Positions 1 to 64,000 are shown, numbered from the stretch's first letter. The stretch: 64,000 nucleotides of DNA from an uncultured Thermoleophilia bacterium (GCA_963715985.1 CAVQSP010000014.1:384001-448000); one strand, 5' to 3'. A program made the numbers and translations. The notes: generated by a model from the letters alone, not told the origin.

Positions 1-1545
1 ACGTCGCCCAGTGGTACCTGAGCGCGTCGCCGTTCGACGCCGCCAACCCCGGCTGGACAGCCGGTCGTCGTCAACGCCAACCTGAACACCCCCAACATCG
101 ACGACAGCCTCGCCCAGGCCTGCATGATCTCGGGCACGGTCACGCCGGCCGTGGCCGGCATCGAGGTCTACGTACTGACGAATGGTGCGAACTACTTCGA
201 TTTCGCCGAGTCGATCCAGTCCGGCGATCTGGACGTGCCCGCTGCGGTCACGGACAGCACCGGCTCCTACCAGATCATGCAGCTGAACCCGACCGGTGCT
301 GCCGGCCCAGCGGCCTACTGGGTCTACTTCTATGACCCCACAGGCACGTACGCGCCCATGTGGGGCGGCGGGGGCGCTCCGTGGGCCCCCGGCACGGGTC
401 TCACTCAGACCATCGGCGGGGATCCCATGGTCGCCGACGCCGCCTTGGGGCTCGGGAGCTCCATCAGCGGCGCCGTGGACGGTGACGTCGGCTACGGCGA
501 TCTTCAGTACGACCTGGAGGGCGTGCACGTCCTCGTGTACGAGGCGAGTAGCGGCCTGCTCGTGGGCGACGCCTGGACCGACTACCTTGGCAAGTACACG
601 GTCTACGGTCTGCCGGGCGGCACCGGCGTAGTTGGCCAAGCACCCACACCCGTCAACTACAAGGTCTACTTCGACCCCTCCTATGAGTACGACGGCGACT
701 ACTACGCCGAGTGGTGGAACAACCAGCCCGACTATGCCAACGCCACCCTCGTGCCGATCGCTCACGGCGGCATCAACGTCGCCGGCATCTACGCTCTCCT
801 GCAGGAGTATCCGTGGCTGTGGGGGATCCATCCCGAGTCGGCCGCCAACGACGGCCCCAACCGCTTCGCGACCGAGGTCACGATCGCCGGCTGGGGTTCG
901 GACTTCATCAGCAGCATCTGGCTCGAGCAGCAGGCCAGCCCCTACCGCATGATCTTCGCGTATGACTGGTGGTACGACGTCGACAGCAACGGCGAGGAGA
1001 CGGTCCACGCCCTCTTCAACCTCGCCACGCCGCTGGCCCCCACCGGCATGTACTCGTTGAACTGGTCGCACTACGACCCGTGGGGCAATTACACGGACGA
1101 CTTCGAATGGGACGCCTTCTGGGTGCTGAGCAGCTACGTGCCCCTGCCGCCGGTGACGCCGACCCCGCTGCCGGCCGTGCCGGTCCCGGCCGTGCCCGCC
1201 GCCCCGGCCCCTGCTCCGGCCCCGGTCGTCACCCCGACCCCGGCCCCGCAGCCGGTCGCCGGTGACATCACCACCGTGGCCTACGCGGCCAGCGTCAAGA
1301 AGGGCAAGATCGCGACCCTCAAGTATCGCGTCAACGAGGCTGTCCTCGGTGGCACCGCTGCCGTGAAGATCCAGGTCACGAACGCTGCCGGCGCCGTGGT
1401 GAAGAACATCACGGTCGCTGCTGCGCCGATGAACCAGGACAACAGCGTCGCCTTCAAGTGCAACTTCAAGAAGGGCACCTACAAGTACACCGTGACCGCT
1501 GCGAACGGTAAGAACGTCGCTTCGGCCACGCTGAAGGTCAAGTAA
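1..1545 (+). CDS. Secreted surface/S-layer-like protein, copy 1 (5' end outside window): carboxypeptidase-regulatory-like beta-sandwich repeats, Pro/Ala-rich linker, basic C-terminal Ig-like domain
   Basis: ORF 124-1545 plus upstream sequence homologous to 32840-32962. Repeated ISGxV...GIxV...TDxxGxYxIxGL...YxVxF...YxxxWW motifs; PVTPTPLPAVPVPAVPAAPAPAPAP linker. Confidence 0.75.
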
Positions 1546-1587
1546 GACGCACACACCTGCACCATCTCGGTGCAGTGCAAGAGAAGC

Positions 1588-1622
1588 ACGCGACGGGGCC
1601 GGCTCTGCCGGCCCCGTCGCGT
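1588..1622 (+). terminator. Intrinsic terminator after surface protein copy 1
   Basis: Perfect 16-bp stem ACGCGACGGGGCCGGC-tct-GCCGGCCCCGTCGCGT followed by TTCGTGT. Confidence 0.75.
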
Positions 1623-1734
1623 TTCGTGTCTCTGTCACGTGACTCGGACGGGTCGTGCTTCGGGTCTCGTGCCGCTATTCTGAGACGACCCTGCCGGCGA
1701 TGGACGCCGCAGGCGGACCGTCAAAGGGGGTGCC

Positions 1735-3528
1735 GTGCGGGGAGTGCGAGCGGCGTGGCGAGTGTGGCTGCTCGTCGGCTTGACCCTGGTCGTGAGCGGT
1801 GCCGCGGCGCCGCGGGCGGCTGCAGGCCCGCTGCCGCGCACAGCGCCGCTTGACCCGGCGTTTGTGCGCTACCGGGCCGACCTTGAGGTCAAGCGCGTGC
1901 TCGGCCTGGACCGGGTACCGGGGTTTCGGCCGGGCCTGGTCCCGTCGCCCGTGGACCCGACCGTGTCCGGCGGCGGCGTGCTCGCCGCCGCGCGACGGAC
2001 CGCCTACCCCTCCTCCTATGACCTGCGCACCCTCGGCAGAGTGTCACCGGTCAGGAACCAGCTCCCGTGGGGCACGTGCTGGGTCTTCGCCTCCTACGGT
2101 TCACTGGAGTCGTGCCTGCTGCCCGGCGAGCTGGGCGACTTCTCCGAGGACAACGTGTCGCTCAACGCGGGCTTCGATACCGGCGGCGACCCATACGGTC
2201 ACGGCGGCAACTTCGGCATGGTGGCCGCCTACCTGCTGCGCTGGGCCGGCCCGGTGGACGAGAGCGCGGACCCGTATGGCGACGGGTCCTCCCCCGCCGG
2301 ACTGGCGGTGGCCAAGCACGTGCAGGAAGTCCTGTACATCCCCGGCGGCACCACCGGCAAGGATACGGGCAACATCAAGTACGCGCTCACGACGTACGGT
2401 GCGGTGGCGACCCTGTTCTACTGGGACGAGGAGCGGTACGAGCCCGACGGCGGGGGTTACTACTACAACGGTCGCAGTGACGCCAATCACGCCGTGACCA
2501 TCGTCGGCTGGGATGACGCATTCCCCGGGACCGGCTTCGTCTCGCCGGCCCCCGGCGACGGTGCCTGGCTGGTGAAGAACAGCTGGGGGGACGGCTGGGG
2601 TCAGAGCGGCTACTTCTGGGTGTCCTACTATGATCGCTACTGCGGGTCCGCGATCTCGATGAACGCGGTGTTCAACGGCACGGAACCATCGACCAACTAC
2701 GGTGACGTCTACTCCTACGATCCTCTCGGACAGACGAACGTGTACGGCTTCACCTCGAACACGGTGTGGGGCGCCAACGTGTTCACTGCACGGGGCAACG
2801 ATCTCGTCGTCGCCGTCGGCTTCTACACTCACGCGCCCGGCACCGCCTACACCGTCCGTGCGGGCTCGTCGCTGCAGTCGTTGCAGGACGCCGGCTCGGG
2901 CACGATCGCCGTCCCCGGGTTCCACACGGTGAAGCTCTCGTCACCGCTGCCGGTCACGGTCGGCCGCGAGTTCGTGGTGGCCGTGGGCCTGACGTCCCCG
3001 AGCGACACATACCCTCTTTCCGTCGAGAACGCGGAGGACGGATACAGCTCGGCCGCGACCGCCTCCCCCGGGCAGAGCTTCGCCAGTTACGACGGGGTCG
3101 ACTGGAGCGATCTGAGCGAGTGGGACCGCACGGCCAACGTGTGCCTCAAAGCCTACACGGCGGGCCCGGCGCCGAGCCCCACGCCCACGCCTTCTCCGTC
3201 GACGACCCCCAAGCCGCCCGCGGATACCGTCGGCCCTGTGTGCGCCGCGAAGAACGTCACGGTGAAGCGCTACGGGACGTGCAGCATCGCCTTCATGGTG
3301 CACGACGCGACCAGTGCCCAGGTGACCAGGCACGTGGTGCTCACCACGAAGTCGGGGGTCGTGAAGATGAGACGGGCGTGGGACTACGGGGTCGATAGCG
3401 ACGGCTGGAGGTCCTTTCGCTACCGCTGTCCGCTTCCCAGGGGGAGCTATCGCATCGTCGTCACCGGCGAGGACCTTGCCGGCAACAGCGCCAGCGTGGT
3501 CGGCAGGGCCACGTTGACGGTGACGTAG
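1735..3528 (+). CDS. Secreted papain-family (C1A) cysteine protease with lectin-like domain and C-terminal Ig-like domain
   Basis: Signal peptide; YDLR...VRNQ..WGTCWVF (catalytic Cys), NHAVTIVGWDD (His), WLVKNSWG (Asn); lectin-like region ending in ANVCLKAYT; PSPTPTPSP linker. Confidence 0.9.
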   Translation: MRGVRAAWRVWLLVGLTLVVSGAAAPRAAAGPLPRTAPLDPAFVRYRADLEVKRVLGLDRVPGFRPGLVPSPVDPTVSGGGVLAAARRTAYPSSYDLRTLGRVSPVRNQLPWGTCWVFASYGSLESCLLPGELGDFSEDNVSLNAGFDTGGDPYGHGGNFGMVAAYLLRWAGPVDESADPYGDGSSPAGLAVAKHVQEVLYIPGGTTGKDTGNIKYALTTYGAVATLFYWDEERYEPDGGGYYYNGRSDANHAVTIVGWDDAFPGTGFVSPAPGDGAWLVKNSWGDGWGQSGYFWVSYYDRYCGSAISMNAVFNGTEPSTNYGDVYSYDPLGQTNVYGFTSNTVWGANVFTARGNDLVVAVGFYTHAPGTAYTVRAGSSLQSLQDAGSGTIAVPGFHTVKLSSPLPVTVGREFVVAVGLTSPSDTYPLSVENAEDGYSSAATASPGQSFASYDGVDWSDLSEWDRTANVCLKAYTAGPAPSPTPTPSPSTTPKPPADTVGPVCAAKNVTVKRYGTCSIAFMVHDATSAQVTRHVVLTTKSGVVKMRRAWDYGVDSDGWRSFRYRCPLPRGSYRIVVTGEDLAGNSASVVGRATLTVT

Positions 3529-3576
3529 GCACGGCTCCGGTACCATGGACGAGGCACGCGGCCGAGAGGAGATGCG

Positions 3577-5330
3577 ATGCGCAGCGCGCTGGTGAAGATG
3601 AGGATCGTGCTGACAGCGTCGCTGCTGCTGGTCGCCGTGGTCGGCCTGGCCTGGCCGGCGGTCTCGCGCGCGACGACGCTGGAGCGGCTCAGCGTGGCGC
3701 AGATGTCGCGGCACGCGGTGGCCGTAGTGGAGGGCACCGTGCTCTCAACGGCGGCACGGGAGACGTCGTCCGGAGTGCGCACCGCCGTTCGCATCCACGT
3801 GGAACGCGTGCTCAAAGGGGTACAGTCGCGCATCATGACGGTAAACGTCCCAGGCGGCGCTCTGCGGGACGGCAGCGTCGTCGTCGTGAGCGGCATGCCG
3901 TCCTTCACGGTGGGCCAGCGCTACGTCGTCTTCGTCGACGTCTACGGGTGGGTCATCGGCGGCTTCCAGGGGCAGTTCGAGGTGGAGCAGGGCCGCGTGA
4001 CCGCCACCGGCGAGTCGCTCGGAGCCTTCGGGCGCCGCGTGGGGGCGGCTCTGGGCCGGCCGGCGTCGGCGCCTTCGGTCCGGCTCCGCGGCGGCACCGA
4101 AAGCGCGAGCGGTTGCCCTGGCCGCGCCCACGATCACCGGCATCTCGCCGTCCTCGGCCTCCGCCGGCACAGGGAGCTCTGTGACGATCAGCGGCAGCGG
4201 CTTCGGTACCGTGCGCGGCAAGGTGTACTTCTCCTACGGCCGCAAGGGCGTCATGCGCATCGCCTCGACGTCCATCCAGTCCTGGAGGGACTCCTCCGTC
4301 ACCTGCGTGGTGCCCATCGACATCATCGACGACTACGCCGCGTCCGCCGGCAGCGGACCTGTGGTCGTGACCACCGCTCTGGGTATGCAGTCGAACGAGT
4401 TCACGTTCTAGGTCCCCTTCGGCTACGGTGACGCCAAGTGGAACAGGACGTCCGTGACGTATCGCGTGAACACCTCCGGCGTGGACACCGACCTGCGCAC
4501 GAGCCTGCTGGACGCCGGCGCAGAGATGTGGAGCGACGTCGGTGCGAGGTTCTCGTTCAAGGACGGCGGTACGACCACCTCGACCTTGGCCGAGGACGGC
4601 GTCAACGTGATCAGCTGGGCGGACGGTCTGCCCTACGGGGTGCTTGCGTGGACGCTGACGTCTGTCGACGGCGCCGTGATCTCCGAGATCGACATCGAGT
4701 TCAGCAACGCCTTCGCCTGGAGTGACGGGGCCCCCGGCTCGGGCACGTACGACCTGCAGACCACGGCCTCGCACGAGCTCGGCCATTGGCTGGCACTGCT
4801 CGACCAGTACATGCCTGCGGACGCCGAGAAGGTCATGTACGGCTACGGCGACAAGAGGTGCAGAAGCGCACGCCGGCGTCCGGGTGACATCGCCGGCATC
4901 ACCTGGATCTACGGCGGCGGCCCTGGGCCGACGCCCACGCCGACCACGACGCCGACGGTCTCGCCGACGCGACGCCGACGCCACTCCGCGACCGCTCCCA
5001 CGCCGACACCCACCCCGAGTCCGGCGGACGTCGGGGCCGGTGTGCGCAGCTCCGCAACGCCAGCGCGCGGCGCGGCGGCATCTGCAGGATCGAGTACATG
5101 GTCTCCGACGACTCGAGCCTCGTGGTGACCCGCGGATCATCGCATCACCACCACCGCAGGGGTGGTGAAGAAGAGCTGGTCCGGAGTGCCCGAAGCGCTG
5201 GACGCGTGGCAGTCCTTCAGGTTCAGGTGCGACCTGCGCAAAGGCAACGTACCGGATCGTGGTCACGGCAGAGGACCTGCTCGGGCACCCCGCGAGCGTG
5301 GTCGGCCGGGCGACGCTGACGGTCAGGTAG
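3577..5330 (+). CDS. Secreted matrixin (M10/M57-like) metalloprotease with IPT/TIG domain and C-terminal Ig-like domain; broken by several indels and an in-frame TAG at 4409
   Basis: Signal peptide; TIG motif VTISGSGFG; HELGHWLAL zinc motif followed by VMYG Met-turn; Pro/Thr linker; C-terminus ...SVVGRATLTVR*. Confidence 0.8.
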
Positions 5331-5426
5331 GCCGGGTCAGGCAGGCCGCCGGTGCCGGTCCGGGGCTTGCGGGCGGCGCCGGCAGGCTATACTCTCGTGC
5401 ATAGGTCTTATGCACGGGAGGGCACG

Positions 5427-6503
5427 CTGAACGGACCCACGCTCTTCGTCGATCTGGACAAGGTGCGCGACAACACGCGCCGCGTCGTGGCAGCCCTGGG
5501 CCGCGTCGACGTGATCGGCGTCACCAAGGTGAGCTGTGGCAGCCCGGAGGTAGGCGCCGCGCTGCTCGAGGGGGGCGTCGTCGCCCTCGGCGAGTCGCGG
5601 CTGGAGAACGCCGAGCGGCTTCGCGACGCCGGGGTCACGGCGCCGCTGTGGCTGCTGCGGGCGCCGCCGCCGGGTCTGGCCGAGGCGACCGTCCGGCTCT
5701 GCGACGTGTCGCTGCAGAGCGAGCTCGAGACGGTGACGGCGCTGGACGCCGCCGGCCGCCGGCAGGGCCGCCGGCACGGCATCGTGGCCATGGTCGAGCT
5801 CGGTGACTTGCGCGAGGGCATGATGCCGGCCGAGCTGCCCGGCTTCGTTGCGGCCGTCGAGAGGCTCGACAACGTCGAGCTTGCCGGCGTCGGCGTGAAC
5901 CTCACCTGCTACGGCGCCGTGGTACCCGACGAGGAGAACCTCGGCCGCCTCGCGGAGCTTGCGGCGGCCGTCGAGCGGCAGACAGGTCGCCGGCTTCGTC
6001 ACGTCTCCGGCGGCAACTCCGGCTCCCTCGACGTGGCGCTCTCGGGTCGCATGCCGGCGACCGTCACCTCGTTGCGCATCGGCGAGAGCATCCTTCTCGG
6101 CGTGGACACGCTCACGCGGGAGCCGCTGCCGCTGGGGCTGCACCTGGATGCCTTCACCGTTGCGGCGCCCGTGATCGAGTGCCTGGAGAAGCCGTCGCTG
6201 CCGACGGGCACGCAGGCTCAGGACGCCTACGGCAACAGGCCCGTCTTCGGCGTCGACAGGGGGCTGCGGCGGCGCGCGATCTGCGCCCTCGGGCGCCAGG
6301 ACGCGCCGCCGGAGGGCCTGCGCCCGCTGGACCCCCGGATCGAGATACTGGGGGCCTCCAGCGACCACCTCATCCTCGACGTGCACGACCTCGACCGGCC
6401 GCCCTCTCTGGGCGACCCGGTGAGCTTCGTGCCGACCTACGCTGCCACGCTGCAGCTGTTCACCTCACCGTACGTCCACAAGGTGTTCACTCCGCCAGCC
6501 TGA
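5427..6503 (+). CDS. PLP-dependent alanine/ornithine racemase family enzyme (Orr-like)
   Basis: GVTK PLP-lysine motif, GESRLEN, MVELGDLREG, NLTCYG, SGGNSGSL, RIGESILLG, GASSDHL. Start is uncertain (CTG after GGGAGGG). Confidence 0.85.
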   Translation: MNGPTLFVDLDKVRDNTRRVVAALGRVDVIGVTKVSCGSPEVGAALLEGGVVALGESRLENAERLRDAGVTAPLWLLRAPPPGLAEATVRLCDVSLQSELETVTALDAAGRRQGRRHGIVAMVELGDLREGMMPAELPGFVAAVERLDNVELAGVGVNLTCYGAVVPDEENLGRLAELAAAVERQTGRRLRHVSGGNSGSLDVALSGRMPATVTSLRIGESILLGVDTLTREPLPLGLHLDAFTVAAPVIECLEKPSLPTGTQAQDAYGNRPVFGVDRGLRRRAICALGRQDAPPEGLRPLDPRIEILGASSDHLILDVHDLDRPPSLGDPVSFVPTYAATLQLFTSPYVHKVFTPPA

Positions 6504-6548
6504 CACCCTGATCGTGGCGCGGAGACACCTGCAACCACAGGAGTGAGC

Positions 6549-7876
6549 ATGGCCAGAAAGACACGAGAGTCCTGATCATGGGAGCCGCCGGGCGCGACTT
6601 CCACAACTTCAACACCTTCTTCCGCCACAACGAGTTCTATGAGGTCGTGGCCTTCACAGCCACGCAGATCCCCTACATCAACGACCGCAAGTACCCCGCG
6701 GAGCTGGCCGGCCGGTTGTATCCCGACGGCATCCGCATCCACGACGAGTCGGAGCTCGAGGAGCTCGTCGGGAAGCTCGAGGTCGATCAGGTCGTGTTCG
6801 CCTACTCGCGACGTACCGTACGAGTACGTGATGCACCGCTCGGCGCGCGTGAACTCCCTGGGGGCCGACTTCCGCCTCATGGGCCCGGCGCACACCATGG
6901 TCAAGAGCACGAAGCCGGTGATCGCCGTCTGCGCCGTGCGCACCGGCGCCGGCAAGAGCCAGACCACGCGCAAGATCCAGACCATGCTGCGCGAGGCCGG
7001 CAAGAAGGTCGTCTCCATCCGCCACCCGATGCCGTACGGCGACCTCGTCGCCCAGCGCGTGCAGCGGTACGCGACGCTGGACGACCTCAAGAAGTACGAG
7101 TGCACCATCGAGGAGATGGAGGAGTACGAGCCGCACGTCATGGCCGGCAACGTCATCTACGCCGGCGTGGACTACGAGGCCATCGTGCGCGAGGCCGAGA
7201 AGGAAGCCGACGTCATCCTCTGGGACGGTGGCAACAACGACTACAGCTTCTACGCCGCCGACCTCTACATCACCGTCGCCGACCCGCACCGGCCCGGTGA
7301 CGGACTCGTGTACTACCCGGGCGAGGTCAACCTGCGGCTCGCCGACGTCGTCGTGCTCAACAAGATCGACACCGCCGATCGCGCCGGCATCGACGCCGAG
7401 CTGGAGGCCGTGCGCTCGGTGAACGCGAAGGCGACGATCATCATGGCGCGCCTCACCGGTCACCGTCGACAAGCCCGCGATGATCAAGGGCAAGAAGCGT
7501 CCTCGTGGTCGAAGACGGCCCCACGCTGACGCACGGCGAGATGAAGTACGGCGCCGGCACCGTGGCCGCGAGGCAGTTCGGCGCGGCCGAGCTCATCGAC
7601 CCGCGGCCGTTCGCCACCGGCGAGATCAAGGCGACGTTCGAGAAGTACCCGAACGTCGGCGTGCTGTTGCCGGCCATGGGGTACTCGGAGCAGCAGCTCA
7701 AGGACCTGGAGACGACCATCAACGCCTCCGGCGCCGACGTCGTCGTCATCGGCACGCCCATGGACCTGCGCCGCATCATCGACATCAAGCTGCCCGCCGT
7801 GCAGGTCGGCTACGACCTGCAGGAGATCGGCAGCCCGACGCTCGAGGACGTGCTCAAGCGTCACAAGTTCATCTGA
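6549..7876 (+). CDS. Cyclic 2,3-diphosphoglycerate synthetase-like P-loop protein (COG2403), probable arginine synthetase ArcE; frameshifted
   Basis: MGAAGRDFHNFN, TATQIP, AVRTGAGKSQT Walker A, RHPMPYG, WDGGNND, VEDGPTLTHG, LPAMGY, spread across ORFs 6578, 6639 and 7505. Confidence 0.85.
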
Positions 7877-7890
7877 GCCACTCGAGGTGC

Positions 7891-7949
7891 CGCCGGGGCG
7901 GCGGCGGGAACACGGCGACTGCCGTCATGTTCCCGCCGCCGCCCCGGCG
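7891..7949. terminator. Long intergenic hairpin between the ArcE-like gene and the carbamoyltransferase gene
   Basis: Inverted repeat CGCCGGGGCGGCGGCGGGAACA...TGTTCCCGCCGCCGCCCCGGCG. Confidence 0.55.
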
Positions 7950-7996
7950 CGGTCAGGTAGACTTCACCGGCCGACACTCGCTCCCAGGAGGGTCCC

Positions 7997-8960
7997 ATGC
8001 CCGAGATCGTCAACGCCTGCCTCTCCGAGCTCGACCTCACCGGCCGCAGCTTCCTCACGATCCATGACTTCACGCCCGACGAAGTCCGCTCGCTGCTCGA
8101 TCTGGCCGCCGCCATGAAGGACGCCCAGAAGCGCCGTGCGCCCCATCACGTGCTGGCCGGCCGTGCCGTGGCCATGATCTTCATGAAGACCAGCACCCGC
8201 ACGCGCATGAGCTTCGAGGTCGGTATCGAGCAGCTCGGCGCGCAGCCCATCTTCCTCAATGCCAACGACATCCAGCTCCGCGTCGGCGAGACGATCAAGG
8301 ACACGGCCAACGTGATGAGCCGGTACGTGGACTGCATCATGATCCGCACCTTCGCCCAGCGGGACGTGGAGGACCTGGCCGCGTACGGGCAGATCCCGGT
8401 CATCAACGGGCTCACCGACACGCACCACCCCTGCCAGGGCATGGCCGACGCGCTGACCATTACGTGAGCACTGCGGGCGTCTGGACGGGATCAAGCTGGT
8501 CTACATCGGCGACGGCAACAACGTCACGCACTCGCTCGCCGAAGTGGGGGCCAAGACCGGGATGCACGTCGTCGCCTGCACGCCTGAGGACTACCGGCCG
8601 GACGCGGAGATCATCGCCCGGGCGCAGGAGGACGCGAAGGAGACCGGGGCCACCATCGAGCTGACCGGCGACGTGGCGGCGGCGGTGAAGGGTGCGGACG
8701 TCATCTACACCGACACGTTCACGAGCATGGGCCAGGAGGCGGAGCACGACGTGCGCCTGGCCGCCCTCACGAGCTACCAGGTGAACGCGCAGCTGCTGGA
8801 GGTGGCCGGCCCGCAGGTCAGAGTCATGCACTGCCTGCCGGCCCATTGGGGCGAGGAGATCACCGAAGAGGTGCTGTACTCGCCCAGCTCGGTGGTCTTC
8901 GACCAGGCCGAGAACCGGCTGCACGCGCAGAAGGCGATCATGGCGGCCGTCATCGCCTGA
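7997..8960 (+). CDS. argF: Ornithine carbamoyltransferase (ArgF/ArcB); frameshift near 8464
   Basis: STRTRMSFE, HPCQ, GDGNN, YTDTFTSMG, MHCLPA and QAENRLH motifs. Confidence 0.93.
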
Positions 8961-8984
8961 CGGCGCCGCCGAGGTCGGTGGCAC

Positions 8985-9032
8985 GTGCGCGAAGGGGCGG
9001 GGCGCCGGCAGGCGCCCCGCCCCTTCGCGCAC
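8985..9032. terminator. Bidirectional terminator-like hairpin between convergent genes
   Basis: Perfect 22-bp stem GTGCGCGAAGGGGCGGGGCGCC-ggca-GGCGCCCCGCCCCTTCGCGCAC. Confidence 0.7.
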
Positions 9033-9036
9033 CGGC

Positions 9037-10531
9037 TCACTTCCAGGTGACGAACCACGTCAGGCGCCGGTAGACCTCGAAGAGCACGGGGTAGCCGAGC
9101 AGGAAGGGCAGCCACGCCAGCCCGAGGCCGGCTACGGCGCCCACGTACGCCCAGGCGGCCGCGGCAAGCGTGACCGGCCGCCGCTCCGGCGCCCGCACGA
9201 TCGCGGCCGCGGCTGCGGCCGCCAGGCAGGCGCCCCCGACCAGGGCCGCGCCGCGCCACCAGAGGCCGGATCCGTCTCCGAGCACGCCCTCTCCCAGGCC
9301 CGCCACGCTCAGGGCGCCGGAGGTGAGCAGCGCGGCGGCGCCGAAGCCCAGGACCTGCGGCGGGCAGGCGACGCGCTGCCGAGCCATGCGCGCGAGGGCC
9401 GTGGCCACGAGGATCGCCAGGAACGGGACGACCGGTGCCATGTAGTAGATGTACGCCTGGCGTGTGGTGAACAGCCACGGCACGTAGAGGACGGCCACCA
9501 GCAGCGGCGCCAGCGCCAGGCGTGCGTCGCGGCGCAGCGGCGGCCTGCACGCCGAGCACCACGAACGCGGCCAGCGCCGCCCACCACAGCAGCGGGTTGC
9601 CGATCGCGATCAGCCCGGTCGTGCCGCGGTCCGTGGCCGCGAACCGGTACCAGATGGGGTGGACGTCCGCGGGCCACGTGGCCGGACGGGAGGCGAAGCT
9701 CACCGTGCCGCGCACGTCCCAGTTGAAGCCCAGCATGTAGCGCTGCAGGTGCAGCCAGTCAGCGACGCCGTGGCCGCTCCAGAAGTAGCCGGCATAGCCG
9801 GCCACGTACACGACGGCCGCGAGCGCGAGGACGACGCCGGCCGCCGCCGCCAGCCGGCGGCCTCCCAGGCGGCGCGCCGCCAGCCCGTACACCACGAAGG
9901 CGGCGAGCACCGCGAGCGCGCCCGACCACTTGCTGCCCACGGCCGCGCCGGCGGCGAGGCCGCAGAGTACGGTCCAGCGCGCGAAGTGGCCGCCGGGGGC
10001 CGCCGCGCGCAGGGCGCAGTAGATGCAGGCCGCCGTGCCCAGGGCGACGAACGCATCGAGCACGGCGAGGCGCGACTCGACGACCAGCATGGTGTCGGCG
10101 GCCGCCAGCACCGTGGCCGCAAGGGCCCACAGCGGGGGCAGGCGCAGGCGCCTCGCCAACGGGTAGACGAGCGCGATGAGGAGCGTCCCCGCCAGGGCGG
10201 AGGGGAGCCGCCAGCCCCAGGGCCCGTCGCCGAAGGCGGCGATGCTGCCGGCGATGGCGAGCGTGGCGAGCTCGGGGTGCGCCAGCGAGCGTGCCGCGCC
10301 GGGCCGCCACGAGTCCGGGCCACGCGGCCCCAGGTCGCCGCGCAGAAGGGCGGCGGCGTCGTGGGCGTAGTAGTACTCGTCGAAGACGTAGCCGGGGAAG
10401 GTGTCGAGGCCCGCAAAGCGCACGAGCGCGGAGACGGCCACGGTGAGGACGACGAGCGTGAGGATGAGGCGCCGCCGGCCGGAGCCCGGCGTGGCGGGCG
10501 CGAGGCTGCTTGCCGGGCCGGCGCTCTGCAT
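9037..10531 (-). CDS. Phospholipid-carrier-dependent glycosyltransferase (protein O-mannosyltransferase Pmt/GT39-like); frameshift near 9535
   Basis: VFDEYYYA, HPELA, FGDGPWGWRLP, VESRLAVLD, KWSG, GNPLLWW and LYVPW...YIYY motifs; many TM segments. Confidence 0.85.
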
Positions 10532-10538
10532 GGGGCGA

Positions 10539-11920
10539 CTATAGCACCGGAGCAGAGGGCGCCTGCGCGCGGATGCGGCGGGCGAGCACGGCCAGAGCCA
10601 CGGCCGCCGCAGCCGCCGCCACCGCCACGGCAGCGAGCAGCAGCCATACGTACTGGAGCTGTCCGCCGGCGGCGTCGGCCACGAGGCCGCCGGCCCACGC
10701 GGCGAAGGACCCGACGCCGAACGACAGCGTGAAGCTCAGGCCGTAGCCCACGCTGCGGTGCGACAGCGAGGTGTAGCGGCCGGTGAAGGTGTTGTCCATC
10801 GGCTGCGTCGTGAAGTGCACGAAGCTTGTCGCAGCCAGGGCCAGGAGCATCCACCAGTCCACGGCGAAGAACGTGCAGGCGAGGAGGGCCGCCGTGGCGG
10901 CCATGAGCACGGCGTAGAGCGCCTCGGCGCGGCGGCCGCCGCCGAGGTGGCCGCCCCACCACTGCCCGAAGAAGCCGGCGAGGTACACGATGGAGGCGAG
11001 GATGCCGCCCTGCAGCACGGCCGCCGACGGAAGCACGTCGCTGCGTGCGGCGGCCAGCGCCGGCAGGAAGGTGGCGAAGCCGCGGTAGATGAACCCGAGC
11101 GCGATGGTGATGGAGAACACCAGGATGAGGGCGGCGACGTGAGTGGAGCCTGCATGCGCCGCCGCGGGCGCCTGAAGGCAGCCAGCTTCGTCTGTGGTGC
11201 GGGGATCGTCGAGGTCCGACCCTACGGCACCTTCGCGCGACTCGGCGGCCCGCGTCGCTCTGTCGTACGCCTGCCGCTCTGTCACCCCGCCCCGTCTCTC
11301 GGCACCGCCCGTCTTGGCGGCGAGTCCGGGGTCGTGAAGCGTGCGCATGCGCAGGCTGGCGGCGGCCACGCCGAGACCGACGGCCGCGGCCACCGCGAAC
11401 GGCAGGCGCCAGGAGACGCTCCATGCGAGCAGGGCGCCGAAGGCGGGGGCGATGGCAAGCCCCAGGTTGCCCACCATGCCGTGGTGCCCCAGGGAGCGCG
11501 CGTCGTTGCCGCTGACCCTGGAGACGAGGGTGAGTCCGGCCGTGTGGTACGGGCCGCAAGCCACGCCGAGGCCGATCAGAGCCACGGCGAACACCGTGGC
11601 GTTGGGCGCCAGGGCGATGGCGACGCAGGCGATCGCACCGCCGACCAGCACCAGCCTCACGATCACCAGCGGCGAGACGCGGTTGAGGATGAGGCCGGTG
11701 GGCAGCGACAGCAGGCCGTAGACCAGCATGGCGGCGGTGAACACGGCGCCCAGCACGCCGTAGCTCACGGAGAAGGTGCCGTGGAGCGTGAAGAGGACGG
11801 CGGGGTAGAGACCGATGTAGAGGTGTGTGGTGGCGTGCGCCAGGTAGACGGGGAGGAGGGAGCGGAACCCGGCGGGGCGGGTGGCGGGGTGAGGCTCGGC
11901 GGCGGTGTGCGTGGCTATCG
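10539..11920 (-). CDS. MFS transporter (start uncertain)
   Basis: About 12 hydrophobic segments; AHATTHLYIGLYP, YHTAG and HGMVGNLGLAIAP MFS motifs. Confidence 0.85.
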
Positions 11921-11931
11921 CCGCCGCCCCG

Positions 11932-13545
11932 TCAGATCCAGCTGCGGAACCACATGATGTGGCTGAAGTGGCCCGGGCTGATGGGGATGTTGAGGACGAT
12001 CGGGATGAAGGCGACGACGATGCCGATGGCCATTCCCGCCAGCACCATCGCGACCAGCGGTCGCCGCGCGCGCAGGCGCGGCGACACGAGCACGATGACG
12101 ACAAAGAGGGCGAGGAAGATCCCCACGCCCACCGTGACCCAGCCCAACGTGGGGCTCACACGGCTCGGCCGGCTCCAGAAGAGCCACCAGGCGAGCCGCC
12201 CGACCCACTCCCACAGCACCGCCGTGGCCACGGCCGCGACGGCCATCACGAGGGCGCCCCGCCGTGGCAGCGCGACCTGACCGGCGAAGACGAGCAGGAG
12301 GCCGGCCGCAAGGATGGCGAGGAACGGCGCCACAGGCGTCAGGTAGTAGAGGAAGGACGTCCTCGAGGTCGCGAACCAGGGGAGGTAGAGGAGCGCGACG
12401 ATGATGGCAGTGGGGAGGAGGACGTACGACCTGCGCACCGCGGCGAGCACGACGGCGACCACGAGGCCGAGGGTGGCCAGCCACCACACGAACGGGTTGC
12501 CCATGGCGATGACGCCGCGGTAGGTGTGGTCGCCCTGGAAGTAGTACCAGACGGGGCGGTAGTCCACGAGCCAGGTGTACGACGCCGATGCGTACGTGTG
12601 CACCGCCTTGAGGTGGGTGTTGAAGTACCAGGCCTGGCGCTGAAGCTCCACCCACTGGCTCCAGGAGTGCCCGGCGGCGAAGTACTGCACGTAGCTCAGC
12701 ATGTAGAGGCCGGCGGGGATGAGGACGAGGATGGCGGCGGCGAGGAGGGCGGACGGCAGTGCCTGCACCAGTGTCTGCCGGGCAGGCGCTGCGGCGGGGA
12801 CGTCGCCGTCCGCCGCCGGCTCCGACAGCTGCGGCGTCACCGCGGTCGCCGTGACGGCGTCCTCGTCGGCCAGGACGGACCCGGCCTGGGCGGAGCCGCG
12901 ATCGCGCAGCCACGCGAGCACGAGGATCACGCCTACGACGAGGACGGCGAGGGCGCCCGACCACTTGGTGCCCACCGCCATGCCGCCGGCGAGCGCGCTG
13001 AGAAGGAGCCAGGCGCGCCGGCGTCCGTCCTGCACGTAGCGCAGGCCCAGGTAGATGCAGAGCACGGACCAGACCCCGACGAACACGTCCAACGTGGCGA
13101 TGCGTGATTGGGCGATGCCCAACTGGTCGGCGGCCGCGAAGAGCAAGGCGATGAGCGCCCACGCGGGCGGCAGGCCGAGGCGGCGAGCGAGCGGGTAGAC
13201 CAGCGCCAGCATGACCAGGCCCGCGACCACGGCGGGGAAGCGCCAGCCGAAGGCACGGTCGCCGAACACCAGGATGCCCGCCGCGATGGCGAACTTGCCC
13301 ATCTCCGGATGGGGCCACGAGACCTCGTCCCCGGCCTCCCAGAGGAGCGGCTCCTTGGGCCCCACGCGTCCGTCCACGATGGCCTTGCCGTCCTTGGCGT
13401 AGTAGACCTCGTCGAACATGTACTCCGCCGGGGTGGCCACCTGATACAGCCGCAGCGCCGCGGAGACGAGGAGGATGAGTGCCACGGCGAGCACGAAGCG
13501 CTGCCTGCGCCTGGGGTCGCGTATGGGGACCGGCGGTTCGAACAC
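11932..13545 (-). CDS. Second Pmt/GT39-like protein O-mannosyltransferase
   Basis: YMFDEVYYAKD, HPEMGK, FGWRFP, QSRIATLDVF, TKWSG, HTYAS, RPVWYY and GNPFVWW motifs. GTG start after AGGAG; TATAAT on the minus strand at 13580-13585. Confidence 0.9.
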   Translation of the reverse strand: MFEPPVPIRDPRRRQRFVLAVALILLVSAALRLYQVATPAEYMFDEVYYAKDGKAIVDGRVGPKEPLLWEAGDEVSWPHPEMGKFAIAAGILVFGDRAFGWRFPAVVAGLVMLALVYPLARRLGLPPAWALIALLFAAADQLGIAQSRIATLDVFVGVWSVLCIYLGLRYVQDGRRRAWLLLSALAGGMAVGTKWSGALAVLVVGVILVLAWLRDRGSAQAGSVLADEDAVTATAVTPQLSEPAADGDVPAAAPARQTLVQALPSALLAAAILVLIPAGLYMLSYVQYFAAGHSWSQWVELQRQAWYFNTHLKAVHTYASASYTWLVDYRPVWYYFQGDHTYRGVIAMGNPFVWWLATLGLVVAVVLAAVRRSYVLLPTAIIVALLYLPWFATSRTSFLYYLTPVAPFLAILAAGLLLVFAGQVALPRRGALVMAVAAVATAVLWEWVGRLAWWLFWSRPSRVSPTLGWVTVGVGIFLALFVVIVLVSPRLRARRPLVAMVLAGMAIGIVVAFIPIVLNIPISPGHFSHIMWFRSWI

Positions 13546-13724
13546 GTGCGGGCGGCTCCTGGTGGGTCGGGTCCGCGCCATTATACTGGCCGCCGCAGTT
13601 TGTGAGCGCCCGGCCCGCGTGATAGAAATCACGGAGTTTGTCCGCGGCCGGGAGCGTGTCGCGGGCGCGCGTTCATCCTTTCCCGCGCGGTACACGCGTC
13701 GCACCAGAGTGGAGGCTGGCAGAC

Positions 13725-14381
13725 ATGGCTGAAGAGAAGGCGAAGACCATACCGGGGCAGGAGTTCGGCCCCATGGGCGAGCGCGGGGTCATCATGGCCA
13801 CCCTGCGCGACGCCAGCGGCAACCCGGGGCCACTCGGCCTCATGGCGTTCGGCATGACGACGATCCTGCTGAACGTGCACAATGCGGGCCTGATCCCCCT
13901 CAGCGGCATCATCCTCGCGATGGGCGTCTTCTACGGCGGTATCGCGCAGGTCATCGCCGGCATCATGGAGTGGCGCAAGAACAGCACGTTCGGCATGACG
14001 GCGTTCCTGTCCTACGGCCTCTTCTGGCTCACGTTCGTCGGCATCTTCGCCTTCCCCAAGTGGATGGGTACCGCCGATCTCGACCTCGGCGCCACGAGCA
14101 CGGCGCTGGGCTACTACCTCGCCGCGTGGGGCATGTTCACCGCCCTGATGTTCGTGGGCACGCTGCGCATCAACCGCTCGCTGCAGACCGTGTTCTTCAG
14201 TCTCACGATCCTGTTCTTCCTGCTCGCCGTCGCCGAGTGGACCGGCAACGCCACGCTCACCAAGATCGCCGGCTGGGAGGGCATCTTCGTCGGGTTCTCG
14301 GCGGTGTACGGTTCCATCGCCCAGGTGTGGAACGAGCTCTACGGCCGCACCATCCTGCCGATCGGCCCCTACCAGCGCTGA
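13725..14381 (+). CDS. satP: Acetate uptake transporter, SatP/GPR1/FUN34/YaaH family
   Basis: NPGPLGLMAFGMTTILLN, FYGGIAQVIAG and NSTFGMTAFLSYGLFW signatures. Confidence 0.92.
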   Translation: MAEEKAKTIPGQEFGPMGERGVIMATLRDASGNPGPLGLMAFGMTTILLNVHNAGLIPLSGIILAMGVFYGGIAQVIAGIMEWRKNSTFGMTAFLSYGLFWLTFVGIFAFPKWMGTADLDLGATSTALGYYLAAWGMFTALMFVGTLRINRSLQTVFFSLTILFFLLAVAEWTGNATLTKIAGWEGIFVGFSAVYGSIAQVWNELYGRTILPIGPYQR

Positions 14382-14410
14382 CGCGGCAGGGCCGCTCCGG
14401 CGGCGCACGG

Positions 14411-14458
14411 TACGAAGAGGGGCGGGAGCGCCGCACGGCGCTCCCGCCCCTCTTCGTA
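14411..14458. terminator. Bidirectional terminator-like hairpin
   Basis: Perfect 22-bp stem TACGAAGAGGGGCGGGAGCGCC...GGCGCTCCCGCCCCTCTTCGTA between convergent genes. Confidence 0.7.
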
Positions 14459-14463
14459 GCCCC

Positions 14464-15591
14464 TCACCATACGATGGCGTCCACCGTCGTCTTGTCCCAG
14501 CGCAGATCGGCGAGGACGATCGTCATGGCCGGGTCGTAGAGCGGCGGCGGATAGGTCGAGAGCCTGGGCCCGAAGAGCTGCGCCCCGCCGCCCGTGGCCC
14601 ACGGGCCGTAGCCGTCCTGTCCGGTCATGTCCGCGCAGAGACCGGTGATCAGGACCGCCCCGCGCTTCACGAGGTGGAGTGTGACGTTCACACCGCTGTT
14701 GTTCGCAGGCAGCGCGTACACGCGCCGTGCGGAGCCGGGGCTCAGGAGCTCGTCCCGCCCGCTCGGGGTGAACCAGCGACCCACCGTCGAGGTGCTCCAG
14801 TAGCGTTGCATGGCGCTCGACTTCGTCAGGGTGATCACCTGCACGGGAGCGCCGGTGGAGCTGTCGAAGGAGCGCAGGGTGCCGACCGCCTGCTCCTCCG
14901 TCGAGCCCGTTGCGTCCATCACGGCGGAGATCACGGCGGGATCGTCGGCGGCACCGGAAGCGCCGATCTGCGGGTCGAGGATGACGGTGGGGGCCGTCTC
15001 TTCCGAGTATTCGACGAGGGTGTCGCCGTCTTCGCTGATCACCTTCCAGTCGGTGGTCAGAAGGAGCGCGTAGCGGCCCGGCCTCGTGATGGTGGCGGAG
15101 GCGGTGGTGTTCACCTCGCCGACCACGGCCCGGGTGGCGAGGCGCTTCCACGTGTGATCGTCAAGGCGGTACAGCGGCAACGGCGTCTCGCGGAAGATGG
15201 CCTTGGGCAGGGTGAACGTGAGCGTGACGGGCGACGCGAAGTGCCCGGTGCGCCCACTCCACTCGCAGTCGGCGCCGCGCAAGTAGACGTTGCGCGAAGG
15301 CAGGTCGCCAAGGGCGTCTGCCTGTGCTTCGGTGAGACTCTCCAGCTGCGGGGCGGAGCGTCCGCGGAGCGCGCCCAGGCGGCCGGTGAGCGAGAGGCCG
15401 TGATCCTGGGCCAGGACGACCCGCGGCAGGATGGGGCGCGATGCGGTGGCGTGAGTGAGCGCGGCGGGCAGCGACGGCGCCGAGGCGCGAGGGACGCTCG
15501 CCCACGCCGAGGGTGCGAGCGTCAGGAGGGCGAGGACGGCAAACGCCAGGACTGCAGTGGCCGGGCCGCGCGAACGCATGTGGTGTCTCAT
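14464..15591 (-). CDS. Secreted hypothetical protein: ZU5-like beta domain plus TNT/ART-like C-terminal domain
   Basis: Signal peptide ending SAWA; FASPVTLTFTLP...LYR..W...SATIT...YAL; C-terminal RYW...GRWFTP...ARRVYALP.NN...G...GGGAQ. Confidence 0.6.
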   Translation of the reverse strand: MRHHMRSRGPATAVLAFAVLALLTLAPSAWASVPRASAPSLPAALTHATASRPILPRVVLAQDHGLSLTGRLGALRGRSAPQLESLTEAQADALGDLPSRNVYLRGADCEWSGRTGHFASPVTLTFTLPKAIFRETPLPLYRLDDHTWKRLATRAVVGEVNTTASATITRPGRYALLLTTDWKVISEDGDTLVEYSEETAPTVILDPQIGASGAADDPAVISAVMDATGSTEEQAVGTLRSFDSSTGAPVQVITLTKSSAMQRYWSTSTVGRWFTPSGRDELLSPGSARRVYALPANNSGVNVTLHLVKRGAVLITGLCADMTGQDGYGPWATGGGAQLFGPRLSTYPPPLYDPAMTIVLADLRWDKTTVDAIVW

Positions 15592-15882
15592 GTTCTTCTC
15601 CAGTGGTCGGCCGCCGGCGCCGCGGCGCGGCCGCGTGCGTCCGAGACTGCTATCGGCGGCGAGGTCGGCGCTCTTGACCCGAAGAGGAGACGGCGGGCGC
15701 GATTGTGCGTCCCGGGCGCTGGACGTCCCCCGGCCGCCGTTCCGCCGACCCGTGCTCGGTATATCCTGTGCGCCGCAGACAAACGTCCGGCGGCGCCGTC
15801 CGCCGGTGGCGGCGGAGGTGCTCATGCAGGTGACGGGTGTCCACGGTCTCGCGGCGATGACGCGGCGCAAGGAGGCGGCTCG

Positions 15883-17190
15883 ATGAGCAAGGTCGCCGCA
15901 GACGTCGTGCTCCGCGGAGCGTCCGAGCTCGTCACCATGGCCGCGCCGCCCGCCGCCGGCCTAGGCGCCATCGCCGGCGGTGCTCTGGCGGCACGCGAGG
16001 GCGTCATCGTGTGGGTCGGCCTCGAGTCGGAGCTGACGCAGGCGGTCGACCTCGCCGACGACGGTCTGGACATCGACGCCGAAGGCTGCTGCGTGCTCCC
16101 CGGGTTCGTGGATGCGCACACGCACGTCCCCTTCGCCGGCTCGCGCGCGGCAGAGTACGGCGAGCGCCTCGGGGGCGTGAGCTACGCTGAGATCCTCGCG
16201 CGCGGCGGCGGCATCAACGTCACCGTGGGGGCGACGCGCCAGGCCTCGGAAGAGGACCTGGCGCGGCTCTGCCGTGCGCGCTATGACAGCATGCTGCGTC
16301 ACGGCACCACCACGGCCGAGGTCAAGAGCGGCTACGGCCTCGCCGCGGAGCACGAGGCGAAGCAGCTGCGCGCGGCGGCCGTTGCCCACCCTCTGCGTCG
16401 CGAGTACACGTTCCTCGGCGCGCACTTCGTGCCTCCCGAGTACCAGGGCCGTGCGGACGACTACGTCCACCACGTGTGCGACGAGATGATCCCGGCGTGC
16501 GCCCCGCTGGCGCACTGGTGCGACGTGTTCTGCGACGAGGGCGCCTTCACCATCGAGCAGTCGCGACGGGTGCTCCAGGCGGCGCAGGCCGCGGGTCTCA
16601 GCCTGCGCATCCACGCCGACGAGATGGCGCGCTCGGGGGGCTCCTTCCTCGCCGCCGAGCTCGGCTGCGCCTCTGCCGACCACCTCATCCACGCCACGTG
16701 GGAGGAGATCGCGGCCCTCAAAGAGGCGGGCGTCGTGGCCGTCATGCTGCCGGGGACGAGCTATACGCTGGGCGTGCAGTTCGCGCCGGCGCGAGCCTTC
16801 CTTGAGGCCGGCGTCACCATCGCTCTGGCCACGGACTACAACCCGGGGAGCTGCAACTCCGAGAACCTTCAGCTGATGATCTCGCTGGCGTGTCAGGGCA
16901 TGAAGCTGACACCGGACGAGGCTCTCTACGCCGCGACCCGCGGCGGCGCTGCCGCGCTGCGCAGGGACGACGTCGGCAGTCTGGAGGTCGGCAAGCGGTG
17001 CGACTTCAGCGTGCTGGTGGCCCAGAGTCGCAGCGAGCTGCCGTATCACTTCGGCGTGAACCTCGTGACGGACGTGGTGGTCGGAGGCGCCGTGGTGGTG
17101 CAGGACGGCGCCGTGACGGACGCCGCGGCGCCACAGCCTGTGCCCATCTTCCCGCGCCGCGCCGCGGCCGGTCGCGGAGGCGACCGATGA
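15883..17190 (+). CDS. hutI: Imidazolonepropionase
   Basis: PGFVDAHTH, GGGINVTV, GTTTAEVKSGYGL, FLGAH, CDVFCDEG, IHADE and ALATDYNPG motifs. Confidence 0.93.
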   Translation: MSKVAADVVLRGASELVTMAAPPAAGLGAIAGGALAAREGVIVWVGLESELTQAVDLADDGLDIDAEGCCVLPGFVDAHTHVPFAGSRAAEYGERLGGVSYAEILARGGGINVTVGATRQASEEDLARLCRARYDSMLRHGTTTAEVKSGYGLAAEHEAKQLRAAAVAHPLRREYTFLGAHFVPPEYQGRADDYVHHVCDEMIPACAPLAHWCDVFCDEGAFTIEQSRRVLQAAQAAGLSLRIHADEMARSGGSFLAAELGCASADHLIHATWEEIAALKEAGVVAVMLPGTSYTLGVQFAPARAFLEAGVTIALATDYNPGSCNSENLQLMISLACQGMKLTPDEALYAATRGGAAALRRDDVGSLEVGKRCDFSVLVAQSRSELPYHFGVNLVTDVVVGGAVVVQDGAVTDAAAPQPVPIFPRRAAAGRGGDR

Positions 17191-18092
17191 CCCTCGTCGA
17201 GTGTGTGCCCAACTTCTCCGAGGGGCGCCGCCCCGAGGTCATCGACGAGATCGTCGCTGCCATGGCCGGCATCGCCGGCGTCCACGTGCTGGACCGGCAG
17301 AGCGATCCGACCCACAACCGCTGCGTCATCACCCTCGTCGGACCCGATGAGGCGGCCGCTGAGGCCGCGTTCCGCGGCATCGCCGCGGCCGCCCGGCTCA
17401 TCGACCTCACCCAGCACCGGGGAGCGCACCCGCGCTTCGGCGCCGCGGACGTGGTGCCGTTCGTGCCGGTGCGTGAAGCGGACATGCCCGCCTGCGTGGA
17501 GCTGGCGCGGCGGCTTGCGCGCCGTGTGGGTGACGAGCTCGGGATCCCCGCGTACCTGTACGAGGACGCGGCCCTGCGGGAGGAGTGCCGTGACCTCGCG
17601 GACGTCCGCCGCGGCGAGTTCGAGGGCCTGTGCGAAGTCATCGCCGAGGACCCGGCACGGGCGCCCGATGCGGGACCGTGCCGCATGCACCCGACGGCCG
17701 GTGCGGTGGCCGTGGGCGCCCGCCCGCCGCTCATCGCGTACAACGTGAACCTCGACTCGGACGACATCGACCTCGCGCGGGAGATCGCCGTCGCCATCCG
17801 CGAGCGGGACGGCGGCTTCCCCAGGGTCAAGGCCATGGGGCTGGCCCTGGACGACTGCGTGCAGGTGTCCATGAACCTCGTGGACTATCGCGTCACCTCG
17901 ATGCACACGGTCTACACGGAGATCGCCCGCAGGGCGGCCGAGCGCGGTGTGGCGGTGCGTGAGAGCGAGGTGGTCGGCCTCCTGCCCGAGGCGGCACTCG
18001 TCGACCTGGCGCGCCGCTCCCTGAGGGCGGCCGACTTCACCCGGCAGCAGGTCCTCGAAGCGCGCGTGCTGGACCTGCTGACCGGGGGCTGA
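17187..18092 (+). CDS. ftcD: Glutamate formimidoyltransferase
   Basis: LVECVPNFSEGR, DPTHNRCVIT, HRGAHPRFGAADVVPF, RRGEFEGL and QVSMNL motifs. Confidence 0.92.
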   Translation: MTLVECVPNFSEGRRPEVIDEIVAAMAGIAGVHVLDRQSDPTHNRCVITLVGPDEAAAEAAFRGIAAAARLIDLTQHRGAHPRFGAADVVPFVPVREADMPACVELARRLARRVGDELGIPAYLYEDAALREECRDLADVRRGEFEGLCEVIAEDPARAPDAGPCRMHPTAGAVAVGARPPLIAYNVNLDSDDIDLAREIAVAIRERDGGFPRVKAMGLALDDCVQVSMNLVDYRVTSMHTVYTEIARRAAERGVAVRESEVVGLLPEAALVDLARRSLRAADFTRQQVLEARVLDLLTGG

Positions 18093-18147
18093 GCCGCCTG
18101 CGGGCGCTGCGCACTTTTTCCGTCCGCGCCTCCATCCATACTGCTCC

Positions 18148-18195
18148 TTGACACGAACATGGGTTCGCCCTAGGGTGGACACGAACACGTGTTCG
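18148..18195 (+). promoter_or_regulatory. lexA promoter with two LexA (Cheo/SOS) boxes
   Basis: -35 TTGACA (18148), 17-bp spacer, -10 TAGGGT (18171). Boxes CGAACATGGGTTCG (18154-18167) and CGAACACGTGTTCG (18182-18195) match the CGAAC-N4-GTTCG consensus. Confidence 0.9.
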
Positions 18196-18211
18196 TACTC
18201 AAGGAGGAACG

Positions 18212-18814
18212 GTGGAAGGTCTCACACCGCGTCAGGAGCAGGTACTCGAGTTCATCCGCGAGAGCGCGCGCCTCAACGGCTACCCGCCCACGGTCCGCGA
18301 GATCTGCGTGGCCCTCGACCTGTCTGCGCCGTCCACGGTCCAGGTGCATCTCGCCAATCTCGAGCGGCTCGGGTTCATCAAGCGCGATCCCGCCAAGCCG
18401 CGGGCACTCGAGCTCGTCCAGGAGCTGCGCCCGCCGCGGCCGCTCCCGCTCGTCGGTCGCGTCGCCGCCGGCCAGCCCATCCTCGCTGAGGACAATGTAG
18501 AGGACTACGTCGACGTCCCGGCGTTCCTGCGCCGCGACGACGGCGACTTCGTGCTGCGCGTGCGTGGCGACTCCATGAACGGCGCCGGCATCAACGACGG
18601 TGACTACATCGTCGTGCACCCGCAGCAGGAGGTCACGCGGACCGAGATCGCCGTGGTCCGCATCGACGGTGAAGAAGCCACCGCCAAGCACTTCTCCCGG
18701 GACGGGCGCATCATCCGTCTCGAGTCGGAGAACGAGAACTACGAGCCTATCGTCGTCAACGCCGACCGGGTGGACCTCGTCGGCAAGGTCGTGGGGGTGC
18801 TTCGCCAGCTATGA
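18212..18814 (+). CDS. lexA: SOS repressor LexA
   Basis: LTPRQ...GYPPTVREI wHTH; VAAGQP cleavage site; GDSM catalytic Ser; ATAK catalytic Lys. Confidence 0.96.
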   Translation: MEGLTPRQEQVLEFIRESARLNGYPPTVREICVALDLSAPSTVQVHLANLERLGFIKRDPAKPRALELVQELRPPRPLPLVGRVAAGQPILAEDNVEDYVDVPAFLRRDDGDFVLRVRGDSMNGAGINDGDYIVVHPQQEVTRTEIAVVRIDGEEATAKHFSRDGRIIRLESENENYEPIVVNADRVDLVGKVVGVLRQL

Positions 18815-19044
18815 GTACCGTGCCGCTCGCTGCAGTCGTCCTGCCCACGCTCGCCGACGCCGTCGACGAATCACTCTCCGCCGCCCTGGCGGACCAGGTC
18901 GCGCCGTGCCTGTGGTGCGGCAGCACCGCAGTCACGGTGGTGAGCGCCGACTATTGGAGCGGCACCGTCGTGGTGCGCTGTCGCGAGTGCGGCAGCGAGC
19001 TGAGCGGCGTGGTGCCCCGGCACCTGCGCGGGGTGCCCGCGTGA
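18811..19044 (+). CDS. Small zinc-ribbon protein (CLWC/CREC)
   Basis: ATG overlaps the lexA stop (ATGA); two CxxC pairs. Confidence 0.65.
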   Translation: MSTVPLAAVVLPTLADAVDESLSAALADQVAPCLWCGSTAVTVVSADYWSGTVVVRCRECGSELSGVVPRHLRGVPA

Positions 19045-19454
19045 GTCCGGCGCGCCACCTGCAGGACGCCCGCCCCGGCGTCACGGCTCTCGGTCCCGCG
19101 GGCCCCGCCGCGTCACCCAGGTCCGCGGTCAGGCCGCGCAGCCGGGCCGGCCGGCGCCAGCTGCGCCGGCGCCGCCTCGCCGGCCTCCTCCGCTTCGTCG
19201 TGTTCCTCCTGCTCATCTTCATCGCGGTGTGGGCCGGCGTGCGCGTCGCCCACGCCGGCACCGACGCCTCGGTCTACACGGGCCACGAGTACGTGGTCCG
19301 TAGTGGCGACACGCTCTGGGACATCGCCGCCCGGGAGTACGGCGCGGGCGCCGATCTGCGGCGTGCCGTCTTCGAGATCGGCGAGGCCAATCACCTCGAT
19401 GAGTCCAGCGTGCAGCCGGGCGAGCATCTCACGCTGCCCTATCTCGAGGAGTAG
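19041..19454 (+). CDS. Membrane-anchored LysM protein (YneA/ChiZ/DivS-like SOS cell-division inhibitor)
   Basis: Basic N-terminus, one TM segment, LysM YVVRSGDTLWDIA...IGEANHL...VQPGEHLTLP; start overlaps the upstream stop (GTGA). Confidence 0.85.
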   Translation: MSPARHLQDARPGVTALGPAGPAASPRSAVRPRSRAGRRQLRRRRLAGLLRFVVFLLLIFIAVWAGVRVAHAGTDASVYTGHEYVVRSGDTLWDIAAREYGAGADLRRAVFEIGEANHLDESSVQPGEHLTLPYLEE

Positions 19455-19523
19455 CGGCTCTCCGCGCCCTTGAGGTGCTTCACGGCCTGACTCCCCGTCT
19501 CGTGGGGTATACTTGCCCGGCGC

Positions 19524-19600
19524 CGGGACGTGGCGCAGCCTGGTAGCGCACCTGCTTTGGGAGCAGGGGGCCGGCGGTTCGAATCCGCCCGTCCCGACCA
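19524..19600 (+). tRNA. tRNA-Pro(TGG)
   Basis: Cloverleaf; anticodon arm CCTGC-TTTGGGA-GCAGG; GTTCGAATC; CCA end. Confidence 0.96.
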
Positions 19601-19613
19601 GACACCCATGCGG

Positions 19614-19690
19614 GCGGGAGTAGCTCAGTTGGCTAGAGCATCAGCCTTCCAAGCTGAGGGTCGCGGGTTCGAAGCCCGTCTCCCGCTCCA
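19614..19690 (+). tRNA. tRNA-Gly(TCC)
   Basis: Anticodon arm TCAGC-CTTCCAA-GCTGA; CCA end. Confidence 0.96.
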
Positions 19691-19787
19691 TTTCTTACCT
19701 CTTCCATGCAGCGCGCTGCTGCGTGGCGGGGTAGAGTGTCGCTCACCGCACCGCGGCTGTAGTCCGCCTCCGTTGCCGGTGTGACTC

Positions 19788-19864
19788 GCGCCCGTAGCTC
19801 AGCTGGATAGAGCAGGAGACTTCTAATCTTCAGGTCGCAGGTTCGAATCCTGCCGGGCGCGCCA
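19788..19864 (+). tRNA. tRNA-Arg(TCT), integration target
   Basis: Anticodon arm GGAGA-CTTCTAA-TCTTC; GTTCGAATC; CCA end; 3' half duplicated at 29269. Confidence 0.96.
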
Positions 19865-19866
19865 TT
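19825..19866 (+). repeat. attL core (42 bp)
   Basis: AATCTTCAGGTCGCAGGTTCGAATCCTGCCGGGCGCGCCATT, identical to 29269-29310. Confidence 0.95.
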
Positions 19867-19886
19867 TAGCCTCAAAACGGCCAAAA

Positions 19887-19910
19887 GGAAGGCCCCTCGC
19901 GGGGCCTTCC
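19887..19910. terminator. Hairpin between the tRNA operon and the integrase gene
   Basis: GGAAGGCCCC-tcgc-GGGGCCTTCC preceded by AAAA (U-tract on the minus strand). Confidence 0.7.
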
Positions 19911-19941
19911 GTCCTCCTACCGTCCTCCTACCCTGACGCGG

Positions 19942-21082
19942 CTACGTGTGCGCCACGTCCACGAGCGCCGCCACGAGCTCCGCCGCCGACTCCTGCAGCG
20001 CCGGGATGACGTGACTGTAGCGGTCCATCGTCATGGCGATGTTCGCGTGCCCGAGCCGCTCCTGCACGACCTTGGGATGGATGCCGGCGCCGAGCGCCAT
20101 GCGTCGCCCAGCCGTGACGCAGATCGTGAAGCCGGATGCTCGGCACGCCCGCGGCCTTCACCGCTTGGCGGAAGAGGTCGGTGATCCTGTCGGGATGCCA
20201 GGGCTCGCCGTCCTCGCGGGTGAAGACGTGCCCGGTGGCCGTCCAGGCATCGGCCCACTCTACGGCGTCCTCGAGCTGCTGGTCTCTCTGCCGCTGCAGG
20301 GCCGACACCGTGGCCGCGTCGATGGCGACGGAGCGGCCCCTGTCGGTCTTCGTGGGACGTTCCATGACCTCGTAGTTCGTCGTCACACGCTGCCGCTGGA
20401 TGGCGAGACGCCCGGAGGCCAAATCAACGTCGGCCCACCGCAGTCCGAGTGCTTCCCCGCGACGCAGCCCGGTCATCGCCAGGAGCCGCCACAGAGGGCT
20501 CAGGCGGTCATCCTTCGTGGCCCGCAGGAACGTGGCCAGCTCATCACGCGACCACGTGTTGAGCTCCGGCATACGGACCTTGGGACGAGTGACGCCGTGG
20601 GCCGGGTTCGTGCGCAGGAGTCCCGCCTTCACCGCGTCCCCGAGCGCATGGTGCAGGACGACGAGGACCGCGCGCCGACTGGCAGGGGAGAGGATGCTGC
20701 CGCGGACGCTGGTCTCGCTGGCCAGCTTGGCCGCCATCACGCTTACGTCGTTGCGGGTGAGCTTCTGCAGCGGGATCGTGCCGATGTGGGCGCTGATGCG
20801 CTTCACGTGCAGCTTGTAGGCGTGCAGGGTGTTCGGTGACAGGTTCTCAGCGCCCAGCGCGGGCAGCCAGCGCGCCTGCAGGTAGTCACTCAGGGACAGG
20901 TCCACCGGGGCGACGTAGTCGCCTCTCTCGCGGTCCCTGAGCGCGTCGTGCATCGCCTTCTCTGCCGCTTTCTTCGCCGTGTACTTCTCGGGCAGCATCT
21001 CCTGCCGGCGTCGACCGTCGACCGGCTCGAGCTCGAGCAGGATGCGCCAGTAGCCGCGCAGATTGCGGACGTGGCCGGTCAT
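19942..21082 (-). CDS. int: Tyrosine recombinase/integrase (frameshift near 20100)
   Basis: TGLRRGEALGLRW and HDLRH motifs; the shifted frame continues GIHPKVVQERLGHANIAMTMDRYSHV. Confidence 0.95.
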
Positions 21083-21420
21083 GAGTCGCCCTCCTCGATG
21101 GCCTCGCCGTCGATGACGTCATCTAGCGCGGCCCCCCTAGCAGCGCGCGCGGCCTTGCGAGACGCGGCATCCCACGGCGGCTCACGGTTGAGACGCGCGA
21201 GCGCGTCCCACACGGGCTGCCAGTAGTCGACGTGCCGGTACTGGTCGCGCAGCTTGGTCAGCTCGGCGCGGACGTGGTCCTTCTCGCGGTAGACGAGGTC
21301 CATGACCTCACGTATCTCCGGAGACTCGGCGGCCCGTGCGTCGTCCTGCTCGACGCGGACCCGGAAGGGCTCGGCGATGTCGTCGACAGCATCCCGGTAG
21401 CCGCGTTCGTACTCCTTCAT
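21079..21420 (-). CDS. Hypothetical protein, translationally coupled to int
   Basis: 113-aa ORF with SD GGAGG and ATGA overlaps on both sides. Confidence 0.7.
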   Translation of the reverse strand: MKEYERGYRDAVDDIAEPFRVRVEQDDARAAESPEIREVMDLVYREKDHVRAELTKLRDQYRHVDYWQPVWDALARLNREPPWDAASRKAARAARGAALDDVIDGEAIEEGDS

Positions 21421-22016
21421 GGTGTGCCTCCACTCTTCGGCTTCATCTCAGGGAACCGCTCCCACGCCTTCTGCAGCCGGCGCCACACCGTCGACTGGTC
21501 GACCTCCAGACGTGCTGCGGCTACTTCACGCGGGCGCGCGTAGCCCTGCGCGACCGCCTGCCGGTACACCTCCGCCGTCTGCCGTAGTTCGTCGTCGTCG
21601 AGTCCCCTGCGACCGCGGCGCACGGTGAGCGACTTCACTGTGGCGCCCATCGCCTCGCCGGCCGTCGGCCAGTCACCGAAGCGCAGGTTGAGCCAGTCCC
21701 ACTCCGCGACCCCGGCGACCGCGTCGCGAATGAAGGTCATGACGTTGGCCCACGGGAACACGCGCAGCATCGACTTCGTGACCTCGTGCTCCTCGCCGCC
21801 GTCTGGGGCGCCGAAGCGCAGGCCCGTGCAGATGAGGCGCCCCGACTGCTGCCGCCCGAGACGCACCTCTACGCGGCAGGGGAGGTCGCCGCCGTCCAGC
21901 GCGATCCAGCGCTCCTCGGGTACGTCCGGGTCCGGCTCCGCGACCATGTCGACGCGGTACTTCGGCAACTCCGTTGCATCGTATCCAGCCACCTTCTGCA
22001 GCCTCCTTGCAATCAT
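21417..22016 (-). CDS. DUF6214-like DNA-binding regulator with C-terminal HTH (probable repressor)
   Basis: RRGRRG...LRQTAEVYRQAV..G..RPREVAAARLEVDQSTVWRRL; divergent from the XRE gene. Start uncertain. Confidence 0.6.
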   Translation of the reverse strand: MIARRLQKVAGYDATELPKYRVDMVAEPDPDVPEERWIALDGGDLPCRVEVRLGRQQSGRLICTGLRFGAPDGGEEHEVTKSMLRVFPWANVMTFIRDAVAGVAEWDWLNLRFGDWPTAGEAMGATVKSLTVRRGRRGLDDDELRQTAEVYRQAVAQGYARPREVAAARLEVDQSTVWRRLQKAWERFPEMKPKSGGTP

Positions 22017-22065
22017 GGTTGACTGCAAGAGTACCACTACCTGTACCGCTGGACAAGGAGGCACC

Positions 22066-22281
22066 GTGTTTGAACTGACCCGCCAACGTGAGGCGTTCGG
22101 CTGGAGCAGGCGCGAGCTGGGCGCCCGCGCCGACGTGCACCCGAACCGCGTCGGCGCCATCGAGAACGACCGCGTCAGGCCCTACCCGCCCGAGCTCGAG
22201 CGCCTCGCCCGCGCCCTCGGCTACCACGGCGACCCCGCGGACCTGCTGCGCGAGGTAGAAGTCAATGCGCCCCCCGCCTGA
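22066..22281 (+). CDS. XRE-family HTH regulator (Cro-like)
   Basis: SD AAGGAGG plus GTG; REAFGWSRRELGARADVHPNRVGAIEND...ERLARAL. Confidence 0.85.
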   Translation: MFELTRQREAFGWSRRELGARADVHPNRVGAIENDRVRPYPPELERLARALGYHGDPADLLREVEVNAPPA

Positions 22282-22471
22282 GCCCCTCACCGTCGACGAC
22301 CTGCGCCGCCGGCCGACGATCACCGTGACCGAGTACGCCGCTTTCATCGGCGTGAGCAAGGACACGGCCTATGAGGCCGCGGCCAGGGGCGAGCTGCGCG
22401 TACTGCATCTCGGCCGGCGCGTGCTCGTGCCGACGGCGCCGGTGCTCGAGGAGCTCGGGTACACGCCGTGA
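22265..22471 (+). CDS. xis: Excisionase-family HTH protein
   Basis: TITVTEYAAFIGVSKDTAYEAAARGEL..LHLGRRVLVP. Confidence 0.85.
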   Translation: MRPPPEPLTVDDLRRRPTITVTEYAAFIGVSKDTAYEAAARGELRVLHLGRRVLVPTAPVLEELGYTP

Positions 22472-22716
22472 GCGGCCGGTACGGTTTCCCCGCCTTCACC
22501 GACGAAGAGAAGGCCCGGCTCCGCGAGTGCCTGCCCACCGAAAGAGACGTCATGCTGGGCTGGGCCATGCCGCTGCTCTCCAAGTCGCCGCTTGAGCGGC
22601 GCGTACTCGTGGCCGCACAGATCGAAGTCCTCGACGGCATCAACGAGGACCCGGCGGGCTGGTGTGCCCGTGCCCTGGAGCTGGCCAGAGCGGAGGCCCA
22701 CCGCGATGCCCACTGA
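22468..22716 (+). CDS. Hypothetical protein
   Basis: 82-aa ORF overlapping both neighbours in the early operon. Confidence 0.6.
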   Translation: MSGRYGFPAFTDEEKARLRECLPTERDVMLGWAMPLLSKSPLERRVLVAAQIEVLDGINEDPAGWCARALELARAEAHRDAH

Positions 22717-23808
22717 CGAGGACGTCGACGCCGCGCGCCGCGTGTTGGAGATGATGGAGGAGCGCGCCGCGCTGCGCGCCGGTGACAACGGCGACAACGG
22801 CGACGGCGACAACGGTACCGGAGACGACGGTTACGACCTCACGCCCCTGGACTGGCCGGCACTCCTGCGCGACGGCGTACCCGAAGTCGAGTACATCAGC
22901 GAGCCCTACCTGCCCCGAGCGCGCCCGCATCTGGGTGTGGGGCCAGACCGGCTCGATGAAGTCGCTGTGGTGCGAGCACGAGGCCGCGAGCCTGTCGCGT
23001 GAGGGCGTGCGCGTCTCCTACTTCGCCGAGGAGAACCCCATCGGCGAGGAGCTGCGCCGGCTGGCGAAGCTGCAGCCGGACCCGGCGCACTTCCGCCTCT
23101 TCCACAGGACGGGGATGGACCTCACCGATGAACGCTGGGTGGTCGCCCTGCTGGGCGCGACCAGGGGCGATGACATCATCTTCCTCGACAGCTGGACCGA
23201 CCTGTGGGGCGGCAACGAGGACGCCAACCGCGAGGTGCAGCAGTTCGACGCCGCCGTGCTCAAGCCGCTGCAACGGCAGGGCGTGACGCCGGTCGTGATC
23301 CACCACATGGGGCACCGCTACATGTTCAGCGACCGCGGCGGCGCCACCGGCGGACGCGGCGCCTCCTCACTGGGGCAGAAGGCCGACGTGACTCTGGAGT
23401 TCAAGAGTGCCGGTGACGACCTCTTCACCATCGTCTACGGCAAGTGCCGCATCGGCGGCATCCACCAGCCGCCGCGCAGTTTCAAGGTGGAAGACACCGA
23501 CGACGGGCGCGTGCGAGATCGTCGAGTGCGAGTCGCTCGAGGACCGCGCCGTCGCGGAGCTGGCCGAGAAGGCGGCGCAGGCGATATTGACGGCGCCGCG
23601 CGGCTACCTCACCACCAACGAGCTGCGCGTCGCCGCGGGCGGCGGCAGGAACCACCAAGCGGCCGCCTGGGCCATCCTCGAAGACGACGCACGAGTGTGT
23701 ACGGGCGTCGAGAAGGTGCAGGCGGGGGACGGCAAGTGGCGGGACTGCAAAGTATGGCGCCCCGCGGCGCACTTGGGGTCGCACTTGAGTCTTGAAGGCT
23801 TGTCTTGA
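22706..23808 (+). CDS. RepA-like AAA_25/RecA-family replicative helicase (two frameshifts)
   Basis: Walker A GQTGSMKS, Walker B IIFLDS, VVIHHMG, GRGASSL, GKCR; C-terminal wHTH-like segment. Confidence 0.8.
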
Positions 23809-23945
23809 CGCCGACGGTGACGCAAGTGATTGAAGTGCGCCCCGACGCCTATATAGGCGTGTCGTCGGGGCGCACTTGGACCACTTCGCAAGTCTCACCG
23901 TCCAACCGCGCCCCAGAGACGCGGGGCGCACTTGGGGCGTACTTG
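23767..23945. repeat. Putative replication origin: iterons and nested palindrome
   Basis: (G/T)CG(C/T)ACTTG at 23767, 23779, 23870, 23926 and 23937; 15-bp IR 23833-23847/23863-23877 around the palindrome ACGCCTATATAGGCGT. Confidence 0.7.
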
Positions 23946-23971
23946 ACCCGAAAGCCGCGGGAGCGAGCACT

Positions 23972-24379
23972 GTGACCCCCGGCAACTACCTCCGCGCGCT
24001 CCTCAAGGTCGCGCCGGAGCTCCCCGCCGGCTTCGTCGTGATCGACGTCCTGCACGACTCGTGGTGTGCGCACTGGCGCGGCCGTCCCTGCGACTGCGAC
24101 CCGGAGCTCGTGGTGCATCGTGAGGAGTCCGACGATGACCACGCTGACGCCTCTCCGCGCCTGACTCTCGTCTGGAGCCGCGGCGGCAGCGCCAACGTCA
24201 CCGCTGCCGGCCGCGCGCGCCCCTGCCACATCTCCGACCTCGAGCGGCCCGCCGGTCGCTTTCTCTGTGACGGCTGCCGCCACCAACTGTTCATCGACGG
24301 CGGCAGCCACGTCGCCTGCACCTCACCCTCGCGCATCTTCACCCCCCATGGCCCCCGCCACGGCCACGCTGCCCCCTGA
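23972..24379 (+). CDS. Cys/His-rich hypothetical protein (may be two small genes fused by an indel)
   Basis: HDSWC...CDCDP and CDGC motifs; GTG start after GGGAG. Confidence 0.5.
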   Translation: MTPGNYLRALLKVAPELPAGFVVIDVLHDSWCAHWRGRPCDCDPELVVHREESDDDHADASPRLTLVWSRGGSANVTAAGRARPCHISDLERPAGRFLCDGCRHQLFIDGGSHVACTSPSRIFTPHGPRHGHAAP

Positions 24380-24689
24380 CCGCGCCCTCTCCCTACGCGC
24401 CACGGCGAAGCTGCTCGGCTGCTCGCCGTCGACCGTGCGGCGCCTCGAGTGCGTGGCGTTGGCGAAGATCGCGGCGGGGTTGCGACGTGGTCCGTCGTCC
24501 AACGCTGGACAACGGGAGATGGAGCGGGGACAGCCATATCCGGGCAGTGCAACCACGTCCGACGTTGGACATGGTTCTGCCTACGCCGTCGCGCTCGCCG
24601 AGACGGGCCATGACGCCGAGCTGCGCTACCTCGCCCGCCTCATGGCCTGCCCCTGGGGCGAGTACCCGGACGCCGAGCCGCCGTCGTGA
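24348..24689 (+). CDS. Sigma-70 region-4-like HTH protein (possible late-gene activator)
   Basis: LSLRATAKLLGCSPSTVRRLECVALAKI. Confidence 0.6.
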   Translation: MAPATATLPPDRALSLRATAKLLGCSPSTVRRLECVALAKIAAGLRRGPSSNAGQREMERGQPYPGSATTSDVGHGSAYAVALAETGHDAELRYLARLMACPWGEYPDAEPPS

Positions 24690-24954
24690 CACACCCTGCG
24701 TACAATGGTAGTGAGGCACCGGCGCGCGTGGCGGCGCTGTCAGGTGCCCTCGTCCCGTCCGCTTCGGCGGACGGTGCTCTTCAGCCAGCGCGGGGCTGCC
24801 TTCGGGCGTGGCCGCGACCGGCGAGCCGACGCTGCCGGTTCCAAAGTGCGACGGCGCCCAGGCGCCCGGCGGCATCGCGACCGCCGATGTGGCAAGGGTC
24901 CGGCCCACCTCGCCTGAAACGGGCCACTACCAGGCAATCGACAGGAGGGCGACC

Positions 24955-25281
24955 ATGAAGACGAACACCGACGCCGCCGCCTTCTTCGCGACCATGGACG
25001 ACGAGCTCGCCGCCGCCGGCCTGCACCTGCTCGGTGAGCTGGCCGTGCGCCGCCCGCTGGACGACCGCGACCGCCTGCTCGTGGCCTCCGTCGTCACCGA
25101 GCTGGGCGCCGTCCGCGACGGCCTCCGCGTGGCCGAAGCCCTGGCCCGCCTGCGGCGCTTCATCGCGCAGCTCGGGCTGACCATCTTCGACCTGCCGGCG
25201 CTCTCCCTGGGCCGCAGCGACCTCGCCGCCGTGGTGGCGCCGCTGCTACCGATGCCGACCACGGCCGGGATGATGAACTGA
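24955..25281 (+). CDS. Hypothetical protein upstream of the capsid gene
   Basis: SD AGGAGG plus ATG; 108-aa helical ORF. Confidence 0.7.
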   Translation: MKTNTDAAAFFATMDDELAAAGLHLLGELAVRRPLDDRDRLLVASVVTELGAVRDGLRVAEALARLRRFIAQLGLTIFDLPALSLGRSDLAAVVAPLLPMPTTAGMMN

Positions 25282-25443
25282 CAACCGGAGCCCGTGGCTC
25301 CGTAACCGCGTCACCTGCACCACGACCGCCACGGCGGCCGGCCTGGGCTGCTCGCTGACCAGCGCGAGCACTCAGCGCCACCGCTGCCGGAGTTGCCGGA
25401 CACGCGACGCCGATCAGCCACCTTACTGAGAGGCAGCAGCACC

Positions 25444-26652
25444 ATGAGTATCAAGGACCTGCACCAGCAATACCTGGCGGCGGTTAAGACTGCCCGTGAT
25501 CCCTCGCTCAGCCGCGAGGCCCGCGCCTGCGCCGAGGAAGCGCTCGTGGAAGCGCGGCGCCAGCTCGACCTCGGCCTCATGCATGACGCCCAGGAGCGCG
25601 AGCACGTCGCCGACGACGACGCCAAGCAGCGTGCCCTCGCCATCCTCGACGGCAGCGTGCCCGCCGCCGACAGCGACGAGCTGCGCGAGTTCTACCGCCC
25701 GGTCGACCCCTCGCGGCCGATGCAGCAGTACATCAGCGTGCCGCTCGATCTGCGTCACCTGGAGAAGCGCGTCGAGTACCCGCTGGCCCTGGGCGACACC
25801 ACGTACACGTTCGGCAACTACGGCGTCGGCAGCACCGTCGCCAGCGCCATGATGACCGGCCTGACCGGGCAGAGCGCGATCCTCGAGGCCGGCCCCAAGG
25901 TGTTCCGCACGCCGACCGCGGAGCCGCTCGTCGTGCCGACCGCCACCGACATCGTCGCCGGCTACCGTGCCGAGGGTGTCACGGCCGCGGAAGACACCGT
26001 GGTGCTGAGCAAGCTCACGCTGTCGGGGTTCCACCTCGCCGGGTACACGGAAGTCACGTCAGAGTTCGAGGGCAGCGCCCTCAACGGCGGCGGCCCCGCC
26101 TTCGTCAGCGAGCTCTGTGGCCGCAGCCTGGGCGTCAAGCTCGCCACCGAGCTGGCCGTGGGCACCGACGCGAGTGACACGATCTGCGGCGCCTTCACCG
26201 CGCCGACTGTCGGCGTCACTGCCGTGGCGAGTACGAGCTTCTCCGCCCAGGAGCTTCGTGCCCTGCGTCAGAGCGTTCCCCCGGCCGCGAGGCGCAAGGG
26301 CGTCTGGGTGTTCAGTGACGCGGCCATGGCCCACGCCCTGCAGCTCATCGACGACAACGGCAACTTCATGATCCAGCCGGGCATCAACGGCGACGGCGCC
26401 GATACCCTGTGGGGGCAGAAGTGCCTGTGCGATCCCTACGGCCCTGCTCTGACAGCTTCAAAGCACGTCGTCTTGTATGGCGACTTCAGCAACGCCTTCG
26501 TCGTGCGCTTCGTGGGCAACCTCGAAGTCACGCGCAGCGACCAGGCCGGGCTCACCGAGTTCGTTTCTTGGATCTCCGTGTACCGGTATCAAGTCACCGT
26601 CGATTCGGGGTACGTCACGAGTGACGTGCGCTCGCTGAAGATGCTGCCGTAA
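25444..26652 (+). CDS. HK97-fold phage major capsid protein with N-terminal coiled-coil (delta/scaffold) region
   Basis: EG..A.E...LSKLTL...LAGYTEVTSE, GTD...I.G, GVWVFSD, IDDNGNFMIQPG...DTLWG, VLYGDFS and V.YR...VDS HK97-family motifs. Confidence 0.85.
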   Translation: MSIKDLHQQYLAAVKTARDPSLSREARACAEEALVEARRQLDLGLMHDAQEREHVADDDAKQRALAILDGSVPAADSDELREFYRPVDPSRPMQQYISVPLDLRHLEKRVEYPLALGDTTYTFGNYGVGSTVASAMMTGLTGQSAILEAGPKVFRTPTAEPLVVPTATDIVAGYRAEGVTAAEDTVVLSKLTLSGFHLAGYTEVTSEFEGSALNGGGPAFVSELCGRSLGVKLATELAVGTDASDTICGAFTAPTVGVTAVASTSFSAQELRALRQSVPPAARRKGVWVFSDAAMAHALQLIDDNGNFMIQPGINGDGADTLWGQKCLCDPYGPALTASKHVVLYGDFSNAFVVRFVGNLEVTRSDQAGLTEFVSWISVYRYQVTVDSGYVTSDVRSLKMLP

Positions 26653-26726
26653 GCCTGATCTACTGACCACGTGCCCGCTGTCGACCCTTCAGCGGCGGCG
26701 GGCACTCCACCATCAGTGAGGACGCC

Positions 26727-26855
26727 GTGAGCGACGACGAGGACGAGCGCATCCGCGAGGCCGTGCGCCGACTCATCGACGACGACGAGGCGACGGTCGA
26801 GCTGCTGGTGTGGTGCGTGCTGGCGAGCGAGACGATGAAGGAGCAGATGCCGTGA
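26727..26855 (+). CDS. Small acidic hypothetical protein (42 aa)
   Basis: GAGG SD plus GTG; stop overlaps the HNH start. Confidence 0.5.
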   Translation: MSDDEDERIREAVRRLIDDDEATVELLVWCVLASETMKEQMP

Positions 26856-27209
26856 GTCCGTGGGCACCGAAGGCACCGTGTCGGGTATGTCACCGTGTCG
26901 GCTGCGTCGACCCGAGTCACAAGCGCAAGCCCTTCGCATGCGGCTGCCCCTCGTCGTGAGAGCAGACCGGGATGGGATGCCGACCGCAAGCGCAGGCGTG
27001 CCGTGGTCGAAGCGTGGCGCGCACGAGTACGGCGACGTCTGCCCACGCTGCCGCAGGACGGGCGTCAAGCTGACTGCCGACCACCTGCACCGGTGGCCCT
27101 CGGCGGCGCGGAGGACGGACCGCTCTCCGTGCTGTGCATCGACTGCCAGCGATCACAGGGAGCGCGCGTCGCCAACGCGCGACGGCGGCCCCCGGAGTCT
27201 AGGAATTGA
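26852..27209 (+). CDS. HNH endonuclease, gp74-like terminase partner (frameshifted)
   Basis: Reconstructed: SPWAPKAPCRVCHRVGC...CPRC...LTADH..PVALGG....LSVLCIDCQRSQG. Confidence 0.75.
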
Positions 27210-27302
27210 TCGCGGGGGTGAGGCCGGCGCATCCGGGGGTGGCACTGCTTGTGCGTCCGCAAAATGGCGAAGCCCGAACGCAATCATGAAAAGTGAGGCA
27301 CC

Positions 27303-27630
27303 ATGCCCCGCACTCGCAAACGCCCCGAGATACCGCGCCGACGGCCTCTCCGAGCGCGCCAGGCACTCTGGCACGCTGTCGTGCCAACGCGCGGAGTCTC
27401 GCCGGTCGCCTCGTCTCATCGGTGAAGCCTGCGCGCCTCGATCGCGCCGACGAGGCCGCGGCCATCGTCGACGCCGAGGGTATGAGCTTCACCACGGAGA
27501 CGACGAAGACCGTGCACCTGCACCGCTGGTCAAGGTCGAGCGCGAGCAGCGCCAGCTCTTCGCCAAGCTGTGGAGCAGCATGTGCCACCTGGAGTGGGAC
27601 TCGCAGACGGACGGCAGGGTGTGGGACTGA
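27303..27630 (+). CDS. P27-family terminase small subunit (frameshifted)
   Basis: Reconstructed: MPRTRKRPE..DGLSERA.ALWHAVV...LDRADEAAAIVDAEGM...HPLVKVEREQRQLFAKLW. Confidence 0.7.
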
Positions 27631-28002
27631 CGCCGGCCATGAGCGTGTTCTCCACCATCGCACACGTCGCCCTGGCCGCTGCGTCGCCGCCGCTGCGTCG
27701 TTCTGTTCTGGCCGCGGCGCCGTCACCGCTGAGCGCCGCTGCATCGTTACGCACGAGGCCCGCATAGAAGCGCCGAAAGCCAAGCCACTCCTACCTCCCG
27801 CGTGCTGCGAGCGCCTGAAACGGGCCCACAACGCGAACGGCGACCGTTAGCGCGGATCGCCGTTGCGGAGCTTTGGAAAGTTGGCGTCAGACTCTACACC
27901 GGGGGCGGGACGGCGGCGCCGTTGTGCGCCTGCAACGCGGAGACGCCCCCGCTCCTGCGAGGGCGCCTCCGTTTGTCCGCGTTCTGACAGCGGGCCGAAG
28001 TC

Positions 28003-28607
28003 TTACTGAGCGACCGTCGAAACGTCGAGCGTGCCGCTGAACGACTTGCCCGCGACGCTGACCGGGGCGTTCATCCAGCCAGAAAGACGATGCGCATGTT
28101 GCAGATCGTGTCCGCGATGATAGGCAGCGGGAAGACGTAGCCGGTGGTCGTCAGGTCCGTCAGCGTGCCTCAGCGACGAAGGCGTTTGACGTGGGCACCG
28201 CCAGGACCTCGAGTTCCCGCCGGGGCCGGTGGAGGCCCAGCCGAGCCGGTAGCGCACGTTGGCGAGGAGCTCGGGCTCCGGCGTGCCGGTGAGGGTCAGC
28301 TTCATGGTCGCGTGCAGCGGGTCGGTGCCCGACTGCGAGAAGCCCAGGTCGTTGCGCAGCGAGGTAGTCCAGAACTCCCAGTCGGTCGTGCCCATGACGG
28401 GGACGGCGCGCGGGAGCAGCGCATTGGCCCTGACGTTGGCGCCTTGTCCGTAGATCACGTCGAGGCCCGCAGGGGCCGCGCCGTGCTGCCCGTGAAGGGC
28501 ATCGGTAGGATGCCTGACCAGATCGCCAGGGCGACGGTCGCGACGCCGAGTGTGCCGGCGAACGCGAACGCGATCCGCAGGCGACGGTGTGTGAACAGTC
28601 TACGCAT
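28003..28607 (-). CDS. Satellite cargo: secreted/membrane-anchored beta-rich protein (frameshifted)
   Basis: SD GGAG; N-terminal basic-plus-hydrophobic segment MRRLFTHRRLRIAFAFAGTLGVATVALAIW; ends GKSFSGTLDVSTVAQ. Confidence 0.55.
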
Positions 28608-28665
28608 GGTGACTCATCTCCAGTGGAGCGTTGTCTTCTCACTCAGAGTGGATGCATGGCAGGCG

Positions 28666-28848
28666 TCACCGGCCCTTCTGGCGTCGTGTCCGGTCGAACG
28701 CGAGCACGTCGGCGGGGCGGAAGTAGATCCGGCAGCGGCCGACGTACATGCGGGGCAGGCGGGAGTCGTCGATAGCCTGGAGCTGGGCGTGCGTGAGCTG
28801 CAGACGTGCGGCAGCTTCAGCGAGCGTCAACATCCGGGGCTCGTACAT
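28666..28848 (-). CDS. Small MerR/Xis-like HTH protein
   Basis: MLTLAEAAARLQL...LPRMYVGRCRIYFRPADVLAF. Confidence 0.6.
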   Translation of the reverse strand: MYEPRMLTLAEAAARLQLTHAQLQAIDDSRLPRMYVGRCRIYFRPADVLAFDRTRRQKGR

Positions 28849-29268
28849 GCTGGCCCATCCCCCGCGCGTGTCTGCACCCTGGCGGGTGCTTGGGCGATGC
28901 CGGGGGGAGGGTGCCCCCGCGCAGAGGAGTGGACCACTGTCGAGGCGATACACACATGCGCGGAGGCATGGCAACTATACCGCCTCGACGGCCACACATG
29001 CGCGGGGGAACGAAAGATGGTCTACCCCTCCACGGTACCGCCTCGACGACTCCCTTCTACACCACAACAGGAGCCGACGCAAGAGGACAGGACGTTACAG
29101 GGCCCGACACGGGGGCCGGGGGCCGTCCTCCATCCGTCCTCTCACCTAGCGCCGAAGGCCCCTGAAACGCGCCGACAGGGGCAGACGACGCGGCCGACCG
29201 CGCCACCACTTAGCCTCAAACGAGCAGTTTCGGCCGACAGGCGCCGACCGTGCCGCCGTGCGTGCCTG

Positions 29269-29310
29269 AATCTTCAGGTCGCAGGTTCGAATCCTGCCGG
29301 GCGCGCCATT
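29269..29310 (+). repeat. attR core (42 bp, duplicated 3' half of tRNA-Arg)
   Basis: Identical to 19825-19866. Confidence 0.95.
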
Positions 29311-29951
29311 CTCACTTGCGGACGCGCGCTGTGCGGACGCGCACCGCCCAGCCGCAAGCGCGGAGGCGCAGGCGCGAAGGACGAGGGGCCGGACATGAAC
29401 GCCCTCGTCATCGTCATCCTCCCGGGCCAGCGGAAGCGGTGGGTACAGATGAAGCGCACCAGCGCTTCCCAGCATGCGTGGCCGGAGTACGGGTTCGTCG
29501 GTCTCCCCCCCGCCTCGAACGTAGCTCACTGTTCAGGGAGAGTACGAGCCTCATGGCATCGCAAGGGTGCTGCCGTTTGTGCTGTGGTCCACCGGCGAGA
29601 GAGCGCCAGGGGCGGGCCACACGGGCCGGGGATCGATTGAGGCAGGAGAAAGCCGGTGAGACCTGTGGCCCAGAGGGGCGCAGCAGGGGGACCGGCTGAA
29701 GTCATGCTACCCCGACACGACCGTGCGCTGAACACGCACGATGCAGGTATCTGTCGCCAGGGGTGACGACGGGCCGGGGATTGCGCAGGGCTACAGCAGC
29801 AGGCTACACCGCGTCGCGGTCGGTAGGGAGGGTGACGATAGGGGCGACGGGGTGACAACGCAGAAACGCCCATGATCGCGAAGAAGCGTCTCCCGGCGGT
29901 ACTCAAAGGACTGCGCGGCCTGACGGAGTCCGAGGCACCGGATGCGTACAG

Positions 29952-30059
29952 CTACCGGCGCGCGAACAACCAGAGGACGGCCAGGACTGCGACGAGCACG
30001 AATGCGACCACGAGCATCCAACCGCGCCACGTGAGCGCGAACGCCACGAAGGCATCCAT
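29952..30059 (-). CDS. 35-aa single-TM small protein
   Basis: MDAFVAFALTWRGWMLVVAFVLVAVLAVLWLFARR*, preceded by GAGGAAGGGG. Confidence 0.45.
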   Translation of the reverse strand: MDAFVAFALTWRGWMLVVAFVLVAVLAVLWLFARR

Positions 30060-30204
30060 CGTGCCCCTTCCTCTGTGCCCTGCAGGCGTGGCAAGACTAT
30101 CACGGTGGGCCCTCTGAACCGCTCAGCCGCGGTTCTTGCGAGTGTCCATGACGCAGTGATGCTCATCTGAGTCGACGCTCGCCGCCGTGTGCCGCGTGCC
30201 GGCA

Positions 30205-30415
30205 GTCCGCCGGCAGCTACTCCCCAGCTTCCTCGAGCCGCGGCGGCGAAGCGAGCAGGCCTTGGTCGCGGTCACCGCCCAGACATTCTGTGAACGGCGT
30301 CTCGACGCGCAAGGTCGAGCGCCTCGTCGCCCGGCTCGGCATCGAGAGCATGGGCCGCAGCGCCGTCTCCCGCCTCTGCCGCCCTCTCTATGAGCAGGTG
30401 CAGACCCTCCAAGAG
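30205..30415 (+). pseudogene. IS256-family transposase fragment
   Basis: PSFLEPRRRSEQALVAV and VNGVSTRKVERLVARLGIESMGRSAVSRLC match the IS256 transposase N-terminal half. Confidence 0.85.
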
Positions 30416-30418
30416 CCT

Positions 30419-31002
30419 GGATGTGCAGCCCCGAGGAACCTCCCGGCGAAGAGGGCGTGGAACGTTCAGACGGTGGCGACGGGAACTGGGGAGGCCCTCC
30501 CGGGCCTGGCGGACTGTGGAGAGTCGCCGGAGCGCCGCGCCCCAGGGCGGCGAGGAGCCGGGAAGTGGGTGTTGAGCCGGGAGGGCGTTGAGGCGACCGT
30601 AGTACCGCTTGCAGCCGACGGGACAACAGAACCCGCGGCGAAGGGAAGGGCCGCTCCTTCGTCTGCGCGTCGCGTGGAGTGAATGGCCGGTGAGTGCCCT
30701 CGAGGCTAGCCCACCGAACAAGACAAGGTCCGAGAACTGCAACGATCGCTGTGCCGGGCGGCCAAGGCCGACCCGGGACGACGCTTCCATGCACCCTACG
30801 GCAAGGTCCACCGCAGGGTCACTGGACGCCCCGTCGCGCCACGACCGAGTCGGTCGTGGCGGGTCAAGCCGAATGCCGGCGGCAAGAGGAGTCGATGAGC
30901 CGTGTGAGGGAGAACCTCATGCACGGTTCGATGGGGGGCGGGAGGAGACCAGCGCCGGTGGGCTTGCGCCGTGCGGCGCCAGGCGCCTCTCGCCTACGCG
31001 AC
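30419..31002 (+). mobile_element. Group II intron remnant: 5'-truncated, with the RT ORF internally deleted
   Basis: Domain V GAGCCGTGTGAGGGAGAACCTCATGCACGGTTC (30897-30929); domain VI ending CCTACGCGAC; IEP N-terminal fragment DKVRELQRSLCRAAKADPGRRFHAPYGKVHRR (30722-30817). Confidence 0.85.
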
Positions 31003-31174
31003 CTTGACCGAAGTGGGAGTACATACCCATCGTGACTCTGCCCACCGTGAGGTGCGGGCAGTCGGCTCATTCTCTTCCAGCTCACGCCGGTCCTACCTCT
31101 CCACCACGAAGAGGTCGGCACCCCGGGCCCGTGCGACTACCACGCCGCAGCCGTGCGGTGCTCGCCTGGTAGCG

Positions 31175-31203
31175 CGGACTGTTGCGTCTGCTGCGGGTAG
31201 GCT
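31175..31203 (+). promoter_or_regulatory. Promoter of surface protein copy 2
   Basis: CGGACT-17bp-TAGGCT; conserved with TGGACT-17bp-TAAGGT upstream of copy 3. Confidence 0.55.
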
Positions 31204-31233
31204 GACGAAGGCACACATAGGGGGAGGTAGAAA

Positions 31234-32040
31234 GTGATGGGGAGTCCATTCAGCTCCCGGAGCGCGGCGCGCTTCTGGCACATCAGTGTGTTCGTCCTGA
31301 TCGTCGCCCTGCTGGCCTCAGGCGCGGCGCTGGCCGCTCCGGCCGCGCACGCTCTGGGCAGCATCGAGGGTACGGTCACGGCCGCGCCCGGCGGCACCGT
31401 TCCACTCGAGAACATCCTGGTCTACGCGTTCAATCCCGGCCAGGTGCCGGTGTCCGCTGTGCCCGACCTGTCGTATGCGGTCGCCTCGGACGGGACCGAC
31501 ACGAACGGCGAGTACAAGCTCGACGTCCCCGCCGGTGAGTACGCAGTGTGGTTCAGCGACGGCCTCATGCAGATCTCGGCAGTGCCGACGGTCAACGACT
31601 ACGTCGCTCAGTGGTTCTGAGGTTCCTCGCCTTTCGACTCCGGTCAGGGCCCGTGGGAGACGGTCAACGTCGTCGCCAACCAGAGGATCGCCGAGCAGAA
31701 TGACAGCCTCGCCCCGGCGAGCAACATCTCAGGTATGGTCTTCGCGGCGGGCGGCACCACCGGCCTCCTGGACATCGAAGTGTACCTGTACACTCGCGAC
31801 ATCGAGTGGTATTGGCCGGCGTGGGTCGAGGCCATCCAGGCCGGAGCCGGGCCAGGCCCTGCCGCCGTCACGGACAGCAGCGGCTCCTACACGCTTCCCC
31901 AGCTCAAGCCGACCAGGGGCGCAGCGGGTCCCGACGACTACTGGGTCTACTTCTACGATCCCAGCAAGCACCATGCGCCTCAGTGGCGCGACATGCAGCC
32001 GCCGCGGCTTCCCCGCCACAACCTCCAGTTGGGTATTGGC
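31234..32040 (+). pseudogene. Surface protein copy 2: in-frame TGA at 31618 and internally deleted (no linker or CTD)
   Basis: Signal peptide and ...AVWFSDGLMQ...VPTVNDYVAQWF*GSSPFD...AAVTDSSGSY...YWVYFYDP; then joins a homolog of the copy-3 3' UTR. Confidence 0.75.
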
Positions 32041-32045
32041 GGGGG

Positions 32046-32158
32046 CCAGCAGGCTGCTCGTCAGGTAGCAGCGACGGACAGCGAGACACGGGCCGCGTGC
32101 CCTGGGCGGCCCGTGAGCGACGGCGGCGGGGCCGGCAGTCAGCCGGCCCCGCCGCTTT
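32046..32158 (+). terminator. Three-hairpin 3' element and terminator, copy A
   Basis: Homologous to 34393-34505; final stem GCGGCGGGGCCGGC-agtca-GCCGGCCCCGCCGC-TTTT. Confidence 0.7.
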
Positions 32159-32407
32159 TCGCAAGGGGGCGGCGGCTCGGACGCCGCCGCCGTGACGCTG
32201 CAGCCCCGCACCGCACCGCCGCTCGTGGGCCTGACCGGCGCGTCGCGGGTGGCCGAGCCGAGCGCGGGGCGCTGCCGGGAAGAGATGCGTCGGGGGCGTC
32301 GAGAACACGACGGAGAACGGCTCATGGCGCTGCTGGCGCAGGAGCGCGCGTGCCGGGGGACGAATCTGTGTGTGGAGCCTCGGCTTCGCAGCGGTTGCCA
32401 GGTTGCG

Positions 32408-32436
32408 TGGACTATTTCGCCCGCTGCGGGTAAGGT
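32408..32436 (+). promoter_or_regulatory. Promoter of surface protein copy 3
   Basis: TGGACT-17bp-TAAGGT, then SD AGGAGGAGG. Confidence 0.6.
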
Positions 32437-32466
32437 GACGAAGACAAACCCAGGAGGAGGTCGTGA

Positions 32467-34380
32467 GTGATGAGGAGTTCAAGCAGCTCCGGTAGCGTGA
32501 AGCGGTTGTGGCGCATCGGTGCCTTCGTCCTGCTGATCGCACTGCTCGCCGCCGGCGCCGCGTTCGCGGCCCCGGCCGCGCAGGCGCTGGGCAGCATCGA
32601 GGGCACGCTCACGGCCGCCTCCGGTCCGGGCACCGGCAATGCGCTCGAGAACATCAGTGTCTACGCGTTCGACCCCGCCGACGTCTCCCCTACCGCGCTG
32701 CCCAACCTGGCGCTTGCGGTCGACTCGGCCATGACCGGCGTCGACGGCAGGTACCATCTCGACGTCGCCAACGGCACCTACGCCGTCTGGTTCAGCGACG
32801 GCCTCATGCAGCTGCCGCCGGTGCCGACGGTCAACGACTACGTCGCCCAGTGGTACCTGGGCGCGTCGCCGTTCGACGCCGCCAACCCCGGCTGGACGCC
32901 GGTCGTCGTCAACGCCAACCTGAACACCCCCAACATCGACGACAGCCTCTACCAGGCCTGCATGATCTCGGGCACGGTCACGCCGAGCGTCGCCGGCATC
33001 GAGGTCTACCTCTGGTACCCCGAGATCGGCTGGACCTACAAGAACTGGGTCGAGAGCATCCAGAACGGTGCCGCCGGTGCGCCCATGCCCGCCGCGGTCA
33101 CTGACAGTGCCGGCTACTACCGATCACCCAGCTGAACCCGACCGGTGGTCCAGCCGGCCCGTCGGCCTACTGGGTCTACTTCCATGATCCCAGCGGTATG
33201 TACGCGCCCATGTGGCTCGGCGGGAACGCTCCGTGGGCTGGGCGGCACCGGCATCATTCAGCCCTTCGGCACAGGCCACGTCATCGGAGCAAGACGCCGC
33301 TCTGGCGCTCGGCGAGCTCCATCAGCGGCGCCGTGGACGGCGACCTCGGCTACGGTGGCCTGCAGGTCGACCTGGCGGGCGTCACGGTGCACGTCTTCGC
33401 GGACCCCTCTTTCATGATGGGCACGACGACGACGGACGAGTTTGGCAGGTACACCATCGGTGGTCTCCCGCCCAACGCCCAGGGATACAAGGTGAAGTTC
33501 GATGTTGATCCACCACATGCGTACACCGGCGAGTACTACAGCGAGTGGTGGAACAACCACCCCACTGGGGCGACGGCCGACTTCATCCCGATCGCCCACG
33601 GCGGCATCAACATCGCGGGGATCTACGCCCTCCTCCAGCCGAAACCGTGGCTGAGTTGGATCCATCCCGAGTCGGCCGCCAACGACGGCCCCAACCGCTT
33701 CGCGACCGAGGTCACGATGGGCGGCTGGGGTTCGGACTTCATCAGCAGCATCTGGCTCGAGCAGCAGGCCAGCCCCAACCGCGTGATCTACGCGTACGAC
33801 TGGTGGTACGAGGTCGGGGACATGGGCGAGGAGACGGTCCACGCCCTCTTCAACCTCGCCACGCCGCTGGCCCCCACCGGCATGTACCGCCTGGGCTGGT
33901 CGCACTACGACCCGTGGGACAATCACTGGAGTTACTGCGACCGACAACGCCTTCTGGGTGCTGAGCAGCTACGTGCCCATGCCGCCGGTGACGCCGACCC
34001 CGCTGCCGGCCGTGCCGGTCCCGGCCGTGCCCGCCGCCCCGGCCCCGGCTCCGGCCCCGGTCGTCACCCCGACCCCGGCCCCGCAGCCGGTCGCCGGTGA
34101 CATCACCACCGTGGCCTACGCGGCCAGCGTCAAGAAGGGCAAGATCGCGACCCTCAAGTATCGCGTCAACGAGGCTGTCCTCGGTGGCACCGCTGCCGTG
34201 AAGATCCAGGTCACGAACGCTGCCGGCGCCGTGGTGAAGAACATCACGGTCGCTGCTGCGCCGATGAACCAGGACAACAGCGTCGCCTTCAAGTGCAACT
34301 TCAAGAAGGGCACCTACAAGTACACCGTGACCGCTGCGAACGGTAAGAACGTCGCTTCGGCCACGCTGAAGGTCAAGTAG
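32467..34380 (+). CDS. Surface/S-layer-like protein copy 3 (full length, several indels)
   Basis: Signal peptide ending AQA; same domain series as copy 1; 3' 433 bp nearly identical to 1112-1544. Confidence 0.8.
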
Positions 34381-34392
34381 GATACACGGCCT

Positions 34393-34505
34393 CCAACAGG
34401 CTGTCCGTCAGCCAGCAGCGACGGACAGCGAGGCGCGGGCCGCGCGCCCTGAGCGGCCCGTGAGCGAGAGCGGCGGGGCCGGCGTGAGCCGGCCCCGCCG
34501 CTTCT
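34393..34505 (+). terminator. Three-hairpin 3' element and terminator, copy B
   Basis: Stems GCTGTCCGTC/GACGGACAGC, GCGGGCCGC/GCGGCCCGT and AGCGGCGGGGCCGGC/GCCGGCCCCGCCGCT. Confidence 0.7.
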
Positions 34506-34930
34506 CGTGTGAGGCGGAGCACGCGTGCCGCGGCCGTCACGCCTCGTACTCTTCATCGCGCCGCCGGTGGTCGCATCAGCGGGGACGGCCTTGTCACCCC
34601 GGCTCACTTCGCCTGATCGAGCGCGAGGAGGGGCGCAGGCGAGGCTCGGGCGGCGCGGCGGAGCGCCCCCTCTCGCTCGCGTCCCGGTTCCTGGCGACTG
34701 TCTCTTGCCGACGTCGCCAGCGGTCAATCAGGTGTGGTGGCCCAAGGGAACGAGGAGGGGCGATGTCTGGGCGGCGTTCCTCGTCTACGGGGTGTCGGGC
34801 CCCTTGAAACTGCGACCGTCCCCGCGGATTCGCACTACCCTGTCCGGGTACGCGTGATCCTCGCGTGAGGGGGTGGATCAGGGCGCTGCGCAGGGTTAGG
34901 CACTCCAAGACGGCGGGTAGAAGCTTGCCG

Positions 34931-35801
34931 ATGGAGCAGCCGGACGACACCCTCGAGACTCCCGCGTCCTCAGAGGCCACCCTCGCAGAGGCTGGGCCGG
35001 CTGCCGTCTTTGACCGTGTGGCTGCGGCCCTCGACGCGCACGACAAGCCCACCGCCGTCCGCACTGCCGTCGAGGCGGTGACGTCCGGGTACATCACGAT
35101 CCCCGAGCTCTACCGCGACGTGCTGACGTCCATCCTGGCCGCGACCGGCGCCGCCTGGCAGCGCGGGACGGTGGCCATCTGGGAGGAGCACCTGGCCAGC
35201 GCCACGGTGCGGACGATCGTCGAGATCCTGTATCCCGGCGTGCTCAAGGCCAAGGCCGAGGCCCCCGACGTCGGGCGCTCCGTGCTCCTCGCCTGCCCGC
35301 CCGAGGAGTCCCACGACCTCGGGCTGCGCATGGTCACCGATCGCTTCGACATGGCCGGATGGACAACGTACTTCCTCGGCCCGGACACGCCCGTGGAGGA
35401 GATCGCGGACGCGGCGGGGCGCCTCGGCGTGCACGCCATCGTCATGAGCTCCTCCACGCACTTCCACCGGCTTGCGGTGCGCCACGCGGTGGACTACCTG
35501 AAGCATGTGCTGCCCAACGTAGACGTGTGGGTGGGCGGCCCGGCCTTCGTGGGCGCGGTCACCGGGTGGCTGCCTCAGGAGATCGTGGACCTGGACGAGC
35601 TGCTCGGCGACCAGGCGCCCCGGGAGGACGTCGCGATGCGCCGGCGAAGACGCCGATCTCGCGAGCGAGGCGACCGAGGAGACCGGAGAAGAGGCCGCCG
35701 AGGACGGCACCGCGCCGGCCGCGGACGAGGCCGCGCCTGAAGCCCCTGAGGGCGTGGCCCCCGGGGACGCGGCCGCTGACGAGCCTGTCGCGGAGGACTG
35801 A
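34931..35801 (+). CDS. Cobalamin (B12)-binding domain protein, CarH-type sensor module with no HTH; acidic tail frameshifted
   Basis: W-x9-EH (WQRGTVAIWEEH), E-x-H-x2-G (EESHDLG), FLGPDTP and VGGPAF motifs. Confidence 0.8.
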
Positions 35802-35804
35802 CCG

Positions 35805-36945
35805 ATGCTCAGTTTCAGCATCGCCGTCCGCTTCCTGCGCAAGAGCCCCGTGCAGTCCATCCTCATCGCCGCCGGTATCGCCGTGGGCATCGGCGTGCAG
35901 GTCTTTCTGGGCTCGCTGATCATCGGGCTGCAGGACAGCCTGGTGGACCAGACCATCGGCAGCAGTCCCCAGGTCACCGTGCAGGCGAAGGCGCAGGGGA
36001 GTCCGGTCGACTACACGACACAGGTCAAGGACGCCATCGCGGCCCAGTCGCAGATCACCACCCAGGTCCCCGTGCGCCAGTTCTCCGCCATCCTCAAGCA
36101 GGGGGCAGACACCGTGCCGCTGCAACTCACCGGCGGTGACCTCGCGCAGCTGAACACCATCTACGACTTGAGCGGCAAGGTCGTGAGCGGCACGGCGAGC
36201 CTCACCGGCCCGGACATCGTGCTGGGCAACGACCTCGCCGAGAAGTACGGCCATCAAGCCGGGTCAGACGGTGTCTCTGGTGTTGCCCAACGGGAAGCCC
36301 ATCGACGAGAGGCTCGCCGCCACCGTGGACTTCGGCTCGTCGCAGGCCAACCTCAGCCTCGGGTTCACCTCGGCCGAGGTGGCGCAGCAGGTGCTGGGCT
36401 ACACGGGCGACCAGTACTCCGAGATCCAGACGCAGGTGACCAACGTGTTCGACTCGGTGCAGGTCGCAGACAGCCTGCAGGCTGAGCCGGCCCTGCAGGG
36501 ACTGAAGGTCACCGAGTGGCAGGCGGAGAACCAGGACCTGCTGTCGGCCCTGCAGTCGCAGAGCAGCTCGAGCTACACGATCCAGTTCTTCGTGCTGGTG
36601 GCCGTGGCGCTGGGCATCGCCTCCACGCTCGCCATCTCGGCCGTGCAGAAGACCCGCCAGATCGGCATCCTCAAGGCCATGGGCATGCGCGACCGCCAGG
36701 CCGGCCGCATCTTCCTCTGGCAGGCCGCCCTCCTGGGTCTGTGTGGCGCCGGGGCCGGGGTGGTCGTGGGTGTCGGGCTCATCAGTCTGTTCTCGCTCAC
36801 GGGCGGCAGCTTCACCTTCGGTCCCAAGCCCGGCTTCACAGCCATCTCCTTCGTCGTCGGCGTGCTCGTGGCGCTGGCCTCGTCGCTGATCCCGTCGCGC
36901 CGCACGTCGAAGCTCGACCCCATCGAGGTGATCCAGGGTGGCTGA
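35805..36945 (+). CDS. ABC transporter permease, FtsX/LolE-like (frameshift near 36250)
   Basis: N-terminal TM segment, extracellular loop, QKTRQIGILKAMG, C-terminal LDPIEVIQ. Confidence 0.88.
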
Positions 36946-37646
36946 CGTCCTTCTGCAGGCGGAGGGCATCGGGAAGACGTATGGCACCGCGGTGCAGACC
37001 GTGGCGCTCAGCGACGTCAGCTTCGAGCTCCACGGCGGCGAGTTCGCCTCGGTCATCGGCCAGTCCGGCTCGGGCAAGTCGACGCTGCTGAATCTCATCG
37101 GCCTGCTGGATACTCCGAGCGCCGGACGCGTGGTGCTCAACGGCCACGACACGGCGGCGGCCACCCGCAAGCAGCGGGCCGCCCTGCGCAACGACTTCAT
37201 CGGCTTCGTCTTCCAGTTCCACTACCTGCTGCCGGAGTTCACGGTGCTGGAGAACGTGATGATGCCCGGCCGCATCGCCGGCGTGAACGTGTCGGAGCTC
37301 AAGCCGAGGGCCGAGGAGTCGCTGGCGCTGCTCGGCCTGGAGGGCCTGGAGAAGAAGGGCGCCAACGACCTCTCCGGCGGGCAGAAGCAGCGCGTGGCCA
37401 TCGCTCGCGCGCTGATGAACCGGCCCGCCCTCCTGCTCGCCGACGAGCCCACGGGCAACCTCGACACGGTCAATACCAAGGCCGTGTACAAGCTCTTCCG
37501 CGGAGCTCAACGAAGAGCTCGGCACGGCCTTCGTGATCGTCACGCACGACCGCAGCGTCGCCCAGCAGACCGACCGCATCCTCGAGGTCCAGGACGGCCG
37601 GCTTCAGCAGGACGTGCGCAACGGGTACATCGCGCCGCAGGCCTGA
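36938..37646 (+). CDS. ABC transporter ATP-binding protein, LolD-like (frameshift near 37500)
   Basis: [33 protein letters not shown] and IVTHD motifs. Confidence 0.92.
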
Positions 37647-37789
37647 GCCGGCGGGCAGCGGCGGCACAGGCTTCGCCCAGATCGCCGCGCCGGATCGCCC
37701 GTGTGACTGCCGCAAACGAAGGTGGTATCCTTTGACGTCGCCGCACGGCCGAGGCGCGTGCGTGTCCGGGGGGTGCGGCGCAGACCGGT

Positions 37790-37866
37790 GGTGGACGTAG
37801 CTCAGTTGGTAGAGCTCCAGGTTGTGGCCCTGGCGGTCGCGGGTTCAAGTCCCGTCGTTCACCCCA
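37790..37866 (+). tRNA. tRNA-His(GTG)
   Basis: G-1/C73; anticodon arm CCAGG-TTGTGGC-CCTGG; CCA end. Confidence 0.95.
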
Positions 37867-37917
37867 TCCACGCGATGCACCGGCCGGCGCGAGCGCCGGC
37901 CGTCGACGTTAACGCGT

Positions 37918-38003
37918 GCGGGTGTGGCGGAACTGGTAGACGCGCTAGACTTAGGATCTGGTGAGCTCTGCTCGTGGAGGTTCAAGTCCTCTCACCCGCA
38001 CCA
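37918..38003 (+). tRNA. tRNA-Leu(TAG)
   Basis: Anticodon arm CTAGA-CTTAGGA-TCTGG; long variable arm; CCA end. Confidence 0.95.
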
Positions 38004-38087
38004 CAGGCTCAAGCCTGGACCCCCGCACGGACCATAGAGCGGGCGGCGCGCGGCTCAGCCGCCCGGCCAACAGACGGAGAACACACA

Positions 38088-39521
38088 GTGAAGACGAAGG
38101 TCGAACCCACAGGCGAGAACGAGGTCCAGCTCAGCGTCGAGGTCCCCGCCGACGACGTGAGGAGGGCCTACGACCGCGCGGTGGCCAAGGTCCGCAGCGA
38201 GCTCCAGCTGCCGGGCTTCCGCAAGGGCCGCGTGCCCGTCACGCTGGTCGTACAACAGTTCGGCGTGGACTATCTCCGCGCCGAGGCGCTCGAAGACGCC
38301 ATCCCCGAGTGGGGCGACGAAGCCTTGCACGAGGCGGACCTGTACGAGAACGCCGTCGGCACCTCGGACCTCCAGGCAGGACCGCTGGATGAGGCGGCCG
38401 ACTACACGTTCACCATCAAGGTGCAGACGATGCCGGTGCCCGAGCTCGGCGCGTACAAGGGCCTGCGCGTGCCCAAGCGCGCGGTCGAGGTCACGGACGA
38501 GCAGGTGGAGGCGCAGCTCGCCATGCTGCAGGAGCGGCTTGCCAAGCTGCAGCCGGTCGAGGACCGCGCCGTGCGCAAGGGCGACTTCGTGCTCATGGAC
38601 TTCGCCGGTACGCAGGACGGCGAGCCCATCGAGGGGGCCGAGGGCAAGGACCAGATGTACGAGATCGGCAGTGGCAACCTCATCCCGGGCTTCGAGGAGG
38701 CCGTCCAGGGCGTCATGCACGGCGAGGAGAAGATGTTCGACATCACCTTCCCGGACGACTACCACGCCGAGGACCTCGCCGGCAAGGCCGCCAGCTTCAC
38801 CGTGACCGTCAAGGAGATCAAGGAGAAGATCGTCCCCGATCTGGACGACGCCTTCGCCGTCGATGTGAGCGAGTTCGAGACGATGGACGAGCTGCGCGCG
38901 GACGTGCGTGCGCGCCTCGAGGCGGCCATACAGGCCGGCGTGCGCCGCGAGTTCCGCGCCGCCGCCGTGGACAAGGCGGTCGAGAACGCCACCGTCGAGG
39001 TGCCGTCCACGATGATCGACCGCGAGGCCCACCACCTCTACCACGAGCTCGAGGAGAACGTGGGCGAGCGCGGCCTCACCATGGAGGTCTACCTCGGCGT
39101 GCTCGCCAAGAGCCCCGAGGACGTGGAGCAGGAGCTGCGCCCGCAGGCCGAGCACGCCATCAAGAGGCGTCTCGTGCTGGAGTGCATCGCCGAGGCGGAG
39201 GGCCTCGAGATCGGCGACGATGAGATGCTCGAGTTGATCAAGACCGACGCCGCCGCCCTCGGCCGCGACCCGCTGCAGCTCATCGCCGATCTGCGCGAAT
39301 CGGGCAGGCAAGAGGCCGTACGCGCCGAAATGCTACTGGCCAAGACCGTCGACCTGGTGGCCGACGCGGCGGTGCCGGTGCCGCTCACGGAAGAGGAGGA
39401 GGCGGCCGAGGAGGACGCCGCCGACGCGGCCGAACCGGACGACGCCGAGCCTGAAGAGGCGGCGGCGGCCGAGGCCGCCGAAGAGGCGGCCGCAGACGAC
39501 GCAGACCCGGCCGCCGGCTGA
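38088..39521 (+). CDS. tig: Trigger factor
   Basis: [10 protein letters not shown]; FKBP domain ([19 protein letters not shown]). Confidence 0.95.
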
Positions 39522-39577
39522 CGTTTTGGCGCGGGAAACACCAGTGGGACAGTATCGATACCGGGAAGGGTGAGCAC

Positions 39578-40163
39578 GTGACACCACTTGTACCGTTCGT
39601 GATCGAACAGACCAGCCGCGGCGAGCGCTCGTTCGACATCTTCAGCAGGTTGCTCAACGAGCGCGTCATCTTCCTCGGCACGCCCGTCAACGACGACGTG
39701 GCCAACCTCATCGTGGCGCAGCTGATCCATCTGGAGTCGGACGACCCGGACAAGGACATCAGCCTGTATATCAACAGCCCCGGCGGTTCCGTGTACGCCG
39801 GCCTTGCCATCTACGACACGATGCAGTTCATCAAGCCCGACGTCAGCACCATCTGCGTCGGCAGCGCCATGAGCATGGGGGCGCTGCTGCTCGCCGGCGG
39901 GCGCCAAGGGCAAGCGCTTCGCGCTGCCCAACGCGCGTATCCTCATCCACCAGATCATGGGCGGCTACGAGGGCCAGGCCACCGACATCGAGATCCACGC
40001 CAAAGAGGTCATCGACCTGCGCAAGCGGCTCGACGAGATCCTCGCCGACCACACCGGTCAGCCGCCCGAGCAGGTGCGCAAGGACACGGAGCGCGACAAC
40101 TTCATGTCCGCGGCGGAGGCCAGAGAGTACGGCATCATCGACGACGTCATCGCCCACAGGTAG
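39578..40163 (+). CDS. clpP: ClpP protease subunit (frameshift near 39900)
   Basis: [36 protein letters not shown] and [10 protein letters not shown] motifs. Confidence 0.95.
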
Positions 40164-40197
40164 GCGGGCGAGGCGCGGCAGCGAGAAGGAGCGAGAG

Positions 40198-44018
<3,821 letters not shown>

Positions 44019-44031
44019 GGAGAGCTCCACC

Positions 44032-44220
44032 ATGGGTGAAGAACACAACCATCAGACGCCTGGTTCCACCGAGGAGCCCGGTGTCGATGCCGGCACCGGC
44101 AAGCTCGAGCCGCACTGCTCGGCGTGCGGCACCACCATCGAGGGCTCGGACGAGTTCTGCCAGGTGTGTGCCATCGAGGCCAGCGGCGGGGAGCTGCCGC
44201 CCGAGGAAGACGAGAAGTAG
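44032..44220 (+). CDS. Small zinc-ribbon protein (CSAC/CQVC)
   Basis: SD GAGGAG; two CxxC pairs. Confidence 0.6.
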   Translation: MGEEHNHQTPGSTEEPGVDAGTGKLEPHCSACGTTIEGSDEFCQVCAIEASGGELPPEEDEK

Positions 44221-44260
44221 GACCGCGCGCGGCCCTGGAGGCCGCCGGGGTCTTCTGCTG

Positions 44261-44306
44261 TGAGACGGGGGGCGGCGACGCGTATGCGTCGCCGCCCCCC
44301 GTCTCA
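44261..44306. terminator. Bidirectional terminator-like hairpin
   Basis: 21-bp perfect stem TGAGACGGGGGGCGGCGACGC-gtat-GCGTCGCCGCCCCCCGTCTCA. Confidence 0.7.
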
Positions 44307-44343
44307 TTCAGCGCCGCTCGCGCCCTCACGGCCCGCGCGCTCG

Positions 44344-44919
44344 TCAGTCGCTCGCGTCCGTCACGTCGTCGCCGTCGTCCGACTCCTGCGCCAGCGCCGC
44401 GCGCACGCCGGCGATCCTGTCGTGCGGGCCGAGCCAGCGGCGCGGCTTGTCCGGGTCGGCCTCGGTCCAGGGGCGTTCCGCGCGCATCGGTAGGGCGTCG
44501 CGCGTGGCGTCGCGGTCGACCATGGCCAGTACACCGTGCGCGTCGTGCGCCAGCTGGATGCGCCGCGCGTACCCGTTGGACAGGCGCGGTCCGGGCACCG
44601 CGACCGCCTGCTCGGCCCAGGTGCGGGCGAAGGCGAGCATGGCGGTCGCGAGCTCCAGGCGCGCCTCGTCCAGCGTGGCGCCGGAGACGTGCAGGCCGAT
44701 CTCGGGCAGCCAGAGCTCGGTGGCGCTCTCGCCGACGGTGGCCGTGGGCCGGAAGGGGTAGCAGCCGCCGAGCAGGTCGATGAGCTCGTCCACACCGGCC
44801 ACCACGGCGTCGCCGCGCTCACCGTGCCCGACGAGCTGCCACTCGCCGCGCTGCGCGCCGTCGTAGAGCACCTGGAAGTGCCTGCCGGCCTCGCCTGTCT
44901 CCCATACCTCCACGGGCAC
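44344..44919 (-). CDS. Phd-like/HicB-like antitoxin-type protein
   Basis: SD GAGGAG; N-terminal EAGRHF..LYD.A..G...V; C-terminal LWLPEIGLHVSGATLDEARLELATAMLAFA. Confidence 0.55.
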   Translation of the reverse strand: MPVEVWETGEAGRHFQVLYDGAQRGEWQLVGHGERGDAVVAGVDELIDLLGGCYPFRPTATVGESATELWLPEIGLHVSGATLDEARLELATAMLAFARTWAEQAVAVPGPRLSNGYARRIQLAHDAHGVLAMVDRDATRDALPMRAERPWTEADPDKPRRWLGPHDRIAGVRAALAQESDDGDDVTDASD

Positions 44920-45155
44920 TCCTCACTGTGCGGGGACTGTTCTCTCCGCCCACGGGCGGGCGGGTCGTGCGCGACGGATTGTACACGGACGGGACGGCTC
45001 TGCGGAGCAGCTGCGCATCGCGCGCCTGCTCCGTGGTTCGGCAGTGCCGCTCCCCGCTCGGTATACTGGCGCGTGGCCGCGGGCGGCGGAGCCGGCCGCG
45101 GCCCGGACAGGCGTGAGCGCCGTCCGGACGCTCAGCCCTGGATTGCCGAGGCCTC

Positions 45156-47855
45156 ATGACCGACCACGCAGACAACGCCACACCGCCGGCCGGAGACACC
45201 TCCGCCCACCCGCCGGTCGGTCCCGACTACCTTCGCGAGACCACCCGCTTCGAGCCCGGCGCTGTGGAAGCACGCTGGACGGAGGAGTGGCTCGGCTCGC
45301 ACCTCTTCCACGCCGAGCCCGATGCGGACCGCCGGCCGTACTCCATCGTCATCCCGCCGCCCAACGTCACCGGCAACCTCCACATGGGCCACGCCCTCAA
45401 CGGCACCATCCAGGACGTCCTGACCCGCTACCACCGCATGCTCGGCGAGAACGCCTGCTGGCTGGTGGGCACCGACCACGCCGGCATCGCCACGCAGAAC
45501 GTGGTCGAGAAGCTGCTCCGCACGGAGGGCCTCACCAAGGAGGACCTCGGTCGCGAGGAGTTCGCCAGGCGTGTGTGGGCCTGGCGCAAGGAGTACGGCG
45601 GCACCATCATCCGCCAGCTCAAGAGCCTCGGGTGCTCGTGTGACTACGAGCGCGAGCGGTTCACCTTCGACGAGGGCTACGTCCGCGCCGTGACCAGGGT
45701 GTTCGTGGCGCTGTACGAGAAGGGGTACATCTACAAGGACTCCTACCTGGTGAACTGGTGCCCGCGCTGCGGGACGGCCATCAGCGACCTCGAGGTCGCC
45801 TACAAGGACATGCCGGGCACGCTGAACTACATCCGCTACCCCGTGGACGGCGGCGGCTCCGTGACCATCGCCACCACGCGTCCGGAGACGATGCTCGGCG
45901 ATACGGCTGTGGCCGTGCACCCCGACGACGAGCGGTACAAGGATGTCGTCGGCAAGACGGCCACCCTGCCGCTGCTGGACCGCGAGCTGAAGATCGTCGC
46001 CGACGAGCGTGTGGACCCTGCCTTCGGCACGGGCGCCCTCAAGATCACGCCGGCGCACGACCTCACCGACTTCGACATCGGCCGCACGCACGGGCTCGAG
46101 GCCGTCCAGGCCATCGGCCAGGACGGCCGCATCACCGCGGCCGGCGGCCCCTACGCCGGGCTGGAGGTCGAGGTGGCCGCGGAGCGCGTGGTCGAAGACC
46201 TCCGTGCGCTCGGTGTGCTCGAGAAGGTCGAGGACTACCCGCACAGCGTGGCCACCTGCGACCGCTGCGGCACGCCCATCGAACCGCTCATCAGCGAGCA
46301 GTGGTTCATGCGCATGGACGAGCTCAAGGCGCCCGCCACGGACGTGGTGCGGGACGGCCGGGTCACGTTCACGCCCGAGCGCTGGGGCCGCGTCTACATC
46401 GACTGGATGGAGAACCTGCGTCCCTGGTGCATCAGCCGCCAGCTCTGGTGGGGGCACCAGCTGCCGGTGTGGTACTGCGAGAGCGAGGCCTGCCGCGAGA
46501 CCATCGTGGCCGAGACGGAGCCGGGCGCCTGTCCACGCTGCGGCGGGACGGCGCTGCGCCGCGAGACCGACGTGCTCGACACGTGGTTCAGCTCCGCCCT
46601 CTGGCCGTTCGCCACGTGGGGATGGCCGGACGAGACGGCCGACCTCGCGTACTTCTACCCGACGAACCTGCTCAGCACGGCGCGCGAGATCATCTTCCTG
46701 TGGGTGGCGCGCATGGTGATGATGGGCCTCGAGTTCCTCGAAGAGGTGCCGTTCCACGACGTCTACATCCACTCGGTCATCCAGGCGCCCGACGGTCGCC
46801 GCATGAGCAAGAGCCTGGGCACCGGCATCGACCCGCTGGAGATGATCGACAAGTACGGTGCCGACGCCACCCGCTTCGCTCTGCTCCTCATGAGCAGCAC
46901 GCAGGACGTGCGCTTCAGCGAGGAGAAGATCGTCATGGGCCGCGGCTTCGCCAACAAGCTGTGGAACGCCTCGCGGCTCGTGCTGCTGGCCAGCGAGGGG
47001 TACGCGGCCGAGCGCAGCGAGGCGCACCAGGTGGACCGCTGGATCACGAGCCGCTTCCAGCGCTGCCTGGCGGAGGTGGAGGCGGCGGTCACCAGGTACG
47101 ACTTCGCCGCCGCCGTCGACGCCCTGTACCACTTCGTGTGGGACGAGTTCTGCGACTGGTACCTCGAGCTCGTGAAGGTGCGCCTGTACGGCGAGGACGA
47201 GGTGCAGAAGGCGCAGGCCGCCGGCCACGCGCGCTGGCTGCTGTGCCAGGTGGTCCGCCTGCTCCACCCGTTCCTGCCGTTCGTCACGGAAGAGGTCGCG
47301 GCGCAGTACGGCGAAGCGCCGCTGCTCGAGCGAGACCACCCGCTGCACGACGAGGCGCTGCTGGCGCCGGCCGACGAGGCCGCCGTCGGTGAGCTGCAGG
47401 CCGTGGTCGAGGCCCTGCGCAGGTTCCGCGCGGAGGCGCAGGTGCCGCCCGGCAAGGTGCTCGCGGCCGTCTTCGTGGGCGAGGAGGGGGCGGCCGCCGC
47501 TCAGGACGGCGCCGCGGTGCGCTACGCGCCGTACGCCGGCGCCTTCCGCGCCCTGGCCCGCACCGAGATCAGCTTCGACGGCTCGCCCGAGGCCGGCGCC
47601 ACCGTGGTGCTCGTGCCCGGCGGCCGCCTCGAAGTGGCGGCCGCCGTGGACAAGGCCGAGGAGATGGCCCGTCTCGAGCAGCAGCTCGCCAAGGTACAGG
47701 CCGAGGTCCAGCGCGGCGAGGCCAAACTGGCCAACGAGGGCTTCACCGGGCGCGCCCCCGAGGCCGTGGTGGCCAAGGAGCGCGACAAGCTCGCCGGCTA
47801 CGTGGCCGACCGCGCCGAGCTGGCCGCGCGGCTCGCCGAGCTGCGCGAGGGCTGA
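45156..47855 (+). CDS. valS: Valine--tRNA ligase
   Basis: PPPNVTGNLHMGH, WCISRQLWWGH and RMSKS motifs; C-terminal coiled coil. Confidence 0.98.
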   Translation: MTDHADNATPPAGDTSAHPPVGPDYLRETTRFEPGAVEARWTEEWLGSHLFHAEPDADRRPYSIVIPPPNVTGNLHMGHALNGTIQDVLTRYHRMLGENACWLVGTDHAGIATQNVVEKLLRTEGLTKEDLGREEFARRVWAWRKEYGGTIIRQLKSLGCSCDYERERFTFDEGYVRAVTRVFVALYEKGYIYKDSYLVNWCPRCGTAISDLEVAYKDMPGTLNYIRYPVDGGGSVTIATTRPETMLGDTAVAVHPDDERYKDVVGKTATLPLLDRELKIVADERVDPAFGTGALKITPAHDLTDFDIGRTHGLEAVQAIGQDGRITAAGGPYAGLEVEVAAERVVEDLRALGVLEKVEDYPHSVATCDRCGTPIEPLISEQWFMRMDELKAPATDVVRDGRVTFTPERWGRVYIDWMENLRPWCISRQLWWGHQLPVWYCESEACRETIVAETEPGACPRCGGTALRRETDVLDTWFSSALWPFATWGWPDETADLAYFYPTNLLSTAREIIFLWVARMVMMGLEFLEEVPFHDVYIHSVIQAPDGRRMSKSLGTGIDPLEMIDKYGADATRFALLLMSSTQDVRFSEEKIVMGRGFANKLWNASRLVLLASEGYAAERSEAHQVDRWITSRFQRCLAEVEAAVTRYDFAAAVDALYHFVWDEFCDWYLELVKVRLYGEDEVQKAQAAGHARWLLCQVVRLLHPFLPFVTEEVAAQYGEAPLLERDHPLHDEALLAPADEAAVGELQAVVEALRRFRAEAQVPPGKVLAAVFVGEEGAAAAQDGAAVRYAPYAGAFRALARTEISFDGSPEAGATVVLVPGGRLEVAAAVDKAEEMARLEQQLAKVQAEVQRGEAKLANEGFTGRAPEAVVAKERDKLAGYVADRAELAARLAELREG

Positions 47856-47856
47856 C

Positions 47857-49197
47857 GTGGCCGCTGCGGGCGGCGCCGGCTCCGCCGGGTGGGCGGCCTA
47901 TCTCGAGTCGCTCGCGGTCTTCGGCATGCGGCCAGGTCTGGAACGCGTCGCCGCGCTTCTGGAGCGCCTGGGGCGCCCACAGGACGCGTACCGCGTCGTT
48001 CACGTCGTGGGCACCAACGGCAAGTCGTCCACCACGCGCTACTGCGAGGCGCTGTTGCGCGCCCACGGGTTGCGCTCGGGCGCCTACCTCTCGCCGCACA
48101 TCTCGGGCTGGGCGGAGCGCATCGTGGTCGACGGCCGGCCTGTGGACGCCGGCCTCTTCGGGCGCTGCGTGGAGTCCGTGCGCGAGCAGGTGTGCGGCCT
48201 TCCCGCAGAGCTCGGCGCGACCACGCAGTTCGAGGTGCTCACCGTGGCCGCGCTGCTGGCGCTGGCGGAGAGCGGGGTGGAGGGCGTCGCGCTCGAGGCC
48301 GGCCTGGGCGGCCGTCTGGACGCCACCAACGTCGTCACGGCGCCGGTCGTCGTGCTCACCAACATCGCCCTCGAGCACACCGAGGTACTCGGTGACACGC
48401 GCGAGCTGATCTTCGCGGAGAAGGCGGCGGTCATCAAGGGCGGCGACGCCGTGTTCGGGCCGCTGGACGGCCTCGAGGACGAGGCGCGCGTCGCGTGCAC
48501 CGCCACCGGCGCGGGGCCGCACTTCCTGCGCGCCGCGGACCATGCTGTGCTGGAGGCCGGAGATCTCCGTGCGACCGGCACCCCGGCGGACTTCACCGTG
48601 ACGCTGGAGACCGATGCCGGTCCCGAGCAATGGGCCGGCCTCGCTGTGCCCACGCCCGCGCTCTACCAGGTGAGCAACGCGGCGCTGGCCGTGGCCGCGG
48701 TCCGGCTCCTGCTCGGACGGCTCGACGGATCTGCGGCGCGGCGAGCCCTGGCCGGCACCGCCGTGCCCGGGCGCCTCCAGAAGGTCGCCGAGCATCCGCT
48801 GGTGCTCGCCGACGGCGCCCACAACCCCGACGGCGTGCGCGTGCTTGCGCAGAGCCTGGCCGCCGTCGAGCTCCCGCGGCCCTGCGTCGGCGTCCTGGCC
48901 ATCATGCGCGACAAGGACTACCCGGCGATGCTGGAGCGCTTCCTGCCCCTGCTGGACGAGGTGGTGTGCACGCAGGCCCGAGAGCCGCGGAGCCTCGCGG
49001 CCGAGGACCTGGCCGCCGCGCTGCGCGCGGCGGCTCTCCGCCTCGGCCGCGCGGAGCCGCCGGTGCACGTGCGTGCGGACCCTCACGCCGCGCTGTCGCG
49101 GGCGAGGGAGCTCGCGGGACGCGAGGGTTCGGTGCTCGTGGGCGGCTCGCTCTACCTGCTGGAAGACCTCAGCGATGTGGTGACGCCGGCTCCCTGA
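47857..49197 (+). CDS. folC: Dihydrofolate/folylpolyglutamate synthase
   Basis: HVVGTNGKSS, YLSPH, EAGLGGRLDATN and DGAHN motifs. Confidence 0.95.
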   Translation: MAAAGGAGSAGWAAYLESLAVFGMRPGLERVAALLERLGRPQDAYRVVHVVGTNGKSSTTRYCEALLRAHGLRSGAYLSPHISGWAERIVVDGRPVDAGLFGRCVESVREQVCGLPAELGATTQFEVLTVAALLALAESGVEGVALEAGLGGRLDATNVVTAPVVVLTNIALEHTEVLGDTRELIFAEKAAVIKGGDAVFGPLDGLEDEARVACTATGAGPHFLRAADHAVLEAGDLRATGTPADFTVTLETDAGPEQWAGLAVPTPALYQVSNAALAVAAVRLLLGRLDGSAARRALAGTAVPGRLQKVAEHPLVLADGAHNPDGVRVLAQSLAAVELPRPCVGVLAIMRDKDYPAMLERFLPLLDEVVCTQAREPRSLAAEDLAAALRAAALRLGRAEPPVHVRADPHAALSRARELAGREGSVLVGGSLYLLEDLSDVVTPAP

Positions 49198-49264
49198 GGG
49201 CGCTCGGGCTCGGTTGTGAGGCCTACCCCGTCGGATATACTGGCGCAAACTCGTGGAGGGTGGA

Positions 49265-49411
49265 ATGGCACAGAAGAGAGCGCACCCGGCGGTGCGGTTC
49301 CTCGTCGCGTTCCTGATCGTCATCGCCGTCGCGTTCGTCGCTTTCTTCGTCGGGTACCTCCTCGGTATGCGACTCGCCGTGCTGCCCCTGGGGGCCCTGG
49401 GTCTGCTCTAG
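49265..49411 (+). CDS. 48-aa membrane protein
   Basis: SD GGAGGG; TATACT upstream; MAQKRAHPAVRFLVAFLIVIAVAFVAFFVGYLLG... Confidence 0.55.
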   Translation: MAQKRAHPAVRFLVAFLIVIAVAFVAFFVGYLLGMRLAVLPLGALGLL

Positions 49412-49460
49412 AGGTCCGGCTCGCGCCGGACGACCGTGCCACAGGCCGCGGGAGGCGCAC

Positions 49461-50940
49461 ATGAACTTCGCCGGCTCCATCACCACGCCCGCTCGCCGGC
49501 AGGACGATCCTCGTCACCGGCGCCACAGGCTACGTGGGCGGGCGCCTCGTGCCCCGTCTGCTGGCCGCCGGCCACCACGTGCGCTGCCTCGTGCGCGACG
49601 CATCCCGCTTGCAGGGCCGCGACTGGCTGCCGCACGTGGAGGTGGTCACCGGCGACGTGCTGCGGCCCGAGGGGCTCGCGGGCGCCATGGCGGGCGTCGA
49701 CGTCGCCTACTACCTCGTCCACAGCATGGCCGCCGGTGGTGACTTCCACGAACGGGACGTCGAGGCGGCGAGGGGCTTCGCCCGCGCCGCCGCCGACGCC
49801 GGTGTGACCCGCCTGGTCTACCTCGGCGGCCTCGGCGACCCCGCCACGGACCTCTCCGAGCATCTGCGCTCGCGCCAGGCCACGGGCGACGCGCTGCGCG
49901 AAGGCGGCGTGCCCGTCACCGAGTTCCGCGCCGCCGTGGTGGTGGGCTCCGGGAGCATCTCCTTCGAGATGATCCGCTACCTCACGGAGCGGCTGCCGGT
50001 GATGATCTGCCCGCAGTGGGTGTACACGCGCGTGCAGCCCATCGGCGTGGACGACCTGCTGCGGTACCTCGTCGCCACGCTGGACGTGCCGGACAGCGCG
50101 GGCACGGTGGTGGAGATCGGCGGCGCCGACGTCCGCACCTACGGCGACATGATGCTCGGCTACGCCGCCGTGCGCGGCCTGCACCGCCGCCTGCAGCCGG
50201 TGCCCGTCCTCACACCGGTGCTCTCGTCGTACTGGGTGCACCTCGTGACGCCGATCCCGTCCACCATCGCCCGGCCGCTCATCGAGGGTCTGCGCAGCGA
50301 GGTGGTCGTGCGCGACGACACCGCTCGGCGTCTGTTCCCCGGCATCCACCCGGTCGACTACGCCACGGCCGTCCGCGCCGCTGTGGCCACGCTGGAGGAC
50401 GGCGAGGTGGAGACCTCCTGGGCAGACGCCCTGGCGACCAGCCGTCGCGGCGCGGCGCCGAAGGTGTTCACGCAGGAGGCAGGCATGCTCATCGAGCGCC
50501 GCCGGCAGCACGTCGCGGCGGCGCCCGAGGACGTGTTCGCGGTCTGCCTCGGCATCGGCGGCGAGCGCGGGTACGGGTACGGTGACTGGCTCTGGGAGGT
50601 GCGGGGCGCCATGGACCGGCTGGCCGGCGGTGTCGGGCTGCGCCGCGGGCGCCGCGACCCGCGCGACCTGCGCGTGGGCGACGCCCTCGACTTCTGGCGC
50701 GTGGAGGCGGTGGTGCCGGCGCGCCTGCTGCGCCTGCGCGCCGAGATGAAGGTGCCCGGGCGCGCCTGGCTGCAGTTCGAGACCCTGCCCGAGGGCGACG
50801 GCACCCTGCTCGTGCAGACCGCCTACTTCGCGCCCAAAGGCCTGCCCGGTCTCGCGTACTGGTACGGGCTCTATCCTGTCCACGCGCGGATATTCTCGGG
50901 TATGATTGCCGCGCTGGCCGTCGGGGCCAGCCGGCCGTGA
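49461..50940 (+). CDS. SDR/NAD(P)-binding protein with DUF2867 (YbjT-like); frameshift near 49500
   Basis: ILVTGATGYVGGRLV, AYYLVHSM, SEHLRSR, GSGSISFE, LDFWRVE and AEMKVPGRAWL motifs. Confidence 0.9.
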
Positions 50941-51038
50941 GCGCGCCCCGGGGGCGAAGCTTCGTGCAGTCCGTGACCGGCCGTCATCGTGCAGAGGCGC
51001 CGCGTGCGACCTCGTCGACGAGCGCCTGAGGAGGTACG

Positions 51039-51560
51039 GTGCCTCACTGGATCATCGCTGCGGCGGCCAGCAGCGACAGCGCCAACCCGTTCCAGTTCGT
51101 GACGGACTTCTTCAAGTCGCCCACCTGGCACTTCGTCACCCTGATGTTCTACTTCCTCGTCGTCGTCCTCTGGCTGGCTTGCGCCTACTGGGTCTTCAAG
51201 GACGCCCGGCGCCGCATCGACGACAAGATCATCCTCACCGTGGCCGTGCTCACCGGTCTCGTGTTCGGCCCGCTCGGCCTCATCATCTACGCGATCGTGC
51301 GCCCTCCCGAACTGCTCGCGGACCGCGACTCGCGCGAACTCGAGATGCAGATGATGGAACAGCGCATCCAGGAGGAGTCGCGCTGCTCCTTCTGCAAGAC
51401 GCCGGTGCGCGACGACTATCTGGTGTGCCCCACCTGTGGCCGCCGCCTGCGCTCCACCTGCGCACAGTGCGGCAGGCCCCTCGAGCCGAACTGGCGGGTG
51501 TGCCCGTACTGCGAAGCCGACGTGCGGGGCGCTCCCTCGGCCGTGTACGACCGGCTCTGA
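51039..51560 (+). CDS. Membrane protein with C-terminal double zinc ribbon
   Basis: Two TM segments, then CSFC/CPTC/CAQC/CPYC. Confidence 0.85.
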   Translation: MPHWIIAAAASSDSANPFQFVTDFFKSPTWHFVTLMFYFLVVVLWLACAYWVFKDARRRIDDKIILTVAVLTGLVFGPLGLIIYAIVRPPELLADRDSRELEMQMMEQRIQEESRCSFCKTPVRDDYLVCPTCGRRLRSTCAQCGRPLEPNWRVCPYCEADVRGAPSAVYDRL

Positions 51561-51668
51561 CCCGGTACGCGGGACCCTCCCGACGGGTCCTGTTCGCGGC
51601 CGGGCGCTCCGCTCCGCCGTCGTTGAGTCGCGACGCCTCGGCGCCGCCTTGATCCTGGAGGTCTCTTC

Positions 51669-52082
51669 GTGGAACGCACGTTCGTCATGGTCAAGCCCAA
51701 CGGTGTCACTCGCGGGCTTGTGGGCGAGGTCGTCGCCCGGTTCGAGCGGCGCGGCTTCGTGCTGCGGGGTATGAAGGCGCTGCGCATCGACCGCGCGCTC
51801 GCCGAGCGCCACTACGCCGAGCACGTCGGCAAGCCGTTCTTCGAGTCGCTGGCCGCCTTCATCACCTCCGGGCCGGTCGTGGCCATGGTGTGGGAAGGCC
51901 GCGACGCCGTGACCGTGGCCAGGGCCATGATGGGCGTCACCGACTCCGCCGAGGCCGCGCCCGGCACCATCCGCGGCGACTTCTCCCTGAGCAAGGAGGA
52001 GAACGTCGTGCACGGCTCCGACGGGCTCGAGAGCGCGGCCCGCGAGATCGCGCTGTTCTTCGATGAGAGCGAACTCGTCTGA
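51669..52082 (+). CDS. ndk: Nucleoside diphosphate kinase
   Basis: [22 protein letters not shown] and NVVHGSD motifs. Confidence 0.97.
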
Positions 52083-52143
52083 CGGCGACGCGTGCGGCGG
52101 GGCCGTTGGCCCGTCGCGCCGGTCGGCGCCGGCCGGCGCCGCA

Positions 52144-52746
52144 GTGAAGCTCGTGCTCGCGTCCCGCTCGCCGCAACGGGACGCGCTGCTGCGGCAGCTC
52201 GGCGTACCCTTCCGCGTGATCGTCAGCGAGCACGACGAGGACCTCCACGACGGCGATCCCGTGCGCACCGTGGAGCGCAACGCCGAGGGCAAGGCCGCGG
52301 AGGTGCTCGGGCGCGTGCGCCTGCACCCCGGTGAGCTGGTCCTCGGCGTCGACACCGTGGTCGTCATCGGCGGCCGCGTGCTCGGCAAGGCGGGCGGCGA
52401 GCAGGAGGCGGCGGAGTACCTGCGCCTGCTCGCCGGCCGCCGCCACGAGGTGTACAGCGGCCTGCACCTGCGCGACCGTGAGCGCGGCGTCACGGCGCAC
52501 GCGGTCACCGGCGTCTCGTTCCGGCCGCTCGATGAGGCGGACATCGCGCGCTATGTGGCCGCCGGCGAGTGGCGCGAGCGCGCCGGCGCCTACGCCATCC
52601 AGGGCATCGGCTCGGCGCTCGTGGCCGGGGTGGACGGTGACTACTTCAACGTTGTCGGCCTTCCGGTGGCCGAGCTCGTCACGGCGCTGGCCGCCTTCGG
52701 CGCCGCGCCGTTCTCCTGGCTCGGCCGCCCGGCGCACGACGGCTGA
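52144..52746 (+). CDS. maf: Maf-family nucleotide pyrophosphatase
   Basis: LVLASRSPQR, GVDTVV, AGAYAIQG and NVVGLP motifs. Confidence 0.93.
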   Translation: MKLVLASRSPQRDALLRQLGVPFRVIVSEHDEDLHDGDPVRTVERNAEGKAAEVLGRVRLHPGELVLGVDTVVVIGGRVLGKAGGEQEAAEYLRLLAGRRHEVYSGLHLRDRERGVTAHAVTGVSFRPLDEADIARYVAAGEWRERAGAYAIQGIGSALVAGVDGDYFNVVGLPVAELVTALAAFGAAPFSWLGRPAHDG

Positions 52747-53950
<1,204 letters not shown>

Positions 53951-53969
53951 CCCCGCCGCTCGCTGATTC

Positions 53970-54800
53970 GTGAATCGCCGGCGAGTACTCCGGCGGCGGA
54001 TCGTCGTTGCGGTCCTGCTGCTGCTCTGCGTCGCCATGCTCACGCTGTACTTCCGTGAGTCGGACAGCGGTGTGGTGCACGGCGTCCAGGGTGTCGTGCT
54101 GCGCGTGTTCGCGCCTCTCCAGAACGGCACCGCCCGTGCCACCAAGCCGTTCCGCGACGCCTGGAACTGGACGGGCGACCTGTTCAGCGCCAAGTCGGAG
54201 AACGCGAAGCTGAAGAAGGAAGTCGAGCAGCTTCGCGCCGGCGTCGCCCAGGAACTCACGACGCAGGACGAGAACACGCAGTTGCGCGCCATCGTAGGGC
54301 TGCAGGACGACAGGATCTTCCCGATCGACGCGCAGCTCGTCACGGCGCGCGTCGTGGCGCGGTCCACCACCGCGTGGTACTCGACGGTGACCATCGACCG
54401 CGGCAGCAGCAGCGGCATCGGCGTGTACGACGCGGTGGTCAACGGCGCCGGGCTCGTGGGCCGCGTCACCAACGTGGAGCCGGATGCCTCGCAGGTCACC
54501 CTGATCACCGACCAGCAGAGCTTCGTCGACGCGATGGTCATGCCCGGCGGCGCCCAGGGCATCGTCTCCGGGAGCGTGACCGGCGACGTCACGCTGGATT
54601 ACGTGGACAAGAACGAGAAGGTGAAGGTCGGCCAGTACGTGGTCACCTCGGGGCGCAACGGGTCCGTGTTCGTGCGCGGTATCCCCGTCGGCCAGGTGGT
54701 GGGCGTCGGCACCCAGGAGGTCGAGCTGTACCAGAGCATCGCTGTGCGCCCGTTCGTGGACTTCCGCAAGCTCGACCTCGTGCAGGTGGTCGTTCGATGA
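53970..54800 (+). CDS. mreC: MreC
   Basis: TM segment, coiled coil, TIDRGS..G...V...GLVGRV; operon position. Confidence 0.92.
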   Translation: MNRRRVLRRRIVVAVLLLLCVAMLTLYFRESDSGVVHGVQGVVLRVFAPLQNGTARATKPFRDAWNWTGDLFSAKSENAKLKKEVEQLRAGVAQELTTQDENTQLRAIVGLQDDRIFPIDAQLVTARVVARSTTAWYSTVTIDRGSSSGIGVYDAVVNGAGLVGRVTNVEPDASQVTLITDQQSFVDAMVMPGGAQGIVSGSVTGDVTLDYVDKNEKVKVGQYVVTSGRNGSVFVRGIPVGQVVGVGTQEVELYQSIAVRPFVDFRKLDLVQVVVR

Positions 54801-55358
54801 GGCTCACGCGCACAGCCGTGGACGCCGAGCCCCTGCACTGGCCGAGCCTCGCCGAGATCGCGCGTCTCGCGGTGACGCTCCTGCTCGCCCTGCGTGCTGC
54901 AGACGACGGTGGCGCCGAACATCCGCATCCTCGGCGCCAACCCCGACTTCGCGCTCATCATCGTGGTCTGCGTCGCTCTCCTGCGAGGCTCGGAGACGGG
55001 TGCCGTGTTCGGTTTTCTCACCGGCACCCTCGTGTCCATCGCCCTGATGGAGCCCTTCGGTCTCAGCGCCTTCGTCTTCGTGCTCGTCGGCTTCCTCGCG
55101 GGCCGCTATGCGGAGACCGCCGACCTCTCCGCCGGCATCGCTCCGCTGCTCAGCGTGTTCGCGGCGACCCTCATCGCGGGGGTGCTTCTCGCCATGGCGC
55201 AGTTCCTGCTCGCCCGACAGGTGCCGCTGGGGTTCTTCGTCGGGCGCGTCCTCGTGCCCTCGCTCATCCTCAACACCCTGCTGGCGGCGCCGTTCTTCCT
55301 CGTCGTGCGCTGGTGGCTCAGAGGGGCAGGTGATCTGCGTGCTGCTCGGGCCCGCTGA
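54797..55358 (+). CDS. mreD: MreD (frameshift near 54890)
   Basis: LQTT...PDFALIIVV...GAVFGF; operon position. Confidence 0.88.
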
Positions 55359-57373
55359 CGGCGGCGGTCGCCGCGACCGGCCGATCCGCACCGGTCGCCG
55401 CGACAAGCCCATCATCCAGCTGCCCTCTATCGCCCTGCGCGCCGCTGTCATCATCGGCCTCGCTCTGGTGCTGTTCGGCATCATCTTGTTCCGTCTCTGG
55501 TTCCTGCAGATCCTCAGCGGCGAGCAGTTCGAGGCGCAGGCCAACGACAACCGCCTGCGTTCGGTGAAGATCGTGGCGCCGCGCGGCAGCATCACGGACC
55601 GCAACGGCGAGGTCATCGTGGCCAACCGTCCCGGTCTGGCCGTCGGCATCCGCCTCATGGACGTCCCTGCAGACCAGCTCGACGGCGAGGTCGTGCAGCT
55701 CTCCCGCGTGCTCAAGATGAAGCCGGGCAAGATGCGCACGGAGATCGTCGACCACCTGCGCCCGAGCTGGCCGATCAGCGATCCGCCACTGCCTGTCGGC
55801 TGGTCCGCGGTGACGGCGGGCAAGGTCCCTTCTCTGGACCTGGTCGTCGTCAAGGAGGACGTGGACCGCAAGGTGGTCTCCTACCTCCTCGAGCACTCCC
55901 AGTCGTTCCCCGGCGTGGAGATCCAGAAGAGCTACCTGCGCGACTACGTCCACGGCGACCTGGCGGCGCACCTCCTCGGCAACATGGGCGAGGTCACCCG
56001 CGAGGAGCTCAAGATGCCGCGTTTCAAAGGGTATGCGGCCGGCGACGTGGTGGGCCAGGGCGGTCTGGAGTGGACCTACGACCGCTGGCTGCGCGGGCGC
56101 GACGGCGTGGCCAAGGTGGAGGTCGACGCGTTCGGCCGGCCCAAAGGCCACGACCCCGTGCCGGGCGGGCGTCTGCCCGAGCCCGGCGACACGCTGGTCA
56201 CCACGCTCGACGCCAAGGTGCAGGCGCGCGCCCAGGAGGCCCTGCAGTATGGCATCCACCTGGCGCAGACCGGCGGCTCCGTGGCCGCCAACGGCGGCGC
56301 GGCTGTGGTGCTCGACGCGAACAACGGCCAGGTGCTGGCCATGGCGAGCTACCCGACCTTCGACCCGGCCGAATGGGTGGGCGGCATCAGCAGGAAGGAC
56401 TACAAGAAGTACCGCGACCCCCACAACAACACACCGCTGCTGAACCGCGCCGATCCAGGAGTCCAAGGCCGTGGGGTCCACGTTCAAGCCCATCGACGCC
56501 ATCGCGGCGCTCGAAGAGGGCGTCATCACGCCGGGCACCTCGTTCTTCTGCCCCGGCAGCTACGTGGCACCCAACACGCTGGACAATCACAAGTTCCGCT
56601 GCTGGGCGCTTGATGGCCACGGTACCCTCGACCTGGTGCAGGCCATCACGCAGTCGTGTGACGTGTACTTCTACAACGTGGGCTACCTCTTCTATCAGCG
56701 CAAGGGCACCGAGCTGGAGGACTGGGCCATGCGCATGGGCATGGGCGAGCCGACGGGCATCGACGTCCCCGGTGAGGTCGCCGGACGCATCCCCACGCCC
56801 GAGTGGAAGCAATCGTACTTCGAGACCGAGATCGACAAGATCTGGAAGCCCGGCGACTCTATCCTCCTGGCCGTGGGCCAGGGCAACATGGAGGCCACGC
56901 CACTGCAGCTCGCCGTCAGCTACGCCGCCATCGCCAACGGCGGCAAGCTGGTCACGCCGCACATCGGCCTCAAAGTCGTGGACCCGCAGGGCGACACCGT
57001 GCGCACCCTGGGGACGGCCAAGCCGCGCAAGGTGGACATCTCGCAGGCTACGCTCGACACCGTTCGCACGGGTCTCGTGGACGCGGCCAACTCCGCGAGC
57101 GGCACATCGGGGGGCGTCTTCGGCGGGTATCCCGTCACGGTGGCGGGCAAGACCGGCACCGCCGAGGTCTACGACTCCTCCGTGATGCACAACGTGAACT
57201 ACGCCTGGTACGCCAGCTACGCGCCGGCCAACGACCCCAAGTACGTCGTCGTGGTCATGATCGAGAAGGGCGGGCACGGCGGCGCCACCGCGGCGCCCGC
57301 GGCCCGCCTCATCTACGACCAGCTCTTCGACCTCCAGAGCGACAGGTCCGGCGGGGTCACGAGGAGCGACTGA
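55330..57373 (+). CDS. mrdA: Penicillin-binding protein 2 (frameshift near 56450)
   Basis: RLWFLQI, APRG.I.DRNG, GSTFKP (SxxK), SCDVYFY and GKTGTAE motifs. Confidence 0.93.
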
Positions 57374-57376
57374 CGC

Positions 57377-58522
57377 GTGGATTGGCGCTCCTACCTGCGA
57401 CACCTGGACTACATCCTGCTGGCCGCCACGGCCGGGATCATCGCCTACGGCGTGTCGCTGGTGTACTTCGCGACGCGCCACGACATCGCCGGCCAGTCGC
57501 TGTACTACGTGGCGCAGCAGCTGCAGGCGATGGCCGTGGGCCTCGTCGCGGCCATCGCCATCACCATCCTGGACTACGAGCTCTACCGGCGCTTCCAGTG
57601 GCTCGTGTACGCGTTCGCGGTGTTCATCGTCGCGGCGGTGCTGCCGCTGGGTGAGGTCGTCAACGGCGCGCGGCGCTGGATCGACCTCAAGGTCACGAGC
57701 TTCCAGCCGTCGGCGCTGGTGCTTCTGCTCATCGCCCTTGCCATCGGCGCCTACCTCTCCGACCGCATGGACCTGCTGGGGGCCAAGCGCGTGACCGCCG
57801 TGGCCCTGGCCATGGCGGCCGTGCCCGCGTTCCTCGTCTACCAGGAGCCCGACTTCGGCTCCGCCATGGTCATCGTGGCGCTGACCCTGGGGATGCTCTA
57901 CTTCTACGGGACGCCGTGGACCCACTTCGCCGTGCTGGCCGGGGGCGCGGTCGGGGTCTTCGTGATCGCCCTGAAGGTCCTCCCCATGGCCGGCGTCCAC
58001 GTGATCCAGCAGTATCAGGTGGACCGGCTCTTCGTCTTCCTCAACGCCGGCGAGAACCCGAGCGGCTCCGGCTACAACATCATCCAGTCCATGATCGCCG
58101 TGGGGGCCGGGGCGCTCACCGGTCGCGGCGACCTGGCCACGCAGACTACGCTCGACTTCCTGCCGGAGCACCACACCGACTTCATCTTCGCGGTGCTCAG
58201 CGAGCGCAACGGGTTCCTGGGTGCCGTGCTGCTGCTGGCCCTCTACGGAGTCATCATCTGGCGCTGTCTGCGCATCGCCACACTGTCGCGCGACATGTAC
58301 GGAAGCATCCTTGCGGGGGGCATCGGCGTGATGATCTTGTTCCAGGTATTCGTGAACATCGGGATGACGATTGGTATCATGCCGGTAACGGGCATCCCGT
58401 TACCGTTCGTGAGCTACGGCGGCACCGCGATGATCGTGTTCCTGATGTTCGTCGGACTGCTGCAGGCCATCCACCTGCGCGCGACCGTCGAGCCCGGCGC
58501 CGGAGGGCCGCTTGTCCCATAG
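57377..58522 (+). CDS. rodA: Rod shape-determining protein RodA
   Basis: GARRWI, FQPS, EPDFGS, PEHHTDFIF and GIPLPFVSYGG motifs. Confidence 0.95.
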   Translation: MDWRSYLRHLDYILLAATAGIIAYGVSLVYFATRHDIAGQSLYYVAQQLQAMAVGLVAAIAITILDYELYRRFQWLVYAFAVFIVAAVLPLGEVVNGARRWIDLKVTSFQPSALVLLLIALAIGAYLSDRMDLLGAKRVTAVALAMAAVPAFLVYQEPDFGSAMVIVALTLGMLYFYGTPWTHFAVLAGGAVGVFVIALKVLPMAGVHVIQQYQVDRLFVFLNAGENPSGSGYNIIQSMIAVGAGALTGRGDLATQTTLDFLPEHHTDFIFAVLSERNGFLGAVLLLALYGVIIWRCLRIATLSRDMYGSILAGGIGVMILFQVFVNIGMTIGIMPVTGIPLPFVSYGGTAMIVFLMFVGLLQAIHLRATVEPGAGGPLVP

Positions 58523-59436
58523 CGTGAGCATCTCGAAGATCTACAAAGCCTTCACCGAGGCGCGCACCGACGAGGACCATATCGCGCGCCTCTGCGTGGT
58601 CGGGTGCGGAGCCCGAGCTGACGCGAGTCGTCGGTCACCTCTCGGCCGGGGCGGTCGACGGGCACGGCGGCGTGAGCGCCGCCCTCGACGCGCTCTCCCC
58701 GGCCGACTTCCCCCGTGACGCAGCGCTCGTCTCGCGCTGGGACATCGTCGTGGTCCTGGCCACCGGCGCCGACGCGGACGAGCTCGAGCCCGTGGTCGCG
58801 ACGGCGCGTGCCGGCGGCCGCCAGGTGGTGGCGCTGGTGCCGACGCCGCACGGGCCCTGGGCCGATGCCGCCGGCGTGACCGACGATGAGGTCGCTCACC
58901 ATCTGGCCGACGAACACGGGACCTCGCCCACGCTGGAGAACCGCATCGTGCACGCCGCGGGGGACGCGGGGGTGTCGCTGGCCGTCCAGCTGCCGTCGCT
59001 GCGCCGCGCGTACTGCGACCGCGTGGTGCTCGCCAACGCCACGCAGAACGCCGTGATCGGCGCCGTCGTCATCATCCCCGGCGCCGACATGCCCGCGATG
59101 ACGGCCAACCAGGTCCGCATGGTGCTCAAGATCGCCGCCGTCTACGGGGAGCAGGTGGGTCTCGACCGTGCCGTCGAGATCGCCTCCGTGGTCGGCACCG
59201 CTTTCGTGTTCCGCGCGCTCGCGCGCCAGGCGCTCGACTTCGTGCCCGGATTCGGCTGGGCCCTCAAGGGGGGCGTCGGCTTCGCGGCCACCGTAGCTCT
59301 GGGCGAGGCCGCCATCGCGTATTTCGAGGCTGGGGCGCCGCTCCAGGTCTCGCACATGCAAAGGATTAGTCAGCAACTTGAACGAGCACGCTCGAAGCTG
59401 CCGGGATTCCTGCAGCAAAGGATCGGCCCGAGATGA
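58512..59436 (+). CDS. DUF697-like membrane-associated protein (frameshifted)
   Basis: NAVIGAVVIIPGADMPAMTANQVRMVLKIAAVYG...PGFGWALKGG. Confidence 0.7.
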
Positions 59437-61160
59437 AGTAGAGAGGCTGCTGGCGCGCGTCACGCGCCCCGGGCGCTACGTGGGCGGCGAGTTCAACCTC
59501 CGCCTCAAGCCCGGCGCGAGACCGCGTATCGTACTGTCCTACCCGGACGTGTACGAGATCGGCATCTCCAATCCGGCTCTGCAGATCCTCTACACGCAGC
59601 TGAACGACGATACGTCTGCGGGGGCGGAGCGCGCCTACTGCCCGTGGCCGGACATGGCCGGGCTGATGCGCTCTGCCGGCGTCCCCCTCTGGACGCTCGA
59701 GAGCATGGAGCCGGTCGCCTCGTGCGACCTCTGGGGCTTCACGCTGCCGCACGAGCTCACGTACACCAACGTGCTGGAGATGCTCGACCTGGCCGGCGTC
59801 CCTCTCCACGCGGCGGAGCGGGGCGAGGGTGACCCCATCGTCCTGGGCGGCGGCCCCTCGGTGGCCGATCCGTGGCCGCTCGCTCCGTTCTTCGACGCGT
59901 TCTTCGTGGGCGAGGTCGAGCCCCGGCTCGCGGCCATCGTCGCGGCGCTGGACGCACCCACGCGTGCCGCCCGCCTGGCCGCCGTGGCGCAGGTGCCGGG
60001 CGTGTGGGCGCCGGGCCTGAGCGCCGGGCCGGCCTGCCGCCAGATCTTCATGGAGTTCTCGCGGACCCTCCCCGTCGTGCGACCCGTCGTCCCCGTGTTG
60101 GAGGCGGTCCACGACCGGGCCGTGGTGGAGGTCATGCGCGGGTGCACGGCCGGCTGCCGCTTCTGTCAGGCCGGCATGTGGTACCGGCCGGTGCGCGAGC
60201 GCCCGGTGGACCTTGTGGTGGAGGCGGCGGAGCGTCTCCTGGACGAGACAGGCTGTGACGAAGTCTCGCTGCTCTCGCTGAGCTCCTGCGACTACTCCGG
60301 GGTGGAGGAGGCGCTGACGCGCATCCGCAGGCTGCGCCCGGGCCTGCGCGTCTCTCTGCCGTCCCTGCGCATCGACTCGGCGGCGGACCAGCTGCGCAGC
60401 TTTGCGGAGGACCAGCGCGGCTCGGTCACGCTGGCGCCCGAGGCCGGCACCCAGGAGTTGCGTGACGCCATCAACAAGGGCGTGGACGAAGCGCAGTTCG
60501 AGGAGGCCGTGCGAGCGACGTTCTCAGGCGGTTTCACCGGCCTGAAGCTCTACTTCATGGCGGGGCTGCCCGGGGAGACGGACGCAGACGTGCTGGGCAT
60601 CGCCCGCATGACGGACACGGCCGCGCGGCTGTCGCGCGAGATCGCGCGCGGCCGCGCGCGGGTGTCGGTCTCGGTGTCGTCCTACGTGCCCAAGCCGCAC
60701 ACGCCGCACGAGCGTGAGCCGTTCGCCGGCGCGGACGTGCTGCGCCGCCGGCAGGCGCTGATCCGCGAGGCGATGCCGCGCGGCGTGCGCGTTGCCTTCC
60801 ACGACGTGGCCGCCTCCTGCGTGGAGGCGTATCTGGCCCGCGGCGGGGAGGGCAGCCACAGGCTGGTGGAGGAGGCTTGGCGGCGCGGGGCCCGCTTCGA
60901 CGGCTGGAGCGAGCACTTCCGCTGGGACGCGTGGGCGGACGCCGCAGCAGCGCTGAGTCTGGACCTCACCGCCGCCGGCGTGCCCGCGGCAGGCCCACTG
61001 CCCTGGAAGCTCGCGGTGGACAGCCGGTCTGGACCCGGACTTTCTGCTGGCGGAGGCCGAGCGCGGACGGCGCGGCGAGCTGACGCCGGACTGTCGCGAC
61101 GGGTCGTGCGCCGCCTGCGGCGTGTGCGCGGGCGACGTCCAGATGGACGTGCTCGCATGA
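59420..61160 (+). CDS. TIGR03960-family B12-binding radical SAM protein (start uncertain; frameshift near 61025)
   Basis: RPGRYVGGE, YPDVYEIGISN, RGCTAGCRFCQAG, APEAGT; C-terminal DCR...C..CGVC. Confidence 0.9.
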
Positions 61161-61838
61161 CCTGGTGGCTGCTGACGTTCGCCCGGTGCGGCCAGGCGCG
61201 GTACCTCTCGCACCTCGACACCTCGCGGGCGGTGATGCGCACGTTCGCGCGCGCCGGCGTCCCGCTGGCATTGTCCCAGGGTATGCGCCCCAAGCCGCGT
61301 CTGTCGCTGCCCCTGCCGCTGCCTGTGGGCGCGGCCGGCTGCGACGAGCTTGCCGTACTTGAAGTACCGGACGGCGCGCCGGCCGGGGCGGACGTGCTGC
61401 GGCGACTACAGGCGGCTGCGCCGCCTGGGCTGGAGCCGCGTGCGCGTCATCGTCGCCGGCGACCGGCACCCGCGACCGCAGGCGCTCGAGGCCGAGTACA
61501 GCTGCCTGCTGGAGGGGGACGCAGGCGCCGTCCTCGCGGCCGTCGAACGCTACAACGAGGAGTCCACGGTCGCGTGTGAGCGCGTCTCGCCCAAGGGCAG
61601 GCGCTCCCTGGACCTGAAGAGATATGTGGCTCACGTCACCGTCGTGCGGGAGGCGGGGGGAGCGCGCGTGCGCTTCGCCATCTGCAACCGTGACGACGGT
61701 TCGGCACGGCCACAGGAGTTCATCGACCTCGTCGCCGGTTGGGCGGGGGTCGTCGCGGCGATGCGCGATCTGCAACGCGGGCGCATCGTCTGGAAGGATC
61801 TGCCGCGGGGCGCTGCCCTGCGGCCGGAAGGAGTGTGA
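61157..61838 (+). CDS. TIGR03936-family radical SAM-associated protein (frameshift near 61440)
   Basis: ARYLSHLD...RAGVPLALSQG.RPKPRLS..PLPVG; GSARPQE. Confidence 0.85.
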
Positions 61839-61842
61839 CAAG

Positions 61843-64000
61843 GTGAGCCCAGCGAAGAAGGCGGCGACCGGCGGAGAGCCGGCCGAGCCGAAGCAGGGCC
61901 GGCCCGCGGATGAGGCGACACCTCGGGACGCGGCCGGGACGCCCACAGAGAACAGCGGCCCGGAGGCGGGCGCGCGGCGCCGCCGCGGGTCGCGCGGCGG
62001 ACGCGGGCGGCGCAAGTCGCCGCCGCAGGCCATGGCGGCACAGGGGCGCGCCGCGCAGGCCGCGGAGGCACAGGGGCGCGCCGCGCAGGTGGCGGACGCT
62101 CCTGGGGACGCCGCGAAGGACGCGCCGCCGCGGGCGGCGCGAGGAGGCGGTCAGGCACGTGGGCGCGGAGTCAAGTCACCGGCCGCACCCGTGGAGACCG
62201 CCTTCGCGCTGCCGACGGCTCCGCTCGTGCCCATCGCCGCATCAGACGCGGCAGCGCCGCCCGCGCCTGCGCGCGGGCCTGCGGCGCCGTCGGCGACGGA
62301 CGTCGCGGCCGAGCCGCCGGCGCCCTCCGGCGGCGCCTCCAAGAGCCGGCCGCGCCGGCGCGGGTCCCGCCGCCGCGGCGCCGGTGAGGGGGCGGCCGCG
62401 GAGCGTGAGGCGGTAGCGACAGGATCCGCGCAGGGGAGCGGCGAAGCCGCCGGCGGGCCGCCGCCTGCGGCCGGCCCTGCCCAGGCCTACAGGTCCGTGC
62501 CCGCCGTCGCGCGAGGCGCCGGAATCGGCATCGCCGGCGGCGTCTGCCGCGCGAGACGGCGAGAGCGCGGCCGCCGCTGCCGACACGGCCGAGGGCGAAG
62601 GCTCGTCCGCGCGCCGCCGCCACCGCGGCTCCCGCGGCGGCCGGCGCCGTCACAAGGCGGCCGACGCGGCCCATGACGAGGTCGTGCGCGAGGCCGAAGA
62701 AGCGGTCGGCGAGACCGTCGAGCCTCAGGAGGCCGAGGCCGCCCCTGAGGCGGCCGGTTCGGAAGAGGCAGGAGCGGCCGCCGACGGCGCCCTCGCGGCC
62801 AAGCGCCGCAAGCGCGGCACGCGCCGGCGCGGCGCCGCAGTCCGCGCCGATGGCGGCGCCGACGAGGCCGCGCCCGCCGACGAGGCCGCGCCGACGTCCT
62901 CCCAGACCCGGACCGCGCCGGCCAAGGAGTCCGCGCGCGGCACGCGCACGCGGACGCGCGATCGTCGCCGGCCCAAGGCCATCGTCCGCCAGGACGAGGG
63001 CAGCGGCCTGGACACCACGGTGGCCGCGACACCGGTGAAGCGCTCCGAGGTCGCCGTGGAGCAGCCCAAGCGCAAGCTCATCCTCGTCTCTGACGACGGC
63101 CAGGAGCTGCGCGTGGCGCTGGTCGAGGACGGGCGCCTGGCGGAGATCTACATCGAGCGCCCGGACAAGAAGTCGTACCTGGGCGACATCTACCAGGGCA
63201 AGGTGGAGAACGTGCTCGGCGGCATCGACGCCGCCTTCGTGGACTTCGGCCTGGAGAAGAACGGCTTCCTCTACGTGGACGAGGTCACGGCGCCGGAGGG
63301 CGAGAAGCGCGCCCGGCGCATCGGCGACGCGCTCAAGAACGGCCAGCAGGTGCTGGTGCAGGTGACCAAGGACCCCATGGGCAGCAAGGGCGCGCGGTTG
63401 AGCACCAAGATCTCGCTGGCCGGCCGCTACCTGGTGTACGTGCCGGGCGGCAGCGGCGTGGGCGTGTCCCGGCGGCTCGGGCAGAGCGAACGCGACCGCC
63501 TGCGCGACATCTCCAAGGAGCTCAAGCCCAAGGACGCCGGCCTCATCGTGCGCACCATCGCCGAGGGCCACGGGCTCGAGGACCTCAAGCGCGACCTGCG
63601 CTACCTCGCGCGTCTGTGGTCGCGCCTCAAGAAGAAGTCCGAGACGGTCAAGGCGCCGGGGCTCGTGCACAAGGAGGTGGACATCTCCATCGAGGTGGCC
63701 CGTGACCTCTTCAACGACACCTGCGAGAGCCTCATCGTGGACGATGTGAAGCGGCACAAGGCCATCGTCTCCTTCCTCGACAAGGAGGCGCCCGAGCTGC
63801 TTCCCAAGGTGCATCAGCACACGGGCGCGGAGCCGCTCTTCGAGGCGTACGGCATCGAGGACCAGATCGCCAAGGCGCTGGAGCGGCGCGTGCCGCTGCC
63901 CAGCGGCGGCAACCTCGTCATCGACCACGCCGAAGCCCTCACCGTGATCGACGTCAACACCGGTCGCTTCACGCGCGGCAAGGGCCTCGAGGACACCATC
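61843..64000 (+). CDS. rne: Ribonuclease E/G with long low-complexity N-terminal extension (runs off the window; indels)
   Basis: From about 63070: LRVALVEDGRLAEIYIE, GDIYQGKVENVLGGIDAAFVDFG, VQVTKDPMGSKGARLS and IDVNTGRF. Confidence 0.92.

What the first reader, a model, noticed from the sequence alone, without database searches (positions are those of the whole stretch)
19825..29310. Capsid-encoding phage satellite with MCP, HNH and TerS but no TerL, portal or protease
Seen: a complete 9.5-kb element between perfect 42-bp att repeats in tRNA-Arg(TCT). Gene order is int, hypothetical, DUF6214-like repressor | XRE, xis, helicase, ori, sigma-r4 HTH, MCP, HNH, TerS, then oppositely oriented cargo. 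Known: PICIs have this int-regulator-rep-ori-packaging layout; cf-PICIs carry the full head module (TerL, portal, protease, MCP), while SaPIbov5-like islands carry a capsid homolog (Ccm) that remodels helper heads. Inference: this is an intermediate design that supplies its own HK97 capsid and DNA-selection factors (TerS, HNH, cos) and borrows TerL, portal, protease and tail from a cos helper phage. I know of no description of such a satellite in this lineage.
Basis: partly seen in the sequence, partly recalled or inferred. Interest (0 to 1): 0.78.

Follow-up and report, generated by a model that had tools for sequence, protein, structure and literature searches.

The report
Small capsid-gene phage satellite at tRNA-Arg
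A 9.4-kb mobile island sits in a tRNA-Arg gene and carries its own integrase, replication genes, one phage capsid gene and two DNA-packaging genes but nothing else of a virus, so it most likely rides on a helper phage; islands of this general design are already known.

Summary
A perfect 42-bp direct repeat (19825-19866 and 29269-29310), which is the 3' part of tRNA-Arg(TCT), bounds a 9,444-bp island.

Gene content:
- Tyr integrase, then an HTH repressor-like gene divergent from XRE and Xis
- AAA_25 helicase, followed by an iteron cluster
- an HTH protein and an HK97-type major capsid protein (MCP)
- an HNH-like gene and a small terminase (TerS)
- leftward cargo

HNH and TerS gave no profile hit as written in the window, because they are broken by 3 and 6 single-base indels. 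Intact database homologues rescued them: P0012 matches PHROG HNH (2.3e-8) and P0014 matches PHROG TerS (1.8e-7). P0014 is identical at 104 of 105 in-frame residues, and host Lon, ClpP and PBP2 are also frameshifted. The breaks are therefore assembly noise, not decay.

A six-frame PHROG scan of 126 fragments found no TerL, portal, protease, tail or lysis remnant.

The satellite reading is supported, but the claim of an undescribed design is not:
- The published PICI model already has integrase, regulator, replicase, capsid homologue and TerS as its core, with HNH occasional.
- SaPIbov5 (Ccm), EcCICFT073 and PmCI172 carry capsid homologues.
- Mycobacterium has 8-12-kb integrase+MCP elements (phiRv1/2 and others).

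Verdict: a new, divergent member of a known kind. The genomic context of relatives could not be obtained.

The parts
19788..19864 (+). tRNA-Arg(TCT), the integration target; it stays intact at attL
   Evidence: ARAGORN; Rfam tRNA 71 bits
19825..19866 (.). attL core: 42-bp perfect repeat
29269..29310 (.). attR core: 42-bp perfect repeat
19942..21082 (-). Tyrosine integrase. One assembly frameshift near 20134 puts the catalytic-Tyr region in the frame of 19942-20157.
   Evidence: PF00589 4e-15 and phrog_1 3.9e-52. C-terminal piece matches PF00589 positions 142-168 of 172 and phrog_1 at 3.2e-12. Frame path.
21079..21420 (-). 113-aa acidic hypothetical protein
   Evidence: Strong GC3 signal. No family hit.
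21417..21992 (-). ~191-aa protein with a C-terminal HTH-like stretch; candidate repressor, divergent from XRE. The start is inferred.
   Evidence: GC3 and frame path; translation. No Pfam hit at E<0.01. Atlas look-alikes are hypothetical-protein clusters commonest in Actinomycetota; DUF6214 is only a lead.
22015..22281 (+). XRE/Cro-type HTH regulator (start uncertain: 22015 or 22066)
   Evidence: HTH_31 1.7e-11 and HTH_3 5.8e-10; phrog_8 9.1e-5
22265..22471 (+). Excisionase / AlpA-type HTH_17 protein
   Evidence: PF12728 3.4e-6; TIGR01764 at 33.9 bits, above the 28.8 cut-off
22468..22716 (+). 82-aa hypothetical protein
   Evidence: Frame path; no hits
22706..23808 (+). RepA/DnaB-like AAA_25 helicase, read across two frameshifts near 22915 and 23512. 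No primase domain was detected.
   Evidence: AAA_25 9.2e-9; phrog_239 primase/helicase 6e-5, helicase part only; frame path; Walker A visible in the translation
23757..23945 (.). Candidate ori: six GCGCACTTG iterons (five direct, one inverted) around the palindrome GCCTATATAGGC
23954..24379 (+). ~140-aa Cys/His-containing hypothetical protein (start uncertain)
   Evidence: Frame path; no hits
24267..24689 (+). HTH DNA-binding protein; possible activator of the capsid/packaging operon (inference). Start uncertain.
   Evidence: Sub-threshold HTH_38, HTH_23 and HTH_31 matches; phrog_597 DNA-binding 0.0096
24955..25281 (+). 108-aa hypothetical protein just upstream of the MCP
   Evidence: GC3 0.90; no Pfam, PHROG, NCBIfam or Atlas hit
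25444..26652 (+). HK97-family major capsid protein, 402 aa, intact. It has a ~110-aa N-terminal extension ahead of the capsid domain.
   Evidence: PF05065 3.8e-22; TIGR01554 93.5 bits; phrog_10 7.8e-14. 100% identical to P0002 from another assembly. N-terminal helices 3-68 have pLDDT ~80 in an otherwise poor model.
26727..26855 (+). Small acidic ORF (42-55 aa) of unknown function
   Evidence: Coding signal; no hits
26852..27209 (+). HNH-like zinc-finger nuclease gene, broken by 3 internal frameshifts (near 26936, 27024 and 27091)
   Evidence: Homologue P0012 at E 3.7e-17; tblastn and frameshift-aware alignment. P0012 and P0013 match PHROG HNH at 2.3e-8 and 1e-9. Pfam HNH_5 scores 22.9 and 25.5 bits, below the 27.5 cut-off.
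27210..27302 (.). HNH-TerS intergenic region; candidate cos/packaging site (inference only)
   Evidence: Position by analogy with HK97-like cos phages (recalled); sequence; not tested
27303..27630 (+). Small terminase subunit gene (111 aa), broken by 6 single-base indels
   Evidence: P0014 at E 2.2e-15. 104 of 105 in-frame residues are identical, with 6 indels. P0014 matches phrog_1496 TerS at 1.8e-7. Pfam Terminase_4 reaches only 13.4 bits against a 24.7 cut-off.
28003..28613 (-). Leftward cargo gene(s), frameshifted. The N-terminus looks like a signal peptide or transmembrane segment.
   Evidence: Codon-usage frame switches; translations; no family hits
28666..28848 (-). Second HTH_17 (MerR/excisionase-like) small DNA-binding protein
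   Evidence: PF12728 6.2e-4, below the cut-off; translation
29210..29220 (+). TTAGCCTCAAA. A second exact copy lies at 19866-19876. The two would flank the core in attP, so they are candidate integrase arm sites.
   Evidence: 2 matches against 0.05 expected; 2 of 100 shuffles reach 2

Best explanation
This is an integrated, helper-dependent phage satellite of the PICI type, in a high-GC genome that is probably Actinomycetota.

Shown:
- It is a 9.4-kb island, site-specifically inserted in the 3' end of tRNA-Arg(TCT).
- It has a Tyr integrase and Xis.
- It has a divergent regulator pair: an HTH repressor-like protein facing XRE.
- It has its own replicon: an AAA_25 helicase followed by an iteron cluster.
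- It has a rightward block of HTH protein, 108-aa ORF, HK97-type MCP, small ORF, HNH-like gene and TerS.
- It has no TerL, portal, protease, head-tail, tail or lysis genes.

Inferred mechanism:
- A helper, most likely an HK97-like cos phage that needs an HNH cofactor, de-represses the island.
- The island excises and replicates from its iterons.
- Its TerS and HNH-like protein recruit the helper's TerL to the island's own packaging site, which may lie in the 93-bp HNH-TerS gap.
- Its MCP homologue then acts in one of two ways. It may co-assemble with helper capsid protein to make small heads, as Ccm of SaPIbov5 does. Or it may form the shell itself on the helper's portal, with the helper's protease removing its N-terminal extension.

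The many frameshifts in the window are assembly indels, so the island is probably intact in the cell.
For: Structure and content:
- att repeats and tRNA.
- Module content by profiles.
- Iterons clustered directly after the helicase.
- HNH and TerS established through the intact homologues P0012 and P0014.
- Six-frame PHROG scan: 7 of 126 fragments hit, all to integrase, regulator, Xis, helicase, DNA-binding or MCP families.

The frameshifts are assembly noise:
- TerS is 104/105 identical to P0014 apart from 6 single-base indels.
- The MCP is 100% identical to P0002.
- Host PBP2, Lon and ClpP are also split between frames.

Gene order argues against simple decay: MCP->HNH->TerS cannot come from one deletion of the usual HNH-TerS-TerL-portal-protease-MCP order (that order is recalled).

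Published precedents for the design.
Against: - No helper phage is known, and none was looked for outside the island. The rest of the 64-kb window was only partly scanned.
- The genomic context of relatives is missing.
- No excision or packaging data exist.
- TerS and HNH reach only PHROG significance. The Pfam scores are below the curated cut-offs.
- The HNH-like family has Q where the last metal-binding His is expected, so nuclease activity is uncertain (motif positions recalled).
- Indel density is far higher in 26850-28600 than in the MCP. No polished sequence exists for the HNH or cargo genes, so real decay there cannot be excluded.
- No primase domain was found.
Confidence: 0.7

Rival explanations
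1. It is a decayed prophage remnant. A once-complete HK97-like temperate phage lost most of its genes, and the island is now immobile or only excisable.
For: - It contains only phage-type genes.
- Frameshift density is high in the right third of the island.
- The tRNA-Arg locus also holds other mobile-element debris just downstream: a Mutator transposase fragment and a group II intron domain.
- No context of relatives is available to show that the small size is conserved.
Against: - The 42-bp att repeats are perfect.
- The TerS breaks are pure indels with 104/105 identical residues, and host essential genes are equally broken. The breaks are therefore not decay.
- No TerL, portal, protease or tail fragment appears among 126 six-frame fragments.
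- It has its own helicase and iterons.
- The MCP-HNH-TerS order needs several precise deletions.
- Four of the ten MCP homologues sit on contigs of 7.8-9.8 kb, which is weak evidence.
Confidence: 0.13
2. It is an integrative, self-replicating element (AICE- or plasmid-like) that keeps a phage capsid homologue, HNH and TerS mainly as anti-phage interference or decoy functions for the host, not for its own transfer in particles.
For: - It has an integrase, Xis and its own replicon in a tRNA gene, as in small actinomycete integrative elements (recalled).
- Satellite capsid homologues are known to interfere with helper phages (PMC6092414 and PMC8569155).
Against: - No conjugation or FtsK-like transfer gene was detected in any frame, although only PHROG, Pfam and NCBIfam were searched.
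- A TerS plus HNH pair is most simply explained by selection of the island's own DNA for packaging.
Confidence: 0.07
3. It is a truncated capsid-forming PICI (cfPICI) that lost TerL, portal and head-tail genes.
For: The MCP, HNH and TerS trio is part of the cfPICI core set.
Against: - The features that define cfPICI (TerL, portal, head-tail adaptor and connector) are absent without trace.
- At 9.4 kb, its size matches the PICI median of 9.5 kb rather than the cfPICI median of 14 kb.
Confidence: 0.05

Closest known systems
PICI as modelled by SatelliteFinder (de Sousa et al. 2023, PMC10085698)
   Same: - Integrase, AlpA/MerR-type regulator, replication module followed by an ori, capsid-morphogenesis (capsid homologue) gene and TerS, all in the same order.
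- HNH is occasionally present in PICI.
- No tail, holin, portal or head-tail genes.
- The PICI median size of 9.5 kb compares with 9.4 kb here.
   Different: - The sequences are very divergent. SatelliteFinder itself could not be run.
- The replication protein is a helicase with no detectable primase domain.
- The host is an unidentified high-GC bacterium, probably Actinomycetota.
Mycobacterium candidate PICIs and prophage-like elements (phiRv1, phiRv2, phiBN42_1, phiMmcs_2; PMC10654092, PMC3986857)
   Same: - They are 8-12-kb att-flanked islands, often in tRNA genes.
- They have an integrase plus an HK97-type MCP.
- They variably carry Xis, primase/helicase, HNH and terminase genes.
- The phylum is probably the same.
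   Different: - phiBN42_1 and (as I recall) phiRv2 carry a prohead protease next to the MCP. None is found here.
- The exact set of MCP + HNH + TerS without a protease is not among the examples I read.
- Homology of this MCP to theirs was not tested.
SaPIbov5 (cos-type SaPI with Ccm)
   Same: - The satellite encodes a capsid-protein homologue but no protease, portal or TerL.
- The helper is an HK97-like cos phage whose packaging needs an HNH protein.
- Ccm takes the pentamer positions and yields small T=4 heads.
   Different: - SaPIbov5 carries the helper's cos site and no TerS or HNH of its own. This island encodes both.
- It is a Firmicute element with no sequence relation.
Capsid-forming PICI (cfPICI)
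   Same: It has its own MCP, HNH and TerS, and a PICI-like left half.
   Different: cfPICI are defined by also having TerL, portal, and head-tail adaptor and connector genes. All are absent here.

Membership tests
PICI (SatelliteFinder definition) | Integrase at one end, site-specific att | tested here: met
PICI (SatelliteFinder definition) | Regulator (alpA / merR / stl type) | tested here: met
   HTH_17/TIGR01764 protein at 22265-22471 and XRE at 22015-22281. Matches to the SatelliteFinder HMMs themselves were not run.
PICI (SatelliteFinder definition) | Primase-replicase module followed by an ori | tested here: inconclusive
   AAA_25 helicase and the helicase part of phrog_239; iterons directly downstream; no primase domain found
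PICI (SatelliteFinder definition) | Capsid-morphogenesis / capsid-homologue gene | tested here: met
   PF05065 and TIGR01554
PICI (SatelliteFinder definition) | Small terminase subunit | tested here: met
   Near-identical intact copy P0014 matches phrog_1496 at 1.8e-7. Pfam Terminase_4 is below its cut-off.
PICI (SatelliteFinder definition) | Absence of forbidden components (tail, holin, portal, head-tail genes) | tested here: met
   Six-frame PHROG scan: 0 of 126 fragments hit such families
PICI (biological definition) | Induction, replication and packaging dependent on a helper phage | not testable with these tools
   Needs experiments or read data
cfPICI | Large terminase, portal, and head-tail adaptor and connector genes | tested here: not met
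   None detected in any frame. The island has no room for them.
HK97-family major capsid protein | Match above the curated cut-off to TIGR01554 / PF05065 | tested here: met
   93.5 bits against 27.5, and 79.4 bits against 24.2. The AlphaFold model was too poor (pLDDT 45) to confirm the fold.
HNH endonuclease (Pfam HNH / HNH_5) | Profile match above the gathering score, and an H-N-H catalytic triad | tested here: inconclusive
   Homologues score 22.9 and 25.5 bits against 27.5 for HNH_5, but PHROG HNH families reach 2.3e-8 and 1e-9. The two CxxC pairs and the DH are present. The last His position is Q in the window copy, in P0012 and in P0013 (motif positions recalled).
P27-type small terminase (Pfam Terminase_4) | Profile match above the gathering score | tested here: not met
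   13.4 bits against a 24.7 cut-off, E 0.11. The TerS call rests on phrog_1496.
SaPIbov5-type cos satellite | Carries the helper's cos site; the capsid homologue redirects head size | not testable with these tools
   No helper is known. The cos candidate at 27210-27302 is inference only.
phiRv1/phiRv2-type elements | Prohead protease adjacent to the MCP (recalled for phiRv2; stated for phiBN42_1 in PMC3986857) | tested here: not met
   No protease hit in any frame

The most novel reading that the evidence does not exclude
The island is a 'minimal capsid-former'. Its single MCP, self-scaffolded by its ~110-aa N-terminal helical extension, builds the entire small shell on a stolen portal. Its own HNH-TerS pair reprogrammes a stolen TerL. 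This would be a true intermediate between head-remodelling PICIs and cfPICIs, and it would show stepwise gain or loss of head genes in satellites.
Probability: 0.2. Interest if true: 0.6.

Novelty: new member of a known kind. Interest (0 to 1): 0.3.

Why it matters
If it is functional, this island adds a very divergent PICI-like satellite from an uncultured high-GC lineage. The closest non-self MCP is 66% identical, and no phage in the INPHARED set was listed above 38%.

It also gives a compact natural test case for two questions. First, what does a satellite-encoded capsid homologue do when the satellite has no portal, protease or TerL? Second, can a satellite-encoded HNH+TerS pair redirect a helper's large terminase?

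There is a practical lesson as well. In this assembly, apparent pseudogenes are indel artefacts, so gene-content-based satellite finders would miss HNH and TerS here.

Tried and rejected
- **The search for related loci on genome contigs.** The MCP alone and then an 8-sequence MCP alignment both returned no confirmed relative.
- **blastn (distant) against phages.** Positions 21300-29268 gave no match.
- **tblastn of the MCP against phages.** There were 133 records, all under 60% identity; the 25 listed were 21-38%.
- **tblastn of HNH and TerS homologues against phages.** P0014 gave none. P0012 gave a single weak hit, at the right end of Gordonia phage Dogfish, E 8e-4.
- **Pfam and PHROG on single-frame HNH/TerS fragments.** Nothing was found at E<=5.
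- **Representative-library phmmer with the 27290-27847 frame.** 0 hits.
- **My own by-eye reading.** I read a 'GLTPA' TerS C-terminus in a third frame. This was wrong: P0014 shows the protein ends at 27627.
- **AlphaFold.** The MCP model had pLDDT 45 and the TerS model pLDDT 60. Foldseek of the TerS model against the PDB gave 0 matches at E<=0.001, so neither model was used.
- **PDB sequence searches.** P0014 and P0012 gave only noise. The MCP profile gave ordinary HK97-type capsids, the best being RcGTA 6tba at 6e-7.
- **Atlas.** There was no usable hit for the 108-aa ORF.
- **Promoter/terminator scan.** Results were at or below chance.
- **Homopolymer density.** It does not explain the excess of frameshifts in the right third of the island.

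Full report
**Observation.**
- ARAGORN finds a tRNA-Pro, tRNA-Gly, tRNA-Arg(TCT) cluster at 19524-19864.
- The last 40 nt of tRNA-Arg plus 2 nt (19825-19866) recur perfectly at 29269-29310, 9,444 bp away.
- A 32-nt core of this repeat occurs exactly twice in the window. No shuffle out of 100 gave any match.
- The window is 70% G+C, so I used third-position GC and a codon-usage Viterbi path to pick coding frames.

**Assembly quality.**
- Frames switch inside obviously essential host genes:
  - The PBP2 transpeptidase domain is split between 55048-56613 and 56444-57373.
  - Lon_C is split between 41336-43879 and 43446-44018.
  - ClpP appears only as profile positions 94-181 in 39873-40163.
- Inside the island:
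  - The integrase has one switch. Its catalytic C-terminus is in the frame of 19942-20157.
  - The helicase has two.
  - The HNH-like gene has three.
  - TerS has six.
- For TerS the cause is clear. P0014 is a 111-aa protein from another assembly. It is identical to the window at 104 of 105 in-frame residues and differs only by six single-base indels.
- Decay would also bring substitutions, so these breaks are noise.
- The MCP has no break and is 100% identical to P0002.
- The indel density in 26850-28600 is much higher than elsewhere. Homopolymer density does not explain this.
- For the HNH-like gene (best homologue 54% identical) and the cargo, I cannot prove that all breaks are artefacts.

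**Gene content, left to right.**
- Tyr integrase, 19942-21082 on the minus strand (PF00589 4e-15; phrog_1 3.9e-52).
- A 113-aa hypothetical protein.
- A ~191-aa protein with a C-terminal HTH-like stretch, 21417-21992 on the minus strand.
  - It has no Pfam hit.
  - Its Atlas look-alikes are hypothetical-protein clusters commonest in Actinomycetota.
  - DUF6214 appears only in 16% of a rank-18 cluster.
- Facing it, an XRE regulator at 22015-22281 (HTH_31 1.7e-11).
- An excisionase at 22265-22471 (TIGR01764 above its cut-off).
- An 82-aa ORF.
- An AAA_25 helicase at about 22706-23808 (9.2e-9). It matches the helicase part of a PHROG primase/helicase (6e-5).
- Directly after the helicase, all six window matches to GGGCGCACTTG (<=1 mismatch) fall within 181 bp (23765-23945), around the palindrome GCCTATATAGGC. 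This is a plausible iteron origin.
- An unknown Cys/His-containing ORF.
- An HTH protein with only sub-threshold matches.
- A 108-aa ORF with no relatives found.
- The MCP, 25444-26652.
  - It matches PF05065 at 3.8e-22 and TIGR01554 at 93.5 bits.
  - The capsid domain starts near residue 114. It is preceded by a helical extension (helices 3-68, pLDDT about 80, in an otherwise unusable model).
- A small acidic ORF.
- The HNH-like gene, 26852-27209.
- A 93-bp gap.
- TerS, 27303-27630.
- About 370 bp without coding signal.
- Leftward cargo: a frameshifted ORF with a signal-peptide-like start, and a second HTH_17 protein.

**HNH and TerS.**
- As written in the window, neither gene matches any Pfam or PHROG family, even at E<=5.
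- A full phmmer scan of 1.84 billion representatives with one TerS frame found nothing.
- Searching with the frame fragments that hold most real residues found intact homologues:
  - P0012 (139 aa, E 3.7e-17) and P0013 for HNH.
  - P0014 for TerS (E 2.2e-15).
- P0012 and P0013 match PHROG HNH-endonuclease families (2.3e-8 and 1e-9). P0014 matches phrog_1496, 'terminase small subunit', at 1.8e-7 over residues 11-104.
- Pfam scores stay below the curated cut-offs: HNH_5 at 22.9 and 25.5 bits against 27.5, and Terminase_4 at 13.4 bits against 24.7.
- The HNH-like family keeps two CxxC pairs and the DH. It has Q where I recall the last metal-binding His, in all three sequences.

**What is absent.**
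- I scanned every stop-to-stop fragment of at least 50 aa in all six frames of 19867-29268 against PHROGs, 126 fragments in all.
- Seven had hits: integrase (two), regulator, excisionase, primase/helicase, a weak DNA-binding match, and major head protein.
- None matched a large terminase, portal, protease, head-tail, tail or lysis family.

**Relatives.**
- The MCP has only 10 homologues at E<=0.001 among the 8,000 candidates scored. All come from metagenome-type sources.
- Identities are 100%, 66%, 62%, and then 48% or lower for near-full-length matches; two shorter proteins align at 69% and 63% over about half the query. Four of the ten sit on contigs of 7.8-9.8 kb.
- The second refutation test, whether relatives are consistently full prophages, therefore stayed unchecked.
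- No phage record matches the island's DNA.
- MCP matches in 133 phage records are all below 60% identity.

**Mechanism.**
- The anatomy is that of a helper-dependent satellite: lysogeny switch, own replicon, and a short hijack module.
- In HK97-like cos phages the HNH protein sits next to cos and TerS (recalled).
- The only phage hit of P0012 lies at the extreme right end of Gordonia phage Dogfish, which fits that layout weakly.
- I infer that the island's TerS and HNH-like protein direct a helper's TerL to an island site, and that the MCP alters or replaces the helper's shell.
- The MCP-HNH-TerS order cannot arise from one deletion of the usual phage order, which argues against simple decay.

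**Comparison with what is known.**
- de Sousa et al. 2023 (PMC10085698; passages and section 17 read):
  - The five PICI core components are integrase, regulator, primase-replicase, capsid-morphogenesis gene and TerS.
  - HNH occurs occasionally in PICI.
  - TerL and head-tail adaptor and connector genes are listed as the components that distinguish cfPICI. Portal and head-tail profiles are forbidden in the PICI model.
  - Median sizes are 9.5 kb for PICI and 14 kb for cfPICI.
  - PICI are reported in 66% of Mycobacterium genomes, similar to phiRv1/phiRv2.
- PMC10654092 (passages) defines Mycobacterium candidate PICIs as integrase plus MCP. Many are at tRNA genes, and some have helicase, terminase or scaffold genes.
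- PMC3986857 (passages) lists 8-12-kb att-flanked elements with sets such as:
  - integrase-excisionase-primase-protease-MCP;
  - HNH-MCP-HNH-integrase.
- PMC8569155 (abstract and passages):
  - SaPIbov5 Ccm is a capsid-protein homologue, 24% identical to the helper's.
  - Ccm fills the pentamers of small T=4 heads.
  - The island encodes no protease.
- PMC6092414 (passages) reports a putative capsid protein in EcCICFT073 and an MCP homologue in PmCI172.
- PMC10690885 (Streptomyces satellites) was seen only as a search listing.
- The design is therefore a known kind. This copy differs in three ways:
  - it has the exact trio MCP+HNH+TerS without a protease;
  - its sequences are extremely divergent;
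  - its host is unidentified.
- My literature searches were not exhaustive. I make no claim that the exact trio is or is not in print.

**Verdict.**
- Novelty: a new member of a known kind.
- Interest is modest.

Noticed in passing
window 39594-40154, 41440-43907, 55319-57342 (also 15873-18083): Essential host genes (ClpP, Lon, PBP2, and probably the formiminotransferase gene) are split between reading frames. The assembly carries roughly one indel per few kb, so any gene call in this window needs frameshift-tolerant reading.
   Followed up: partly
window 29311-31230: The stretch just downstream of attR has almost no coding signal. It holds a Mutator-family transposase fragment (30152-30679, PF00872 positions 85-153 of 379, E 8.3e-6) and a group II intron catalytic-domain match (30895-31008, 42.2 bits against a 40 cut-off). 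This looks like debris of other mobile elements at the same tRNA locus.
   Followed up: partly
window 19866-19876 and 29210-29220: TTAGCCTCAAA occurs exactly twice in the window: directly after the attL core, and 49 bp before the attR core (0.05 expected). In a circular attP the two copies would flank the core, so they may be integrase arm-type sites.
   Followed up: partly
window 26852-27209; P0012, P0013: This HNH-like family conserves ...TADHLHP(I/V)ALGGAEDGPL..(L/M)C..CQ.., with Q rather than His at the end of the motif in all three sequences. It may be a non-canonical or inactive nuclease that serves only as a terminase cofactor.
   Followed up: no
Gordonia phage Dogfish MK524505.1, 41639-41788: The only phage match of P0012 lies in an unannotated stretch at the extreme right end of this actinophage genome (48% identity over 47 aa, E 8e-4). 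An unannotated HNH-like ORF may lie next to its cos site.
   Followed up: no
window 37791-62000: The host gene order is tRNA-His, tRNA-Leu, then trigger factor (position inferred), ClpP, ClpX and Lon. Further on come ndk, maf, MreD, PBP2, a radical-SAM gene and DUF2344. From memory this resembles the actinomycete order (Streptomyces-like). The Atlas taxa for the island's 191-aa protein agree. The organism was not identified.
   Followed up: no
window 31231-34100: Two ORFs with weak CarboxypepD_reg-like matches (E about 1e-4, below the cut-off) follow the junk region. They may be surface or secreted repeat proteins.
   Followed up: no
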